Shown here: positions 1-64,000 of the stretch, piece after piece
Layout of the letters: every line of letters starts with the position of its first letter
Position numbering within the stretch: position 1 is the first letter of the stretch
Assembly (NCBI GenBank): GCA_963741205.1
Contig: CAVUHW010000026.1
Location: 96,001 to 160,000, forward strand
Length of the DNA stretch: 64,000 nt
Source of the DNA: Nitrospirota bacterium
GTDB taxonomy: Bacteria; Nitrospirota; UBA9217
Reading direction: 5' to 3'
Program-made: the position numbers and the translations under genes
Notes under the pieces: generated by a model
Seen by the model: only the letters and a program-made list of their open reading frames with translations
Told to the model about the DNA's origin: nothing
Databases searched by the model: none

Positions 1-180
1 GCTCCTTTTCAAGATGTAATAGATATCGGAACGGTCTTTTTTCCCGGAAGATTTTACGCGGGGCAGGCGCGGTAAAGACGTCACCGGCTGGTGGAGCCCC
101 TTCAGGGTGATGGAGGCCCCATTTGATAGAGCGACGTTCCGCAACAGCTCCCGCCTAAAAGTCGGAACTGCGTCCGCGGG

Positions 181-1131
181 TCAGGCCGTTTCGAGCCGGT
201 TGCGGCCCCGGCCCTTTGCCAGGTACAAAGCGTCGTCTACGCGCTGAATGAAGCGGTCTCCGCTTTCATCGAGCAGAAACTGGCCCACGCCGAAGCTGCA
301 TGTCACGCTTATGCCTCCGGGGAATTGGTGCTGTTCGATAATAAGCCGCAGCTTCTCGGCAAATATCCGGGCGTTCTCCAGCGCGGAATTCTTCACCATG
401 ATCATGAACTCCTCGCCGCCCCACCTCGCGAACAAGTCATGGAACCTGATGTTTTTTGAGACCAACTCGGCAATTCCGACCAGAACGCCGTCGCCGGCAA
501 GATGGCCGTAGGTGTCGTTGATGCCTTTGAAGTGGTCGATATCGAACATAATAAGTGAAAGGGGAAGCGCATACCGCCGCGACCGGCTGATCTCGGTGCT
601 CAGCGTGTCTCCAAACTTGAGCCGGTTGGAGATGCCGGTGAGGTGGTCGGTAGTGGCCTGGTGCACCAGGAGCTCGTTCAGCCTCTTCAACTCATCGGAG
701 ACATCCCGCCGGGCGCTTTCCGCTCGTTTCAGTTCAGTGAGAAGTTTATTTCGTTCGATCGCATGGCGAATTGCTCGCTGCAGCAGACTTCCATCGACCC
801 TGCCCTTTACAAGAAAATCCTGCGCCCCTTTTTGAACGGCCTCGACGGCAACATCATCGTCGTCATGGCCGGTCAGCACGATGACCGGGATGTGGGGCAC
901 AAGCTCATGCACCATGTCGAAGCAGCTGAGACCGCAGCCGTCCGGCAGACTGAGGTCAAGAAGCACGATATCGACGCCGCCCACACTCAGGAGGTCGAGG
1001 CCTGACCGGATCTGGTCAACATGGTTCACCTCGTACGGAATCTTCCCGGCGCTGGACAGATAACGTCGAATGAGAAGGGCGTCGTTGGCATCATCTTCGA
1101 TGAGCAGAACTGCAATAGACTCGGTATTCAT
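181..1131 (-). CDS. Response-regulator diguanylate cyclase (REC-GGDEF)
   Basis: REC domain (LLIEDD...LLDLSLPD...FLVKG) plus GGDEF domain with RWGGEEF and an RxxD I-site (RFHD). Start set at ATG 1131 (MNTES); the ORF extends to GTG 1221. Confidence 0.93.
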   Translation of the reverse strand: MNTESIAVLLIEDDANDALLIRRYLSSAGKIPYEVNHVDQIRSGLDLLSVGGVDIVLLDLSLPDGCGLSCFDMVHELVPHIPVIVLTGHDDDDVAVEAVQKGAQDFLVKGRVDGSLLQRAIRHAIERNKLLTELKRAESARRDVSDELKRLNELLVHQATTDHLTGISNRLKFGDTLSTEISRSRRYALPLSLIMFDIDHFKGINDTYGHLAGDGVLVGIAELVSKNIRFHDLFARWGGEEFMIMVKNSALENARIFAEKLRLIIEQHQFPGGISVTCSFGVGQFLLDESGDRFIQRVDDALYLAKGRGRNRLETA

Positions 1132-1460
1132 ATATGTTTTTCCGACTCTGAGGCCGCAACTGTCAGACCCCGGCCTCGATCCTCGATGATTGATGTTCGT
1201 GCGGTCTGTGGCATGAGGCACAGAGGTTGCCTCTTGTTCCGGAGGGGCTCTGCAAGGATTAGAATAAATGTATCATAAGCGGGTAGGAATGGCAAGAAAA
1301 CGGAACAGCGGCGGAGAAGGGCTCGATCACCGCCGGTGAGCTACGGGAAAACGAGGAAGACGAGGGGCGCAACATCTACGCGTTCTGTGAAGGCTTTTGG
1401 GTTACGGGATGATGACGGGGAAAAGAGGGACTGCCGCGCTGGGATAACGAGTCCGGAGAA

Positions 1461-1646
1461 TCAACCGCGCCGCTTCGCCAGCCACTCCTTGAGTCGGGGA
1501 CACTTCATTTTTTTCCTGTTTCCTTCACAGTCACCGCAGATGGTCATGTCCTGACTGCAAGGGGTGAAACCGGCGAATTCAATCGGCTGAGAATCTTTCC
1601 TAGCCTTCGCTTGTCGCGCTTTATGCATGCTGGCGATGTTTGACAT
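1461..1646 (-). CDS. Small hypothetical Cys-rich protein (61 aa)
   Basis: ATG-started ORF with C-x6-C-x2-C-x8-C in an otherwise empty gap; no clear SD sequence. Confidence 0.45.
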   Translation of the reverse strand: MSNIASMHKARQAKARKDSQPIEFAGFTPCSQDMTICGDCEGNRKKMKCPRLKEWLAKRRG

Positions 1647-1682
1647 GGTTCAAGTTCTTAGTATGAATTAACAATAGGACGA

Positions 1683-1764
1683 TGTCATTCCCGCAATGTT
1701 TCTGGGCGGGAATCCATTTTATAATTGCACAATGGATCCCCTATAGAGGCATTCGGGGATGACA
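1683..1764. repeat. REP-like palindromic element (TGTCATTCCCGC...GGGAATCC / GGATCCCC...GGGGATGACA)
   Basis: Two inverted hairpin units bounded by TGTCA/TGACA; same family at 4218, 51957, 60113 and 62081. Confidence 0.85.
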
Positions 1765-1856
1765 AACTAGTTTGTACTTGATTGTTTGTAAATACAGCTA
1801 TGAGACGGTTAATAACGCCGTAAAGCGCCCGTTCCTTCAGGACAGATCCCTTTTTA

Positions 1857-1884
1857 TTCCGCAAGCCGCAATCCGCATTCCAAA
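1857..1884. repeat. Heptamer tandem repeat (TTCCGCA AGCCGCA ATCCGCA TTCCAAA)
   Basis: 7-nt periodicity directly after the guaB stop codon. Confidence 0.7.
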
Positions 1885-1888
1885 ATTG

Positions 1889-3361
<1,473 letters not shown>

Positions 3362-3550
3362 TTAGTAACGTTATTACGACAGATGATGAAAAGCAGGCGC
3401 TTCTCAGCGATACGGATGATCACGGTTTATTCAGGAGAGAAGCCTTGCTTTCCCGTTTTTCTTAACTGGGTCCATCCGCGTTTGTCTGCGGTCTCCTTAT
3501 GAAGTCTTTAACTTTACCACACCCGGGCATAAACCTCAAGGGAAACCGGA

Positions 3551-4189
3551 TCATTCAAATCCCGATGACTCGTTCAAAAACGGGTTCTCTCTTTTCTCGT
3601 CGCCAATCGTCGAGGCCGGTCCGTGACCTGAAAAAACCTTGGTGTCGTCCGGCAGCGTCATAAGGTTCTCCTTGATGGAGCGAAGAAGGGTCCTCAGGTC
3701 TCCACCCGGGAAGTCCGTCCTGCCGATCGAACCGGCGAACAGGGCATCGCCGGTGAAGACCATCCCTTCCTCGAGCAGGCTGATGCCGCCCGGCGTGTGG
3801 CCGGGCGTATGCAGGACGGTCAGTGAGACCTCGCCCGCAACGATGCTGTCGCCGTGTTTCAGCAGTCGATCGGGAGGCGGAGACAATACCGGACTCATGC
3901 CGAACGACCGGGCCTGCCTCGATACCGTGTCGAGCACGGGCGCGTCCGCCTCGTGGAGCAGCAGATCCGCCCCTGTGGCGTCCTTGACGGCCTTGTTCGC
4001 GCCAACGTGATCGAAATGCGCGTGGGTGTTTATGATGTACTTGACCCTGAGCCCCTTGTCTTGGATGACCTTCAGGATGTCCCGTGCGTCGTCACCGGGG
4101 TCGATGACGACCGCCTCCTTGGTCTTCTCGTCAGCCAGGATGAAACAGTTTACCTGGAGAGGACCGACTATGAGCCTGATCAAAAGCAT
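3551..4189 (-). CDS. MBL-fold metallo-hydrolase (glyoxalase II/YcbL-like)
   Basis: THAHFDH, HTPGHTPG, GDALF, GRTD and SGHG motifs. Confidence 0.95.
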   Translation of the reverse strand: MLLIRLIVGPLQVNCFILADEKTKEAVVIDPGDDARDILKVIQDKGLRVKYIINTHAHFDHVGANKAVKDATGADLLLHEADAPVLDTVSRQARSFGMSPVLSPPPDRLLKHGDSIVAGEVSLTVLHTPGHTPGGISLLEEGMVFTGDALFAGSIGRTDFPGGDLRTLLRSIKENLMTLPDDTKVFSGHGPASTIGDEKRENPFLNESSGFE

Positions 4190-4217
4190 ACCTAATTCCC
4201 TGCTCCCTGCTTTTTTA

Positions 4218-4310
4218 TGTCATTCCCGCGACGAATCGGGAATCCGGTGCTTTCGAATCATAATCGTTCGAAAAGCCAATCGGGATACCCGCTGATTCGC
4301 GGGTATGACA
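4218..4310. repeat. REP-like palindromic element
   Basis: TGTCATTCCCGCGACGAATCGGGAATCC ... GGATACCCGCTGATTCGCGGGTATGACA. Confidence 0.88.
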
Positions 4311-4332
4311 GTATGATTTTAAAGGTACTTGT

Positions 4333-4854
4333 TCAGCTAAAGTTTCTGCTTCCCGCCTCCAGGTCCAGCAGATTCTTTTTCATTCCGATCCCGCCCGAGA
4401 ACCCGCCCAGCGCGCCTGCTGAGCCGATCACCCGGTGTCAGGGGATGATGAGGGGGACGGGATTGGCCCCGAGCGCGTTACCCACGGCGCGCATGGCCCG
4501 CGGGTTTTTGATCCTCTTCGCGATCCAGGCGTAGGACCGCGTTTCTCCGTAGGGGATCTCCGCCGCCGCACGCCAGACAGCCTGCTGAAAGGGCGTATGA
4601 TAACGCAGATCGAGCGGGAGATCAAATGAAACGCGCTCGCCGAGGACGTATTTCCCAAGCAGCTTGACCGCTTTTCGAAGGATGGGCGGCGTTTGAGCAA
4701 ACTTTTCCGGACTCCGAGCTCCGCACTCATCACCGTTGAGTTCCTTCTCAACTGCATTCTTATTCTTCTTCGGCAGCACGATCCTGCATATCCCGCGTTC
4801 CGACGCGGCTACACCCGCCCAACCAAGGGGAGTATGAAAAATCGCCTTTCCCAT
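4333..4854 (-). CDS. ogt: Methylated-DNA-[protein]-cysteine S-methyltransferase, probable selenoprotein (in-frame TGA at the catalytic position)
   Basis: TPFQQAVW...IPYGETRSY...[36 protein letters not shown]...KKNLLDLE. Homology continues in frame past TGA 4438-4440 to the stop at 4333. Confidence 0.9.
4405..4424 (-). promoter_or_regulatory. Candidate bacterial SECIS hairpin
   Basis: mRNA GCUCAGC-AGGCGC-GCUGGGC: a 7-bp stem with a G-containing apical loop starting about 20 nt after the UGA. Confidence 0.6.
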
Positions 4855-4855
4855 G

Positions 4856-6473
4856 CTAATCTCCCTCCCCTCCTCGCCCCGTCGCCTCGTCACCCCGTCG
4901 GTTCTTCCTCCTCCGCGCCATCCCCCACACGAACTTGAGCTCTTCACTCTTCAAAAGCCACATCACGACGATATAGAATAAAACGCTGACGGTCATCCCG
5001 CCGGCGAGCAGTTCAGCCTTCAGGACCGAGTGTCCGCCCAGCTCCCAGACCGGCTGCCGGCTGACCCACCATCCAATCATTCCCATGGCAAGTGACGCAG
5101 GCACGATCTTGAGGAGTGAAGCGAAAATCCTCTTCCCGTCCATCCTGCCGATCTTCTTCCTGAGCTGCCAGGTGAGCAGGCTGATATTGAGCGTCGCCGC
5201 AAGAGACGTAGCTAGGGCCAACCCGCCGTGGTTAAGCGGTGTCCATGAAATGAAAGCTGCGCTGAAGGTGATGTTCGAAAAAAGCGCCAGGACAGCGATC
5301 TTGACCGGCGTCCTGGTGTCCTGAAGCGCGTAGAACGCCTGAGCAACGATTCTTACGCCGGCCATGGCCCAGAGCCCTACGGCATAGTACAGGAGAGCTG
5401 TCGCCACGCCTTGCGTGGAGATGCGGTCGAACTGTCCGTGTTCCAGGAGAAGGTTCACGATCGGGATACGCAGTGTGATCAAGCCGGCCATGGCCGGGAA
5501 CATGATGAAAAACACAAGCCTGAGGCCGAATGACAAGGTCTCGCGAAATTCCTCCTTTTCGTTTTTCGCCGCCTGAGCCGACATGGTCGGAAGTATGGCC
5601 GTTGCGATGGCAATGCCGAAAATGCCGAGCGGAAAGTGGATGAACCGCATGCCGTAGAACAGGTAGCTGATGCTCCCCGTGGCGAGGAACGACGCGAAAA
5701 TGGTGCCGATGAAGATATTGAACTGGTTGACCGAAGAACTAAAAAAGACGGGCGCCGCAAGACGCGCTATCTTCCCCACGCCGGGATGGCTCGGGCTGAA
5801 CTTCAGTTCCAGCATCATCCCCTGCTTCTTGAGCCCCGGCAGCTGAATCAGGAACTGGAACATACCGCCCAGCACCACGCCGACGGCGACGCCGAGTATC
5901 GGTTGCGACATGAACCGTATACTCAGGACCACGGCGGTGATGGTCATGATGTTGAGCATGACCGGCGAGAGCGCCGGAGCGAGGAATTGACGGAGGGAGT
6001 TCAACATGCCCATGGCCAGCGCGGCCAGGCCGATGAACAGGAGGTACGGGAACATATACCGCGTGAGCGTCACGCCCAGGATATATTTGTCGTGCTGGGC
6101 GTTGCGCACCCAGCCTGCGGCGATGATTTTGACTACCGTAGGGCGCGAAGATGACGCCGAGAACGGTCAGGACGACGAGGACCACAAGAAAGCGCGCGAA
6201 AACCGCATTGGCCAGGACGCGGGCGCTCTCCCTCGATTCCTTCGTCAGCGTCTCGGTGAACACGGGAATAAAGGCCGCCGACATGGAGCCTTCCGCCAAA
6301 AGCTCGCGCAGGAGGTTCGGGATCCGGTAAGCCACGTAGAACGCGTCGGCTGCCAGGCCCGTGCCAAAGGCCCAGGACATGACCATGTCGCGGACGTAGC
6401 CCATGACGCGGCTGGCGAGGGTGGCAAGGCCGACGACGCCCGCCGCCTTTGCGACCTTCACTTTTTCAGACAT
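4856..6473 (-). CDS. murJ: Lipid II flippase MurJ (one frameshift near 6137)
   Basis: ATLASRVMGYVRD...AYRIPNLLRELLAEG in one frame, continuing in another frame with FIHFPLGIFG and AFYALQDTRTP. Confidence 0.95.
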
Positions 6474-6550
6474 TCCGAAGCACCTCGGGAAACCGGGAAA
6501 GTAAGTGGCATTTTATCAGGAAACGGCCGGCTGTGAAAAGGTTTTTTTTC

Positions 6551-6580
6551 TTGACACCCAGCGGTTCTTTGTGTTAAAAG
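6551..6580 (+). promoter_or_regulatory. Putative sigma70 promoter of rpsT
   Basis: TTGACA at 6551, then TG-n-TAAAAG at about 6572-6580; SD AAGGAGG before GTG 6615. Confidence 0.5.
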
Positions 6581-6614
6581 AATAAGCTGTTTTTAACCCC
6601 AAAGGAGGCAGGAA

Positions 6615-6884
6615 GTGGCAATTCATAAATCAGTGATTAAGAGGCAAAAGCAGGCCGACAAGAAGCATCTCGTCAATAAGTCCGTCATATCAGCGCTCAA
6701 GACCTTCGCGAAGAAGGTCGAACAGGCCGCAGAGGCCAAGAACAGCGATGCCGCCAAGGAAGCTTTGGTCAAGGCGATGAAGGCCTATGACAAGGCCGCT
6801 TCTCAGGGGGTCCTCCACAAGAGCACCGCGTCCCGTAAAATCTCCCGTCTTTCCGCCAAGGTCCGCAAGATCACCGCGGCGTAG
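6615..6884 (+). CDS. rpsT: 30S ribosomal protein S20
   Basis: MAIHKSVIKR...DKAASQGVLHKSTASRKISRL. Confidence 0.96.
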   Translation: MAIHKSVIKRQKQADKKHLVNKSVISALKTFAKKVEQAAEAKNSDAAKEALVKAMKAYDKAASQGVLHKSTASRKISRLSAKVRKITAA

Positions 6885-6995
6885 AAACAGGAATGAAAAA
6901 ACCGAAAACCGGGGAACTGGTGAGGGAAAAACCTCCCCTCTTCCCCGTTTCATGTTCCACTCCCCGATCATAAATCCGCGCTCAGTATTACGAGA

Positions 6996-7998
6996 TTACG
7001 AGTCCCCGCACAACGTAAGGATCATCCGTTCCAGTACCAGCCTTCCCTTCAAGCCGCTCGATTTAAGCGCCCGGTCAGCCGACAACATGACGCGAAAGGC
7101 TTCGCGCAGTTCATCCATCGTGTAATGCTTCATCTGGTCCTTGAACAAGCCCGTCTGATGAAAGATCACCCGGAGTTTCTTCATGATTTCGTCCGGCCTC
7201 ATGCCCGCCGCCTCCATGGCCTTTGCCTGGAGGAGCCTCCGGAAGTTCCAGGCGATTGAACCCAAAAGGCCGACAGGCGCCTCCCCTTCCTGCAGCAGCC
7301 TGGCCAGGATCAGGAACGCCTTTTCGGCCTTCTTCTGGCCCAGGGCCGCCGCAAGGTCAAAGGAGCTGTACTCCCTGAAGTCGCCGACCACGGCCTTCAC
7401 ATCGTCAAAGACGATCGATTTTCTCTCCTTGAGGTAAATCTCGACCTTCCGGAGTTCATTGACGATCTTCTGGAGATCGTTGCCGATGGTTTGCCAGAGA
7501 TATTGCGCGGCGTCTCGCTGGATGGACAGGCCCCGGGTCCGGGTCCATCCTTCTATCCATCCGACGATCTCCCGGTCCAGGAGCGGATAGAACCGGACAA
7601 CGGCCCCGTTGGCCTCTACGGCGGAAAGAACGGACTTCTTTTCAAACTTCCCCTGCCCGGAGACCATCACCAAACAGGTGCTCGGTGATGGGTCGTGGAG
7701 ATAGGGAACGAGCGCCTCGATTTCCGCTGCCTTGAACGCATCGATCTCCCTGGCGATCACAAGCCGCTTCTCGGACATGAACGGAAGGGTCTCTGCGAGG
7801 TTCACGATCTCCGATGCCGGGGTATCGCGGCAGTAGACGACTGTTGAAATTGAAGTCCCTGGCGCCGGGATCGACGACCGTCTCGATAATAAGGTCGAGC
7901 GCTTCCTGGATCAGGAACTCTTCCTCTCCGTATAGCAGGTAGAGGGGGAGGATCTTGCGCTGCTTGAGGCTTGCTATGAGGTCCTGGTGTTTGAGCAT
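6996..7998 (-). CDS. holA: DNA polymerase III delta subunit (frameshift near 7843)
   Basis: LYLLYGEEEFL...DFNF then LAETLPFMSEKRLV, C-terminal ADRALKSS...LERMIL; in leuS-lptE-holA synteny. Confidence 0.93.
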
Positions 7999-8024
7999 GA
8001 GGTTTTATATCGATGGGCTTTACT

Positions 8025-8096
8025 GCATAGCGCAGAGCGCATGGCGCATAGCGTTACTTCTTTTTTACCCTATGCTCTATGCGCCATGCCCTATGC
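8025..8096. repeat. Inverted pair of heptamer arrays (GCATAGC-type / CTATGC-type)
   Basis: GCATAGC GCAGAGC GCATGGC GCATAGC ... CCTATGC TCTATGC GCCATGC CCTATGC can form a long hairpin. Confidence 0.85.
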
Positions 8097-8101
8097 TTAT
8101 T

Positions 8102-8689
8102 TTAAAATCCTTCCAATACCCTGCTCCGGAGCGTGGAAGCAAGGCTTTTGCACGCGCTCTTAATGGCCACGTCTTTCGCTATCTTCGTCTGCGTAATATC
8201 CCCCAGGGACACGGCATAGACGGAATTGAAGATCGATCCGACACCTTGATCCTGCAAGAGCACCTTCTGTGTTTTGGCATCGATGATGGTCAGTCTCACG
8301 CCGATGGTTATATTGTACGACTGGACATAGGAATTCACCGAATACGATGTCGGGGTAATTTCGAACCTGGTCACACTGCCTTTGAGAATAATATCAGCCG
8401 CCTCAGGGCTGACGACCTGCAGCCTGCCGTCGGTGAGAAACTCGTCGACAACGGCCTGGGTAACCTCACTGTCGATAAAAGGCTCGAAGGTTCCATTGAT
8501 AAATACAGGGATGGCGATCGTTTTCGCAGTCGCGGGCACGATCCCGCCTACGGGGGTAAAATGATAGCCACAGGAGGTAAGCAGCAGGAGCAGGAGCAGC
8601 ACAACACCATGGGACGATGGTTGATCGCTGGATTTGCTCGCTTTGTTAAATGTTCCCGCGTTCCATATTTTGCTTCCCGTGTCCTTCAT
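8102..8689 (-). CDS. lptE: LPS assembly lipoprotein LptE
   Basis: Lipobox LLLTSC-GYH, TIAIPVFIN; lies between leuS and holA. True start uncertain. Confidence 0.85.
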   Translation of the reverse strand: MKDTGSKIWNAGTFNKASKSSDQPSSHGVVLLLLLLLTSCGYHFTPVGGIVPATAKTIAIPVFINGTFEPFIDSEVTQAVVDEFLTDGRLQVVSPEAADIILKGSVTRFEITPTSYSVNSYVQSYNITIGVRLTIIDAKTQKVLLQDQGVGSIFNSVYAVSLGDITQTKIAKDVAIKSACKSLASTLRSRVLEGF

Positions 8690-8716
8690 CCCCCGTCCCT
8701 CTTCCCCCGCCGCACC

Positions 8717-11917
<3,201 letters not shown>

Positions 11918-12017
11918 GCCCTCTTTCGCGGATCCGGATGAGTCAGATACTCCGACACCTGGGAACGGGTATTAAATTCGCTCCCGTGCACTCCAAACTT
12001 CAAACTCCGCACTCGCA

Positions 12018-12543
12018 TCACTCTCTGACCCATCCGGGATAAGCATCAGCCCTGCGCGCTTGTTCAGGCAGGTCCACTTCGAGCCTGCGCCTGGTCCCTG
12101 CGATATCCTTTTCAAGCTTCTGCTTCTTCCTTTCGAGGCTCTGGTGGGATTTTTTCTTTTTGCCGGTCAACTTCTCGGGCCTCTGGTCCTGGTCATTCAG
12201 TTCCTTGAGAACAAGATTATATTCGTCCTGCTGGTCCCTGAGTTTAAGCCGCAGGTTTGCGGCCTGCTTGCGCCAATACTCTTCACCCCTGCCGTTCTTG
12301 TCCTTGTGTTCTCCGTGAAAGACCGCGGGGTTTGCCGGCTGCGACCGGCTTATCCCCGACACTCACCCTCGATTCATCGGGTTTTATCGTCTGCACGCTG
12401 CTCCGGTACTCCTGCGGGACCTTTTCCGGTTCGTTCGTAAAAAATTCCTTCCCGTCCTTGTCCACCCACCGGTAAAAATCGGCATGAGCAACCGCTGTCG
12501 CGAAAAAGAACATGCCTATTGCTAGAACGATGTATCTTCGCAT
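12018..12543 (-). CDS. DUF4124-type exported protein (frameshift near 12335)
   Basis: Signal peptide ending AHA-DFYRWVDKDG...FTN; coiled coil with EEYWR and a C-terminal ARRADAYPGWVRE. Confidence 0.8.
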
Positions 12544-12717
12544 GGAGTCCTCCCAGTAGCCTTTGACGAGGAAAAATAACACAAACAGAAGGTGTGTGCA
12601 AGGTTTTTTCTTGAATTGCCGTGCATAATAATGCTATAAGAGTATGATAAATTCTTGGTTCGCATCCAAACATATTGAGAATTATTACATTCCACTTTCG
12701 AGGTTGATTCAATCGCC

Positions 12718-14079
12718 ATGCCGAAACCAATCGTTGCCATTGTGGGCCGTCCGAATGTCGGGAAATCCACGCTCTTTAACCGGATCATCGGCAGAAACTT
12801 CGCCATTGTCGAGGATATGCCCGGTGTCACCCGCGACCGCAACTACGCCGAAGCAGCGTGGGAGGAAAAACATTTCCTTCTCGTCGACACCGGCGGCTTC
12901 GAGCCGGAGACCGAGGACCCCATGTACCTGAAGATGCGGGATCAGACCACGCTCGCCGTGGAGGAAGCGGACTTCATCATCTTCCTCATGGACGGCAAGC
13001 AGGGCCTTCTGCCGTCCGACATCGAGGTGTCGCATCGTCTTCGGGCTTCGGGGAAACCCGTGATCTACGCGGTAAACAAGGTTGATGGGGCCCGGCACGA
13101 AGAGCTCATTCCCGACTTCTACCGCCTCGGCATTGACACCTTTTTCCCCCTTTCGGCCCGCCATGGCGCCGGCTTTTCCGACCTCATGGACGAACTCTGG
13201 CGCATGCTTCCCGCGACCGCTACCGGTGGAGAGCAGGAGGAGAAGGTCAGTATTCCCCGTGTCGCGGTCCTCGGACGGCCGAATGTGGGGAAATCATCCT
13301 TCGTGAATTCTCTCATCGGCGAGGACCGCATGATCGTGAGTCCCACTGCTGGTACGACCAGGGACGCGGTGGACAGCGAATACCGGTACTATGGAAGAAA
13401 GTATATCCTCGTCGATACAGCCGGCATCCGAAGCCGCGGCAGAATCGGCCAGGGAGTTGAAAAATACAGCGTCATGAGGGCCATGAAGGGCCTCTCGCGC
13501 GCAGACGTGGCTCTTGTACTCATCGACGCCGCCGAAGGAGTCACCGAACAGGACGAGCGGATCGCGGGCCTGGTGAATGAGGCGGGGAAGGGTCTCATTC
13601 TCATCCTGAACAAATGGGATTTGGTCCCGGACAAGGAAGAAGCTTACAAAAGGTATATAGCGGATATTCAGCAGCGCCTCAAATTCGCCGACTATGCGCC
13701 GGTACTGACCATCTCCGCCGTGACGCGCCAACGCATAACCAAGGTCTTTGATGAAATAGATTCTGTCATCAAAGAGACCGAGAAGCGCGTGCCTACGGCG
13801 GAATTGAATCGCGTTTTCGAGAAGCTGACCGCGGCCCACGAGCCCCCTCTCTACCGCGGGAGACGGGTAAAATATTACTACCTTACGCAAGTCGGGATAA
13901 AACCTCCCACCTTCATCGCCTTCGTCAACTACCCCGATGGCGTGCATTTCTCCTACCTCCGTTATATCGAGAATAAGCTTAGGGAAGCTTTTGGATTTAG
14001 CGGCACGCCAGTGCGCTTATACACTAAGAGACGACGAGAGGAACGTTCAAGGGGAGAAAACAAGGGACACAAAAAATAA
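12718..14079 (+). CDS. der: Ribosome biogenesis GTPase Der/EngA
   Basis: Two G domains (GRPNVGKS twice, DTGG/DTAG, NKVD/NKWD) and a KH-like C-terminus. Confidence 0.98.
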   Translation: MPKPIVAIVGRPNVGKSTLFNRIIGRNFAIVEDMPGVTRDRNYAEAAWEEKHFLLVDTGGFEPETEDPMYLKMRDQTTLAVEEADFIIFLMDGKQGLLPSDIEVSHRLRASGKPVIYAVNKVDGARHEELIPDFYRLGIDTFFPLSARHGAGFSDLMDELWRMLPATATGGEQEEKVSIPRVAVLGRPNVGKSSFVNSLIGEDRMIVSPTAGTTRDAVDSEYRYYGRKYILVDTAGIRSRGRIGQGVEKYSVMRAMKGLSRADVALVLIDAAEGVTEQDERIAGLVNEAGKGLILILNKWDLVPDKEEAYKRYIADIQQRLKFADYAPVLTISAVTRQRITKVFDEIDSVIKETEKRVPTAELNRVFEKLTAAHEPPLYRGRRVKYYYLTQVGIKPPTFIAFVNYPDGVHFSYLRYIENKLREAFGFSGTPVRLYTKRRREERSRGENKGHKK

Positions 14080-14080
14080 G

Positions 14081-14109
14081 TTGACGTTTTTTTTCACAAA
14101 TAGTATCAT
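14081..14109 (+). promoter_or_regulatory. Putative sigma70 promoter for the RRM protein-rpsU pair
   Basis: TTGACG-17 nt-TATCAT. Confidence 0.65.
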
Positions 14110-14151
14110 TGATATGTAAAAGAAATAAGAAGTGAGTTTTTGTTCATTCCC

Positions 14152-14192
14152 GGACTGCAAAAACTAGAAAGTAGTTTGCAGTCCTTTTTTTT
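14152..14192 (+). terminator. Intrinsic terminator-like hairpin
   Basis: GGACTGCAAA...TTTGCAGTCC followed by T8. Confidence 0.8.
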
Positions 14193-14253
14193 AGCTGAAG
14201 TGGGACGGATCGTCCATTTTTGAAAACAAACAGTCACCTTAACGGAGGAGAAC

Positions 14254-14607
14254 ATGTCAAAGAAGCTCTATGTAGGTAATCTATCTTATCAGATGACGGA
14301 AGACAGCCTCAGAGATGTCTTTGCCGCTATCGGAGAAGTTTTGTCCGCTAAAATCGTCACGGATGCCGCCACAGGCAGGTCAAGGGGGTTCGGGTTTGTC
14401 GAGATGGCGAATGACGATGATGCCGACAAGGCAATCGCAACGCTGAACGGCACTAACGTTTCGGACCGTGAAATTAATGTCAGTGAAGCAAGACCTCAGA
14501 AGGACCGGGGTTTCTCGGGCGGCAACAGGGGCGGTGGGGGGCAGCGCAGCGGCTTTGATCGTTCCGGAGGCGGCGGTAAAGGAAGGAAGCAGAATAATTG
14601 GAGATAA
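14254..14607 (+). CDS. RRM (RNP-1) RNA-binding protein with Gly-rich tail
   Basis: LYVGNL (RNP2), RGFGFVEM (RNP1), VSEARP; SD GGAGG. Confidence 0.96.
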   Translation: MSKKLYVGNLSYQMTEDSLRDVFAAIGEVLSAKIVTDAATGRSRGFGFVEMANDDDADKAIATLNGTNVSDREINVSEARPQKDRGFSGGNRGGGGQRSGFDRSGGGGKGRKQNNWR

Positions 14608-14798
14608 GAGTTGATGATAGAAATATTGAAAAAGCCCTTCGCCTGCTCAAGCGTAAAATGCAGCATGACGGGCTGTTCCGCGAGCTGAAAAACAGGCGTT
14701 TTTACGAGAAACCCTCGCTGAAAAAGAAACGGAAGCGGAGAGAGGCACAAAAAAGGCGGCAGAAAAACCTGCGAATGAGCAGGCAAAACAGGTTCTAG
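14598..14798 (+). CDS. rpsU: 30S ribosomal protein S21
   Basis: IEKALRLLKRK...RRFYEKPS; TTG start overlapping the end of the RRM gene. Confidence 0.92.
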   Translation: MEIRVDDRNIEKALRLLKRKMQHDGLFRELKNRRFYEKPSLKKKRKRREAQKRRQKNLRMSRQNRF

Positions 14799-14917
14799 CA
14801 GTAGAAATTACGGCGTCAAATCACCCTCAGGAAAGCCCGAAGGCTCTTATCCAAAATGTACGCCTCGGGCGTGTCAGTACCCTCTGAACAACTGCTATCA
14901 TCTTTACGCGGTTCCTT

Positions 14918-15403
14918 TTAATTTACCGATAAATCGACCGTTCCAGTCGCCGTACCTGAATATACTACGATCGTGTCTTTAAATGAGTTCGGTACGCCGC
15001 CGACGGTGCCGAAAACCGTGACTGAAAAATTGTAGACGCCGCGGTCATCGGTTTGGGCCGTAAAACCCGAATCAACCTTGACATTATTAAGGTTATTTTC
15101 ACCGCCTGGATTAAGATAAAATTGGTAGCGAACCGTCGTATTCGTTGCATTGCGCGGCTCCGCAAAACCACCCGTGATCCTAATCGGGGCTTTTGGTATT
15201 GGCGTGCCATCTGCATACCGTACGACGACGGAAAAATCCAGGCTCGTATTGTCGGCAATGGTCAAGGCCTGCGTCGGACCATTTATGGTGATTGTTGCTC
15301 CGTCAGGAGCGCCGTTGTTTTTACCGCAGTCCTCAAGAAGAATGACCGGCAATAGGAGGACCAAAAAAAATACTAGAGAGACGAGTTTTGAATTCTGTCT
15401 CAT
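14918..15403 (-). CDS. Putative Ig-like beta-rich lipoprotein or exported protein
   Basis: SD GAGG; hydrophobic N-terminus followed by Cys (LLEDCG); VRYADGTPIP and TDDRGVYNFSV resemble Big-domain motifs. Confidence 0.65.
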   Translation of the reverse strand: MRQNSKLVSLVFFLVLLLPVILLEDCGKNNGAPDGATITINGPTQALTIADNTSLDFSVVVRYADGTPIPKAPIRITGGFAEPRNATNTTVRYQFYLNPGGENNLNNVKVDSGFTAQTDDRGVYNFSVTVFGTVGGVPNSFKDTIVVYSGTATGTVDLSVN

Positions 15404-15601
15404 TTTATGAACCTCGCTTTTTGTGTAATTGAAACGTAAGCACCATAATAATATTTTACCGCAACCGACTGATTTATTGAACTTACCTAGTTGTCTAAAT
15501 AAAGGGCGATAGCTATTGAAACTTCCCAACTATGTAACAAACTGCTCAACCATGTCCATGACCTGTGTTTAAATCTTTGCACTATGAAAATCGTCCTGAT
15601 T

Positions 15602-17943
15602 CTATATTACTTCCTGTTTCACGACCCGCGGCGTTATGAAAATCAGCAGTTCGCCTTTATTTTCGCTGGTGGTCTTGGTTTTAAAGAGCCAGCCGATGAG
15701 GGGAATGTCGCCAAAGAACGGGACCTTGGTGTATGCAACAGTCCGATCGGTAGTAAGGATGCCGCCGATGACGGCGGTCTCTCCATCGGCCAGAAGGATC
15801 TCGGTCGTTGCTTCATTTTTCCTTATGGAAGGCTGGCCTGATGCTCCCAGGATCGAGGTATCCGGCGCGTTTTTCGTGGCCTGGATCTTCATAAAGATCT
15901 TTTTATCCGGCGTAGCATGAGGCGTGACCGTGAGCGCCAGTTTGGCATCGATAAATTGTATCTGCGTACCGCCTGCGGACGTGGTGGAGAACGGGATGGA
16001 GACCCCTTGCTCTATCTTGGCTTCTTTATTGTCGAGTGCGCTGACGCGCGGCGATGAGATGATCTTGCCTTCGCCCGTGGACTCCAGGGCTGAAAGGACG
16101 AGGTCCAGATTGAGTGCTTTGCTGATGGAGCCGAAGGTGAAGCCCACCGCTCCGCCGCCGGTTCCCGCGCCTGCAGCCGCGGGCATATTTACAAGAAAGT
16201 TGCCGTTTCCCGAGGGGGTCGCTCCCATGCTGGTCCCGCCGGTCACCCCTACCGAATTCGGGAAAGTCGACGCCCGTCGGGTTGCCGTGAGCAGCGTCGG
16301 CTTTAAAGTTTCCGCCCCACTGTACGCCGAGCTGACGGCTGAAAGTCAATGAAGCTTCGACAATCCTCGCTTCGATCATGATCTGGGGGATTGGCTTGTC
16401 AAGAAGCTTGATGAGGGCCACCACCTCATCGACGTTCCGAGAAATATCCTTGATAATGAGGGTATTGGTCCTTGTGTCCGTCACCGTTTCACCGCGGGCA
16501 GAGAGCGACTTTTTGATCGTACCCTCTATTGCCGAAGCCGTTGCATAGTTTATCGGAACGATGCGCGTGATCAGGTCTTCAGCCTTTTTCTTCGCCTCCT
16601 TTGATCTCAGAGTCTTCCTCGGCTTCCTTCGTCAGAGCAGCCACCGAGGCGATGCGCAGGATATTGTCTTCCAACGCGTAACCGAGACCGTTCATTTTAA
16701 GGATGATATCCATTGCCTGGTCCCAGGGGATATTGACCATTCGCACGGTCACTTTCCCACGCACATCAGGTGCGAGAATGACATTCAGATTTGCAACCTC
16801 GGCAAAAAGCCGCATGACGTTCACCAGGTCTGCGTCCTGGAGGTCGAGCGAAATTTTCCGCCCCGCGAAACTGCCGGCCCCTGTCATCAGAGCTGTCTCT
16901 GCGCCTGCCGCTTCTGATTTAGGGGCCTCGGCCTGTTGCTGACTCGTGGCCGGAACTGCTGCGGCTTCCTCTTGCCAGGCGTGAGGCGCGATCAATTCCT
17001 TTTCCGCGGGCGCGACCTTCTCCGCTTCCTGGCGCGGCGGCCCTCTCCTGAGGCTGCGGTTCCTGAGACTTGGCGGGAGAAGACACGTTCATCGCTATAA
17101 GCACGGTATTTTCTTCTGGCGTAACCGTGTACTGCATCGGCTTGGTCAGGTCCATCACAACGCGAACCTTCTGATCCGGTGCGGCGTGCTGCCCGACGCG
17201 GACTTTGTCGAGCCCGCCTTTCCTGACGGGGATAACGCTCGGTCTTACGCGACTTTTCACTCCCGGGATATCGACAACGAGCTTGTTGCCGGAAACCATG
17301 AAGGCTTTCGGTGACATGGCCCCGTCAGCGGTAGATGACCACCTTCACCCCCTCCTTGCCGGCAGAGGCACGGACCGATGTCACAACCGTTGCTGCCGCT
17401 TTCTCCGGCTGCTCGACTTCTTTTTTTCCCGCGACCGGTGGGGCGGCCTGTTCCTGGAGGGGGCGGCGGAGCCGTTTCCGTCGCAGCCGTCGCTATTTCC
17501 GGCGTTGCCTTCGCCTCTTCAATGGGTTTGCTGAATTCAACGACTAGCTTTCCGTCCAATTGATACACTTTCGATTCCACGGCCTGCGTAAGGCCAATCT
17601 CCAGCCGTGCGATATTGTCTTTCTGGCTGGGTACGATGTCGGCGACGACGCCTTGGTTGACGGCCAAGCGGTCCCGCAACGTGCCGATATCGGCGTCAGC
17701 GATATCAACGACCAGCCTCAGGGGCTCGGTCAACTGGAATGACGTATATTGCAGAATGGGGCGGACCCTTCGATGGTTATTTCCGTTTTCCCATCAATTT
17801 CACGGGGCTCGATTTTACTGAGGACAACTTGCATGCCCTGTTTTGCGGTCTCCGGCGCCTTCGTCGCGCATCCCTGGAGCACTAATTACGAGAGAGATGA
17901 GGATTATCAACCAAGTGACCTTCGGCGGTTGAGTAGGTTTCAT
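15602..17943 (-). CDS. pilQ: Type IV pilus secretin PilQ (multiple frameshifts)
   Basis: Fragments: lipobox LQGC, AMIN domains (PLRLVVDI, KLVVDIPG), ISLDLQDADL, IPWDQAM, DTRTNTLII, QIMIEARIVEA, KVPFFGDIPLIGWLFK, ELLIFITP. Confidence 0.93.
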
Positions 17944-18494
17944 TGCATCTCCTCCTGTTTTTTCCGGAGTTCGATAACGATTTCCTTGTGCTCCGTTTCC
18001 CCCGAAAAGTTTTTGAATTTTTCTTCTACGACCATCCTGTTCTGCATGATCTTTTTTACGACTCCCTTATTCAGCCCGATGACGGTGCCGACTCGAATGA
18101 AATAACCCTTGCCGTCGGGGCCTTCCACCATCGCGTTATAGCCGAAGCCTCCCCATACGACCGCAGTCAGCTTGAAGTCGCTGAGGTTGAATCGTTCGAG
18201 CGGCGGACGATCCCCCATTTTCGCCTGTTTTTCTTCCCTCACAATGATCGAGGAGAAGGGGTCCCGTCTTCCCTGCGGATTGTAGGAATAGGCCGCCTGC
18301 GCCTTTTCCTCGCCAGCTGTCGGAGTCACCTGGCTTATAGGTTTCTGCACCGGTTTCGCGGCAATTGGCTTAGGGACCGTTGTCGGCGCCTGGCTCGGGC
18401 CGGAGCATCCCCACGCCGCCATGCCGAGCAGCAGCGAAAACATTACGAGAAGAACGGACTTATTGCGTTTTTTTCCCGGATTTTGGAGCTTCAC
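17940..18494 (-). CDS. pilP: Type IV pilus lipoprotein PilP
   Basis: Lipobox AWGC, YNPQGRRDPF, PLERF, PDGKGYFIRVG. Confidence 0.93.
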   Translation of the reverse strand: MKLQNPGKKRNKSVLLVMFSLLLGMAAWGCSGPSQAPTTVPKPIAAKPVQKPISQVTPTAGEEKAQAAYSYNPQGRRDPFSSIIVREEKQAKMGDRPPLERFNLSDFKLTAVVWGGFGYNAMVEGPDGKGYFIRVGTVIGLNKGVVKKIMQNRMVVEEKFKNFSGETEHKEIVIELRKKQEEMQ

Positions 18495-19075
18495 CTTTTT
18501 TCTCCACCGCCGCGAAGGTCATCGCCGTGCAATTGATGTCTATATCAACGTTCCCGCTTTTCGCAACTTTCGCTCCGCCCATTTTTATATTGAGGATGTT
18601 GACGATTCGGGGCAAGGTGCTTATGCGGTCAAAAAACAGGGCCGTATTATGGTATCCCCCGACCAGCGATATTGCGATGGGGATTTCCTCATACAGTCCG
18701 CTTGCGTGAGTTCTTCGTTTTTCGGGCCTCCAGAGTTTGAGAACGAGGCCGGACTGATTTACCAGATTCTGGATCTGCCTGAGAAGACTCGATACTTCCG
18801 ATTCCGGCGGGAGCTGTTCCGTAAGCTCGACGAGTCTGCTTCTGCAGGGTTTTGACTTCGATCTTCAATTCATCGAGGTTCCTGATCTTGTTGTCGTTCT
18901 CCGAAATTTTCGCCTGCAGGCCGGAAAGCGACTGTTCCAACTGCTTGATCTGCGTATTCATGGGGATCTGGAATTGAAGAATATATGCGACCAAGAGCAG
19001 GACGATGAGGGATATGAATACGATCAGTCGCGTCTTCGGAGATATTTTCTGTATTTTATCTAAGAGCGGAGCCAT
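18460..19075 (-). CDS. pilO: Type IV pilus protein PilO (frameshift near 18840)
   Basis: TM segment plus coiled coil; second frame LPPESEVSSLL...GGYHNTALFFDRISTLPRIVN. Confidence 0.9.
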
Positions 19076-19077
19076 CG

Positions 19078-19623
19078 TTAACCCTTATAAACGAACTGAA
19101 GCTTGTATTTGTACACGTCGATCCCTTCACGCTTAGCCTGGATCGTTTCCAGTAACATTACATCTGACAATAAACGGGACGACTTCAGATTATCGACAAA
19201 ACGGACAACATCGTCGTTCGTAAAGGCTTCGCCTTCGATGTTGATATTGTTGTTGCTCTCGCTAAGTGACGCTACATTCACGCCGAGAGGCAGCGCCTTG
19301 CTGATCTCGTCAAGAAGCCGGACGGGTCCGGCTTGATTTTTCTTGAGTTGCTGGATGACCCCGATCTTTTCGGTGAACTTCTTTCGTTCCTCCTCGACGT
19401 CCTTCACTTCCTTCAGGACATTTTCCTGCTCCCGCACGTGCGCCTCTGCGGCGGTCTTTCCCTTTTCAAGGGCGGCGATCATATTTGCCTGCCGGCTCCA
19501 AAAATACCACATCCCCATCACCACGAGGATTATGACCAGAACGCCGAGGAGCAACTGCTGCTGCAGATCGATGACCTTCTTGGGAGGCTTTTTCTTGGTA
19601 GGCAGAAGATTTATTTTTATCAT
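19078..19623 (-). CDS. pilN: Type IV pilus protein PilN
   Basis: MIKINLLP, TM segment, GPVRLLDEIS. Confidence 0.94.
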   Translation of the reverse strand: MIKINLLPTKKKPPKKVIDLQQQLLLGVLVIILVVMGMWYFWSRQANMIAALEKGKTAAEAHVREQENVLKEVKDVEEERKKFTEKIGVIQQLKKNQAGPVRLLDEISKALPLGVNVASLSESNNNINIEGEAFTNDDVVRFVDNLKSSRLLSDVMLLETIQAKREGIDVYKYKLQFVYKG

Positions 19624-20672
19624 CGATCCCCCGGCCTCCTGATCGCAAGCCCCACGGCGACGGCGCACAGCGGGGCGGATTCTGCGATGAGCGCGGCGTC
19701 AAACCGCTTCGGATCCACCTTGATATTCTTGAACGGGTTGCTTACTTCCACGGGGATCTCAAGCCGTTCAGACAGGGTCGTGGTAAAGTTGCCGATCCTG
19801 GCGCAACCGCCGGATACCAGAACGCGCGATGCCCGCTCGCTCCCGGTAGTGGAACGGAAAAACTCAAACGACCGCTGTGTCTCGGACACGATATCGTCCG
19901 TTACGGACAGCATCACGCCGGCAATCTGTTCCTTATCTGCACCCTCGATGTCTTCGCCCCTCTTCACCTTTTCGGCGTCTTCATACGTCAGGCCGAAATC
20001 CCTTTGAAGCGCCTCCGTGTAACGGTTGCCGCCGACCGTAATGTCACGCGTGAAAATCGACATCCCGTCTTTCAGGATATTGATGTTCATGACCGATGCG
20101 CCGATGTTCAGAAGCGCCGTTGTCCCCGATTCGATGTTGTAGTTGAGCTCGTACATGTTTGCGAGGGCAAAGGCGTCGACGTCCATAACCACGGGTTCGA
20201 GCCCCGCTTCCTTCACCAGATTTACATAGTCGTTAATTTTATCTTTCTTGACCGCGACGAGCAGCACGTCGGCCTGTCCCTCTGTTACGCCAGGTCCAAG
20301 CTTCTGAAAATCGACGTTTACGTCGTCGATCGAAAAGGGTATATACTGCTCAGCCTCCCACTTAATGGATTCGGCGAGTTCCTCATCGCTCATATCGGCC
20401 ACAGAGACGCGCTTGATGATGACAGAGCTGCCGGATACTGAAATGACGACATTCTTGGTCGTCACTTTCTGCGCCGCAAGCAGTTCCTTGATTGTCTCCA
20501 CCACCCGGCCGGCATCCATGACCGCGCCCTCCACGATGACTTCGGGCGGCAGCGGGACCATACCGAATTTAACGAGCTGGTAGTTATTGTTTGAGCCCTT
20601 CAGCTGTACAAGCTTGATGAAGGTGGACCCGATGTCCAGCGCAATGGGCTCTATTTTTTTAGAAAAAAGCAT
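19620..20672 (-). CDS. pilM: Type IV pilus protein PilM
   Basis: ALDIGS, EAEQYIPF, VLVSGG, AVAVGLAIR. Confidence 0.97.
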   Translation of the reverse strand: MLFSKKIEPIALDIGSTFIKLVQLKGSNNNYQLVKFGMVPLPPEVIVEGAVMDAGRVVETIKELLAAQKVTTKNVVISVSGSSVIIKRVSVADMSDEELAESIKWEAEQYIPFSIDDVNVDFQKLGPGVTEGQADVLLVAVKKDKINDYVNLVKEAGLEPVVMDVDAFALANMYELNYNIESGTTALLNIGASVMNINILKDGMSIFTRDITVGGNRYTEALQRDFGLTYEDAEKVKRGEDIEGADKEQIAGVMLSVTDDIVSETQRSFEFFRSTTGSERASRVLVSGGCARIGNFTTTLSERLEIPVEVSNPFKNIKVDPKRFDAALIAESAPLCAVAVGLAIRRPGDR

Positions 20673-20702
20673 TGTCGCTCCGTAAACAGATAGTGCGCCG
20701 GA

Positions 20703-20903
20703 TCAGCCGGCGTTCTTGCTCTTGATGATCTTTTCAATGTTCTTAATGCTGCTCTCCGTGTAGACCCTCCAGCCGCGCCAGTCACGCTCTACCCCGCTCA
20801 GCAATCCCTCGCTCTCCCACCGAAACAGCGTTGCCCGGGAAATATCGAATCTGCGGCAAAGATCGATAGTCTTATATTTCTTTGCGGTTTTGCGTTTAAC
20901 CAT
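20703..20903 (-). CDS. Small MerR-type HTH DNA-binding protein (66 aa)
   Basis: DISRATLFRWESEGLL...RDWRGWRVY (MerR winged HTH) with no effector domain; SD GAGG. Confidence 0.85.
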   Translation of the reverse strand: MVKRKTAKKYKTIDLCRRFDISRATLFRWESEGLLSGVERDWRGWRVYTESSIKNIEKIIKSKNAG

Positions 20904-20932
20904 GGCATCCTCACTGGATAGTTTACTCATAA

Positions 20933-20983
20933 TAGTTATAGTAACTATAGTTAGGATGATAGAGGAAAAAAACTAGTTGTCAA
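20933..20983 (-). promoter_or_regulatory. Putative promoter and operator-like repeats of the HTH-pilMNOPQ operon
   Basis: TTGACA-16 nt-TATCAT on the minus strand, followed by the perfect palindrome TAACTATAGTTA (20942-20953) and an overlapping TAGTTA-N3-TAACTA. Confidence 0.6.
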
Positions 20984-21068
20984 GTTTTTTTTAGAAAAAA
21001 AAAGAGGGACTACGAGATATTGTAGCGTTGAAGAAAGAATACACTACCAGTTGGACGGAGGATGTGAT

Positions 21069-21686
21069 TCAGGTCACGTAGAACAAAACAGTGATGTAAT
21101 GACATGCGCTGCCGGCGAGAACAAAGAGATGGAATATCCCGTGGCCGTAGGAAATTCTTTTGTCCAACGCGTAGAACAGCACGCCGACCGTGTAGAACAA
21201 TCCGCCGGTAATCATCCAAGCCAGACCTGCGGCCGGGAAGACCCGCGCCAAAGGGCGAATGACGACAAGCGCGAGCCAGCCCATGAGAAGATAGACCACG
21301 AGCGGGATGACACGCCTTCTCCCGGTAATGATGACGTCCTGGACAATTCCGAAGAGCGCCAGCCCCCAGATGACGCTGAAGAGGGACCATCCCCAGACGC
21401 CGCGCAGCGTGACAAGCGTGAGGGGAGTATACGTGCCGGCGATAAGCAGGTAAATAGCGGCGTGGTCAAGTTTTTGGAAAATGGCCTTTGCTTTGCCGCG
21501 GATACTATGATAGAGCGCGGAAAAAAGATACAGCACAACCAGCGAGACACCATAGACGGTGAAACTGACAATCTTCCAAGGATCGCCTATCCGCGCGGCA
21601 TGCACCACAAGCACGACAAGACCCGCGAGCGCGAGACTCGCCCCGATCAAATGAGTGATGCTGTTTAATCGTTCATCTTCTTCCAT
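21069..21686 (-). CDS. Hemolysin III / PAQR family membrane protein
   Basis: NSITH, SALYH, LDHAAIYLLIAGTYTP, HGIFHLFV. Confidence 0.95.
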   Translation of the reverse strand: MEEDERLNSITHLIGASLALAGLVVLVVHAARIGDPWKIVSFTVYGVSLVVLYLFSALYHSIRGKAKAIFQKLDHAAIYLLIAGTYTPLTLVTLRGVWGWSLFSVIWGLALFGIVQDVIITGRRRVIPLVVYLLMGWLALVVIRPLARVFPAAGLAWMITGGLFYTVGVLFYALDKRISYGHGIFHLFVLAGSACHYITVLFYVT

Positions 21687-21758
21687 AATTATTTTAATAA
21701 TTTAACATTCCTGAATGTTCGGGTCAACAAACATTCTTAATCTGCGTGCCCACTAACT

Positions 21759-21787
21759 AAAAAAGGAGAGGCTAAATAGCCTCTCCT
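21759..21787 (-). terminator. Intrinsic terminator after cooS
   Basis: GGAGAGGCTA-TT-TAGCCTCTCC followed by T6 on the minus strand. Confidence 0.88.
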
Positions 21788-21809
21788 CAAGAATGTGCGG
21801 ATTTTCCCC

Positions 21810-23792
21810 CTAACTGTTTTCGCCGTGCGGCGTAGCAAAGGATGCCCCGCGCCGTGCCGCCATATCCATGAGTACGCGTTCGGTGCCGAAGCGTCCGGGT
21901 TCGTACTTGCGGATCTTCAGCTTCTCCCGAGCGGTATCGATGAGTTTTAGGGCCAGTTCGAGGATCTTCCCCGGGTCCTCTTCAAAGTAGTACCCTGCGG
22001 TCACCATGTCCCACCATTTGTTTTCCATGATGTCCTTGAGCGTTTTGCTGGCGCTGACCGGAGAGCCCGCACCGAAGATGATCGGCACCCCGGAGGCAAC
22101 GAAATACGTACCGATCGCGATGGCCTTTTCGCTCATCCACTCGGGAGCGATGCCGACGGCGGGAAGGCCGCCGATGTCGTCACCAAGCCCACCCGCCTCG
22201 GCGATATGGGACGCGATCGTCAGGATACGCGAGTTATCCACGCAGGATCCGAGATGGAGCACCGGCGGTATACCGATGGCCTCGCATACCTCGCGAAGGC
22301 CCTTACCTGCATTCTCCAGCGCGTTTTCCGGGGTCATGTAGCCCGCTTTTGCCGAGGCATGCGCCGAGCACCCGGTCTGGACGACAAGCACGTCGTTTTT
22401 AATGAACTCGCGGGCAAGGAAATTGTGCAGGCTGTCCTGGCTGATACGGGGATTGTTGCAGCCCGCTAGACCCACGACGCCACGAATGCGCCCGGCAATA
22501 ATGGCGTCGTTCAGCGGCCGGTAGGAACCGCGAAACGTGCCGCCCTGCATATACTCGATATACTCGTCGGAGAACCCGGCGATCATATCGGCCGGCTTCA
22601 CGTTTATTTTCCCTATATCTTCTTTCCTGCGGTTCTGGAAATTATCGATGGCAAGCCGGACCGCCTTCTTGGCGATGTCCAGGCCATGGTGCTCATTGTA
22701 TTCGATATGAACGGCATCCTTCATTCTCCCCTTCGGCGTCGTCGTGATGATCTTCGTATGGTATTTCTTCGACAGCTCGCCGATGGCAGGCATGATACAC
22801 TGAACGTCAACCACCATGGCCTCGACCATGCCGGTCAGGATGCCGAGCTCCTGCTGCAGGAAGCCCCCTGCCGTGTTAATGCCGTGCCGGATGAGGATTT
22901 CATTCGCCGTGCAGCACATGCCGACAAGATTGACGCCTTTGGCGCCCTTGGACTGGGCATAGGCCGTAATCTCCGGATCGTCAACGGCGACAACCAGCAT
23001 TTCCGCAAAAGACGGTTCATGCCCGTGCACTACGAGGTTAACGTAGTCCTCCTTGAAGATGTCGAGACCGGCCTTCGCCTTGATTGGTTTGGGGGTCCCG
23101 AACAGGATATCCGAGATATCCGTGCCCATCATGGAACCGCCCCAGCCGTCCGCCAGCGCGGTGCGCATGGCGCCGAGCATGATGTTGTTTGCTTCCTGGT
23201 CCACGCCCATAGTGGTGCGGTGCATCATCTCCACCACTTCGCGGTCGATCGCGCGGGGCGCGATGCCGAGCTTTTTCCAGATTTCCTGCCGCCTTTTTGG
23301 GGCTCGGGACAGATAAGCAAGTTCACCCCGCTGCTGGCCGAACTGGTCCAGAAACTTGAGCGCCACCTTCTCAGCAACCTCGTTTACGGCCTTGCCTTCG
23401 ACATTGATGCCGAGGTAGCCGGCCACCCGGTTCAGCTTGCGCACGTCCTTGATCTGGAAATCCTTGGCCTCCCCGCGTGCTACGGCAAGCAGGGTGTTCG
23501 CAAGGTCTCTTGCATGGTCAGAATGCGCGGCCGTGCCCCCGGCCACCATGCGCGCGAAGTTCCTCGCCGTCACCACAGGCAGGGATGCGCCGCACACGCC
23601 CTCGGCTTCGTCCTCCTTGCCCACGAGTCGGCAGGGACCCATGTGACACATCTTGCAACAGGCGCCCTGGTGCCCGATGGGGCAGGGTTTAAGCCTCTCC
23701 GCGCGGTCGAACGACGTCTCTATCTTTTTTTGCGAAGCCACCTTGAGGATGGCCTGCGCAGCCGGGTCAACAGACTTAAGATTTTCTCTCAT
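21810..23792 (-). CDS. cooS: Anaerobic Ni-Fe carbon monoxide dehydrogenase catalytic subunit
   Basis: D/B-cluster CPIG...CCKMCHMGPC; catalytic AHSDH and SEKA; C-cluster ligand motifs HGHEP, MCCT, VQCI, GCNN, TGCS and GSCVD are all present. Confidence 0.97.
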   Translation of the reverse strand: MRENLKSVDPAAQAILKVASQKKIETSFDRAERLKPCPIGHQGACCKMCHMGPCRLVGKEDEAEGVCGASLPVVTARNFARMVAGGTAAHSDHARDLANTLLAVARGEAKDFQIKDVRKLNRVAGYLGINVEGKAVNEVAEKVALKFLDQFGQQRGELAYLSRAPKRRQEIWKKLGIAPRAIDREVVEMMHRTTMGVDQEANNIMLGAMRTALADGWGGSMMGTDISDILFGTPKPIKAKAGLDIFKEDYVNLVVHGHEPSFAEMLVVAVDDPEITAYAQSKGAKGVNLVGMCCTANEILIRHGINTAGGFLQQELGILTGMVEAMVVDVQCIMPAIGELSKKYHTKIITTTPKGRMKDAVHIEYNEHHGLDIAKKAVRLAIDNFQNRRKEDIGKINVKPADMIAGFSDEYIEYMQGGTFRGSYRPLNDAIIAGRIRGVVGLAGCNNPRISQDSLHNFLAREFIKNDVLVVQTGCSAHASAKAGYMTPENALENAGKGLREVCEAIGIPPVLHLGSCVDNSRILTIASHIAEAGGLGDDIGGLPAVGIAPEWMSEKAIAIGTYFVASGVPIIFGAGSPVSASKTLKDIMENKWWDMVTAGYYFEEDPGKILELALKLIDTAREKLKIRKYEPGRFGTERVLMDMAARRGASFATPHGENS

Positions 23793-23940
23793 GACGTTTA
23801 AAAACTCCTTCCTACAGGAGATGCATCATCGCCTGTTTACAAACCATTGGATTATACAAAATTTTTAAAAAAACCACCTGAAGCTTACAGCCGCCAAGTT
23901 GATTTATATACCGTTTCTTGTTTCATTTCTTCAGGACAGG

Positions 23941-26100
23941 CTACTCCTGAAGCGCAGGCTGCTTGACCACCATGACTTTGGCAACGCCTGACCCCGACAA
24001 CAGCCCCTCGTTCATGGCGAGCAAAAGGCCGGACGCGGACACCGGGACAGATGGGACCGTTTCCGCCGCAACAGGCTTAAAGGTTGCTGCGCCGAGTTTG
24101 CCTGCCTTCACTTTCTTGATCGCAGCTGCGACGTCTTTAAGCTTGAAGCCTTTCGCCGCGTTCAAAATTTGCGACAGCTCGGCTGCGATGTCGGCGCCAT
24201 CCTTCGCCTCTCCCGAGGCGATTTGGGCCTGTGAAACGGCCTTGGTCATGCCGTAGGTATTCATGATTGTCCCGTGCTTTTCATACAATGCGGCAAGCGG
24301 GAGCACGACATCCGCCTTTTCCGTAAGGCCGGTCATGTGGCTGGCCAGAACGACCACCATATCCGATTTGAAGTCGGCATCCGGAGTTGCACCGGCGATC
24401 AGGAGCGCCTTCATGCCCGATTTCATGTCACGGTATCCCGCGCCGGCCTTCATGGCCTTCGTAAACCCGGGTCCCCTGTCGGACTGACAACCCATCTGCA
24501 GAACTCCCAGTGCATTTGCTTCGAGCATCAACGGCAGCACACCGGCATTTTTAAGGAGCGCAAGATTCAGCGCCTGCATCGACGCCTCCACACTGCCGGA
24601 GATCCCGGTCCCGATCACGACAACTGGCTGTTTCGCTGCGGCATACGCCTTTGCCGCGGCGATGATTTGTTCGGAAGAAACCCCCGACCCGGAGGCCGCT
24701 TCATCGACGCTCACCAGGGCTTTCTTGAGTGCGTCTGCGCCCTTTGCCGCCGGCGCCGCGCCTTCAGCCAGAACTGCCGACATCAGTCCGGCAAGGAGCA
24801 CCGGGTCAGATCCTGCTTTCAACTGAAGAAGGATGGCGTTCTGATGTCCGGCCAGGTCCGTCTTCACCGTGCTGATGACGATCACCTTTGCGCCGGCCTG
24901 CGCCCTCCTTCGGATCATCACGTCCACTTCCTGGAGCGACTGTTTCTTCTGCGACGGATCGGCGCCGATCACGACAACGCAGTCGGCCGATTTCAGGTTC
25001 GCGGAGGACGCGATGCAAACTCCGTTGTCGCCGTGCATCGTACGGAGCGCGGAGATGACCCCGGAGGCATAGGCTGACGCGGGCGTATCGATATTGGAGC
25101 TTCCCACCACGTCGCGGGCAAGCGACTGGACTGCAAAGGCCTCTTCGTTCGTGAGCGAACCGGAAGCGATGAACCCGGCATTGCTACCCGCTTTCTTGAG
25201 ACCGTCGGCGGCGATTGAAAGGGCGTCTTCCCAGGTCGTGGGGACGAGTTTACCTCCCTGCTTCTTCATCGGGGCGGTTACGCGGTTTGCGGACCGTAAA
25301 GAACCGAAGCTGAAGCGGCCGATGGCGCAGATATAGCCGTTGTCTTCCTTGGCATTCACTTTCACGATCTTGCCGTCTTTGCTGCTCGTTGTTACGCTGC
25401 AGCCCGAGCCGCAGGCGGTGCATACCGTGTCGTGTTTTTCGAGCTCCCATTCCCTGCCGTGCAGCCAGCGATCCCGTTCCATGATCGTGTTCACCGGGCA
25501 GGCGTCCACGCAGGACCCGCAGAAGGTGCAGCCCGACTCGTGAAGCGGCTTGTCCATGGCCGTCGAGACCTTGGTGGTTATGCCGCGGCCCATGAACTCC
25601 AGTACGTTTGTGTTCTGCTCCTTGCAGACCCTGACGCACCGGCCGCAGAGGATGCAGTAGTTGTTATCGATTGTGATGAAGGGACTCCGGTCGTTCAACT
25701 CGTAATTGAAGCTTTTCCTGCCGAAGGACGATTCGCGGATGCCGAGGTCCGCCGCGTAGCGCTGCAGGTCACAGGCGCCTGCCTTGGGGCAGGTCATGCA
25801 GTCCAGCGGGTGGAATGATAAGATAAGGTCGGTCACGAACTTCCTGATCTCCTCCACCTTGGGGGTCTTGGTCTGGACCTTCATGCCTTCCTTGGTCCGG
25901 GTCGTGCAGCCGGTGACCGGCGTCTTCATGCCCTCTATCTCTACCATGCACATGCGGCACGCGCCCACGCCGCGAAGTTCCTTGATATGGCACAGGTTCG
26001 GAATATGTATCCCCACGGTCGCGGCCGCGTCAACAAGCGTCATTCCTTCCGGCACCGATACGGTCTTGCCGTCAAACTCCATATTCACCATCTTGGTCAT
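23941..26100 (-). CDS. NuoG/HydA-like Fe-S subunit with a non-catalytic molybdopterin-oxidoreductase fold (BfuA-like)
   Basis: [2Fe-2S] (PNLC..GACRMC..C), His-ligated HPLDCMTC..C, 2x[4Fe-4S] and CTACGSGC..C. The FDH Mo-ligand region reads NIDTPASAY, with no Cys or Sec. Confidence 0.88.
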   Translation of the reverse strand: MTKMVNMEFDGKTVSVPEGMTLVDAAATVGIHIPNLCHIKELRGVGACRMCMVEIEGMKTPVTGCTTRTKEGMKVQTKTPKVEEIRKFVTDLILSFHPLDCMTCPKAGACDLQRYAADLGIRESSFGRKSFNYELNDRSPFITIDNNYCILCGRCVRVCKEQNTNVLEFMGRGITTKVSTAMDKPLHESGCTFCGSCVDACPVNTIMERDRWLHGREWELEKHDTVCTACGSGCSVTTSSKDGKIVKVNAKEDNGYICAIGRFSFGSLRSANRVTAPMKKQGGKLVPTTWEDALSIAADGLKKAGSNAGFIASGSLTNEEAFAVQSLARDVVGSSNIDTPASAYASGVISALRTMHGDNGVCIASSANLKSADCVVVIGADPSQKKQSLQEVDVMIRRRAQAGAKVIVISTVKTDLAGHQNAILLQLKAGSDPVLLAGLMSAVLAEGAAPAAKGADALKKALVSVDEAASGSGVSSEQIIAAAKAYAAAKQPVVVIGTGISGSVEASMQALNLALLKNAGVLPLMLEANALGVLQMGCQSDRGPGFTKAMKAGAGYRDMKSGMKALLIAGATPDADFKSDMVVVLASHMTGLTEKADVVLPLAALYEKHGTIMNTYGMTKAVSQAQIASGEAKDGADIAAELSQILNAAKGFKLKDVAAAIKKVKAGKLGAATFKPVAAETVPSVPVSASGLLLAMNEGLLSGSGVAKVMVVKQPALQE

Positions 26101-26112
26101 AGCAACCTCCAA

Positions 26113-26236
26113 TTAAAAATTCCCTATTTCAAAATGATAAATCCCAAATACGGTCCAAATTTCAAAGTTCAATTACCAAAACGTTTGGAATTTGATAATT
26201 GGAATTTATGTGTGATTTGCCGCTTGATGCTTGCTT
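26113..26236. repeat. AT-rich degenerate heptamer inverted-repeat element
   Basis: AAATCCCAAAT..CCAAATTTCAAA..TTACCAAAAC / GTTTGGAATTTGATAATTGGAATTT. Confidence 0.6.
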
Positions 26237-26848
26237 CTATTTTTCCGGAGCCACGGACTGATGCGTATAGTCCGTGCTGCACGCCAGGGCCGGCCGCTCC
26301 ATGACCGCCTCTTCCGATATTAAGATCGCGCCCTCGGGGCAGACCTTTATGCACTCTCCACAGTGGGTGCAGCGCCTCTGCCGGATCCGATAGGGGGTGA
26401 AACCGCCTTTATACTGAACCGCCAGCACCCCTTCGATGGCGACGTCCTGGCAGACTCCCCGGCACTTGTCGCACATGGTGCAGCGGTCGGCGTCGATCTC
26501 GTAGCGGACGAGGTTTTTGCATTCACGGGTAGTGCATACGCCCTTCAAGTGCCTGTCGAGGTCCTCGGCATGGTCCTTCAGGAACGCGGCCAGGATATCC
26601 GCATGGTCCTTGCCCTTCTTGCACATGCCGCCGTCCTTTACGTCAACAGCGATGCGCTTGAGCTGCGCAGCATGCTTCTCCTCGCCCTTCCCCGCCTGGA
26701 TCATCTCAAAGATTTTGATTGCGTCGTAGATGCCGAGTTTGCAGGGGTGGCACTTGGAGCACATGCCGTCCTTGGAGTCGTCATAGTAGAATTTCTGGAG
26801 CCTGATCTTGGTGGCCATCACCGGGCACTTATTTTCCAGCTGCGACAT
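26237..26848 (-). CDS. Stand-alone NuoF/HydB C-terminal Fe-S module (4Fe-4S region plus 2x[4Fe-4S] ferredoxin)
   Basis: KCPV...MCSKCHPC...MCKKG...H-x4-C-x4-C, CTMCDKC...C and CTHCGEC...CP, colinear with the last third of the upstream NuoF-like protein. Confidence 0.85.
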   Translation of the reverse strand: MSQLENKCPVMATKIRLQKFYYDDSKDGMCSKCHPCKLGIYDAIKIFEMIQAGKGEEKHAAQLKRIAVDVKDGGMCKKGKDHADILAAFLKDHAEDLDRHLKGVCTTRECKNLVRYEIDADRCTMCDKCRGVCQDVAIEGVLAVQYKGGFTPYRIRQRRCTHCGECIKVCPEGAILISEEAVMERPALACSTDYTHQSVAPEK

Positions 26849-28727
26849 GGGCCCCTCCCTTTTCGATCACGATTGCTCGCGTCGGGCAGACGCTGTAGCA
26901 GGCCTTGCACTTGGTGCAGTAATCTTGATCGATGTAGAACTTGTCCCTGAGCTCCACCACGGAATCGAAGGCGCAAGCCTGCTTGCAGAGCCCGCAGAGG
27001 ATGCAATGCTCGGGAAGGATGCGGAAGGACCCCAGTCCCTGGCATCGCTTGGCGCGGCAGTACTTGTCGCGCACATGCTCCTCGTATTCCTCGCGGAAGT
27101 ATTTGATCGTCGAGAGCACGGGGTTCGGCGCGCTGTTCCCGAGGCCGCAGAGCGAACCGGCTACGATCGACTTGCCCATCTTCTCGAGCTTCTCGATGTC
27201 GCCTTCTACGCCTTTTCCCGTGGTGATCTTGTCCAACAGTTCGTACATCTGCCAGTTGCCTATGCGGCAGGGAGGACACTTGCCGCAGGATTCGGTCTTG
27301 GTAAAGGAAAGGAAAAACTTGGCAACGTCCACCATGCAGTCGTCCTCGTCCAAAACCACCATGCCGCCCGAACCCATGATCGAGCCCACACTGGCCAGCG
27401 TATCGAAATCCGCGGGCATGTCGAGGAACTGCTCAGGGATGCAGCCGCCGGAGGGACCGCCGGTCTGGACCGCCTTGAACTCTTTGTCCGGGTTCAGCAT
27501 GCCGCCGCCGATGTCGAAAATGATTTCCCGGAGCGTGATGCCCATGGGCACTTCGATAAGGCCCGTGTTCTTGATCTTGCCCGTAAGGGCGAACACTTTC
27601 GTCCCCTTCGATTTTTCGGTGCCGATCTTCGTATAGTAGTCCAACCCCTTGTTGATGATCGTGGGGACGTTCGCAAAGGTCTCGACGTTGTTCAGGTTTG
27701 TGGGCATTCCCCAGAGACCGCCCGCCGCTTCGGACAACCTCGGGGGCCGGGGTCGCGGCATGCCGCGATCGCCCTCGATGGACGCGATGAGCGCCGTGGA
27801 TTCACCGCACACAAAGGCGCCTGCGCCTTCCTTAATCTCGATGTCAAACTCCAGCCCGGAACCGAGGATGTCCTTGCCCAGGAGGCCCATGGCCCGGGCC
27901 TGGCTGATGGCCACGCCGAGGTTTTTCACGGCCAGCGGATATTCATGCCGCACGTAGATGTAGCCGTGCTGGGCGCCGATGGCAAAGGCGTTAATGATCA
28001 TGCCCTCAAGCACGGAATGCGGATCGCCTTCCATGACCGAGCGGTCCATGAAGGCGCCCGGGTCGCCTTCGTCACCGTTGCACACCACGGCCTTGACCTT
28101 GGCGCCGGATTTCTTGGTGTGCTCCCACTTGAGGCCTGCGGGAAAACCCGCGCCTCCGCGGCCGCGGAGACCGGACTTCTTCACGATATCAATGACCTCA
28201 TCGGGCTTCATTTCAGCAAGGACCTTCGCAAGTGCCGCATATCCGTCCTCGCGGATGGCGTCGTAGATATTGCACGGATCGACGACGCCGTTGCGGTGGA
28301 GTGCCACGCGCTTTTGCTTCTTGTAAAAGGGGATGTCCTGCACCTTTTCATTCGGTTCGGACATGGGAAATTCGCGGTAGAGCTGCTTGCGGTAGGGCAC
28401 GTTGTGGAGCACGGAGTCGGAGAAGAGCGATGGCACGTCGGCCACCTTCACCTTCTGATAAAAAATGTCCTGCGGGTCCTGGATCACCACCGGACCTCGC
28501 TGGCAGAAACCCTGGCATCCGGTCCTCACGATCTCGAGCTTCACCTGCTTTTGGGCCGCTTCTTTTTCGAACTGGTCGATGAGTTTCAGGGACCCTGTCG
28601 CCTGGCATGCGGTGCCGCAGCAGACGCGCACGCGGTGCGCATCGCTTTCCTCGCGCTCCTTCTGGAGCTTCTGGCGCAGGGCAGCCAGGTCCTGTCCGTT
28701 CTCAATGCGCTTAAACGTGAGTTCCAT
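26829..28727 (-). CDS. NuoF/HydB-like FMN/NAD(P)H-binding subunit (BfuB-like)
   Basis: N-terminal Trx-like [2Fe-2S]; SGLRGRGGAGFP, NGDEGDPGAFMD, GGPSGG, SCGKCPPC; C-terminal 2x[4Fe-4S]. Confidence 0.95.
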   Translation of the reverse strand: MELTFKRIENGQDLAALRQKLQKEREESDAHRVRVCCGTACQATGSLKLIDQFEKEAAQKQVKLEIVRTGCQGFCQRGPVVIQDPQDIFYQKVKVADVPSLFSDSVLHNVPYRKQLYREFPMSEPNEKVQDIPFYKKQKRVALHRNGVVDPCNIYDAIREDGYAALAKVLAEMKPDEVIDIVKKSGLRGRGGAGFPAGLKWEHTKKSGAKVKAVVCNGDEGDPGAFMDRSVMEGDPHSVLEGMIINAFAIGAQHGYIYVRHEYPLAVKNLGVAISQARAMGLLGKDILGSGLEFDIEIKEGAGAFVCGESTALIASIEGDRGMPRPRPPRLSEAAGGLWGMPTNLNNVETFANVPTIINKGLDYYTKIGTEKSKGTKVFALTGKIKNTGLIEVPMGITLREIIFDIGGGMLNPDKEFKAVQTGGPSGGCIPEQFLDMPADFDTLASVGSIMGSGGMVVLDEDDCMVDVAKFFLSFTKTESCGKCPPCRIGNWQMYELLDKITTGKGVEGDIEKLEKMGKSIVAGSLCGLGNSAPNPVLSTIKYFREEYEEHVRDKYCRAKRCQGLGSFRILPEHCILCGLCKQACAFDSVVELRDKFYIDQDYCTKCKACYSVCPTRAIVIEKGGAHVAAGK

Positions 28728-29199
28728 GTTCGCTCCTCACTGTAGAGATGATGTCGTCAACCATCCTGGGCGTCAGTTCGCCGAAGAGGTCATGGTCGTT
28801 GATCGTGGTAACCGGCGCGAGGGCGCAACACCCTACGCATCCCACGGTCTCGAGCGTGACCGAAAGGTCGGCGGTGGTTTCGCCTTCCTTGATCCCGAGT
28901 TTCTGCTCCATTTCGGTCAGGATCGCCCTGGCACCGCGAACATGGCATGCCGTGCCCATGCAGACCTTGACCACGTTCTTGCCCCTGGGTTTGAAGTGAA
29001 AATGCTTGTAGAACGACGCAACGCCGTAGATATTGTTCAGGGACAGATTCAGTCGTTCTGCGATCATCTTCATAGCCTCTTCGGGCAGATAACCGATCTT
29101 TCCCTGAACTTTCTGGAGCACTGAGATGAGCATGCCTCGCTGACCCGCAGCGTCATCGAGGACAGCATCAACCTTATTGATATCTTCTTGCTCGAGCAC
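28711..29199 (-). CDS. NuoE/HydC-like [2Fe-2S] subunit (BfuC-like)
   Basis: GVASFY, CMGTACHVRG, GCVGCCALAP. Confidence 0.95.
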   Translation of the reverse strand: MLEQEDINKVDAVLDDAAGQRGMLISVLQKVQGKIGYLPEEAMKMIAERLNLSLNNIYGVASFYKHFHFKPRGKNVVKVCMGTACHVRGARAILTEMEQKLGIKEGETTADLSVTLETVGCVGCCALAPVTTINDHDLFGELTPRMVDDIISTVRSEHGTHV

Positions 29200-29563
29200 A
29201 GTACGAACCTCCTTCTGAACTTATGCAAAAAAACAATGAACTCAATATGTTACGTAATTTTCCAGCCCGAATAGTACGAAATTGTCACCTAATGCTGATA
29301 CTAACTACTTGGAGCTCGCGAACCGATGTCGTATATGATTGAATTTTACTAGAGGAATACTATATTAACAACCGATGTTTAAAAAATCAAGAAAAATAAA
29401 ATAAAAAATTTCATATTGGAATTATCGTTATCTTTTAAAATTGCCGATCAATGTGCCGTGGATGTTCGGCCGTTGTAAAAGGAATCTGCATCATTAATAT
29501 CCTGTCGTGCTCCGAATCAATAGTCCGTAAATGGGACTCGGGGATTCAACCCGGCTGGGAGGT

Positions 29564-30998
<1,435 letters not shown>

Positions 30999-31033
30999 GG
31001 CCTACCCTCGTAAAGGTTTCATCGCGAAAAGAT

Positions 31034-31878
31034 CTATTTCTCGCAGAGAACTGCGTGCCGCTGCTTCCATGTTTCAAAGGATTCCCTCTGCTCCGGGGTA
31101 TAGGTTTTCTGGCGGTCATAAGGATGTCCCAGTCCACGAGGTGCCCGTCGAATTCCGGACCGTCGGTACAGGCAAACAAGGTCTGGCCTCCCACCGAAAC
31201 GCGGCATCCTCCGCACATTCCGGTGCCGTCCACCATGATGGGGTTCAGGCTCACGATGGTCTTCACGCCGAAGGGGCGCGTCGTATCGGAAACGAACTTC
31301 ATCATGATAGCCGGTCCCACGGTGACCACGAGACCGGTGCCGCCCTTCTCGAGTTCCTTGCGGAGGGCCTCGGTCACCACCCCTTTCATGCCCTTGCTTC
31401 CGTCGTCGGTGGTAACGAGCACCCGGCTGCAGACCTCTTCCATTTCTTCTCATAGATCAGGAGGTCCCTCGACCTGGCGCCCATCACGCAGACGACTTCA
31501 TTGCCCGCCGCCTTGAAGGACCGTGCAATGGGATACAGCGGCGCAACGCCGAAACCGCCGCCCACGACGATGACCTTGCCGACATGTTCGATATGGGTGG
31601 GATTGCCCAGCGGACCGCAGAGGTCGAGGATAGAATCGCCCGGTGTTCATGATCGACATTTCCGTGGTCGTCTTGCCCACGGCCATAACGATCAGGCTGA
31701 TGGTGCCTTCAGCGGGATTGATGTCCGCCAGAGAGATCGGGATGCGCTCGCCTTTTGCGTGGAGCCGCAGGATGACGAACTGGCCGGGCTGCGCCTTCCT
31801 GGAAATGAGCGGCGCCGCGACCTTGAAATAAAATACATCCGGTTTCCGAAGTAATTTCTTTTCCAGAATTTTTGGCAT
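31034..31878 (-). CDS. nfnA: NfnA/SudB-like small subunit (multiple frameshifts)
   Basis: PGQFVILR...GERIPIS, TTDDGS, MVDGTGMCGGCRV...CTDGPEFDG. Confidence 0.88.
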
Positions 31879-32193
31879 AGCTCGCATCGTTCCTTCTGCG
31901 GCAGTACGAATTCCTGAATATCACTACACGCGTTTTGTCTAAAAGATTTTGGATTTGCTTTACCGAGGTAAAGCGGGAAGGGTGTCCGCGCTACAATTCG
32001 TAACAATTTACACCTTTTTTGGAAATAAGGAAATAAAAAAATGCGAGCACTAGTTGCCAAAACAGGAAACTCTAAGACTTTGAGGGAAAAATCATCATTG
32101 CAGTCACCCACGAACAAGCCGAACTTGTTTGACAGGCACATGACCCCGCGTTATGATTAATGCGTTATCCGCAAACCTAAGGAGAAAAGAATC

Positions 32194-33451
32194 ATGAGCA
32201 TACTCGCTATGATCCTTGCCGGAGGCAAGGGAGAACGTCTTCATCCGCTGACCATTCACCGGGCCAAACCCGCGGTACCCTTCGGCGGGATCTACCGCAT
32301 CATCGATTTTACCCTTTCGAACTGCATCAATTCGGGCATCCGCAAGATCGCCGTCCTGCCGCAGTACAAGTCACTTGTCCCTGGACAAGCATTTGCGGCT
32401 TGCCTGGAATCTCTTTTCCGGAGAATTGAACGAATTCATCATTTCCGTCCCTCCGCAGCAGCGCGTGGGCGTCAAGTGGTATCAGGGCACGGCCGACGCC
32501 ATCTACCAGAACATTTATATGATCGAAAAGGACGCGCCGGACCATCTGCTCGTGCTTGCGGGAGATCACATCTACAAGATGGACTATTCCGAGATGTTCC
32601 GGTTCCATCAGGCGCAGAAGGCCGACGCGACGGTCGCCGCCATCGAGATCCCGAAAAAGGGCGCGGCTGCCTTCGGCGTCATCGAGGTTGCCGAGGGAGA
32701 CTGCCGCATCGTCGGCTTCGAGGAAAAACCGCAGGCGCCAAAGCATATACCCGGGCGGCCGGATACGGCGTTCGCATCCATGGGCATCTACCTCTTCAAC
32801 ACGGATACCATGATCGAACACCTGAAATGCGACGCGCTCCAGGACACGGCCCACGACTTCGGCAAGAACATCATCCCGCAGATGATGAAGAGTGCCCGGG
32901 TCTGCGCCTATAATTTCAAGGATGAGAATAAAAAAGAGGCAAAGTACTGGCGCGATGTTGGGACCATCGAAGCCTACTGGGAGGCGAACATGGACCTGGT
33001 CAGCGTCGACCCGCTCCTGAACCTCTACGACAAGGCCTGGCCCATCCGCACGTATCAGGGCCAGAACCCGCCGGCGAAGTTCGTGTTCGCCCAGGAAGAA
33101 AAGGGCGGCAGGTTGGGCATAGGGCTGGACTCGATCATATCGCACGGCTGCATCGTCTCCGGCGGCCGGGTGCAGAACTCCGTGCTCTCGCCGAACGTGC
33201 GCATCAACAGCTACAGCGAAGTGCACGATTCGATCCTCATGGAAAACGTGGATATCGGAAGGCGCTGCCGCATCCGCAAGGCCATCATCGACAAGGATAT
33301 TAATATCCCCCCGGAAACGGAAATAGGCTATGACCTTGAGGAAGACAAGAAACGCTACCATGTGACTCGCTCGGGCATCGTGGTGATTGCGAAAGGAACG
33401 GAGTTGCCCCATGCAGTAATGGCGGCCTCTGCGGTAGAGGAGAAGGCTTAG
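32194..33451 (+). CDS. glgC: Glucose-1-phosphate adenylyltransferase (frameshift near 32377)
   Basis: LAGGKGERL...[39 protein letters not shown]. Confidence 0.96.
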
Positions 33452-33483
33452 AGGACCATGACGGGCAACAAAGAGGACGAACC

Positions 33484-33933
33484 GTGCGCTTAGTACCAGA
33501 AACCCTCGCCGCCGTGAAGGAACATGCCGTCGCTGCGTATCCCGCAGAGTGCTGCGGCATCGTGACAGGTGGCGGCGAGATCCAACGGGTTTACGCTTGC
33601 AGGAACCTGCAGGACGAACTCCACGCAAAGGATCCCGAAAACCATCCGCGGACCAGCCGGGAGGCCTATGCGATGGACCGCGACGAAGCTGACCGGATCA
33701 TAAGAGGCGCCGCCGCCAACGGCGAGAGCATCATCGCCTTCTACCACTCCCACATTGACTGCGGGGCTTATTTCTCCCGGATGGACAAGGAAGTCCAGAC
33801 GGTCTTCGGTGAACCCGAGTTTCCCGGCGCCGCGCACGTGGTCGTCTCGGTGCGGGATGGAGTTATCAGTGAACTCAAGGGCTATCTCTGGGATGAGAAG
33901 AGCCAGGACTTTGTATTGATCGATGTCATGTGA
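33484..33933 (+). CDS. JAMM/MPN+ (M67, Mec-like) metalloprotease
   Basis: YPAECCG...FYHSH-x7-S-x2-D JAMM motif. Confidence 0.9.
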   Translation: MRLVPETLAAVKEHAVAAYPAECCGIVTGGGEIQRVYACRNLQDELHAKDPENHPRTSREAYAMDRDEADRIIRGAAANGESIIAFYHSHIDCGAYFSRMDKEVQTVFGEPEFPGAAHVVVSVRDGVISELKGYLWDEKSQDFVLIDVM

Positions 33934-34085
33934 CGCCGGCGACTGATTCGTCCGGAAGCCGTCACGTTCCCCCGACCCCTCCTCCTTTCGCGGGTTGACG
34001 CCCGCTGCGTCCGGTGCTACCTTAAAAATAAAAAGAGTGTGATCCGCCCTTACGACCTAAGTCATAGGGGCGAGGAGGTAACATC

Positions 34086-34982
34086 ATGATAACCATTCTG
34101 GGAGCAACAGGCAACATCGGGAGTAAAATAGCCGGCATCCTTATCGAGAAGGGGGAACCGGTGCGGCTCGTCGCGCGCTCGGCTGACCGGTTGAGGTCCG
34201 TGGCGGGCAAAAAGGCGGAGGCCCTTGCCGGTGATGCGCTGGACACGGAGTTTCTGATCAAGGCGTTCACGGGCGCAGATGCTGTCTTCACCTTGATCCC
34301 GCCGAACATAAAGGCTGAAAAGTTCATGTCCTATGCCGACGCCATCGGCGGGAGCATCGCCCGCGCGCTGGAGGTCGCGAAGGTGAAGTATGTTGTGAAC
34401 CTTTCGAGCGTCGGCGCCGAACTGCCAGAGGGAACGGGACCGATCGCGGGCCTCCATAACCACGAGGAGCGTCTGAACAGGATCAAGGGGCTGCATGTCC
34501 TGCACCTGCGGCCGGCGACCTTTATGGAAAACCTGCTTATGAATATGGACCTGATCAGGACCAAGGGCATCACCGGCAATGCCACCCGGGGCGACATCAA
34601 GTTCCCGATGATCGCGACCAGGGACATCGCCTCTTACGCTGCCGAACGACTCCGGAAGAGGGACTTTACCGGCTCGTCGGTCCGGTATCTGCTCGGCCAG
34701 CGCGACTTGAGCCTCATCGAGGCGACGGAGATCATCGGCAGAAAAATCAACAAGCCCGGCCTGAGCTACACGATGTTCCCCTACGACGATGCCGAGAAGG
34801 GGCTTGTCGCCATGGGACTGTCGGCCGACATGAGCAGGCTGTACGTCGAGATGAGCAGGGCCTTCAACGAGGGGCGCATCAAATACGAAAAGCGCACTCC
34901 GGAGAACACGACGCCGACCTCGTTCGAGGAATTCTGCGACCACGTGTTCGTGCCCGCGTATATGCAGAAAAAGGCCGCGTAA
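34086..34982 (+). CDS. NmrA-family NAD(P)-binding protein
   Basis: ITILGATGNIG, NLSSVGA, LRPATFMEN, IATRDIA. Confidence 0.9.
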   Translation: MITILGATGNIGSKIAGILIEKGEPVRLVARSADRLRSVAGKKAEALAGDALDTEFLIKAFTGADAVFTLIPPNIKAEKFMSYADAIGGSIARALEVAKVKYVVNLSSVGAELPEGTGPIAGLHNHEERLNRIKGLHVLHLRPATFMENLLMNMDLIRTKGITGNATRGDIKFPMIATRDIASYAAERLRKRDFTGSSVRYLLGQRDLSLIEATEIIGRKINKPGLSYTMFPYDDAEKGLVAMGLSADMSRLYVEMSRAFNEGRIKYEKRTPENTTPTSFEEFCDHVFVPAYMQKKAA

Positions 34983-35026
34983 CGATCGTGTGGGCATAAG
35001 CGCCTATCGAGCGCTTCCCTTCTGAG

Positions 35027-35060
35027 AAAAAGGGGGAATGTGCAGCGCGGCACATTCCCC
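35027..35060 (-). terminator. Terminator-like hairpin between convergent genes
   Basis: GGGGAATGTGC-N6-GCACATTCCCC with a T-run on the minus strand. Confidence 0.7.
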
Positions 35061-35159
35061 GGGAAACTTGCATGGAGTTTTTAAAAAACCTTATGCTTCA
35101 CCGCGATTCAGGATGAGAGTCATCACGGGTGGTGATTTGGGATTTGAAGTTTCCTCTTT

Positions 35160-36189
35160 CTAAGCCAGCTCAGCCAGCCTTCTGATCAGCCGTTCGCTGT
35201 CCTTCCAGCCCAGGCACGGATCGGTGATGGATTTGCCGTACACGTTTTCGGACACCTTCTGCGCGCCTTCCTCGATGAAGCTCTCGATCATGAAGCCTTT
35301 CACCATCTTCCGCACGAGCTCGGAATTTTCGCGCGTCCGCATGACTTCTTTTGCGATCCGCGGCTGCTCCTTGTACTGCTTGTTCGAGTTGGCGTGGTTC
35401 GTGTCCACGATGATGGCGGGGTAGGCGAAGGCCCGTTCCTTGTACGCCTTGGCGACCCTGATCAGGTCTTCGAAATGATAGTTGGGGATGCTCTGTCCGA
35501 ACTGGTTCATCGCCCCCCGGAGCACGCAGTGGGTCAGCGGGTTTCCGGAAGTCTTGACCTCCCACCCGTTGTAACTGAACACGTGCGGTGCCTGGGACGC
35601 CTGAACCGCGTTGAACATCACATCAATGTCGCCGGAGATCGGATTTTTCATGCCCACGGGGACGTCGAGGCCGCTGCAGGTCAGGCGGTGCTGCTGGTTT
35701 TCCACCGAGCGCGCGCCGACCGCCACGTAGGACAGAACATCTTCCAGATACGCATAGTTGTTGGGATAGAGCATTTCATCGGCTGCCGGGAAGATGGGAT
35801 TCCTTGAGCGCCCGGATGTGCATCTTCCGGATGGCCTTGATCCCCTCGACGATGTTCGGCTCTTCCTTCGGGTTCGGCTGGTGCGCCATGCCCTTGTAAC
35901 CGATGCCGGTCGTGCGGGGCTTGTTGGTATAGATGCGGGGGATGATGACGATCTTGTCCTTCACCTCATCCTGAACCTTCGCGAGCCGTGAGATATAATC
36001 GCACACAGCGTCCTCGTCGTGGGCCGAGCAGGGCCCGATGATAAGAAGGAGTTTGTCCAGGTCGCCGGTGAATACGCCCTGGATTTCCCTGTCCTTCTCT
36101 TTTTTGATCCTTTTCATATCCGCCGAAAGCGGCATCTTTTCGATGATATCTTTGGCTTTCGGGATCTGCCGGATATTTGAGAAGCTCAT
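35160..36189 (-). CDS. Class I DAHP synthase (frameshift near 35788)
   Basis: IIGPCSAH, YTNKPRTT, AVGARS, VGMKN, DTNHANS, GKSITDPCLGW. Confidence 0.94.
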
Positions 36190-36380
36190 AGGCTTTGTAA
36201 TACCTCCCCTTCTTTCAATTACCGCTTGCGACACTCGCCGGATGCATTTTTTTGATTATAAGAACCCCCATAAGGTAAGTCAAGATAAAAACTGTCTCTA
36301 CCGGGCCGTGAGTGAGTCCCGCGTCCGCAGATCAAAAAACGCTGGCCTTTTCTCTCGTAATATTGTATATAAAGCGTGCC

Positions 36381-37339
36381 ATGGCAAAGAAACCACCAGC
36401 AAAAAGGAAGGGTAAAGGCGGCGGCTCCGACCGCTGGATAATCACGGGGATCGTCGTCGCTCTCGTGGTGATCTCGCTCGTTCTGTGGGGCCCCCTGCGC
36501 AAGTTCCGGCCTCACGGTGAAAAGAGGCACCCGCCGCAGATGACGCAGCAGGAAACAGCCCCCTCGCCAAGGCGCCTCCGCAAAAAACTAAAAAACCTGC
36601 TGAACAGGCAACGAACGGGAAGCTCGAGAAGCATGAGGCGGGACCGGCGCTGCTCGGCAACGCGACGCCCGAAAAAACAGTCATGGTCGCCATCGTCATC
36701 GACGATCTGGGCGTGGACCTGAAGCAGGCCCGGGATATCCTTTCTTTGCCGGCCAAAGTCACCTTTGCCGTCATGCCCGGCCTGGCCCAGTCCAGGAAAG
36801 TCGCGGAAATGGCGCGGCAGAACAACCGCGAAGTGCTGCTTCACCTGCCCATGGAGTACCGGAGCAAGAACGGGACTCCGGCGCCGGGCATGCTGCGCTC
36901 CGACATGACGCCCATGGAATTCCTGAGCACCGTGAGTGACGATGTCGAATCGGTCCCCGGCGCCGTGGGCATCAACAACCACGAAGGCTCCGCGCTCACC
37001 GAGAACAAGGAGGCCATGAAGTTCCTGATGGCCGAGCTCAAGGCGCGCAACCTCATGTTCCTCGACAGCCTCACCAGCGCGAATAGCGTGGCCTACGCAA
37101 CGGCCCGGGAGTTCGGTCTCAAGGCCGCCAAGCGCGACGTATTCCTGGACAATGACAGCAACAATCCATCCTCCATACGGAAACAGCTCGATGAGTTGGT
37201 GGAGATCGCGCGGAAGAACGGCAGAGCGATCGGCATTGGCCATCCGCACCCCGCGACCGTTATCGAACTCAGGAAATGGCTCGCGGATACGAGCGGACAC
37301 GGCGTCGAGATCGTGCCGGTGTCGAAACTGATGAACTAA
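36381..37339 (+). CDS. Divergent polysaccharide deacetylase (YibQ-like; frameshift near 36570)
   Basis: N-terminal TM segment; AIVIDDLG, LLHLPME, NNHEGS, FLDSLT, RDVFLDN, AIGIGHP. Confidence 0.9.
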
Positions 37340-37344
37340 CAGGG

Positions 37345-37448
37345 TCAAGATAGCAAGGGGCAAGGGACAAGGTAAAAAACTTTCCATGGTTTACCCGCCT
37401 CTTCCGCCTTGACCCTTGCTGCTTGCTACTTGCTGCTCCTGCCCTTGA
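37345..37448. repeat. Inverted pair of heptamer arrays (GCAAG / CTTGC type)
   Basis: TAGCAAG GGGCAAG GGACAAG ... CCTTGAC CCTTGCT GCTTGCT ACTTGCT. Confidence 0.75.
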
Positions 37449-37454
37449 AATCCC

Positions 37455-38459
37455 ATGCTCACCCTCGGAATAGAAACCTCCTGCGATGAAACCGCGGCCG
37501 CCGTGCTGGACAACGAAACGGTCCTGTCCAGCATCGTCTCCTCGCAGACCGACATCCACAAAAAATACGGCGGCGTGGTGCCCGAGCTCGCGTCGCGGGA
37601 ACACTTGAAGAACCTCGTGCCCATCATTCGCGAAGCCCTCGACGCGGCGGCGGTCACTCTCAACGATATCGGCCTCGTGGCCGTCACGTATGCGCCAGGC
37701 CTGATCGGCGCCCTGCTCGTGGGGGTGTCGGCGGCAAAGGCCATCGCGTACGCGCGGGGCATCCCCTTCATCGGCGTCCACCACGGCGAAGGCCACATCC
37801 TCGCCGCTCACATCGAATACCCCGGCATCGGCTACCCGTATATCGCGCTGCTCGTGTCCGGCGGCCATACGGCTCTCTACCATGTCAAAGGGCTTGGAGA
37901 CTACCGCATGCTCGGCCAGACCAGGGACGATGCCGCCGGCGAGGCCTACGACAAAGTCGCCAAGCTCATGGGCCTTGAATATCCGGGCGGCCCGGTGCTT
38001 GACCGGCTCGCGCAAAGGGGAAACCCGGAGGCAATAAAATTCCCGCGCGGCCATCTTGCCGGGTACGATTTCAGTTTCAGCGGCCTCAAAACCGCGGTCA
38101 GGAACCATATCGCGCTCTTCATGAGCAGGGACAAGGGCATTGAGCCGAAACTGGACCTCGGGGACGTTGCCGCGAGTTTTCAGGCGGCCGTTGTGGACAC
38201 GCTCGTCGGAAAGACCATGCAGGCCGCGGCTGAAACGGGCGTGGACAAAATCGTCGTCGCAGGAGGCGTAGCGGCGAACAGTTCACTCAGGGCAAGAATG
38301 GATGACGAGGCGGGGAAACGGGGTATCACACTCTATCTTCCGGGCATGTTCTACTGCATCGACAACGCCGCCATGATCGCACTTGCGGGATACCTCCACT
38401 TCAAGCGCGGAGAGACCTCAGATCTTGACCTGAACCCCCGGGCCGGCATGCCGCTGTGA
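37455..38459 (+). CDS. tsaD: tRNA threonylcarbamoyltransferase TsaD
   Basis: LGIETSCDET, GGVVPELASR, HHGEGH, SGGHT, DNAAMIA. Confidence 0.97.
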   Translation: MLTLGIETSCDETAAAVLDNETVLSSIVSSQTDIHKKYGGVVPELASREHLKNLVPIIREALDAAAVTLNDIGLVAVTYAPGLIGALLVGVSAAKAIAYARGIPFIGVHHGEGHILAAHIEYPGIGYPYIALLVSGGHTALYHVKGLGDYRMLGQTRDDAAGEAYDKVAKLMGLEYPGGPVLDRLAQRGNPEAIKFPRGHLAGYDFSFSGLKTAVRNHIALFMSRDKGIEPKLDLGDVAASFQAAVVDTLVGKTMQAAAETGVDKIVVAGGVAANSSLRARMDDEAGKRGITLYLPGMFYCIDNAAMIALAGYLHFKRGETSDLDLNPRAGMPL

Positions 38460-38564
38460 TTTTTTCTCGTACGTGCTGTTTGCAAAGCACCTGTTGAGTC
38501 GAGCACTGCGCTTTTCCTTTACCATTCGAAGGTGTACGATTATTCGAATCCGACCCCTGTCGCA

Positions 38565-39090
38565 CTATGGCCAATAACTAACAAAGCCGTCTCGGTTCGG
38601 CATTTTAACCTGAGGGAGCGTTTTTGCGTCCATCCGCACCTCCGGGTCTATAATGCCGTTGAGGAAAAGAAGGTACGCGCTCACCGCGTAAACTTCGTCG
38701 TTCGAAAGGGACTGAGGAGCATTGAAAGGCATGGCCCTGCGAATATAGTCGAACAGCGTGGTCGCGTAGGGCCAATAGCTCCCGACGGTTTTTACCGGTT
38801 TCTTCGAGGCCAGCGTGCCTATCCCTCCCACGAGGGGATCGGCGGGTCCTTCTATACCCTTCACCCCATGACAACCGGCGCACTTCGCGTTATAAACAGC
38901 TTCTCCTTCGGCAGCCGTACCACTACCGGGAGGAAGTCCGCTTCCATCGGGCGGAATACTGATATCCCAGGCGGCAATTTCTTCGGGCATGACTTCTTGG
39001 CCGAGATTGGGACTGGAGAAGGCAGTTCTGGTAACGAAAATAACGGCAGCCAGTCAGAACGAGGACTCTCAAGAGTTTATTGGTAGACAT
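38565..39090 (-). CDS. soxD: SoxD-like monoheme cytochrome c (frameshifted N-terminus)
   Basis: AWDISIPPDGSGLPPGSG, CAGCH, KTVGSYWPYATTLFDYIRRAMP, MPNRDGF; ATG 39090 overlaps the soxC end. Confidence 0.82.
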
Positions 39091-40408
39091 TTCGGATCAC
39101 TCCTTCCGGGCTTATACTCCAGGTCTGAATCGCATTGTAGTGATATTCGTTAGCTACCGAATACTGAGCACGTCCATTTTTCACGGGTGGGCTGGATGTT
39201 CCCTTTCTCATCCGCGGCCCGGCTTTGGAGCAATACGGGGCCCCCATCCCAATTCCAGGGAACACGAAACCGGGTCAGCGCCAGCGGGAGAACTGGAGCT
39301 TGCAGCGCCGCTTTGGCCCAGCTCTTGCCGCCGTCTGCGGAGACCTCCACCTGGGTGATGCGGCCGGAGCCGGACCAGGCGAGACCCGATACTTCGTAAA
39401 AACCCTTCCCCTTCATGGTCATGCCCGCGGAAGGATGAGTAATGACCGACTTGACCCCCATGGGAAAGGTGAACTGACGGGCTCTTCCATCCGGCATCAA
39501 ATCGGTATACTTCGAGGTTTCTTCCCGGCTATAAATAGGTTTTTCCGTGACCGTCAGCCGGCGGAGCCATTTGACGGACATATTCCCCTCCCAGCCCGGC
39601 AGCAGGAGCCGCAGGGGGTAGCCTTGTTCAGGACGGATACGCTCGCCGTTCTGGTAAAGGGCGATCATGGCATCATCCAGGGCTTTCTCGATGGGAATAC
39701 TCCGGTTCATAGCGGCAGCGTCTCCGGCTTCGGCCACGATCCATTTGCCCTTGGGGTCCAATCCGGCTTCGTCCAGCAATAAAGCCAGAGGGATACCCGT
39801 CCATTCGCAGCACGAAATCAGCCCATGGATAGCCCCACAGGACATTTGAGGTGGTTCCGGTCTGGTATTGAAAAGGCTGTTGCCTGAACATTCCAAAAAG
39901 AAGATCCGGCTTACGGTGGGATACCGTAACAACGCCTCGACGGAGAATTTCAGCGGCCTTTTGACTAGGCCATGGATGAGCAGCTCATGCTTGGTGGGAT
40001 CGATGTCCGGAACGCCGCTGTGATGTCGCTCGTAGTGCAACCCGTTCGGCGTGATCGTACCCTGGAGCTGATGCAGCGGAGTCATGGACATCGCGGCACC
40101 TGGAGCAATATCCTTGTATCGCTGGTAGAAGATCCGCTTGACCTCCGTCTTCATATTTGGCAGGGTTGACCATAACCCCGGAACGGCTGTCCGGGTATCT
40201 TCATCCACGGAGGGGTTTCCAGCGCCGGAGACTCCGCTGCTTGCGCCGTCGCCAAAAGATCACCCGAAAGATTGCCTGCCGCCACCAATCCGGCCACCTT
40301 GACCGCGCCTGTCAGAAAGGCCCGACGGTCGAGCAGACCCCGGTCTGCTGCGGGTGCAGGCAGTTCCGTTGTTACTTTTCTTTTTGATATTTTCCACCTG
40401 GATGTCAT
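39077..40408 (-). CDS. soxC: SoxC-like sulfite/sulfane dehydrogenase molybdopterin subunit, Tat-exported (frameshifts)
   Basis: Tat motif DRRAFL; ITPNGLHYERHH, FLECSGN, EQGYPLRL, VKWLRR, YHYNAIQTW. Confidence 0.88.
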
Positions 40409-40506
40409 CGCCCGCCTCCTATCTCTTTAACCATTACGACCGAAATGGAAGGACAAAGGTTGCTAAACCTGCACATCGTTTCGATGAAAACTTTTGAAAA
40501 ATCTGC

Positions 40507-41898
40507 TCACTGGGCAGTAACCGGTTCATATCCAAAATCCAGCGCATTCCCCAGATCATTCGCGGCGGCATCGCGAGTCCCGAGCGGCGCAATATTCCAA
40601 CGTTTTTCGATAAACTTCAAAATAGAGGTTGTATCGTACAGGGTGTGGTCAACATACCCTTTCTTCGCAAACGGAGAGATAATGATTGTCGGAATCCTGG
40701 TTCCCGGCCCCCACCGGTCGCCTTTCGGCGGCGCGACGTGGTCCCATCGGCCGCCGTTTTCATCATAGGTGATGATAATCACGCTGTCCTTCCAGTACGG
40801 GCTCTCCCTGAGCGTCTTGACCAGTTCCGCGACGTGCTGTTGCCCGGCAAGAAGCGATGCATAGCCAGGATGTTCATTGAACGCACCGATGGGCTTTATA
40901 AATGATACCGAGGGCAGGGTACCATTTTTAAGGTCTTTTAAAAACTCCTGTTCGTCTTTTAGATGAGCGCCTCTTGCCGGAGTCCCGTCAGAATAGTTCG
41001 CGAAATAAGCAAAGGGCTGATGATGGTACTGAAAATACTTGTCAGCTTTCCCGGCAAGCGCATCACTCCAGCCTCCTGAATACCACGCCCAGGAAATGTT
41101 TTTTTCCGTCAGCCGGTCTCCAATGGTCGGCATGGTTTGATTCGGCAGGAGTTTACACCGGTCCCCCGCTTTATCCGGGTGCGGCTGGTTCACGGAATAA
41201 ACCGTATTGACAGCGTACCCGTCAGGCGTGATCGCGCCGTCCTGCAGGAGTGTTCCGTTCGAATCGAGCTTTGCAACCAGGGACAGAGGCGCATCAGGCC
41301 AGGCCGGCGTACAGGCGCAGATGAGCCAGAAATGATTCAGGAAGGACCCGCCGAAGGCAGCCTGAAAAAAGTTGTCCGCGATCGTGTATTGGCGCGCAAG
41401 CTTCCCCTCGGGAAGATCGCTCGCGTCGAAATAGCTCATGACCAGTCCGGGGTTGTCGCTCCAGGCGGCGAATTTATCCATTTTGCCGCCGTCGATCTGC
41501 AGCTGGTTCTGATAAAATCGGTGAACAAGGTCCCCTGTTTTCTGATCAATGGAAAGATACTGCAAAAGATCATACGGTTTCGCCGGTATATTTTCAGGAA
41601 AACGCCCGTCATGAACCGCCGGCTTTGAGCTCGTGTCCAGCGGCCCCGGTAATGCCGCCAAAGGTTCCCCTTCCTTGTCCACCTGGTTTACTGCGTTTCC
41701 CGCATTTGCGAGCCCGTTTGCGCCGGGGAACTTTCCGTACAAGCCGTCAAAACTCCAGTTCTCCTGGTAAATAACGACAACGTGTCCGATTTTTTCGAAT
41801 GCCTTCGATGGAACTTCCGCCGGAGCCGGAAAGGGATACAAAAACAGGAAGGCGAAGAACAGTGTTAGCACGCTTCGGATGCGGTGTGAATGGAACAC
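40507..41898 (-). CDS. Secreted acid phosphatase / phosphoesterase (AcpA/PLC family)
   Basis: Signal peptide; VVIYQENWSFD, DLVHRFYQNQ, GGSFLNH, NEHPGY, TYDENGGRWDHV, GPGTRIP. Confidence 0.92.
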   Translation of the reverse strand: MFHSHRIRSVLTLFFAFLFLYPFPAPAEVPSKAFEKIGHVVVIYQENWSFDGLYGKFPGANGLANAGNAVNQVDKEGEPLAALPGPLDTSSKPAVHDGRFPENIPAKPYDLLQYLSIDQKTGDLVHRFYQNQLQIDGGKMDKFAAWSDNPGLVMSYFDASDLPEGKLARQYTIADNFFQAAFGGSFLNHFWLICACTPAWPDAPLSLVAKLDSNGTLLQDGAITPDGYAVNTVYSVNQPHPDKAGDRCKLLPNQTMPTIGDRLTEKNISWAWYSGGWSDALAGKADKYFQYHHQPFAYFANYSDGTPARGAHLKDEQEFLKDLKNGTLPSVSFIKPIGAFNEHPGYASLLAGQQHVAELVKTLRESPYWKDSVIIITYDENGGRWDHVAPPKGDRWGPGTRIPTIIISPFAKKGYVDHTLYDTTSILKFIEKRWNIAPLGTRDAAANDLGNALDFGYEPVTAQ

Positions 41899-42224
41899 TC
41901 TCTCCTCCCATTCTTAACCGAGAAGCAAGGCAATAGCAGCGCGGGATTCCCAGAATACTCATGTTCTGGGAACTGAACAGCACTAAGTGGAACGATTTTA
42001 GTATGGCCTGATCTTTTTGTAAAGAAAATAACAGGAATATTGCTTTTGAGATTTCATTCTCCGATAGGGGTGATTGCCGGGGTATTCACGCCGAGGTAAC
42101 GGGCGATAGCCGCCGTGGTTAGCGAATTCTACTCCGCCCGCGCACAGCAATGCGCGCCCCTATGTCGCTCACTTTCCTGCGCTGCGAGGTGGGACAGTGG
42201 AGTTGCGGCAGGTCAAAGGATTGG

Positions 42225-43922
42225 TCAAAACTTATAGGTAATCAATGCTGTTCCGTCGAATCTGCGATACACATCGGCGATTTTGTAATACGACCCTTCG
42301 GCCGTAAGATAGAGCGATGGGCCGACCTTCACGCTATAGGCCAGATCGAGGTCCAGACCGGCATTCCATTCGTCTCCGTCGGAATGCCTCCGCGTGTATT
42401 GGAAACTGGGTCCGACAATCAAGCGCAGTTCACTGTCCGGTTGAAGCCGATAGGTGGCCTCCAGATGGAGCGCGTTGTTTACGAAAAGGTCCGGGCTGAA
42501 ATAACCTCCCGCAAAGGGCGCGTTATTACTGTCAACAAACCCCGAGTTGTCCTGACTGTAATGGGCTATCTGAAATTTATAGAAGAGAGCAAAAGCAAAT
42601 GCTCCCTCATTGAAGAAATGGAATCTGGCATCGGCGTCAGCGCCGACCAATGAGTTATTGTTTGTTGTATTCGAGCTGACATAGCCTGCATACGGCATCG
42701 CCGAGGCCTGGATCCGCTCACCTTGAAACGCAAGCCTGCAAAATGCGGTATTCGACCTGGCAGCGCCGATCTTCCGCCCCGTCACGCTGTCCGTATCTCC
42801 GGCAATGGCAAGCAGGGAGTCGTATTTGAACGCGCGCCTGATTCCCGGGGTGATCAGCACCCTGCCCTGTTCAGTCGAATATTGGACGAGAAATTCGCTG
42901 TCGCTCTCCGCGTCCTTAAAATCGTGGTACTTCAGCTCCGCGTCTATCCGGCGTGTGGGATCGAAACGGCCCTGCAGCCTCAGTTTATAAAAGGTGCCAT
43001 CGACAGTGGTTTCGTCGTGGCGGTATTTTTCCAGGCCGATTTCTGCCTCGCCGGTCAAAAATGGCGTTATATCCGCCTGGCCGCCTGCGTTCAGCAAATA
43101 GCCGGAGTAAGCGTAATGGCTGTCATCGCTCGACTGCTTGAAATAGGTGAAGCCCGTCTTTATCCGGGGTTCGCGGCCCTGCATGAGATCATCCCGGATA
43201 TGTTTTGCGGACTTGTCCTGTGAATCGTAGCGGAGCGCAAGCTTGGAGTGATAAATGGCGCGATCGTTATCTCCCCGCCAGGCATAGGCAGCGGCCAGTT
43301 CACGATGAGCGGCGCTGTTTCCCGGATTCCGGTCTACCAGGATTTGATACTGCTCGATTGCCTGGTCGATTGTTTCATGGTGCGCGGCAAGAAGCCGGGC
43401 ATATTCCAAACGGACACTGGCATCACCGGGTTTGGCACGCACGAGCAGCTTATATTCAGCGACGGCCTCATCAAAGGTACCCCTCTCCCCGGCCAGCAGC
43501 CTTGCCAGCCGGTGCCGGTTTTCGTAATCTGACTTGTGTTTCAGTCCCATGCGGTAATATTGGATGGCATCTTTTCTCCGGTAGGAAAACCTCGCGTCTT
43601 CAAGGTATCTTGCCTGCTTGAAGGCAATGTCGGCATCGTTGGGGAAGCGCTGCAAATAGCGGTCATAATGCTCAATCGCTTTATCGGTGAGGCCCTGCAA
43701 TTCATAAGCACGCCCGAGGAGCCGCATCGCCTCTTGATTGTCGGGATTAAGCGCAACCAGTTTTTCAAATGACTCAATGGCCGCCTTGTAGTTCTCGATT
43801 TCCATGTTGGCCTTGCCCCGTGACATATACCAGTTTTCTTTGATGTCGGCGTGCACTGCCGTCGCCAGGCAAAGCGACGCGATCATCGCGGCAATTGCCG
43901 CATAAAAAATAGATTTCATCAT
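42225..43922 (-). CDS. bcsC: Short BcsC-like TPR plus outer-membrane beta-barrel export protein
   Basis: Signal peptide (VHA/D), several TPRs, then BcsC-like motifs RRAFKYDSLLAIAG, DSVTG and GGYFSP, ending in a C-terminal Phe (ITYKF). Confidence 0.78.
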   Translation of the reverse strand: MMKSIFYAAIAAMIASLCLATAVHADIKENWYMSRGKANMEIENYKAAIESFEKLVALNPDNQEAMRLLGRAYELQGLTDKAIEHYDRYLQRFPNDADIAFKQARYLEDARFSYRRKDAIQYYRMGLKHKSDYENRHRLARLLAGERGTFDEAVAEYKLLVRAKPGDASVRLEYARLLAAHHETIDQAIEQYQILVDRNPGNSAAHRELAAAYAWRGDNDRAIYHSKLALRYDSQDKSAKHIRDDLMQGREPRIKTGFTYFKQSSDDSHYAYSGYLLNAGGQADITPFLTGEAEIGLEKYRHDETTVDGTFYKLRLQGRFDPTRRIDAELKYHDFKDAESDSEFLVQYSTEQGRVLITPGIRRAFKYDSLLAIAGDTDSVTGRKIGAARSNTAFCRLAFQGERIQASAMPYAGYVSSNTTNNNSLVGADADARFHFFNEGAFAFALFYKFQIAHYSQDNSGFVDSNNAPFAGGYFSPDLFVNNALHLEATYRLQPDSELRLIVGPSFQYTRRHSDGDEWNAGLDLDLAYSVKVGPSLYLTAEGSYYKIADVYRRFDGTALITYKF

Positions 43923-43930
43923 AGGGGTTC

Positions 43931-46900
43931 TCAGAAGGTAAAACCTGCCGCGTAAAAATTGGGTAAAATATTTTTCCGGTAAACCATGCGCATCGGTCTT
44001 TGTTCCGGCTCGCCTCCAAGGATTTGCCATTCACCGTCCGGATCGATGTGCTTCGCGAAAAAGAAGAGTTTTCTGCCCTTTGTGGACTGGTTGCGCAACA
44101 GGGCCCGAATGCTGGATGCCGTTATGAGAGAGCCTCGTCAGCCGGAACCGGGAGCGCCGGACCTCCGTGCGGTTGAGCGTGACGGAGGGGAGAAAAGAGT
44201 TGACAATCCCTTTCAGGAAATAGTATCCCATCATCAGGTTGCTGCCGGTCTGGCCCGCGTGCGCGTTTTTCCACGTATTCGCATCGGCAAAGGTGCGCAA
44301 CAAGAGCTCCCTTTTAGGCCCGGGATCCAGATCGGTGAAACTCACGCCGCACCGGACCGGGCCTCCGTGCCTTCGGTCCTGATACACTCGCCGGGCCGTA
44401 ATGGCAATTGGTTTCTCGTCGAATAATTCCAGGGTCGCCGATGATGGAATGCGGACATCCCGTTCAGGCACAAAGGATGCGCCCGTCAGGCTGATATCGT
44501 GCAGTCTGCCCTCCAATAGGAAGCCGTCCGCTGTCAATCGAAACGGCGCGGCGATGTTTATTCTTTCGCTTTGACGTCTTTGGGGCCTTTCCCAGGCCAT
44601 AAGAAGCGCCACCAGTAAAAAGACGAAATTGTACACCGCCCACCCAAGGTTAATAAAATAGGCCTCCTTTTCGACTCCGAAATAGGTAAATTCTATTATT
44701 CCCTTTATGATCGCAAAAAGGGTAATCGCCGCGGCGATCAGCGTTACCCAGGAGGATGACAAATCAAATTTTCTGGTATCGGAGGTGATGCCTTTGGGAG
44801 TCACCTTGAAGGCCAGCTTCCGGGGTAAAACCAGCTCGAATAAGGACAGAAACAGCGGGAAAGCGACGGCGTTTTCATAGACCACCCCCCAGAACATGCG
44901 CGGCCATCTCTGAAGCAGCGCCGAGGAAAGCAGCGGCAGGCATATCATATACGGAATGAGACGGGCCAAAAGAATTGAAACATCGGAAAAGATCGGGTGC
45001 AGGTGAAAGAGCAGATAGTAGAGCGGCGTAATCCAGAAAACAATTCTGACGATGGGGAAGAAAAAGTAGAATAAGGATGCAAAATAGCCGATCCGGTGAC
45101 GTAATCCCAACCCTTTTTGAAACATCGGGTTATTCTTGAAAAAAATCTGGAGGCAGCCTTGCATCCAGCGCTTTCGCTGCACAATGTAGGACGCGTAATC
45201 CTCCGCAGCGAGTCCCACGGCCAGGTCCTTGTCCACAAAAACAGAGGTATAGCCCTCTGCGTGCAGATGCTGGCTGCTGTGGATGTCTTCGGTGATGCTC
45301 ATCAGTTTGAAACCGCCTATTTTTTCCAGCGCTTTTCTTCGAAACACGGCCCCGCTGCCGACAAAGAAGGCCCCTTCCCAGTTGTTCCTTCCCCCCTGGA
45401 TGCCGTGGTTAAACATGTCTTGTTCATTGGGAACACGCCGTCCGACTCGAAAGGCCCTCTGAAAAATATCGTTGTTATAAAAATGGTGCGGTGTTTGTAC
45501 GACGCCGACCTTCGGGTCATGGAAGAACATTACGGTTTCGTCCAGAAAAGAAGAGACCGGGATATGATCGGTATCGAAGACAACGATCAGGTCTCCGCCC
45601 GTAATTGCCAATGCATTGTTCAGGTTGCCTGCCTTGGCATGCCGGCGCGGCCCCTTGATATAGGTGGCGCCATGTTCAATCGCCAGGTCGCGCACAGCAT
45701 CACGATGACTGTCGTCGAGGATGAAAACGGTTTTATGGGGGTACCTCATCGCGCAGGCCGCGGCCAGGGTCTTTTCCAAAATATCGAGAGATTCAGAGTA
45801 GATGGGGATATAAATATCCACGGACGGCGTATAATTATCGATCGGTGTTGTTTTTTTCTTCTTCTTTTTTAAATTAAGGCCGACCTGGACCAAAAGGAGA
45901 ACAACTGTTGTCAAGCAATAGAACTCCGCAATCCACAGCGAGATACTGATGAAAGGTCCCAGCGTTTCCCGAAAGTTCAGCGTAAAATTGAGACGCCACC
46001 ACAGGTACAGGAAGCAGATCGTAAACCCGCAGGCAAGCAATGCCACTTTAACGACTTTATGGAGGGCTTCCTGTTTCACCTTCAGGAGAAAATAGAGCAG
46101 AATGAAAATCAGTGTCAGCGCCCAGGGAAAGTGCCGCCAAAACCCCTTGGGATCCACCGGCTCGATAAAATCAAAAAAAGCCAGATAATTGCGCGCGACC
46201 CCGGCTTCGAAGGCACGGCCGAACCAGAGCCAGTTGTGCAGGTAATAGGGCGTTTCTTTGTCGGCCAGGGCATTTTTCCAGAGCCCGGTCAACTTCCTGG
46301 TATAGATCTCTTTGGCCAGTCCAGGGTCTTCAATGACGGCCAGCGCCTGAACCGTTGCATACAGCGGAAGGGCTTCAAGCTCGGATCGAGCCTGGCCCTG
46401 CGGGGTATATCGATCAACTATTTTCCCTTGCTGTTTCCATCGGGTTTGGAAAAAAGCCAGCATGGCCCTTCTGAGCTTGCCCTTGCTTCTTCCATGCCAC
46501 TGCGCATCCATGGCGATGCGCCAATAGAGGGGAAAGGCATCATAGCTGAAAAGGGCCTGCCGGTCGTCGTTGGATTTATCGATAAAGAGCCGGCCTGAAT
46601 CCTTGTTCACATAAATTACCTGGGGCGGCAAGGCCACGCCCTGATCGAAATACAGCCATTCTAATATTTCGTACGAGGAATCGATCAGCGCCCCCCAAGG
46701 ATGGCGATGGTCCACCTGCGCAAAGAGCCCGTAGGCATAGGGCGCCAGATAGCCGACGTGGATGGCGGGAAATTTTTCCTGGGGCGCCCAGTCGCCCGCG
46801 GTCGGAAAATACTTTTCGTTGATTTTGATGATTTCCTTGCGCCAGATATCGTCCAGGATGCGCAGGGCGTCGTCTCGATAGCCGGCAATGGAAAATTTCT

Positions 46901-47300
46901 CACTCGCCAGTAAAAGCGCCAGTGCAATGTCCGTGTCCGCATCGGTCGCCGAATTGTTGTCCTGTTTCCATTTCCACGCAAACAGGTGGTCGCCCCTTGT
47001 CATCAGGTGCGTTTTCGTCCATTGATAAACCTGCTGAAACGTCTGACGGTCATTGGTCCATACCGCGCGAAGCATTGCATAGCTCTCACCTTCGGAGGTG
47101 GTGATGCCGTTTTCATCCCAACTGATCACGCGGCCGTCTTTCACGTACGTGTACTTATAGAAATTCCACAATTCATGCAGGCTGTTGAGCTGTTGCAGAG
47201 ATTGGTCGTTTGCATATGCGGTCTTTGCGGAAAAGAGGCAAAGAAAGACTATTCCTAAAAGGAAGACCCTGCGACAGGATTGAAGAACAACGTTAACCAT
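43931..47300 (-). CDS. bcsA: GH8 endoglucanase-cellulose synthase (BcsA-type GT2)-PilZ-PilZ fusion; frameshift near 44104
   Basis: Signal peptide; GH8 motifs TTSEGESY, SATDAD, FSYDA; GT2 motifs DDS, HAKAGNLN, DTDH, QTPH, FFVGS, TED, QRKRW, FKVTPK; PilZ RRQSER/DISLTG; second PilZ RTEVR/NQSTKG after removing one C. Confidence 0.9.
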
Positions 47301-48108
47301 AATGCTGGAGATGCCTTTCCACGATTCTTCTGCGCAAGGCGCATGCCGGGAGAACCCTCGTATTCATATGACCGCCATCGCCCTTCGTGCGGATATTTCT
47401 CGGAATGGAGCAGCCGATTGTCGGTCTTAAGTCGTTTGGAGGGTGTAGCCGGTATCACAGAGGTGAGGAAAGCCATCATGGAATGGCTCTCCTTCTATCC
47501 AATAAAAAACGAGACGTCCGGCGCCGCGGATTTATACCGCTGCGCCGAAGGTCTCGCTCATTGGTTGACGCCAACTGCAGGGCCAGGCTTTGCAGCCAGT
47601 ATGTTGACCCTGTAACGATGGAGCTACTCCCCTTCGGAACTGCTCTTTTTTACCTTAGCTCACGGAAAAAGTCAAGAACTATGATTCGCCGGTGGTCATC
47701 TCCTTGATTTGTCCTTGCCGGAATGTCATCAGCATATCGATGTGACGGCCGGAGTTTATGAGATATTTCATTTTCCCCAAAATACTTCTTGCTATTTACG
47801 ATAAATCCTGTATTATTATGCTCGACTGTTTAACAATGCGGCTGGGATTTGACTGAAGTACCCACACACGTCACCATCTCCCCGCCCTTCATATCATCGA
47901 TCATCAACCCCCCCTTGCTTTCAGCTCCCACTCTGAAATCATAACAGCATATATGGTTGGCGAACGATGTAGTTATGCCGGTCATATCTGTGCTGGCGTC
48001 GTCTTCGCTCTCGGGAATACACATGTGTTCCTGCGGCCCGCACGCAAACCTTTAACGGGATTTCCCTGTCCGCATGAATATTGCTGCCGGGAGAACCAAA
48101 GGAGAATA

Positions 48109-49500
48109 ATGCCTTTTTCAAAACTGCAGCTCATCGAACCGATCCTCAAGGCCATAAAACTGTGCGGCTATACCGCGCCTACGCCCATCCAGGAGCAGGC
48201 CATTCCCAAGGCCCTGGCAGGTCAGGACCTGATCGCAACGGCCCAGACCGGTACCGGGAAAACCGCGGCCTTCGTGATGCCCGCGCTCCAGCGTCTCAGC
48301 GTACCGTCAACCTCCACCAAAAGATCCAAAGGTCCCCGCGTGCTCGTGCTCACGCCCACGCGCGAACTGGCGAACCAGGTGACCGAGGCGGTCAAAACCT
48401 ACGGCAAGTTCATGCGCATCCGAAGCGGTGTTATCCTCGGCGGCATGCCTTATTTCGAACAGCAGCGGCTTCTCTCGCAGCCGGTGGATCTCATCGTCGC
48501 GACTCCCGGGCGGTTGATCGACCACATGGAACGGGGCCGCATCGACTTTTCGCGTCTGGAGCTTCTCATCCTCGACGAAGCGGACCGCATGCTCGACATG
48601 GGCTTCAGCGACGCGGTTGACACCATCGCCGCTGCGACCCCTGCGGACCGCCAGACCCTCATGTTCACGGCGACCATGGACAACGCCATGGCGAAGCTCG
48701 CCCAGCGCCTCCTGAAGGACCCGGTGCGAGTCGAGATCGCGGGAAAAAAGACCACGCTCGAAGCGATCGAGCAGCGGCTCCACGCGGCCGACGACATGCA
48801 GCACAAGAACAGGCTCTTGAACCACCTGATCGCCGACAACGGCATGACCCGGGCGCTCATCTTCTCGGGCACCAAGCGGAACGCCGATCAACTTGCCCGC
48901 GAGCTTACTGCCCAAGGCCACTCCGCGGCCGCCCTGCACGGCGACATGAACCAGAACGCCCGGAACCGCACGATCATGAACATGCGCCGCGGAAAAATCC
49001 GTCTCCTCGTTGCAACGGACGTGGCAGCGCGCGGGCTCGACGTGACCGGCATCACCCATGTGATCAATTACGACCTGCCGAAGAATGCGGAAGACTATGT
49101 CCACCGCATCGGACGCACGGGAAGAGCGGGTGCGTCAGGCATCGCCATCTCCTTCGCGTCGTCAAAAGAAGTAGATTTTCTGCACCAGATCGAACGCTAC
49201 ATAGGACAGACGATCCCCCAGCAGGTGATCCCGGGGCTGGAGCCGTCGCGTCCGTTGCGCCGCTCAAGCGGCGGGAGCAGTCAGGGACCTTCATCAGGCA
49301 AACGCTGGCAGGGGGCTTCGGCAGGCAGGCGCTACGGGCAGAACACCGCGTCAAGAAATCCCTTTGGTTCCAGGACCGACAAAAAGTGGAATGGGGAATC
49401 CCGTTTCAATAATGATGACAAGAAATTCGTCAAGCGCGACGGAGGCAAGTTCGCGGACTTCAAACCGTCCAGACCGGCCCGTCAAAGCCGCTGGGCGTAA
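48109..49500 (+). CDS. DEAD-box RNA helicase (RhlE-like)
   Basis: PTPIQ, AQTGTGKT, PTRELA, DEAD, HRIGRTGR; SD AAGGAG before ATG 48109. Confidence 0.96.
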   Translation: MPFSKLQLIEPILKAIKLCGYTAPTPIQEQAIPKALAGQDLIATAQTGTGKTAAFVMPALQRLSVPSTSTKRSKGPRVLVLTPTRELANQVTEAVKTYGKFMRIRSGVILGGMPYFEQQRLLSQPVDLIVATPGRLIDHMERGRIDFSRLELLILDEADRMLDMGFSDAVDTIAAATPADRQTLMFTATMDNAMAKLAQRLLKDPVRVEIAGKKTTLEAIEQRLHAADDMQHKNRLLNHLIADNGMTRALIFSGTKRNADQLARELTAQGHSAAALHGDMNQNARNRTIMNMRRGKIRLLVATDVAARGLDVTGITHVINYDLPKNAEDYVHRIGRTGRAGASGIAISFASSKEVDFLHQIERYIGQTIPQQVIPGLEPSRPLRRSSGGSSQGPSSGKRWQGASAGRRYGQNTASRNPFGSRTDKKWNGESRFNNDDKKFVKRDGGKFADFKPSRPARQSRWA

Positions 49501-49526
49501 GGAAGACAGATAAAAAACAGTAAAGA

Positions 49527-49620
49527 ACGGTTACGGTTGCGTTTTTCGGTCGTTCGTCATAAGGACGTAACCGTAAGACTCGGAACGGAAGGGCATCGTT
49601 GCCGTAACCGTCGTAACGCG
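49527..49620. repeat. Hexamer (GTTACG/CGTAAC) inverted-repeat element
   Basis: ACGGTTACGGTTGCG ... CGTAACCGTAA ... CGTAACCGTCGTAACG. Confidence 0.65.
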
Positions 49621-49637
49621 CAGTTCCACCCGTCATT

Positions 49638-49665
49638 GCACCCCCTCATCGGGGGTGCTTTTTTT
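49638..49665 (+). terminator. Intrinsic terminator after the helicase
   Basis: GCACCCCC-TCATC-GGGGGTGC-T7. Confidence 0.9.
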
Positions 49666-49802
49666 ATGGTTCAATGAGCTGTTACGCACGAAACGATCAA
49701 AGCAGGACCTCAAAACCGGAATGAAGGCGCATCGCCGATGCGTACGATGCCAAGACCGCGGAGCGCCCGCACCAGCAACGGTTGACCACGTCCCCCGCTG
49801 CA

Positions 49803-50378
49803 TCAGAGGCAACCCTTTTCTACTCCCCAGTAATCGTAAAAGCAAAATTCGCTGAGCGGCTTCCTCGCCGGTCCTTCCTTTTTCTCCTCCACCGGGTACC
49901 CCAGGGGAAAGAGCCCCACGATCCTGATCCCCTCGGGGATATTCAGGAGTTCCTTCACCTTCTCCTCGTCGTAGACCCCCACGAACACCGAGCCCAGGCC
50001 CTGACCCCGCGCCGCCAGCATCAAGTTTTGCGCGGCCAGTCCCGCGTCGACGAGGTAATAGCTCTGTCCCCGCATCGACCCCGACCGCTCCGGGTCCGCG
50101 CACAAGACGATGACGACGGGCGCCTCGGCAAGGGCCTTCATCGAAGGGTTCGACTTGTACGCCTTGGGCGCAAAGTAGGACTCCACATAGGACGAGGCGC
50201 TGATTGCTGCCTTCGCTACCTTGTCCTTTACAACAATAAGGCGCCAGCACTGATAGTTGGCCCACGACGGCGCCATGCGCACCGCTTCAAGAACGGCATT
50301 GAGCTTCTCGTCCTCGACCGGCTTGTCAATATACTTGCGGACGCTCCTCCTGGTCCTGATCGCTTCGAAAAGATCCAT
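49803..50378 (-). CDS. Nitroreductase family protein
   Basis: [39 protein letters not shown]. Confidence 0.93.
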
Positions 50379-50456
50379 GATGTTCCCCCTTTCCCTTGCT
50401 TTCAGGCTGTGAAAAGATCCTTCATCGCACCTGGGTGCGGCACGGTGAAAGATATT

Positions 50457-51230
50457 TCATTCTTGGCATCCGTCCGCGGTTAAAGACCGTTCGGTCTTTA
50501 CGGTCCTTCGATGTTTTTCAATTTCCTCAAGGACCCTCTCCATTCCCGTTCCCTCGGTTGCCGAAATGAGAATGACCGGCGGGGTCGGCCCGCGAAACAA
50601 CAGGGGGATCGTGTTTTCCAACGTACGCGCGGTCGCGGCAGCATTTTTTAAATCGCCTTTGTTCACGAGGAAGATATCGCCGATCTCCATGATCCCGGCC
50701 TTCATCATCTGGATGTCATCGCCGAGACCGGGCGCGACGACCACCACGACGGTATGGACCGCATGCTTCACGGCGATTTCGCTCTGGCCCGCGCCCGTTG
50801 TTTCGATAAAGATCACGTCCATGCCGAGGGCGTCCAGGATCAGTGCGGCGTCCGCGGCCGTTCGCGAGAGCCCTCCCGTCCCTTTCCGCGTCGCCATGCT
50901 CCGGATGAAGACCCCGTTGTCCCCGAAGTGCTCGTACATCCTGATCCGGTCGCCCAACAGCGCGCCGCCGGTTATCGGGCTCGTCGGATCGATCGCGATC
51001 ACCCCGACCTTCCAGTTTTTTTTCCGCAAAAGCCCGGTGAGTCCGTTGATGATCGTGCTCTTGCCGCTCCCCGACGCGCCGGTAACGCCGACGATGTGCG
51101 CCTTGCCGGTGAAGGGCCTGAGCTCTTGCAGGATGGTTCGCGCCTCATCTCCTTCGTTTTCGACGATCGAGATCAGCCGCGCGGCAACCTGTTTATCGCC
51201 CGTGAACAGTTCGCGGATAAGTTTTTTCAT
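50457..51230 (-). CDS. meaB: MeaB-family GTPase chaperone of acyl-CoA mutases
   Basis: GVTGASGSGKST, IDPTSP.TGGALLGDRIRM, FIRSM, IETTGAGQSE, NKGD. Confidence 0.94.
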   Translation of the reverse strand: MKKLIRELFTGDKQVAARLISIVENEGDEARTILQELRPFTGKAHIVGVTGASGSGKSTIINGLTGLLRKKNWKVGVIAIDPTSPITGGALLGDRIRMYEHFGDNGVFIRSMATRKGTGGLSRTAADAALILDALGMDVIFIETTGAGQSEIAVKHAVHTVVVVVAPGLGDDIQMMKAGIMEIGDIFLVNKGDLKNAAATARTLENTIPLLFRGPTPPVILISATEGTGMERVLEEIEKHRRTVKTERSLTADGCQE

Positions 51231-51437
51231 GGTTCAATTATACTATAACGAGGCGGTGCTTCATCGTATTTCAATTCCGTGAACAGTTAAAGTCCAAAGA
51301 ACTTCGCATGCACTCTGAACGGTCACCTGCCACGACATGGTGGAAATTATCAGTTAATATTTATCCTTCCCCCCCTTGACACGCGTTCTTCTCTCAATAT
51401 CATTAGAATATATCCCTGATCACAAGGAGGAAAAATT

Positions 51438-51929
51438 ATGAGTAAGAAACTTGCCACATCATTCTTGGCTTTCGTATTCTCGTTTTCGCTTGTCTGCCCT
51501 GCCTTTGCCGAGGAAAAGTCCGCTGCCCAGGCGGCGAAACCGACAGAAGGTTGGACGCTCCACATTGATGCAAAAAGGCATTTCCCGAACCTGCCGGACA
51601 TGATTGCCCATCATTACTGCAAGCCGGTATCAGGAGGACTCACGGAATGCCAGCTTTACGACAGCGACAAGCCCGACGCCAGACTGGTCGGAATAGAAGT
51701 GATCGTGAGTAAAGAGACCTGGGGAAAATTCTCCGAGAAAGAGAAAGCGCTCTGGCATTATCACAAGATCGAGATCCCGAAAGTAGAGGCCGTACTCCCC
51801 GATGTCTCCCCTGAAGAGTCGGCAAAGATACTAAAAAGCATCGAAGAGACATACGGCAAAGTTTATATCCTGTGGGACCCTGCAAAGAAGGAGCCGGTAG
51901 GAAAGCCGCAGGTGTCGATACTGCATTAA
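51438..51929 (+). CDS. Exported DUF1264/OBAP-like protein
   Basis: Signal peptide; AHHYC, ECQLYDS, ARLVGIE, EKALWHYH, TYGK; upstream TTGACA-16-TATCAT and SD AAGGAGG. Confidence 0.82.
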   Translation: MSKKLATSFLAFVFSFSLVCPAFAEEKSAAQAAKPTEGWTLHIDAKRHFPNLPDMIAHHYCKPVSGGLTECQLYDSDKPDARLVGIEVIVSKETWGKFSEKEKALWHYHKIEIPKVEAVLPDVSPEESAKILKSIEETYGKVYILWDPAKKEPVGKPQVSILH

Positions 51930-51956
51930 GTTTTCCCAGATTTAAAAATCATATTT

Positions 51957-52031
51957 TGTCATTCCTGCGAAAGCAGGAATCCATGTTGTATTTGAAGAGC
52001 CAATGGATTCCGGGTCAAGCCCGGAATGACA
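51957..52031. repeat. REP-like palindromic element
   Basis: TGTCATTCCTGCGAAAGCAGGAATCCA ... TGGATTCCGGGTCAAGCCCGGAATGACA. Confidence 0.9.
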
Positions 52032-52064
52032 GCGTGAGGATATGAGGCTTTACTAACGAAGTTT

Positions 52065-52499
52065 TTAGTAACCCGTTCTCTTTTTCCCGACCGCTTCTTT
52101 TATGAACCGCACGATCTCAGCGGTCTCGGCGCCGGGTGTAAAGATCGCAGCGACCCCTTTTTTCCTGAGCGCCGCCTGGTCCTCGTCGGGGATGATGCCG
52201 CCGCCGATCAGGAGCGTGTCCCGTAAGCCCTTTTTCTTCATCAACGCCAGGATCGCGGGAAAAAGGACGGTATGAGCGCCGGAGAGCAGGCTTACGCCGA
52301 TCACGTCTACGTCCTCTTCGAGCGCCGCGGAGACGATCTCCTCCGGAGTCCGCCGGAGCCCGAGATAGATGACCTCCATGCCCGCGTCGCGCAGGGCCAT
52401 GGCAATGACCTTGAGCCCCCGGTCATGGCCGTCAAGCCCGGCTTTGGCAAGGAGGACCCGGATCTTTTTTTTAGAAAAGCGCCGGTTCTTTGTATTCAC
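52065..52499 (-). CDS. Acyl-CoA mutase small, cobalamin-binding subunit
   Basis: [10 protein letters not shown] (DxHxxG), SLLSGAH, GGIIP. Confidence 0.95.
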
Positions 52500-54144
52500 C
52501 GAAGACCCCTTTCATCACGCCGCAGATCTCCCCCACCGTCGCGTATGCCTTGACCGCATCGATGATGAGCGGCATGAGGTTATCTTTGCCTGCCGCGGCT
52601 GCTTCGAGCCTGTTTAGTGAAGACGCCCACCGGCCCTTGTCCCGCTTCCGCCGGAGCGCCTGAAGCCGTTGTACCTGCTTTTTTTCAATCTCGGCCCCGA
52701 TCTTCAGGGTCTCGATCGGCCTCTCTTCTTCCGTAAATTCATTCACGCCGACCACGATCTTTTCCTTTTTCTCGATGGCCTGCTGATACCATTGCGCGCT
52801 CCGCGCGATCTCGCGCTGCGGGAACCCCTGTCCGATCGCCTCGACCATTCCCCCCAGGTCCGCGATCCGTTTGAAGTAGGCGTACACCTCATGCTCGATC
52901 TTGTCGGTCAGCGCCTCGATAAAGTAGGAGCCGCCCAAGGGATCGATGACATTGGCGACCCCGCTTTCATGGGCGATGATCTGCTGAGTCCGGAGCGCCA
53001 TGGTCACGGCCCGTTCCGTGGGAAGCGCGAGGGTTTCGTCCATGGAGTTGGTATGGAGCGACTGGGTGCCCCCGAGCACGGCCGCAAGGGCCTGAATGGT
53101 CGTCCGAATGATGTTGTTGTAGGGCTGCTGCGCGGTGAGGGAACAGCCCGCGGTCTGCGTATGAAACCGCATCTGGACCGATTGAGGGTCCTTCGGATGG
53201 TATCTCGCGGTTATCTCCCTCGCCCAGATCCTGCGCGCCGCGCGGAACTTTGCGATCTCCTCGAAAAAATCGTTGTGGGAATTGAAAAAGAACGACAGCC
53301 TGCCGGCGAACTCATCGATCTTCATGCCGGCCTTGACGCAGGCCTCAACATAGGTAAGACCGTCGGTGAGGGTAAAGGCGAGTTCCTGCACGGCGCTCGA
53401 GCCGGCCTCCCGGATGTGATAACCGCTGATGCTGATCGGATGCCATTTCGGGACTTTCCTGACGCAATACGCGATCGTGTCCGTGATGAGCCTTATCGAG
53501 GGTTTTGGAGGGTAGATCCACTCCTTCTGGGCGATGTATTCCTTCAGGATGTCGTTCTGGATCGTGCCGCCGAGCCTGGCCTGCGGGATCCCCTTCTTCT
53601 CCGCAAGAGCAAGATACATGGCAAAAAGGACCGCGGCCGGGGCGTTGATGGTCATCGAGGTCGTGATCCTGTCTAAGGGAATATCCTTGAAGAGGACCTC
53701 CATGTCCGCGAGGGAGTCGACGGCAACCCCGCATCTGCCGACCTCTCCTTTCGATAAGGGATGATCGGAATCATAACCCATCAAGGTCGGCAGATCGAAG
53801 GCCACGGAAAGGCCTGTTACTCCCTCTTTCAGAAGGTACTTGAACCTCCTGTTCGTCTCCTCCGCTGCGCCATAACCGGAAAATTCGCGTATGGTCCACA
53901 GACGACTCCGGTACATGGAGGGATAAATGCCCCTGGTGTAGGGGTACTCGCCGGGAAACCCGAGGTCCTTTGCATAATCCAGCCCCGCGATGTCGGCCGG
54001 CGAATACAGGGGCTCGTCGATCAAAAGATTGGACACCGTGGTAAAGGCAGGGAGCCTCTCGGGTAGCTTTTTCAGACTCGGCCTCAACACCTTTTGCGCC
54101 CATCGCTTCTTTTCGGCTTTGATCTTTTCCGCCTTGTTGTTCAT
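52471..54144 (-). CDS. Acyl-CoA mutase large subunit, isobutyryl-CoA-mutase-like
   Basis: [41 protein letters not shown]; specificity positions WTIREF and KEYIAQKEW. Confidence 0.92.
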
Positions 54145-54240
54145 GTTCCCATCCTCGAAAGCATTACCACGGCACAGACCTGATTTCCGAAAGAGAAGCC
54201 ATGAGCAGAAGGTTTACAACATTTCCGAGGGCTCCCGTGT

Positions 54241-54678
54241 TTATGCCGCAAGTTTTTCAAGCCTGGCGATCAGCTTGATTTCGACGCCGGCCAGGGCCAT
54301 TGACACAGGGCAATTTTTCTTGGCCAGTTCGGCCTTTTCTCTAAAGGTTTTCTCATCAATGCCCGGCGCCTTGCCTTCCGTATCGAGTTCTATGGTCGTG
54401 ATCTTGTAACCGTCTCCGTATTTGTCTACAGTCACCTTGGCCACGGTATGGATATGTTCGACCCGATATCCGGCCTGCCCGAGTATCACGGCGAGCGCCA
54501 TGCTGAAGCAGCCCGCGTGCGCTGCTCCGATCAGTTCCTCCGGGTTGGTGCCGTTCGCATGTTCGAAGCGGGAGCCGAAGGAATAATTCCCCTCAAAATA
54601 ACCGCTTCCGAGCTTTACTTTTCCCTTCCCTTTTTTAATATCCCCTTCCCACAGGGCTTCAGCTGTACGTACTATCAT
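54241..54678 (-). CDS. osmC: OsmC-family peroxiredoxin
   Basis: YSFGSRFE, TNPEELIGAAHAGCFSMAL, AKKNCPVS. Confidence 0.94.
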   Translation of the reverse strand: MIVRTAEALWEGDIKKGKGKVKLGSGYFEGNYSFGSRFEHANGTNPEELIGAAHAGCFSMALAVILGQAGYRVEHIHTVAKVTVDKYGDGYKITTIELDTEGKAPGIDEKTFREKAELAKKNCPVSMALAGVEIKLIARLEKLAA

Positions 54679-54806
54679 AGGCACCTCCTCGCGGACCGGG
54701 GAAAACCATTCGTCCGCGCGTTCACATCCTTTTTTCCCTACTAATCCAATTGTATCACCAATATATTGACCAGACATCGTAAAAAATATTCGTGCTTCCC
54801 CCTCGG

Positions 54807-55874
54807 TCAAGTTCGCAAGGGGTTTATCCTCACGGTCCCCGCCTCCCCCTCCTGCCCCGTCACCCGGATATCACATTTGATGAACTCCTGCACAACCCTG
54901 ATGTTCGTGAGCAGGTGCCGGGTAATTCGGCTCGTCGTAAATTCCGACGCGCCCCCGGCCAGAGCGAGGTAGTGAACCACTTGGTCCGCCAGGTGAGGCT
55001 CGAGCGCGGCGCCGGTATCCAGGTAGTCGAAGAGCTTTTGACATGCCTCCTCAGCCACTTCCTCAGCTCTTTTACCGATGGCGCCGAGCGCGTCAAAGCC
55101 CGCCCGCACGTTCTCGAACTCGGCGAGCAGAAAGACGAGCGTGCCCTTGCCCGGAGAAGGCGCGCTTACCAGCTCGATCTCCGCGTCGATCCCTCTTTGC
55201 GAAAGGTTTTTAATTGCCCGGTCCCGCTGCCTGACAGCTATTTCATGCGGCAGGTTAGAAACAGCGGAGACCCCGCTCACGCGCAAAAGCCTCCCCCGAT
55301 CGGTCAAGACAAGCGGCAGCGCCTCCTTCTGCGGCCTGATGCGCGCCGTCACTTTTCCGCCCCCCGCGGGATACCAGCCCCAGGTCGAGAGGAGAACGTC
55401 GGCGCTCGCGCCGATCGCTGCGAGCGCCGGAATAAACACGAGTTGCAGATAATGCACGGTCGGACTCCAGGGCACATGCGTACCGCCTCTTACCGTTATT
55501 GTTGATGGAGCATTTGCGAAACAGAGCGGAGGAAGGATTGTCTGCAGGACAAGGGAGGCGCTCCCGGCGCTCCCCTTCTTCTCGGAAACGTCGAAGAAGT
55601 ACTCTTCGCCGACGACCGCGTTCGGGAAGAAACGGACGGCAGTTGACGAAAGGTTAGCGCCTTCTACCCTGGCCCGGCTCACGGCGGCCGCGGCATTGAC
55701 TGCCGTCAGATGCTGCGGCTGAAGTCCGGGCTTCTTGCGCGCAGTGCGGATGTTGACAATCTCCACGGGGACGCTCAGCGCGCAGGAAAGCGCCAGAGAA
55801 GTCCTGAGGATCTGTCCTCCGCCCTCGCCCAGGGAGCCGTCGATAAAGATTATTTTGTCGTTCGATGACGGCAT
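54807..55874 (-). CDS. rtcA: RNA 3'-terminal phosphate cyclase
   Basis: IDGSLGEGGGQILR, PGLQPQH, GGTHV, GWYPAGGG, HLADQ, HLLTN. Confidence 0.96.
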   Translation of the reverse strand: MPSSNDKIIFIDGSLGEGGGQILRTSLALSCALSVPVEIVNIRTARKKPGLQPQHLTAVNAAAAVSRARVEGANLSSTAVRFFPNAVVGEEYFFDVSEKKGSAGSASLVLQTILPPLCFANAPSTITVRGGTHVPWSPTVHYLQLVFIPALAAIGASADVLLSTWGWYPAGGGKVTARIRPQKEALPLVLTDRGRLLRVSGVSAVSNLPHEIAVRQRDRAIKNLSQRGIDAEIELVSAPSPGKGTLVFLLAEFENVRAGFDALGAIGKRAEEVAEEACQKLFDYLDTGAALEPHLADQVVHYLALAGGASEFTTSRITRHLLTNIRVVQEFIKCDIRVTGQEGEAGTVRINPLRT

Positions 55875-56172
55875 GTCAGTACCTGATCACGATGCGTCAA
55901 TCAGAAAAAGTCACTTGGAAACGTGGAGACGCTGAGGCAAAGACATTGACCACCGTAGGGCTTACTCCGCGCATTCCGAAACTCTGCGGTGAGATCCGGC
56001 TTTTTACGAATTTATCAATGATGATTATACACGAATTTTAGAGAATGTTGCTTGCGAGAAAAATGCGGCGAGGAAGGACGTTCAGGCTTAACGCGGCGTC
56101 TGCCTTTTATTTATTTGACGAGTTGTGCTATACTGAAAACCTTGAGTGAACTTCACACCCAAAGGACAATCC

Positions 56173-56643
56173 ATGCCGAATACTCCCGTCATCCTGCGGT
56201 GCAGGATCTGTAGAACATTGAACCGCGTTCCGGCGGACAAACTGTCGGGTCGTCCGCTCTGCGGCCAGTGCAAGGCGCCGCTGGACTTCCCCCGTGCCCC
56301 GCTCAACGTGACAACGGCGAGCTATGATCAGCAGGTCAACGACTGGCCGGAGGTCGTGCTTGCCGAATTCTGGGCGAAGTGGTGCGGCTACTGCCGCGCG
56401 ATAGAGCCCTTTATCGACAATCTCGCAGCGAAGCGGGCGGGCAGGCTCAAGATCATCAGGGTGGACGTGGATTCCGAGCAGCCCCTCGCCCGGCGTTTCA
56501 CGATCAAGGCCACCCCCACCTTCATCCTTTACCGGAACGGCCGTCAGCTTGCCCGCATGGACGGCGCGCCCCAGCAGCAGAGCGAACTTGAACGCTGGAT
56601 CGACCAGACCCTGCGGCGAGGCAGCTCGTCATCAGACAGCTGA
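56173..56643 (+). CDS. trxC: Thioredoxin 2-like protein with N-terminal Zn finger
   Basis: CRIC...CGQC zinc finger and FWAKWCGYC active site. Confidence 0.85.
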   Translation: MPNTPVILRCRICRTLNRVPADKLSGRPLCGQCKAPLDFPRAPLNVTTASYDQQVNDWPEVVLAEFWAKWCGYCRAIEPFIDNLAAKRAGRLKIIRVDVDSEQPLARRFTIKATPTFILYRNGRQLARMDGAPQQQSELERWIDQTLRRGSSSSDS

Positions 56644-56735
56644 TCTTTATAGCGACACAGGATGGCAGGTAATCTGCTTCATGTCCCATCGATTTTTCAG
56701 GTGACTACGCGGAAGCGGGAGAGAATAACATCGCA

Positions 56736-57390
56736 TCATTGGGGGAAATGAGGAAGGTGCTTGAGCCCGGCGATCTCCGCCATCCTGCGCTCGGCCTCGT
56801 GCGTCCTGCCCTGCCGCAGCAGCTCAATTGCGTCGGAATCCACGATCTCCTGAAAGATCCTTCTCCGGTCGTTTTCCTCAGGGACCTCTTCCCGTACGCG
56901 CGCGCGGATCGCGGATAATTTCTTGAGGAAGACTTCATATTCCGGACCATAGCTGCTGTTCAAGTTCGAGCCGGATCTTTTTCGAAAGAGCGGGGCTCGC
57001 GCCGCCCGTGGACACGGCGATCAGCAGTTCGCCCCGTTCCACCATGGACGGGACGATAAAGGTGCTTTCTTCCGGAGGAGCGGCCACGTTCACGAGGATA
57101 TGCATCTTTTTGCACGACCGGGCCGCGCGAGTGTTCACATCGAGTGAGTCCGTTGCCGCGATCACGAGAAACAAGCCGGAAAGGTCTTGTTCATCGAAGT
57201 TTTTTTGACGGTGGGTGATTTTCCCGGATAGGGACAGGTCCTGCAGCTTGGGAGTAAGCGCGGGGCTTACAACGGTCACGTTCGCCCCCGCTTCGAGCAG
57301 GGAGAGCGCCTTGCGCTCCGCCACGACCCCGCCGCCGATGACCAGGCAGGAGCGGTCGCGCAGATCAAGGTAGACGGGGTAGAATTTCAT
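56736..57390 (-). CDS. sirC: Precorrin-2 dehydrogenase / sirohydrochlorin ferrochelatase (SirC/Met8p, CysG N-terminal part; frameshift near 56955)
   Basis: YPVYLDL, VIGGGVVAERK, IAATD, AVSTGGASPAL, then YGPEY in a shifted frame. Confidence 0.9.
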
Positions 57391-58117
57391 GGCGACTGGC
57401 AGTTTTTGGATGTGCGCGAGCGCTGTTTTTTTCATGGCCGGATATTTCTGCGCCAGTGTCTCAAACTTGGACCGGGCATCGTCCCTCTCTCCCAGCTCCG
57501 AATACGACAGGCCTGCATAGTAAAGCGCATCTTTCTCGGCAGTGGACCCCGGGTATTCTTTGAGAAGCTTTTCACACCGGTTCGCTGCGGCTTTGTACGA
57601 GTCCTTCTTGTAATAGAAGCGCGCTACATACAGTTCATAATCGGCGAGCCAGTCCTGGCAGATGGCAATGTACTTTTTGGCCTGATCCTCATACCCGCTC
57701 TTCGGGTACTTCTCGATCAGCTTGCGCATCTCTTTCACCACGGCATGGGCCGGCGTGGGATCGCGATCCACGGTCGTGAGGTCGTTGTAGTTGCACATGG
57801 CTATCTGGTACTGGGCATAGGCTGCGTCCTTGTGCACAGGGTGGAAGTTGAGGAAAGCCTGGTACTCCACCAGTGCCTCGCTGTACTTCTCCTCGCCGTA
57901 GTAGGTATCGGCGACACGGAGCATCAGCGCCGCATCGTAACTCTTGTCCGGCGACTTTTCCTGGATTTCCTGGTAGCCTTTGCGCGCCTTCTCGAAATTC
58001 GCCTGGTGCATGTTGTCTTCGGCCGTCTCTGAACACCGCTACGGCGTCAAAGGGCGGCTCTTTCGCGGCGCACCCGGCAAGCAGGAGCAGAAACAATATG
58101 GATAAAATTTTTTTCAT
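57387..58117 (-). CDS. bamD: Outer membrane protein assembly factor BamD (frameshifts)
   Basis: Lipobox LLAGC, TPRs, HPVH...YAQY, VDRDPT, LADYELYVARFY. Confidence 0.88.
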
Positions 58118-58228
58118 GAACTGAAAAAATCCTGCGAACGAGCGCCAAGCAACGAATCCTGAACGTTCCGAAATTTTGAATTTGGATATTACGCGGGATT
58201 TGTTTTTAGGCTTTGGAATTTCAAAGTA

Positions 58229-58315
58229 TGGTGCCGGAGGGGGGACTCGAACCCCCACGGGATTGCTCCCACTGCGCCCTGAACGCAGCGCGTCTACCAG
58301 TTCCACCACTTCGGC
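58229..58315 (-). tRNA. tRNA-Leu (CAG)
   Basis: GCCGAAGTGGTGGAACTGGTAGAC..., anticodon arm CTGCG-TTCAGGG-CGCAG, long variable arm, GGTTCGAGTCC T-arm and an encoded CCA. Confidence 0.97.
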
Positions 58316-58394
58316 ACGAGTGAGTAATATAAAGAGAAAGGCCGCGATTGTCAAGGAAGTTTTTGCTGCCGGAGGATCCGCTGCACGAGAATTT

Positions 58395-58844
58395 TCACTG
58401 CACTTCCCGCGAGTCGAGAAGGATCGTTACCGGGCCGTCGTTCACAAGCGACACAGCCATTGTTGCCGCGAACACGCCGGTCTGAACGGGGATGCCGGTG
58501 TCTTTAAGACGTGAGACGAAGGATTCGTACATTGTCTTCGCCTGATCCGGCGCTTCGGCAGTGTCGAAGGAGGGGCGATTGCCTTTGCGCGTGCTGGCGG
58601 CGAGCGTGAATTGAGAAACCACAAGGACTTCCCCGCGGACATCTCGTACGGAGAGGTTCATCCTGCCCGCGTCGTCCTCGAAGATCCGGAGCATCGACAC
58701 CTTTTTTACGAGATAGTCGAGATCCTGCTCCGTATCTCCTTTCACCGCGCAGAGGAAGACGAGCAGACCCCTGCCGATACTGCCGACCACCTTGCCGTCC
58801 ACCTCGACCTGCGCGGTCGATACCCTTTGGAGCAGAGCCTTCAT
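58395..58844 (-). CDS. dtd: D-aminoacyl-tRNA deacylase
   Basis: MKALLQRV, VSQFTL, KGNRPSF, NDGPVT. Confidence 0.97.
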   Translation of the reverse strand: MKALLQRVSTAQVEVDGKVVGSIGRGLLVFLCAVKGDTEQDLDYLVKKVSMLRIFEDDAGRMNLSVRDVRGEVLVVSQFTLAASTRKGNRPSFDTAEAPDQAKTMYESFVSRLKDTGIPVQTGVFAATMAVSLVNDGPVTILLDSREVQ

Positions 58845-58943
58845 AGGCACCATTCTTATCATATTTATCGCGAAGCTGTCAATGCATGCCGCATAATCCG
58901 CTTGCAATGTCCTGCGGCAGGGATTAAAATCAAGAACTCTTTT

Positions 58944-59039
58944 TGGACGCAGATGAACGCGGAAAGGGCGGAGTCCTCCATGCTGAATTCTTATCCGCGT
59001 TCATCAACGCATCATGCTCGGACGATTGCGGGAATGACG
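58944..59039. repeat. Decamer-type inverted repeat plus partial REP end
   Basis: GATGAACGCGGA (58952) / TCCGCGTTCATC (58994), followed by GCGGGAATGACG. Confidence 0.65.
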
Positions 59040-59047
59040 TAAATGTT

Positions 59048-60100
59048 ATGCATAACGAATCATCCGATAATCTCATCGACCTCAAAGGCCTCACGCCCCG
59101 GGAGATCGACCGTTTCTGCGTCGAGCAACTGGGCCAGAAGTCCGGCCAGGGGATCCGCGTGGCCGTGTGGCTCTACCGGAAAAGAGCTGAAGATTTCGAG
59201 GCCATGCTTGATCTGAACCGGCCGTTCCGCGAGCAGTTGAAGCGGCACAGCAGGATCTCCCGGCTCGAGGTCGAGCAGCGCAGCATGTCGGAAGACGGGA
59301 CCGAAAAGGTTTTATACCGGCTCGACGACGGTAATACGGTTGAAGGGGTGATCATCCCAGGCCCGGGAGGAAGGCTTACGCTCTGCGTATCGTCGCAGGT
59401 AGGCTGCGCCTCGGGCTGCGGCTTCTGTCTTACGGGTTCTGGCGGTCTCGTGAGAAACCTGTCCGTAGCGGAAATCGTGAACCAGGTCTTCGCGGCAGGC
59501 AGGGCGGCGCGGGGGCGGATCACCAACATCGTACTCATGGGCACCGGTGAGCCGCTCGGCAATTACGGCCCGGTCAAGACCTTCGTGGAAATTGCAACGG
59601 ACAGGAACGGGATGGAATTCTCTCCGCGGAAGGTGACACTCTCGACCTGCGGACTTGCGCCGATGATCGAAAGACTTTCGGACGACGGAGTGGACGTGAG
59701 CCTCGCCGTGTCGTTGAACGCGACGACGGACGACGTGCGGGACAGGATCATGCCCGTGAACAAGGCCTATCCGATTGCCCGGCTCATGCAGGCATTGCGG
59801 TATTACTGCGGCAAAACAGGCAGGACCGTCACGATCGAATACGTGCTTTTCAGGGATGTCAATGATTCCCTCGACGATGCCCGGAGGCTGACGGAACTGC
59901 TTAAAGACCTTCCGTGCATGATCAATATCCTTCTCTTCAACCCCTTCCCCGGCTGCTCCTTCGAGCGCCCGGATGAGGATCGGGCATTCATCATACGGGA
60001 CATGCTCGTGCAGAGCGGCTACGTAACCGTGGTCCGAAACAGCCGCGGCCGCGACATCCACGCCGCCTGCGGCCAGCTAAGGGCAAGTTCAAGCGGATAA
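59048..60100 (+). CDS. rlmN: Radical SAM RNA methyltransferase RlmN family
   Basis: CVSSQVGCASGCGFC, MGTGEP, SLNA, AACGQL. Confidence 0.9.
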   Translation: MHNESSDNLIDLKGLTPREIDRFCVEQLGQKSGQGIRVAVWLYRKRAEDFEAMLDLNRPFREQLKRHSRISRLEVEQRSMSEDGTEKVLYRLDDGNTVEGVIIPGPGGRLTLCVSSQVGCASGCGFCLTGSGGLVRNLSVAEIVNQVFAAGRAARGRITNIVLMGTGEPLGNYGPVKTFVEIATDRNGMEFSPRKVTLSTCGLAPMIERLSDDGVDVSLAVSLNATTDDVRDRIMPVNKAYPIARLMQALRYYCGKTGRTVTIEYVLFRDVNDSLDDARRLTELLKDLPCMINILLFNPFPGCSFERPDEDRAFIIRDMLVQSGYVTVVRNSRGRDIHAACGQLRASSSG

Positions 60101-60112
60101 GCGACACTTTTT

Positions 60113-60196
60113 TGTCATCCCGGCGTAAAGCGGGAATCCAATATTTGAAACTCATCGCACGAAAACCAGTGGATACCTGCTTCCGCAGGTATGACA
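60113..60196. repeat. REP-like palindromic element
   Basis: TGTCATCCCGGCGTAAAGCGGGAATCCA ... TGGATACCTGCTTCCGCAGGTATGACA. Confidence 0.88.
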
Positions 60197-60203
60197 AGCA
60201 AAG

Positions 60204-61158
60204 CTATCCAACTTCTGATTTTTTCCTCGTCTTTCGCAGCATCTCGATCATCTCCGTCATGTCTTCAGGCGGCGGGGCCGTGAAGGTCATGGGGTGCCCC
60301 GTTTCAGGATGAAGCAGCGAGAGTGATTCAGCGTGCAGCATCTGGCGTTCCGCGAACTTCGCCGCTTTGCTTCCGCCGTAGACGCGGTCGCCCAATACCG
60401 GATGGCCGATGTGGGCCATGTGCACGCGTATCTGGTGCGTCCTTCCCGTCTTGATCTCCACCTCTACGAGCGTGGCGTCCTTGTACCGTTCCTTGACGAC
60501 GTACATCGTGATCGCCTCACGCGCGCTGTGCGTATGGACGCTTATCTTTTTCCGCTCCTTTACGTGCCTGCCGAGGCCGACCTCGACGCTGCCCGACCCT
60601 TTCTTGATCACGCCCGCGACGAGCGCCAGGTACCGTTTCTTGACGACGCGGTTCTTGAACTGTCCCGCCAAGGACCGGAGCGCCTCCAGGGTCCGCGCGA
60701 CCACCATTACCCCGGAGGTGTCCTTGTCGAGCCGGTGTACGATGCCCGCGCGCTCCCGCTCGCTCCCCTCCGGTCCCGCGCCCGACGACGGCAGGCTGCC
60801 GTAGTGATACAAAAGAGCGTTCACGAGGGTTCCGGTGTAGTTGCCCGGGGCAGGATGCACCACGAGGCCGGGGGGTTTGTTCAGCACGATAAAATGGGGG
60901 TCCTCATAGATGACGGAGAGCGCGATGGGCTCGGGCAGGACATCGCGAACAGGTCTTTCCGGCAGGTCCAGCGTGACGTTTTCTCCGAGCTTCACCTTGT
61001 AGCCCGGCTTCTCGGTCTTTCCGTCGACAAGGGCATGGCCGTCCCTGATCATTGTTTGGATGCGGCTGCGGGATATGTGGGGTTCGTAGTGGGCAATGAA
61101 GATATCGAGGCGCTTGCCGATATGCTTTTGGGTGACGATGTGGGTTGTGTTAGGTCAT
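60204..61158 (-). CDS. rluD: RluA/RluD pseudouridine synthase (apparent extra base after the start codon)
   Basis: S4 domain (GKRLDIF...SRSRIQ), NKPPGLVVHP, HRLDKDTSG, TGRTHQIRVH. Confidence 0.93.
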
Positions 61159-61252
61159 GAAGATATCACTCGAATCAGAGATCAAAACGAATTAGGCCCT
61201 TGACGCTGGGCACTTGGACTTGCAACGTTGCTTCAACTTCTCAATTTTCATT

Positions 61253-62044
61253 TCACTCCGTCTTCCCGAGTCTCCAGAGCATGACTCCCGACAGCCCAAA
61301 CATCCCGATCGCGATGATCTGCGAGGTCGAGATCGCTCCGCCGAAGTATAGGCCCCGGATCGCGTCGCCGCGGAAGAACTCGATGATGAACCGGAGGACG
61401 GCATAGAAGAGGATGTAGGCCCAGAAGAGCTGGCCGTTGAATTTCTTCGAGCGGCGGAGCAGAAGGAGCGTCAAGAAGATGAGAAGGTTGCCTCCCGACT
61501 CCATGAGCTGCGTGGGGAAGAGCGGCACCCCCGGGGGGGCCAGCGTATGGGGGTCGTTGAAGGTGATGCCGATGGGTAAGCTGCAGGTCGCGCCGTAACA
61601 GCACCCCGCGAAGAAACAGCCGAGCCTTCCGAAAGCCTGGCCGAGGGCTATGGACGGCGCCATGATGTCCGCCGTCTTCCAGACCGGGAGGCGGTGCCGC
61701 TTCACGTACCAGATGCCGACCGGCACGGCCGCGAGAAGACCGCCGTAGAACACGAGGCCGCCCTTCCAGAGCGCGAAGGCCTCCCAGGGCCTGTCGGCAA
61801 ATTCATGCAGATTGGTAAGCACGAAAAGGATCCGCGACCCCACGATCGCCGTGAGGAGCATGTACACGCCGAGGTCCGTGACACGCTCGGGGCTCACGCC
61901 TTCCTTTTTCGCCTGCCGGGCGGCGAGGGTGACTCCGATGATGAACCCCAGGCCGATCATCAGGCCGTAGAGCCTGATCGGGATGGGACCGATGGTCTGG
62001 CCGAATATTATGATGCGGGGGATCTCGAATAAGATAGGATGCAT
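61253..62044 (-). CDS. lgt: Prolipoprotein diacylglyceryl transferase
   Basis: MHPIL, LYG, GGLVFYGG, GQAFGRLGCF, PTQL, RFIIEFFR. Confidence 0.95.
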   Translation of the reverse strand: MHPILFEIPRIIIFGQTIGPIPIRLYGLMIGLGFIIGVTLAARQAKKEGVSPERVTDLGVYMLLTAIVGSRILFVLTNLHEFADRPWEAFALWKGGLVFYGGLLAAVPVGIWYVKRHRLPVWKTADIMAPSIALGQAFGRLGCFFAGCCYGATCSLPIGITFNDPHTLAPPGVPLFPTQLMESGGNLLIFLTLLLLRRSKKFNGQLFWAYILFYAVLRFIIEFFRGDAIRGLYFGGAISTSQIIAIGMFGLSGVMLWRLGKTE

Positions 62045-62080
62045 ACGAATAAATTCCAAAGACCACAGCGGCCCTTTTTT

Positions 62081-62196
62081 TGTCATTCCCGCCCCTGCTC
62101 ACGTCATGCTGGGGCAGGCTCCAGCGGGAATCCATTTCAGAGATTCTGGGATTAGCTGAAAAAAGCCGATGGATACCCGCTTTCGCGGGTATGACG
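62081..62196. repeat. REP-like palindromic element with an expanded first loop
   Basis: TGTCATTCCCGC...GCGGGAATCCA ... TGGATACCCGCTTTCGCGGGTATGACG. Confidence 0.88.
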
Positions 62197-62242
62197 GCTA
62201 AGGGCGAAAGTGCTTTCAGTTTGCTAGTTTGGGATTTGGTGC

Positions 62243-62711
62243 TTATTCCAAAAAGCATATCTATCACCAGCAGCACAACACCGGCCGTGATCGCCGAATC
62301 GGCCACGTTGAAGGACGGCCAGTACCAGGACTTCACATACCACTGGATAAAATCCACGACCTCGCCGTAACGCACACGGTCCAAGAGATTTCCGACAGCG
62401 CCCCCCGCGATGAGCGAGAACGATACGACGAGCAGTCGGTCACTGGCCTTTCTGATCAGCATCGCGAGGACGGCCACGGCCGCGACCGACACGGAGATGA
62501 AGAACAGGCTGCGAAACCCGTCCGGCGCGGTGGACAGCAGACTGAACGCCGCCCCCTTGTTCCTCACGCGGGTCAAGTTAAAGAAACCATGAATGACGGG
62601 GACGACCTCGTACATGCGCAGATGTTTTTCAACGAGGTGTTTCGTGAACTGGTCGAGGGCCAAAATTGTTCCGATGATCGAGCCGACCCAGAGGTATTTA
62701 TGTTTCAACAA
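62243..62711 (-). CDS. lspA: Lipoprotein signal peptidase II (stop probably lost through an indel)
   Basis: LDQFTK, NKGAAFS, GGAVGNLLDR, VVDF, FNVADSAI; a 1-nt correction gives a stop at 62243 or 62224. Confidence 0.93.
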
Positions 62712-62863
62712 TGACTCCTTTGTTTCAGAATGAAGCTAATCGATACCGAGCTCGATCGTCCCGGAGAGCTGATATCGGGACTCATCGCAACGTTGTAAAC
62801 ATGCCGATTCTCTCGAGCGTTGCCGGAATGACGCGAGTTCTTATTCCGCATTCCGCACTTCGC

Positions 62864-64000
62864 TCACAGGTTCCCCGCGCACCTGTCGCAGATCTCCGGG
62901 TGGTCCGGCACCTTCCCCACGGTCTCGCTGTACATCCAGCAGCGTCCGCATTTGACGCCTTTAGCCGGTCCGGCAGCGATCCTGAGTCCCTTGACCGTGT
63001 CGCTCACGAAGGCATCAGCCGCAGCCTGGGACTCCGCCGCGATCTCAACCGCGGACACGATGAAGATGAAGGCCAGTTCGTTCCGGTACCGCTCCAGGAA
63101 AAGAGCGAGTTCGGGATCGGCATAGAGCGTAACAGCGGCATCGAGCGAATGGCCGATCTTCTTGTCCCTCCGGAGCGCTTCGAGCACCTTCGCCGTTTCA
63201 CCTCGGACGGCGATGATCCTGTCCCACCGCTCTTCAAGGCCTTCGTCGATGTACCGCTCTTCAGCCTGCGGGAAAGAGGCAAGAAAGACGCTCGCAGTCT
63301 TCGTCCCGTCTTTCATGTAGCCCCAGACCTCGTCGGCGGTGAACGATAGCACCGGCGCCATGAGGCGGACCATGGCCGAGAGGATTGTGTACATGGCAGT
63401 CTGGCCCGAGCGGCGTTCAACAGAGGAAGCCTTCGCCGTATACAGCCGGTCCTTCAGGATATCCAGGTAGAAGGCGCTCATGTCCACGGCGCAGAAATTG
63501 TGCAGGGAGTGGAACACGATGTGGAACTCGAAATCGTCGTAGCCGGTGCGGACGCGCTGAATCAGCTTCTGCAGCCGGTGCAGGGCCCAGCGGTCGATCT
63601 CAAGCAGGTCCTTGTCCGCGACGCGGTCCCTTCCGGGGTCGAAGTCCGAGAGGTTGCCGAGCAGATACCTGCCCGTGTTCCTGATCCTGCGGTACGCCTC
63701 GGCCAGGTGGGTCAGGATCTCCTGGGAGATCCTGATGTCGTCCCGGTAGTCGGCCGCTGATACCCAGAGCCGAAGGACCTCGGCGCCGTACTTGTCGATC
63801 ACTTCCTGCGGCGCCACGACGTTGCCCGCGGACTTGCTCATCTTCTTGCCCGAACCGTCGACGGTAAATCCGTGCGTCAACACGGTCCGGTACGGCGCCT
63901 GGCCCGTGGTGGCCACCGAGGTGAGGAGCGAAGACTGGAACCACCCGCGGTGCTGGTCGCTGCCTTCGAGGTACATGTCCGCGGGCCACGAAAGCTCCTT
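62864..64000 (-). CDS. ileS: Isoleucyl-tRNA synthetase (3' part; runs off the window)
   Basis: YLEGSDQHRGWF, KMSKS, LDILKDRLY, C-terminal zinc finger KCGRCW...CDRC. Confidence 0.98.
   Translation of the reverse strand, partial: KELSWPADMYLEGSDQHRGWFQSSLLTSVATTGQAPYRTVLTHGFTVDGSGKKMSKSAGNVVAPQEVIDKYGAEVLRLWVSAADYRDDIRISQEILTHLAEAYRRIRNTGRYLLGNLSDFDPGRDRVADKDLLEIDRWALHRLQKLIQRVRTGYDDFEFHIVFHSLHNFCAVDMSAFYLDILKDRLYTAKASSVERRSGQTAMYTILSAMVRLMAPVLSFTADEVWGYMKDGTKTASVFLASFPQAEERYIDEGLEERWDRIIAVRGETAKVLEALRRDKKIGHSLDAAVTLYADPELALFLERYRNELAFIFIVSAVEIAAESQAAADAFVSDTVKGLRIAAGPAKGVKCGRCWMYSETVGKVPDHPEICDRCAGNL

Follow-up and report, generated by a model that had tools for sequence, protein, structure and literature searches.

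The ogt gene described here, which codes for an O6-alkylguanine-DNA alkyltransferase (Ogt/MGMT) in a Nitrospirota bacterium, is almost certainly an intact gene in which the acceptor Cys of the P-C-H-R motif is encoded by UGA and read as selenocysteine (Sec). It is located at 4333..4854 on the minus strand of the window, i.e., the whole stretch of 64,000 nucleotides that was analyzed (C26:96001-160000). We assign a probability of about 0.9 to this explanation as a whole, which comprises Sec insertion at the UGA, suicide repair by the resulting protein, and variation between Sec and Cys forms at one locus. The codon, the domain, the hairpin that follows the codon and its conservation, the selection acting on the tail, and the Sec genes of the organism were observed directly. 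The predicted Sec form is the majority form of Ogt in one bacterial family, where it is found in 29 of 48 readable orthologs.

The coding sequence begins at an ATG (4854-4852) that agrees with the N-termini of the orthologs, contains an in-frame TGA (4440-4438), and ends at another TGA (4335-4333). The 3′ end of murJ contains a Shine-Dalgarno-like sequence, GGAGGGAG (4861..4868, minus strand), 6 nt upstream of the ATG. Read-through of the in-frame TGA yields a 173-residue Ogt with 34 residues downstream of this codon. The protein matches PF01035, the C-terminal domain for DNA binding and alkyl acceptance, at residues 88-167 (profile positions 1-80 of 81, 116.4 bits, Pfam cut-off 27) and the ribonuclease-like N-terminal domain PF02870 at residues 4-83 (28.3 bits, Pfam cut-off 21), and its score with the TIGR00589 'ogt' model is 111.9 bits (NCBIfam cut-off 46.4). 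In an ungapped PDB alignment with the solved OGT 4wxc (E 9e-32), the TGA occupies the position of the PCHR Cys, and the GxNP (here GANP), HRV and C-terminal LE (here LLDLE) motifs are also present. The Asn of GxNP, the His-Arg that follows the acceptor and the C-terminal Glu act as supporting active-site residues, according to the available text of PMC4150793. The protein has both domains, the acceptor position within P-C-H-R and these supporting residues, as do members of the Ogt family. A preliminary description, based on the nucleotide sequence and its open reading frames, had placed the TGA exactly at the PCHR Cys in the minus-strand reading ATC CCC TGA CAC CGG GTG and had described the 34 residues after it as a normal Ogt C-terminus. 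Both statements proved accurate. The nucleophilic acceptor, U139, would be Sec, and its codon is UGA rather than a Cys codon. TGA serves as the stop codon of 42 of the 86 open frames of at least 200 codons in the window and also terminates ogt itself. This ordinary use of TGA as a stop counts in favor of the Sec reading. A second PF01035 gene was not detected in the genome (assembly 84% complete), where ogt is the sole detectable Ogt.

The acceptor codon was then compared among relatives. When 41 related genomes were searched in six frames, 12 orthologs, counting the present one, proved to have a single in-frame TGA. Each of these 12 reads P-U-H-R on direct inspection; the two closest Cys forms and six genomes farther away read P-C-H-R. 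The survey of the family covered 64 genomes, 49 of which passed the ortholog threshold (E<=1e-30). The acceptor codon was readable in all but G046, where a contig end cuts ogt, and was TGA in 29 orthologs, TGY (TGT or TGC) in 19 and TGG in none. The TGA group includes G044, in which ogt is frameshifted upstream and the acceptor codon is nonetheless TGA, and G078, with masked bases beside the codon. An in-frame UGA paired with Cys in homologs is one of the marks of a selenoprotein gene, and here the pairing is seen between positional orthologs. Among the 150 matches listed from 301 genomes sampled from the phylum, with 156 weaker matches outside them, the in-frame TGA was confined to this family. 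The nearest named proteins to Ogt came from Nitrospirae/Nitrospirota metagenome bins. A search carried out with the motif spelled with Cys returned 80 loci, all of them distant Cys forms (38-57% identity), which were excluded from further comparison. Several relatives (including G001, G010, G018 and G021) carry a second, Cys-type PF01035 paralog that is about 37-41% identical, and some genomes of the same genus carry this paralog alone.

The genomic context of ogt is shared across the family. In the window, murJ (lipid II flippase, 4856-6473, minus strand) is directly upstream, and its TAG stop codon (4858-4856) is separated by 1 nt from the ATG of ogt. Downstream are a gene for an MBL-fold hydrolase (3551-4189, minus strand) and guaB (IMP dehydrogenase, as judged from sequence motifs; 1889-3349, minus strand). 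Of the 48 family loci, 47 have murJ upstream of ogt and 45 have the MBL hydrolase gene downstream of it; every exception is a locus that a contig end cuts or that has short flanks. This shared murJ-ogt-MBL order indicates that the Sec and Cys forms are positional orthologs.

The codons beyond the TGA are subject to the same degree of purifying selection as the codons that precede it. Pairwise Nei-Gojobori comparison of 28 TGA forms (G052 was omitted because its contig ends inside the hairpin) produced a pN/pS of 0.195 over the 24 codons that follow the TGA, compared with 0.175 over the 10 that precede it. In an untranslated tail, pN/pS would drift toward 1. Purifying selection past the TGA implies that the tail is translated, as is the sequence after the UGA in selenoprotein genes.

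A stem-loop stands immediately 3′ of the UGA, the place of the SECIS element in bacterial selenoprotein genes. The core hairpin (4405..4424, minus strand) consists of a 5′ arm at 4424-4418 (GCUCAGC), a loop at 4417-4412 (AGGCGC) and a 3′ arm at 4411-4405 (GCUGGGC), as the preliminary description had proposed, including a loop about 20 nt after the UGA. The spacer between the UGA and the hairpin is 13 nt, the stem has 7 bp, and the 6-nt loop, which contains GG, starts 20 nt past the UGA; the spacing and the loop were judged against the rules usual for bacterial SECIS elements. The minimum-free-energy fold suggests, tentatively, an extended lower helix with two further runs of 4 and 5 pairs (4395..4435, minus strand). 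When the sequence was folded by itself, the region reached -32 kcal/mol over 66 nt (z -1.54), a value equaled by 16 of 200 shuffles, so the single sequence folds no better than expected by chance. The argument for the hairpin comes instead from the comparison with relatives. All seven pairs of the stem can form in 24 of 28 TGA forms and six in the other four; none has five or fewer. The corresponding numbers among the 19 Cys forms are four with seven pairs, two with six and 13 with five or fewer. The local hairpin had a mean energy of -13.2 kcal/mol in the TGA forms versus -7.6 kcal/mol in the Cys forms. The sequences compared are related by descent, so the Mann-Whitney figure for the stem comparison overstates significance and was not relied on. 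The four Cys forms that have a perfect stem (G045, G054, G065 and G068) fit a recent reversion from Sec to Cys.

Synonymous diversity points in the same direction. In the 28 TGA forms it was 0.58 in the 10 codons before the acceptor, 0.26 at codons +1 to +12, which include the hairpin, and 0.59 at codons +13 to +24, and the values for the same three segments in the 19 Cys forms were 0.59, 0.65 and 0.63. The drop is confined to the hairpin segment and is seen in the TGA forms only, a pattern that argues for a constraint acting on the RNA. In 27 TGA forms, 90.3% of the cells for the lower helix and stem were paired. Covariation in the same 27 forms amounts to one compensatory change in 16 pairs (A-U, G-U and G-C at one pair), a score matched by 216 to 345 of 500 shuffles. 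The hairpin overlaps the conserved peptide SAGxLGG, and part of its conservation is due to the protein, which fixes part of the sequence. The sole compensatory change in the stem was found in the 3′ arm at locus L141 (G069), which has G-C where the others have A-U or G-U, and it costs a Leu to Pro replacement in the conserved AGxLGG peptide. A search of Rfam (E<=10) identified no SECIS family at 4300-4500; it returned four chance-level matches to archaeal small RNAs (three snoRNA families and one antisense RNA). A consensus terminator was not found in 4150-5000.

As checks on the Sec reading, the preliminary description had named selA, selB, selC and selD in the genome and TGA/TGY pairs in relatives. 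The 29 TGA and 19 TGY codons of the 48 readable orthologs supplied the latter, and the full set of genes that accompanies bacterial selenoprotein genes is present, with selA frameshifted in the assembly. The selA (C26:85393-86485) and selB (C26:86674-88560) genes are located about 12 kb upstream of ogt on the same contig, with selA about 10 kb ahead of the window. Two tRNA-Sec genes with anticodon tca were identified at C45:23391-23485 and C30:27060-27152 (63.5 and 57.8 bits, above the Rfam cut-off) and confirmed by ARAGORN. The assembly has an estimated contamination of 4.9%, and the two copies could represent a real duplicate or a contaminant contig. Neither is inside selB, unlike the arrangement reported for some Nitrospirae in the available text of a 2026 review (PMC13188914). 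The selD match (C14:97717-98643, 352 bits) includes one in-frame TGA, in SSCAG-U-ASK, followed right away by a hairpin of its own. This TGA is probably at the Sec/Cys position of SelD, and the selD gene of this genome is itself a predicted selenoprotein gene. Upstream of the match, the contig continues for about 26 bases.

Within the family, selA was found in 55 of 64 genomes; among these are 25 of the 29 genomes that carry the TGA form and 16 of the 19 that carry the Cys form. Reversion to Cys is consequently not tied to the loss of the Sec trait. In the remaining four of the 29 genomes with the TGA form selA was not found, and one of the four, G021, is 96% complete. The frameshift in the present selA is near contig position 86270, and the first part of the gene continues into selB as a single open frame. 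If the frameshift were real, the cell could not make Sec. The break is read as a probable assembly indel, because murJ is broken in the same way, because only five of the 55 selA matches are partial or fragmented (the present one and those of G044, G050, G051 and G071, the other 50 covering the whole model), and because of the state of the other assemblies with partial matches: G044, G050 and G051 consist of 7 to 10 contigs with 71-91% completeness, and G071 is in 390 contigs.

Assembly quality also bears on the possibility that the TGA arose by nonsense mutation or through an error in base calling, in which case ogt would be a pseudogene or misassembled. This possibility is favored by the indel defects in selA and murJ, by the gene callers, which stop the protein at residue 138, and by weak independent read support. 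An indel of one base near 6120-6135 divides murJ into two frames that overlap (...VIFAPY / VVKIIAAGW...); since murJ is essential, the split is most likely an assembly error. When sequencing runs were searched, no RNA run was listed, the best share of query words was 0.13 and none reached half. Four runs, each from a different study, were compared with the window. A 221-base contig (X1) is identical to the window over 4435-4655 and includes the TGA, 3 bases from the contig end, and it may stem from the window's own source sample. Contigs of relatives (X3 and X9) span the codon, with no change at 4438-4440 among the differences listed, 22 more lying outside those listed. Read support for the TGA codon is thin. 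A check of reads at 4438-4440 had been advised in the preliminary description; the identical contig agrees with the TGA and is too little to count. On the other hand, an error would have to coexist with TGA at the same codon in 28 other genomes of the family, with a pN/pS of 0.195 in the tail, and with a hairpin that is kept specifically in the TGA forms. Furthermore, the other assembly defects seen are indels, not substitutions. The preliminary description had made this last argument from other defects in the window, and murJ in the window and selA nearby, each frameshifted, agree with it. Taken with this evidence, a nonsense mutation or sequencing error is extremely unlikely. A probable selenocysteine Ogt, as originally suggested, is supported by the TGA/TGY orthologs, the Sec machinery, the selection on the tail and the hairpin-specific drop in synonymous diversity.

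Another possibility is that the UGA is decoded mainly in some other way, by Trp read-through (giving P-W-H-R), by insertion of Cys through the Sec pathway at low selenium, or by termination, which would leave a 138-residue DNA-binding fragment, and that any of these products is the working form or a second working form. P-W-H-R is the motif of alkyltransferase-like (ATL) damage sensors, in which Trp or Ala replaces the acceptor Cys and the N-terminal domain is missing. The UGA is one base away from TGG and from TGY, and neither a separate ATL nor a Cys-type Ogt was detected in the 84% complete assembly; otherwise nothing direct speaks for such decoding. It is opposed by the TGA-specific constraint on the hairpin and the family-wide Sec machinery, which indicate SelB-dependent decoding, and by the fact that TGG has been fixed in 0 of 48 orthologs. 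Termination in particular, with a fragment that ends before the acceptor, leaves the purifying selection on the tail unexplained. Decoding mainly by one of these routes is very improbable. The gene product was also considered as an ATL protein, and this was ruled out: the codon is TGA and not TGG, none of the 48 orthologs has TGG, and the N-terminal domain is present.

The following mechanism is proposed for the Sec-containing Ogt. During translation, SelB and Sec-tRNA(Sec) would bind the hairpin located 13 nt past UGA139, the UGA would be decoded as Sec, and the last 34 residues would then be made. The product would be an O6-alkylguanine-DNA alkyltransferase with Sec as the alkyl acceptor. 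The selenolate in the P-U-H-R pocket would take the alkyl group from O6-alkylguanine in one irreversible step, as in the Cys forms, at the cost of one Sec spent per lesion. We infer Sec insertion, repair activity and any rate advantage that the lower pKa and stronger nucleophilicity of Sec might bring.

A maximum-likelihood tree was constructed with 48 family and six outgroup sequences of the 170-residue protein, after masking of the acceptor column. Sec forms alternate with Cys forms in this tree, and nine Sec/Cys changes are needed. Only two of them are forced by well-supported branches, because the resolution of the tree is poor and 28 of its 51 inner branches are open. G054, a Cys form with a perfect relic stem, is nested among four Sec forms, in a clade supported at 97%. 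Cys is the state of the outgroups and of the first family member to branch off. From the synteny, the Sec and Cys forms would be variants of one locus that has switched repeatedly. On the simplest reading of the tree, Sec was gained once, close to the root of the family, and several reversions to Cys probably followed. A stronger proposal takes the Sec form as ancestral as well as the majority form in the family, with several Cys reversions at the same locus while the Sec machinery was retained; in its bolder version, the UGA would act as a selenium-dependent switch between repair routes. We consider this proposal very unlikely. If the Sec form were ancestral and the Cys forms reversions, selection would be maintaining Sec in a protein to which catalytic turnover offers no benefit. 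If the bolder version held, selenium supply would set the product: Sec would lead to direct reversal, Trp read-through to an ATL-like P-W-H-R damage sensor, and termination to a fragment.

The customary explanation for the use of Sec is that it speeds up redox catalysis. Because an alkyltransferase acts a single time and is then destroyed, a natural Sec form is a test of whether nucleophilicity by itself can repay what Sec costs. The 29 predicted Sec and 19 Cys orthologs at one locus, some of the latter with the hairpin, provide a natural comparison for the cost of Sec and the decay of SECIS elements. The codon also affects annotation. Among the 120 matches listed, the called proteins that end at residue 138, right before the acceptor, are the window's own and five others, and the other 114 are full-length Cys forms. 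Since the callers truncate at residue 138, the sole Ogt detected in this genome would enter the annotation as a fragment.

A gene of the same kind is found in Carboxydothermus hydrogenoformans, a member of the Firmicutes. Wu et al. (2005; PMC1287953) described its CHY0809 as an MGMT with an active-site Sec and a stem-loop after the UGA, and in the available text regarded it as unique and recent. By the published description, CHY0809 shares with the present ogt the PF01035 domain, a UGA in place of the active-site Cys codon, a stem-loop after this UGA and Sec machinery in the genome, and both are predictions from Sec/Cys homology. The two genes differ in their probable origin, Firmicutes versus Nitrospirota, and a single case in 2005 compares with 29 of 48 family orthologs. 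Sec-MGMT also has a row in tables of selenoproteins, with two Sec sequences in the Olavius symbiont data (PMC1976440) and one in GOS (PMC2398784), and it is tabulated as a selenoprotein family in the available text of PMC9312934 and PMC13188914. The statement in the preliminary description that Sec versions of the family were already predicted, and rare, holds for the available text of PMC1287953, PMC1976440 and PMC2398784. A limited literature search found neither a biochemical study of a natural Sec-MGMT nor a report of Nitrospirota forms.

An artificial counterpart is the engineered human AGT C145U (Sec145), which shields ada- and ogt-deficient E. coli from MNNG (Haruna et al. 2014; PMC4150793). 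It resembles the present protein, as predicted, in having Sec at the alkyltransferase acceptor position, and differs in being artificial and UAG-encoded, with delivery by EF-Tu and no SECIS. The finding that Sec is functional in the AGT fold, as given in the available text of that study, is counted in favor of the Sec reading of ogt. The N137A variant of human AGT is active with Sec only (PMC4150793, available text); the natural Sec forms studied here retain the equivalent Asn, in GANP. The Cys-type Ogt/MGMT proteins (4wxc, 4bhb, the C-terminal domain of E. coli Ada 1sfe and human AGT 1eh6) have the same two-domain layout as the present protein and share with it the helix-turn-helix DNA-binding domain, the GxNP hinge, P-x-H-R-V and the C-terminal LE. 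The present ogt is unlike them in that its acceptor codon is UGA and not UGY and in the SECIS hairpin inside its coding sequence. The present gene is a well-supported selenoprotein gene of a kind that has been in print since 2005, to which are now added its family-wide distribution (29/48), the positional orthology of the Sec and Cys forms, the constraint on the SECIS and its decay after reversion, and the truncation at residue 138 by gene callers.

Follow-up and report, generated by a model that had tools for sequence, protein, structure and literature searches.

A GH8-BcsA fusion and a short BcsC-like porin: a conserved gene pair that may make and export a beta-glucan without BcsB

The activity of BcsA is held to depend on BcsB. 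A gene pair in a 64,000-nucleotide stretch of DNA from a Nitrospirota bacterium (the window, to which all coordinates refer) raises the question of whether a BcsA-type synthase with a cellulase-like domain on its N-terminus, partnered by one outer-membrane porin, can make and export a glucan without it.

The fusion protein and its porin

The pair and its surroundings comprise the following features.

38468..47778, no strand: segment of about 9.3 kb between tsaD and a DEAD-box helicase gene, in this genome only (same-genus comparison)
42225..43922, minus strand: short BcsC-like exporter, 565 aa, with a signal peptide, 13 TPR helices and a 16-stranded beta-barrel (Pfam and AF2)
43931..44105, minus strand: rest of a second PilZ-like domain, in the +1 frame only, ending at TGA 43931-43933 (the +1 frame matches the C-termini of relatives)
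44031..47300, minus strand: fusion ORF with the window's frameshift included, 1089 aa, last 33 aa out of frame
44104..44120, minus strand: surplus of one nucleotide, the frameshift site (translation against relatives, L001 DNA alignment, run X1 contigs)
44304..44582, minus strand: PilZ domain 1, RxxxR with R909/R913 and DxSxxG 935-940 (PF07238; motif residues invariant or nearly so)
45003..45821, minus strand: GT2 catalytic domain with D529/D530, D576xD578, TED 670-672 and QRKRW 708-712 (Pfam, motifs, alignment)
45882..46133, minus strand: three membrane helices, aa ~390-408, 416-437 and 453-471 (AF2 model and hydrophobic segments)
46203..47210, minus strand: periplasmic GH8 domain, BcsZ/CMCax-like, aa ~31-366 (PF01270; invariant acidic residues)
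47211..47300, minus strand: signal peptide, aa 1-30 (...AYA|ND), hydrophobic over aa 4-30, model helix 2-23, cleavage site predicted
47481..47637, minus strand: yybP-ykoY (Mn2+) riboswitch-like leader, 19 bits against a gathering score of 45

The fusion ORF is a single open frame that encodes, in order, the signal peptide, a BcsZ-like GH8 domain, the three helices, a BcsA-type GT2 domain and PilZ. Pfam places GH8 (PF01270) at aa 20-334 (E 1e-34, 120.6 bits, cut-off 24), GT2 families at aa 494-766, Cellulose_synt at aa 664-864 and PilZ (PF07238) at aa 907-999 (46.9 bits). The motifs TTSEGESY, SATDAD, FSYDA, HAKAG, QTPH, QRKRW and FKVTPK on which the first-pass annotation had based its GH8-GT2-PilZ frame are all present. 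The GH8-GT2 junction is genuine: the 120 best of several hundred database proteins with this architecture were listed, all 120 carry the fusion, and contigs from other public runs cross 45958-46313 without a gap. The frame is thus open across the junction, as annotated, but it does not run cleanly to its natural end, as there is a one-nucleotide frameshift near 44113.

The AF2 model of the ORF (pLDDT 85.2, pTM 0.75) matches Rhodobacter BcsA (4p00_A, TMt 0.80) in its synthase part, and the protein matches E. coli BcsA with E 3e-94. The GH8 part has an (alpha/alpha)6 fold whose nearest structures are CMCax (1wzz, 0.81), Cel10 and BcsZ (3qxf, 0.80), with TMt values of 0.80-0.84. The features of a BcsA are there: a GT2 fold with the D, DxD, TED and QxxRW motifs, an FxVTxK gating loop (FKVTPK, aa 831-836) and a C-terminal PilZ with RxxxR and DxSxxG. 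HAKAGN is also retained.

Conservation was assessed in an alignment of 55 fusion sequences sharing 50-88% identity. Invariant residues were E70, D120, D122 and D254 of GH8 (55/55), D529, D530, D576, D578, E671, D672, Q708, R709, R711 and W712 of the GT domain, F831, V833, T834, P835 and K836 of the gating loop, and R913 and G940 of PilZ, with R909, D935 and S937 nearly so. Both catalytic centres are conserved. E70 and D254 correspond to E55 and D243 of BcsZ by alignment offsets rather than residue-by-residue comparison, and their invariance, with that of D120/D122, argues for retained hydrolysis by GH8.

The signal peptide and the three helices, with lysine-rich loops at 407-416 (+3 K) and 474-492 (6 K) that fit the cytoplasmic side, support a topology in which the helices connect a periplasmic GH8 to a cytosolic GT domain. 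The model is therefore in line with the first-pass proposal that a periplasmic glucanase is tethered to the synthase. GH8 is placed at the periplasmic face, the site of BcsB in canonical systems.

The next gene (42225-43922) had been read as a BcsC-like TPR/beta-barrel protein, and this holds: it matches TPR families and BCSC_C (PF05420, 34.9 bits, cut-off 23.5), and its AF2 model (pLDDT 93.3) has about six TPRs, formed by the 13 helices, and the 16 strands of a BcsC barrel. The top folds are BcsC structures (9b8a, E 1e-20; 9b8h; 6tzk, TMt 0.62), followed by PelBC (9h80_M), PgaA (4y25, TMt 0.75) and 8pz4. It lacks the long solenoid of ~18-19 TPRs, and its six or so repeats, even together with the GH8 domain, may not reach across the periplasm.

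The NCBIfam equivalog cut-offs were missed for all three components: BcsA by 527.6 against 699.1 (TIGR03030) and 401.6 against 992 (NF008558), BcsZ by 91.1 against 299 for the GH8 part, and BcsC by 40.7 against 858 bits. With such scores, functional orthology to the E. coli counterparts cannot be taken as given.

Distribution of the pair and search for BcsB

The architecture is not rare. Among the 120 best relatives listed, 118 also have PilZ, and their sources label such proteins either 'glycosyl hydrolase family 8' or 'cellulose synthase (UDP-forming)'. The 37 genomic loci compared come from Nitrospirota, Thermodesulfobacteriota, Myxococcota and Bdellovibrionota; 35 of them show a fused match, and in 35 of 37 the porin gene lies downstream of the fusion. 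Where the porin gene is complete (30 loci), the spacing is -11 to +100 nt. The 24 flanking ORFs from seven loci belong to unrelated families, and no third gene is conserved beside the pair in those seven. The fusion and porin travel together through four or more named phyla. A literature search found no description or experimental study of the pair; the operon review by Romling & Galperin (2015) lay outside its scope.

No bcsB, bcsQ or bcsZ is present among the neighbouring genes, which encode a phosphoesterase, a Mo-oxidoreductase and a DEAD-box helicase; this agrees with the first-pass annotation, which had also called for a genome-wide search for bcsB. That search, with PF03170, found no BcsB in the source genome (84.5% complete) or in 30 other fusion-bearing genomes (0/31), mostly MAGs of unknown completeness but including a complete Nitrospira moscoviensis record. 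The same profile found BcsB next to bcsA in two of three related genomes with an unfused BcsA. The co-catalytic partner of BcsA was thus found in none of the 31 genomes as far as PF03170 homologues go, and a non-homologous substitute would escape this profile.

The pair could be merely the conserved core of a larger system in which an unlinked protein, such as an HlyD-type adaptor or another periplasmic scaffold, replaces BcsB. BcsB is described as co-catalytic, some cyanobacterial systems have HlyD/TolC-like partners (PMC8892547, partial text), and the search covered only PF03170 homologues. The absence of a conserved third gene in the seven loci scanned and the movement of the pair as a unit across phyla nevertheless make such a dependence improbable, and we favour an autonomous pair.

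The window copy: insertion and frameshift

The flanking tsaD and helicase genes are 13-107 nt apart in four of five same-genus genomes, and the pair is missing from all 14 other same-genus genomes. It was acquired by this genome on the ~9.3 kb insertion. In a quick tree the nearest neighbour of the window protein is L001, and the two next join Thermodesulfobacteriota, not Nitrospira; both groupings have an SH-aLRT of 100. The closest relatives of the host's methylmalonyl-CoA mutase are Nitrospirota MAGs. Behind the riboswitch-like leader, some 10 codons of a GDT1-type gene begin at 47478, and the leader aligns with the GDT1-gene leader of a same-genus genome with 79% column identity at the DNA level. 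Leader and codons are a remnant that now lies upstream of the fusion gene.

The frame from 47300 ends at a stop at 44031-44033. Three-frame translation against relatives and DNA alignment with L001 place one surplus base within 44104-44120, adjoining a GGGCCC run, and because of this extra base near 44113 the final 33 residues are out of frame. The letter at 44113 is absent from two contigs of public run X1 (depth 7.16 of 7.16), which come from a 90-95% identical population, the best public run holding 0.14 of the sampled words. The family's conserved C-terminal ~70 residues can be read in the +1 frame, where they match the C-termini of relatives P0003 and P0004, and the family C-terminus aligns to PilZ1 in hhalign with a probability of 91% (E 1e-6). 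Intact relatives thus have a second C-terminal PilZ-like domain, most of which the frameshift removes from the window copy. The annotated start of the next gene 8 nt after the fusion is correct for the shifted frame only, in which TGA 43931-43933 precedes the ATG at 43922.

The frameshift reflects either a fault in the assembly or a genuine lesion, and the window copy may be non-functional. If the copy is decaying or altered, the lesion would be real, the second PilZ-like domain lost and the recently acquired island out of use. The base is extra relative to L001, to the two contigs and to the frame of the relatives inspected, the pair is absent from the rest of the genus, and an unrelated riboswitch stub lies upstream. 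We regard such decay as possible but lean against it, as the fusion is intact through PilZ1, sharing 88% identity with a relative that has no such lesion, and a single surplus base beside GGGCCC could come from assembly.

A possible mechanism and its relation to known systems

It seems probable that the intact pair is a self-contained, two-gene, c-di-GMP-gated module that synthesises and exports a beta-glucan, most likely cellulose, without BcsB. We infer the product, the independence of BcsB, the role of the tether and the regulation. The signal peptide would export the GH8 endoglucanase, and the covalent tether would hold it in the periplasm at the channel exit, with the three helices running from GH8 into the BcsA-type synthase and channel; GH8 would replace the N-terminal segment of canonical BcsA. 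Binding of c-di-GMP to PilZ would open the gating loop FKVTPK, and c-di-GMP signalling is present in the genome (23 GGDEF matches). The second gene would supply the outer-membrane pore, of the BcsC/PelB/PgaA class. The first-pass annotation had the cellulase trimming or sizing the emerging glucan, which it may do; the tethered enzyme probably clears the channel exit or cleaves chains that fail to enter the porin, and GH8 may also provide the periplasmic scaffold that BcsB supplies in canonical systems. In E. coli, cellulose secretion needs cellulase activity, and an unrelated cellulase can substitute (PMC11379886, partial text).

It seems unlikely that the product is some other beta-linked polymer, for example mixed-linkage glucan or a chitosan-like chain, with a GH8 suited to it. 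The scores below the BcsA and BcsZ cut-offs would allow it, as would the matches of GH8 to beta-1,3-1,4-glucanase 5xd0 and xylose-releasing enzymes, and some BcsA-like enzymes are reported to make mixed-linkage glucan (PMC5567048, PMC10374906). Against it, the solved synthases that match best, from E. coli and Rhodobacter, are genuine cellulose synthases, the QxxRW, TED, HAKAGN and FxVTxK motifs are all retained, and the nearest GH8 folds are the operon cellulases CMCax and BcsZ.

More tentatively, and with rather less than even confidence, we suggest that cellulose-secreting pairs of this kind form a distinct BcsB-independent Gram-negative class, perhaps of single origin and spread by horizontal transfer through the four phyla, in which GH8 replaces the first helix of BcsA and acts as scaffold and clearing enzyme, the six-TPR porin exports, tandem PilZ domains gate, and two genes suffice.

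Nitrospira species are among the carriers of the fusion; they are the main nitrite oxidisers in biofilms of wastewater plants, where a matrix polymer has practical weight. A lineage with no BcsB and a cellulase welded to its synthase is a natural test of ideas on the BcsB requirement and on the role of BcsZ. The latter is debated, E. coli work pointing to a non-stably-bound cellulase that clears mislocalised chains (PMC11379886; bioRxiv 10.64898/2026.08.24.745826; partial texts). If our reading is true, no smaller cassette for exporting cellulose under c-di-GMP control in a diderm would be known, and the pair would be useful for engineering.

The canonical BcsA-BcsB-BcsZ-BcsC systems of E. coli, Rhodobacter sphaeroides and Komagataeibacter share with the pair a BcsA-type GT2, channel and PilZ, a GH8 of the BcsZ/CMCax kind, and a TPR protein with a 16-strand porin. 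They differ in having BcsB, and in having four helices before the GT domain where the fusion has three; intact fusion proteins carry one more PilZ-like domain at the C-terminus. The canonical cellulase is a free periplasmic protein, E. coli BcsZ seemingly not being a stable member of the complex (bioRxiv 10.64898/2026.08.24.745826, partial text), whereas here it is covalently joined to the synthase. The porin has about six TPRs, against ~18-19 in BcsC (TPR#18 is named in PMC11379886, partial text).

Operon types I, II and III (Romling & Galperin 2015, via the partial text of PMC8892547) have bcsA and bcsB plus BcsD, BcsE/BcsG or BcsK, respectively, and the pair, with only two conserved genes and no BcsB, falls in none of them. 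Cyanobacterial systems of synthase, HlyD-like and TolC-like proteins (PMC8892547, partial text) also have a BcsA-type synthase without BcsB in a diderm, but their export is tripartite-pump-like, whereas here it is by a BcsC-class porin with a fused cellulase. PelB/PelC, PgaA and AlgK/AlgE are likewise TPR and beta-barrel outer-membrane exporters, but the best E-values of our porin are to BcsC structures and its partner synthase is BcsA-like. Tunicate CesA carries a C-terminal GH6-like domain and so also combines cellulose synthase and glycoside hydrolase in one polypeptide, but it is eukaryotic, with a GH6 domain fused at the opposite end and neither PilZ nor porin. Closest in kind are the known bcs fusions, BcsAB (Komagataeibacter, Acidobacteriales, Zymomonas) and BcsZC (Zymomonas), described in PMC7112194 and PMC9693552, whose partial texts do not mention a Z-A fusion. 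These too join bcs components in one polypeptide, but they unite A with B or Z with C, whereas here B is missing and Z sits on the N-terminus of A.

The fusion protein and its porin

The first-pass annotation, which saw a GH8-BcsA fusion followed by a mini-BcsC with no bcsB adjacent, was right in substance but missed a frameshift. All the motifs it quoted are present in the fusion ORF, which has the following layout.

44031-47300 (-): gene 1, fusion ORF, 1089 codons open
aa 20-334 of the fusion protein: GH8 (Pfam, 120.6 bits)
aa 494-766 of the fusion protein: GT2 families (Pfam)
aa 664-864 of the fusion protein: Cellulose_synt (Pfam)
aa 907-999 of the fusion protein: PilZ (Pfam)

The best NCBIfam models were TIGR03030, cellulose synthase catalytic subunit (527.6 bits, aa 395-1024), and BcsZ (91.1 bits), with the fusion under both equivalog cut-offs (699.1 and 299, respectively). 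Among solved structures, E. coli BcsA aligns with aa 397-941 (E 3e-94), while the N-terminal part aligns with the GH8 endoglucanases CelA, CMCax and BcsZ. An AlphaFold2 model built from 55 relatives (pLDDT 85.2, pTM 0.75) in Foldseek matched BcsA (4p00_A, TMt 0.80) as well as CMCax, Cel10 and BcsZ (TMt 0.80-0.84). Residues of both catalytic centres, of the gating loop and of the PilZ motifs show little or no variation across 55 aligned fused proteins.

The protein opens with a signal peptide (hydrophobic aa 4-30, ending in AYA ahead of ND), and GH8 is connected to the GT domain through three hydrophobic helices (about aa 390-408, 416-437 and 453-471). Three lysines are found in the loop after helix 1 and six in the stretch after helix 3. 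The odd number of helices and this positive-inside pattern predict a GH8 domain in the periplasm and a GT domain in the cytosol. In canonical BcsA the GT domain is preceded by four helices. As alignments with canonical BcsA start only at residue ~397-400 of the fusion, the cellulase replaces the N-terminal segment of the canonical protein.

The longest ORF of the second gene, 42225-44030, begins directly past the gene 1 stop, but the start is likely to be ATG 43922, which opens a signal peptide (MMKSIF...VHA, followed by D). The porin model (pLDDT 93.3; its numbering runs one ahead, as the input began one codon early) has 13 TPR helices, about six repeats, and then 16 beta-strands. Its best folds in Foldseek were E. 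coli BcsC 9b8a (E 1e-20), 9b8h and 6tzk, together with PelBC and the PgaA barrel 4y25 (TMt 0.75). It scores above the Pfam BCSC_C cut-off (34.9 against 23.5) and below the NCBIfam BcsC equivalog cut-off (40.7 against 858). The name mini-BcsC is a fair one. Related porins fall into two size classes: those of Nitrospira and Bdellovibrionota have about 520-545 aa, those of Thermodesulfobacteriota and Myxococcota about 670-730 aa, and the window porin, at 565 aa, lies between the two.

A frame break and a second PilZ-like domain

Close relatives of the fusion are all 1122-1164 aa long, and their C-termini fit the window only after a +1 frame shift past ...LSHNGI. In a DNA alignment with L001, a related genomic locus, the window has one base too many, somewhere from 44104 to 44120 and adjoining a GGGCCC run. 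Two contigs of the public sequencing run X1, which share 90-95% identity with the window, are one letter short at 44113 (7.16 of 7.16 depth). In the shifted frame gene 1 stops at TGA 43931-43933, 8 nt ahead of ATG 43922. The 8-nt spacing originally reported therefore holds in that frame, whereas the frame from 47300 ends at 44031. The surplus base near 44113 may be either an assembly error or a real mutation; the run contigs compared come from relatives, and as no run contained the source strain (at most 0.14 of sampled words in any run) the two are indistinguishable. Without the surplus base the gene would be intact, with about 1126 aa as in P0003, the 88% identical relative. Inside the fusion gene the run contigs show no other indels except 3-nt in-frame deletions at 45856 or 45859 in contigs of runs X1, X2 and X4. 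These fall in the KKKKKK run after helix 3 (45852-45869), the length of which varies by whole codons between related populations.

The frame break falls in a part of the protein with a domain of its own.

43931-44105 (-): remainder in the window of a second PilZ-like domain, also at the C-termini of the database relatives P0003-P0122

Compared by profile-profile alignment (hhalign) with the family's own PilZ, the C-terminal ~90 residues matched with a probability of 91% (E 1e-6, 91 columns), and RRxxxR and DxSxxG-like motifs are kept in their consensus. Pfam missed the domain in four intact relatives with E values of up to 1 allowed; only profile-profile comparison detected it. The fusion family carries a second, divergent PilZ-like domain behind the canonical one. 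The window copy is intact through the first PilZ and has lost most of the second. Tandem PilZ domains in a BcsA-type synthase may deserve separate attention.

Distribution, BcsB and the host genome

A word-indexed protein search with the fusion gave 407 matches among 8000 scored candidates. Among the 120 listed, which are 52-88% identical to the fusion, a search for the GH8+GT2+PilZ architecture, the check originally proposed, found GH8 (PF01270) and GT2 families in all 120 and PilZ in 118, all but the fragment P0013 (787 aa) and P0121. Lengths run from 1036 to 1214 aa for nearly all of them, with P0013 the one shorter. In their source records fusion relatives are named 'glycosyl hydrolase family 8' or 'cellulose synthase (UDP-forming)'. 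In contigs from one genome per species we found 37 loci, with the match beginning within the GH8 part in 35 (L005 is a 2-kb contig in which the GH8 part cannot show, and L037 is an unfused GT2 of 33% identity). By record title these belong to Nitrospira, including the complete N. moscoviensis NSP M-1 chromosome, other Nitrospirota, Desulfobacterales/Desulfosudis/Thermodesulfobacteriota, Myxococcota, Bdellovibrionota/Oligoflexales and two 'Spirochaetaceae' MAGs. Contigs of other runs also extend gap-free across the GH8-to-membrane junction (45958-46313), the place where a break had been thought worth checking. The GH8-BcsA fusion is real and widespread.

A porin relative lies directly downstream in 35 of the 37 loci (tblastn; all except L005 and L037), spaced -11 to +100 nt from the fusion in the 30 with a complete porin gene. 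The 24 flanking ORFs scanned at seven loci belong to unrelated families (Hsp70, protein kinase, YitT, NUDIX, enoyl-CoA hydratase, YdbH, a radical SAM enzyme and others), with no family recurring. The conserved unit consists of these two genes and no others.

Two loci have unusual structures. L036, a 'delta proteobacterium' MAG contig, holds two inverted fusion copies, 7063-9648 (+) and 15236-12382 (-), with porin-gene fragments between them. At L035, in a Nitrospira MAG, the match is in two pieces, 8001-10154 and 10178-11203 (query 3-715 and 723-1063), which may be another frame break.

A genome-wide search, too, found no bcsB. PF03170 had no match in the window's own genome (4.27 Mb, 84.5% complete), in the five carrying L001, L003, L004, L008 and L026, or in another 25 genomes with the fusion, which makes 0 of 31 altogether; as most are MAGs, absence is unproven for each single genome. 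In contrast, the same search, positive in an E. coli control, found PF03170 beside bcsA in two of three related genomes with unfused BcsA-like genes (E 1e-115 and 1e-121). The contrast between the two groups is strong. G025, a genome of the host's own family, carries the canonical, unfused order of bcsA, bcsB and then a GH8 gene (C48, 5941-10788), and both system types therefore occur within this family. The window's genome holds single copies of the fusion and porin genes, and its 23 GGDEF matches indicate that c-di-GMP signalling is present.

Proteins named Nitrospirota bacterium share 79-92% identity with the methylmalonyl-CoA mutase of the host. The fusion was found in none of 14 other genomes of the genus, and the only fused copy among 26 less closely related genomes is that of G037 (55% identity). 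DNA comparison with five genomes of the genus showed that in four of them only 13-107 nt separate the tsaD flank (window up to 38467) from the DEAD-box helicase flank (from 47779), which makes 38468-47778 (~9.3 kb) an insertion. Besides the gene pair it holds an ORF without family match and the following features.

39150-41898 (-): sulfite-oxidase-type Mo-oxidoreductase and PF04185 phosphoesterase
41948-42044: ~97-nt intergenic element between the phosphoesterase and porin genes
47481-47637 (-): yybP-ykoY Mn2+ riboswitch-like leader (19 bits, gathering score 45)

The oxidoreductase and phosphoesterase are not linked with the gene pair at the seven related loci with scanned flanks. The intergenic element has several matches in the same-genus genomes G006 and G016 (78-85% identity), and so is a small dispersed repeat. 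The leader-like stretch holds GGGGAGUAGC and GUCAACAUACU cores, a T-run, AAGGAG and an ATG at 47478, and aligns at 79% column identity to the leader ahead of a GDT1/UPF0016 gene in G011, another genome of the genus. As only about 10 codons of that gene are left in the window, the fusion gene now has a Mn-responsive leader stub upstream of it. Promoter-like (8, 5.9 expected) and terminator-like (3, 7.2 expected) signals in 41800-47950 were not above shuffles. There is no tRNA in 34000-52000, and the insertion showed no integrase or convincing flanking direct repeats. In a quick maximum-likelihood tree of 34 rows, midpoint rooted, the window protein pairs with L001 (SH-aLRT 100) and the two next group with three rows of Thermodesulfobacteriota (SH-aLRT 100), outside the Nitrospira clade, a placement that fits horizontal acquisition.

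A possible mechanism and known systems

The earlier interpretation of a minimal machine is partly supported, in that the tethered GH8 is predicted to be periplasmic and no bcsB was found in the 31 genomes. The module's anatomy, predicted topology, conservation and pairing are established, and beyond these a route for the glucan can be proposed. By the established BcsA mechanism, UDP-glucose would be polymerised on the cytosolic GT domain and the chain pushed through the synthase's own channel, with c-di-GMP on PilZ freeing the gating loop. Judging by position, the chain would exit beside the covalently tethered GH8 cleft and then go to the short TPR-porin. GH8 may also stand in for BcsB in stabilising the synthase and guiding the chain, and the porin may dock on it; a complex prediction for GH8 (aa 32-392) and the porin TPR part (aa 25-252) scored 0.00, which speaks neither for nor against docking. 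The tether would hold cellulase activity at the exit in a 1:1 ratio. E. coli secretion is reported to need cellulase activity, which an unrelated cellulase can supply, and the authors propose that the enzyme clears mislocalised or jammed chains (PMC11379886); E. coli BcsZ is described as not being a stable complex member (bioRxiv 10.64898/2026.08.24.745826).

The first-pass annotation knew of no characterised example, and we too found no description of a GH8-BcsA fusion or of this two-gene system in full-text literature, with earlier mention in supplements or operon reviews possible. Fusions described among bcs genes are BcsAB and, in Zymomonas, BcsZC (PMC7112194, PMC9693552). BcsB-less systems are described with HlyD/TolC-like partners, and bcs operon types I-III as all including bcsB (PMC8892547). 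Each part of the present module is already of a known kind; its novelty lies in how the parts are arranged, in the lack of BcsB, in the shortness of the porin and in the additional PilZ-like domain.
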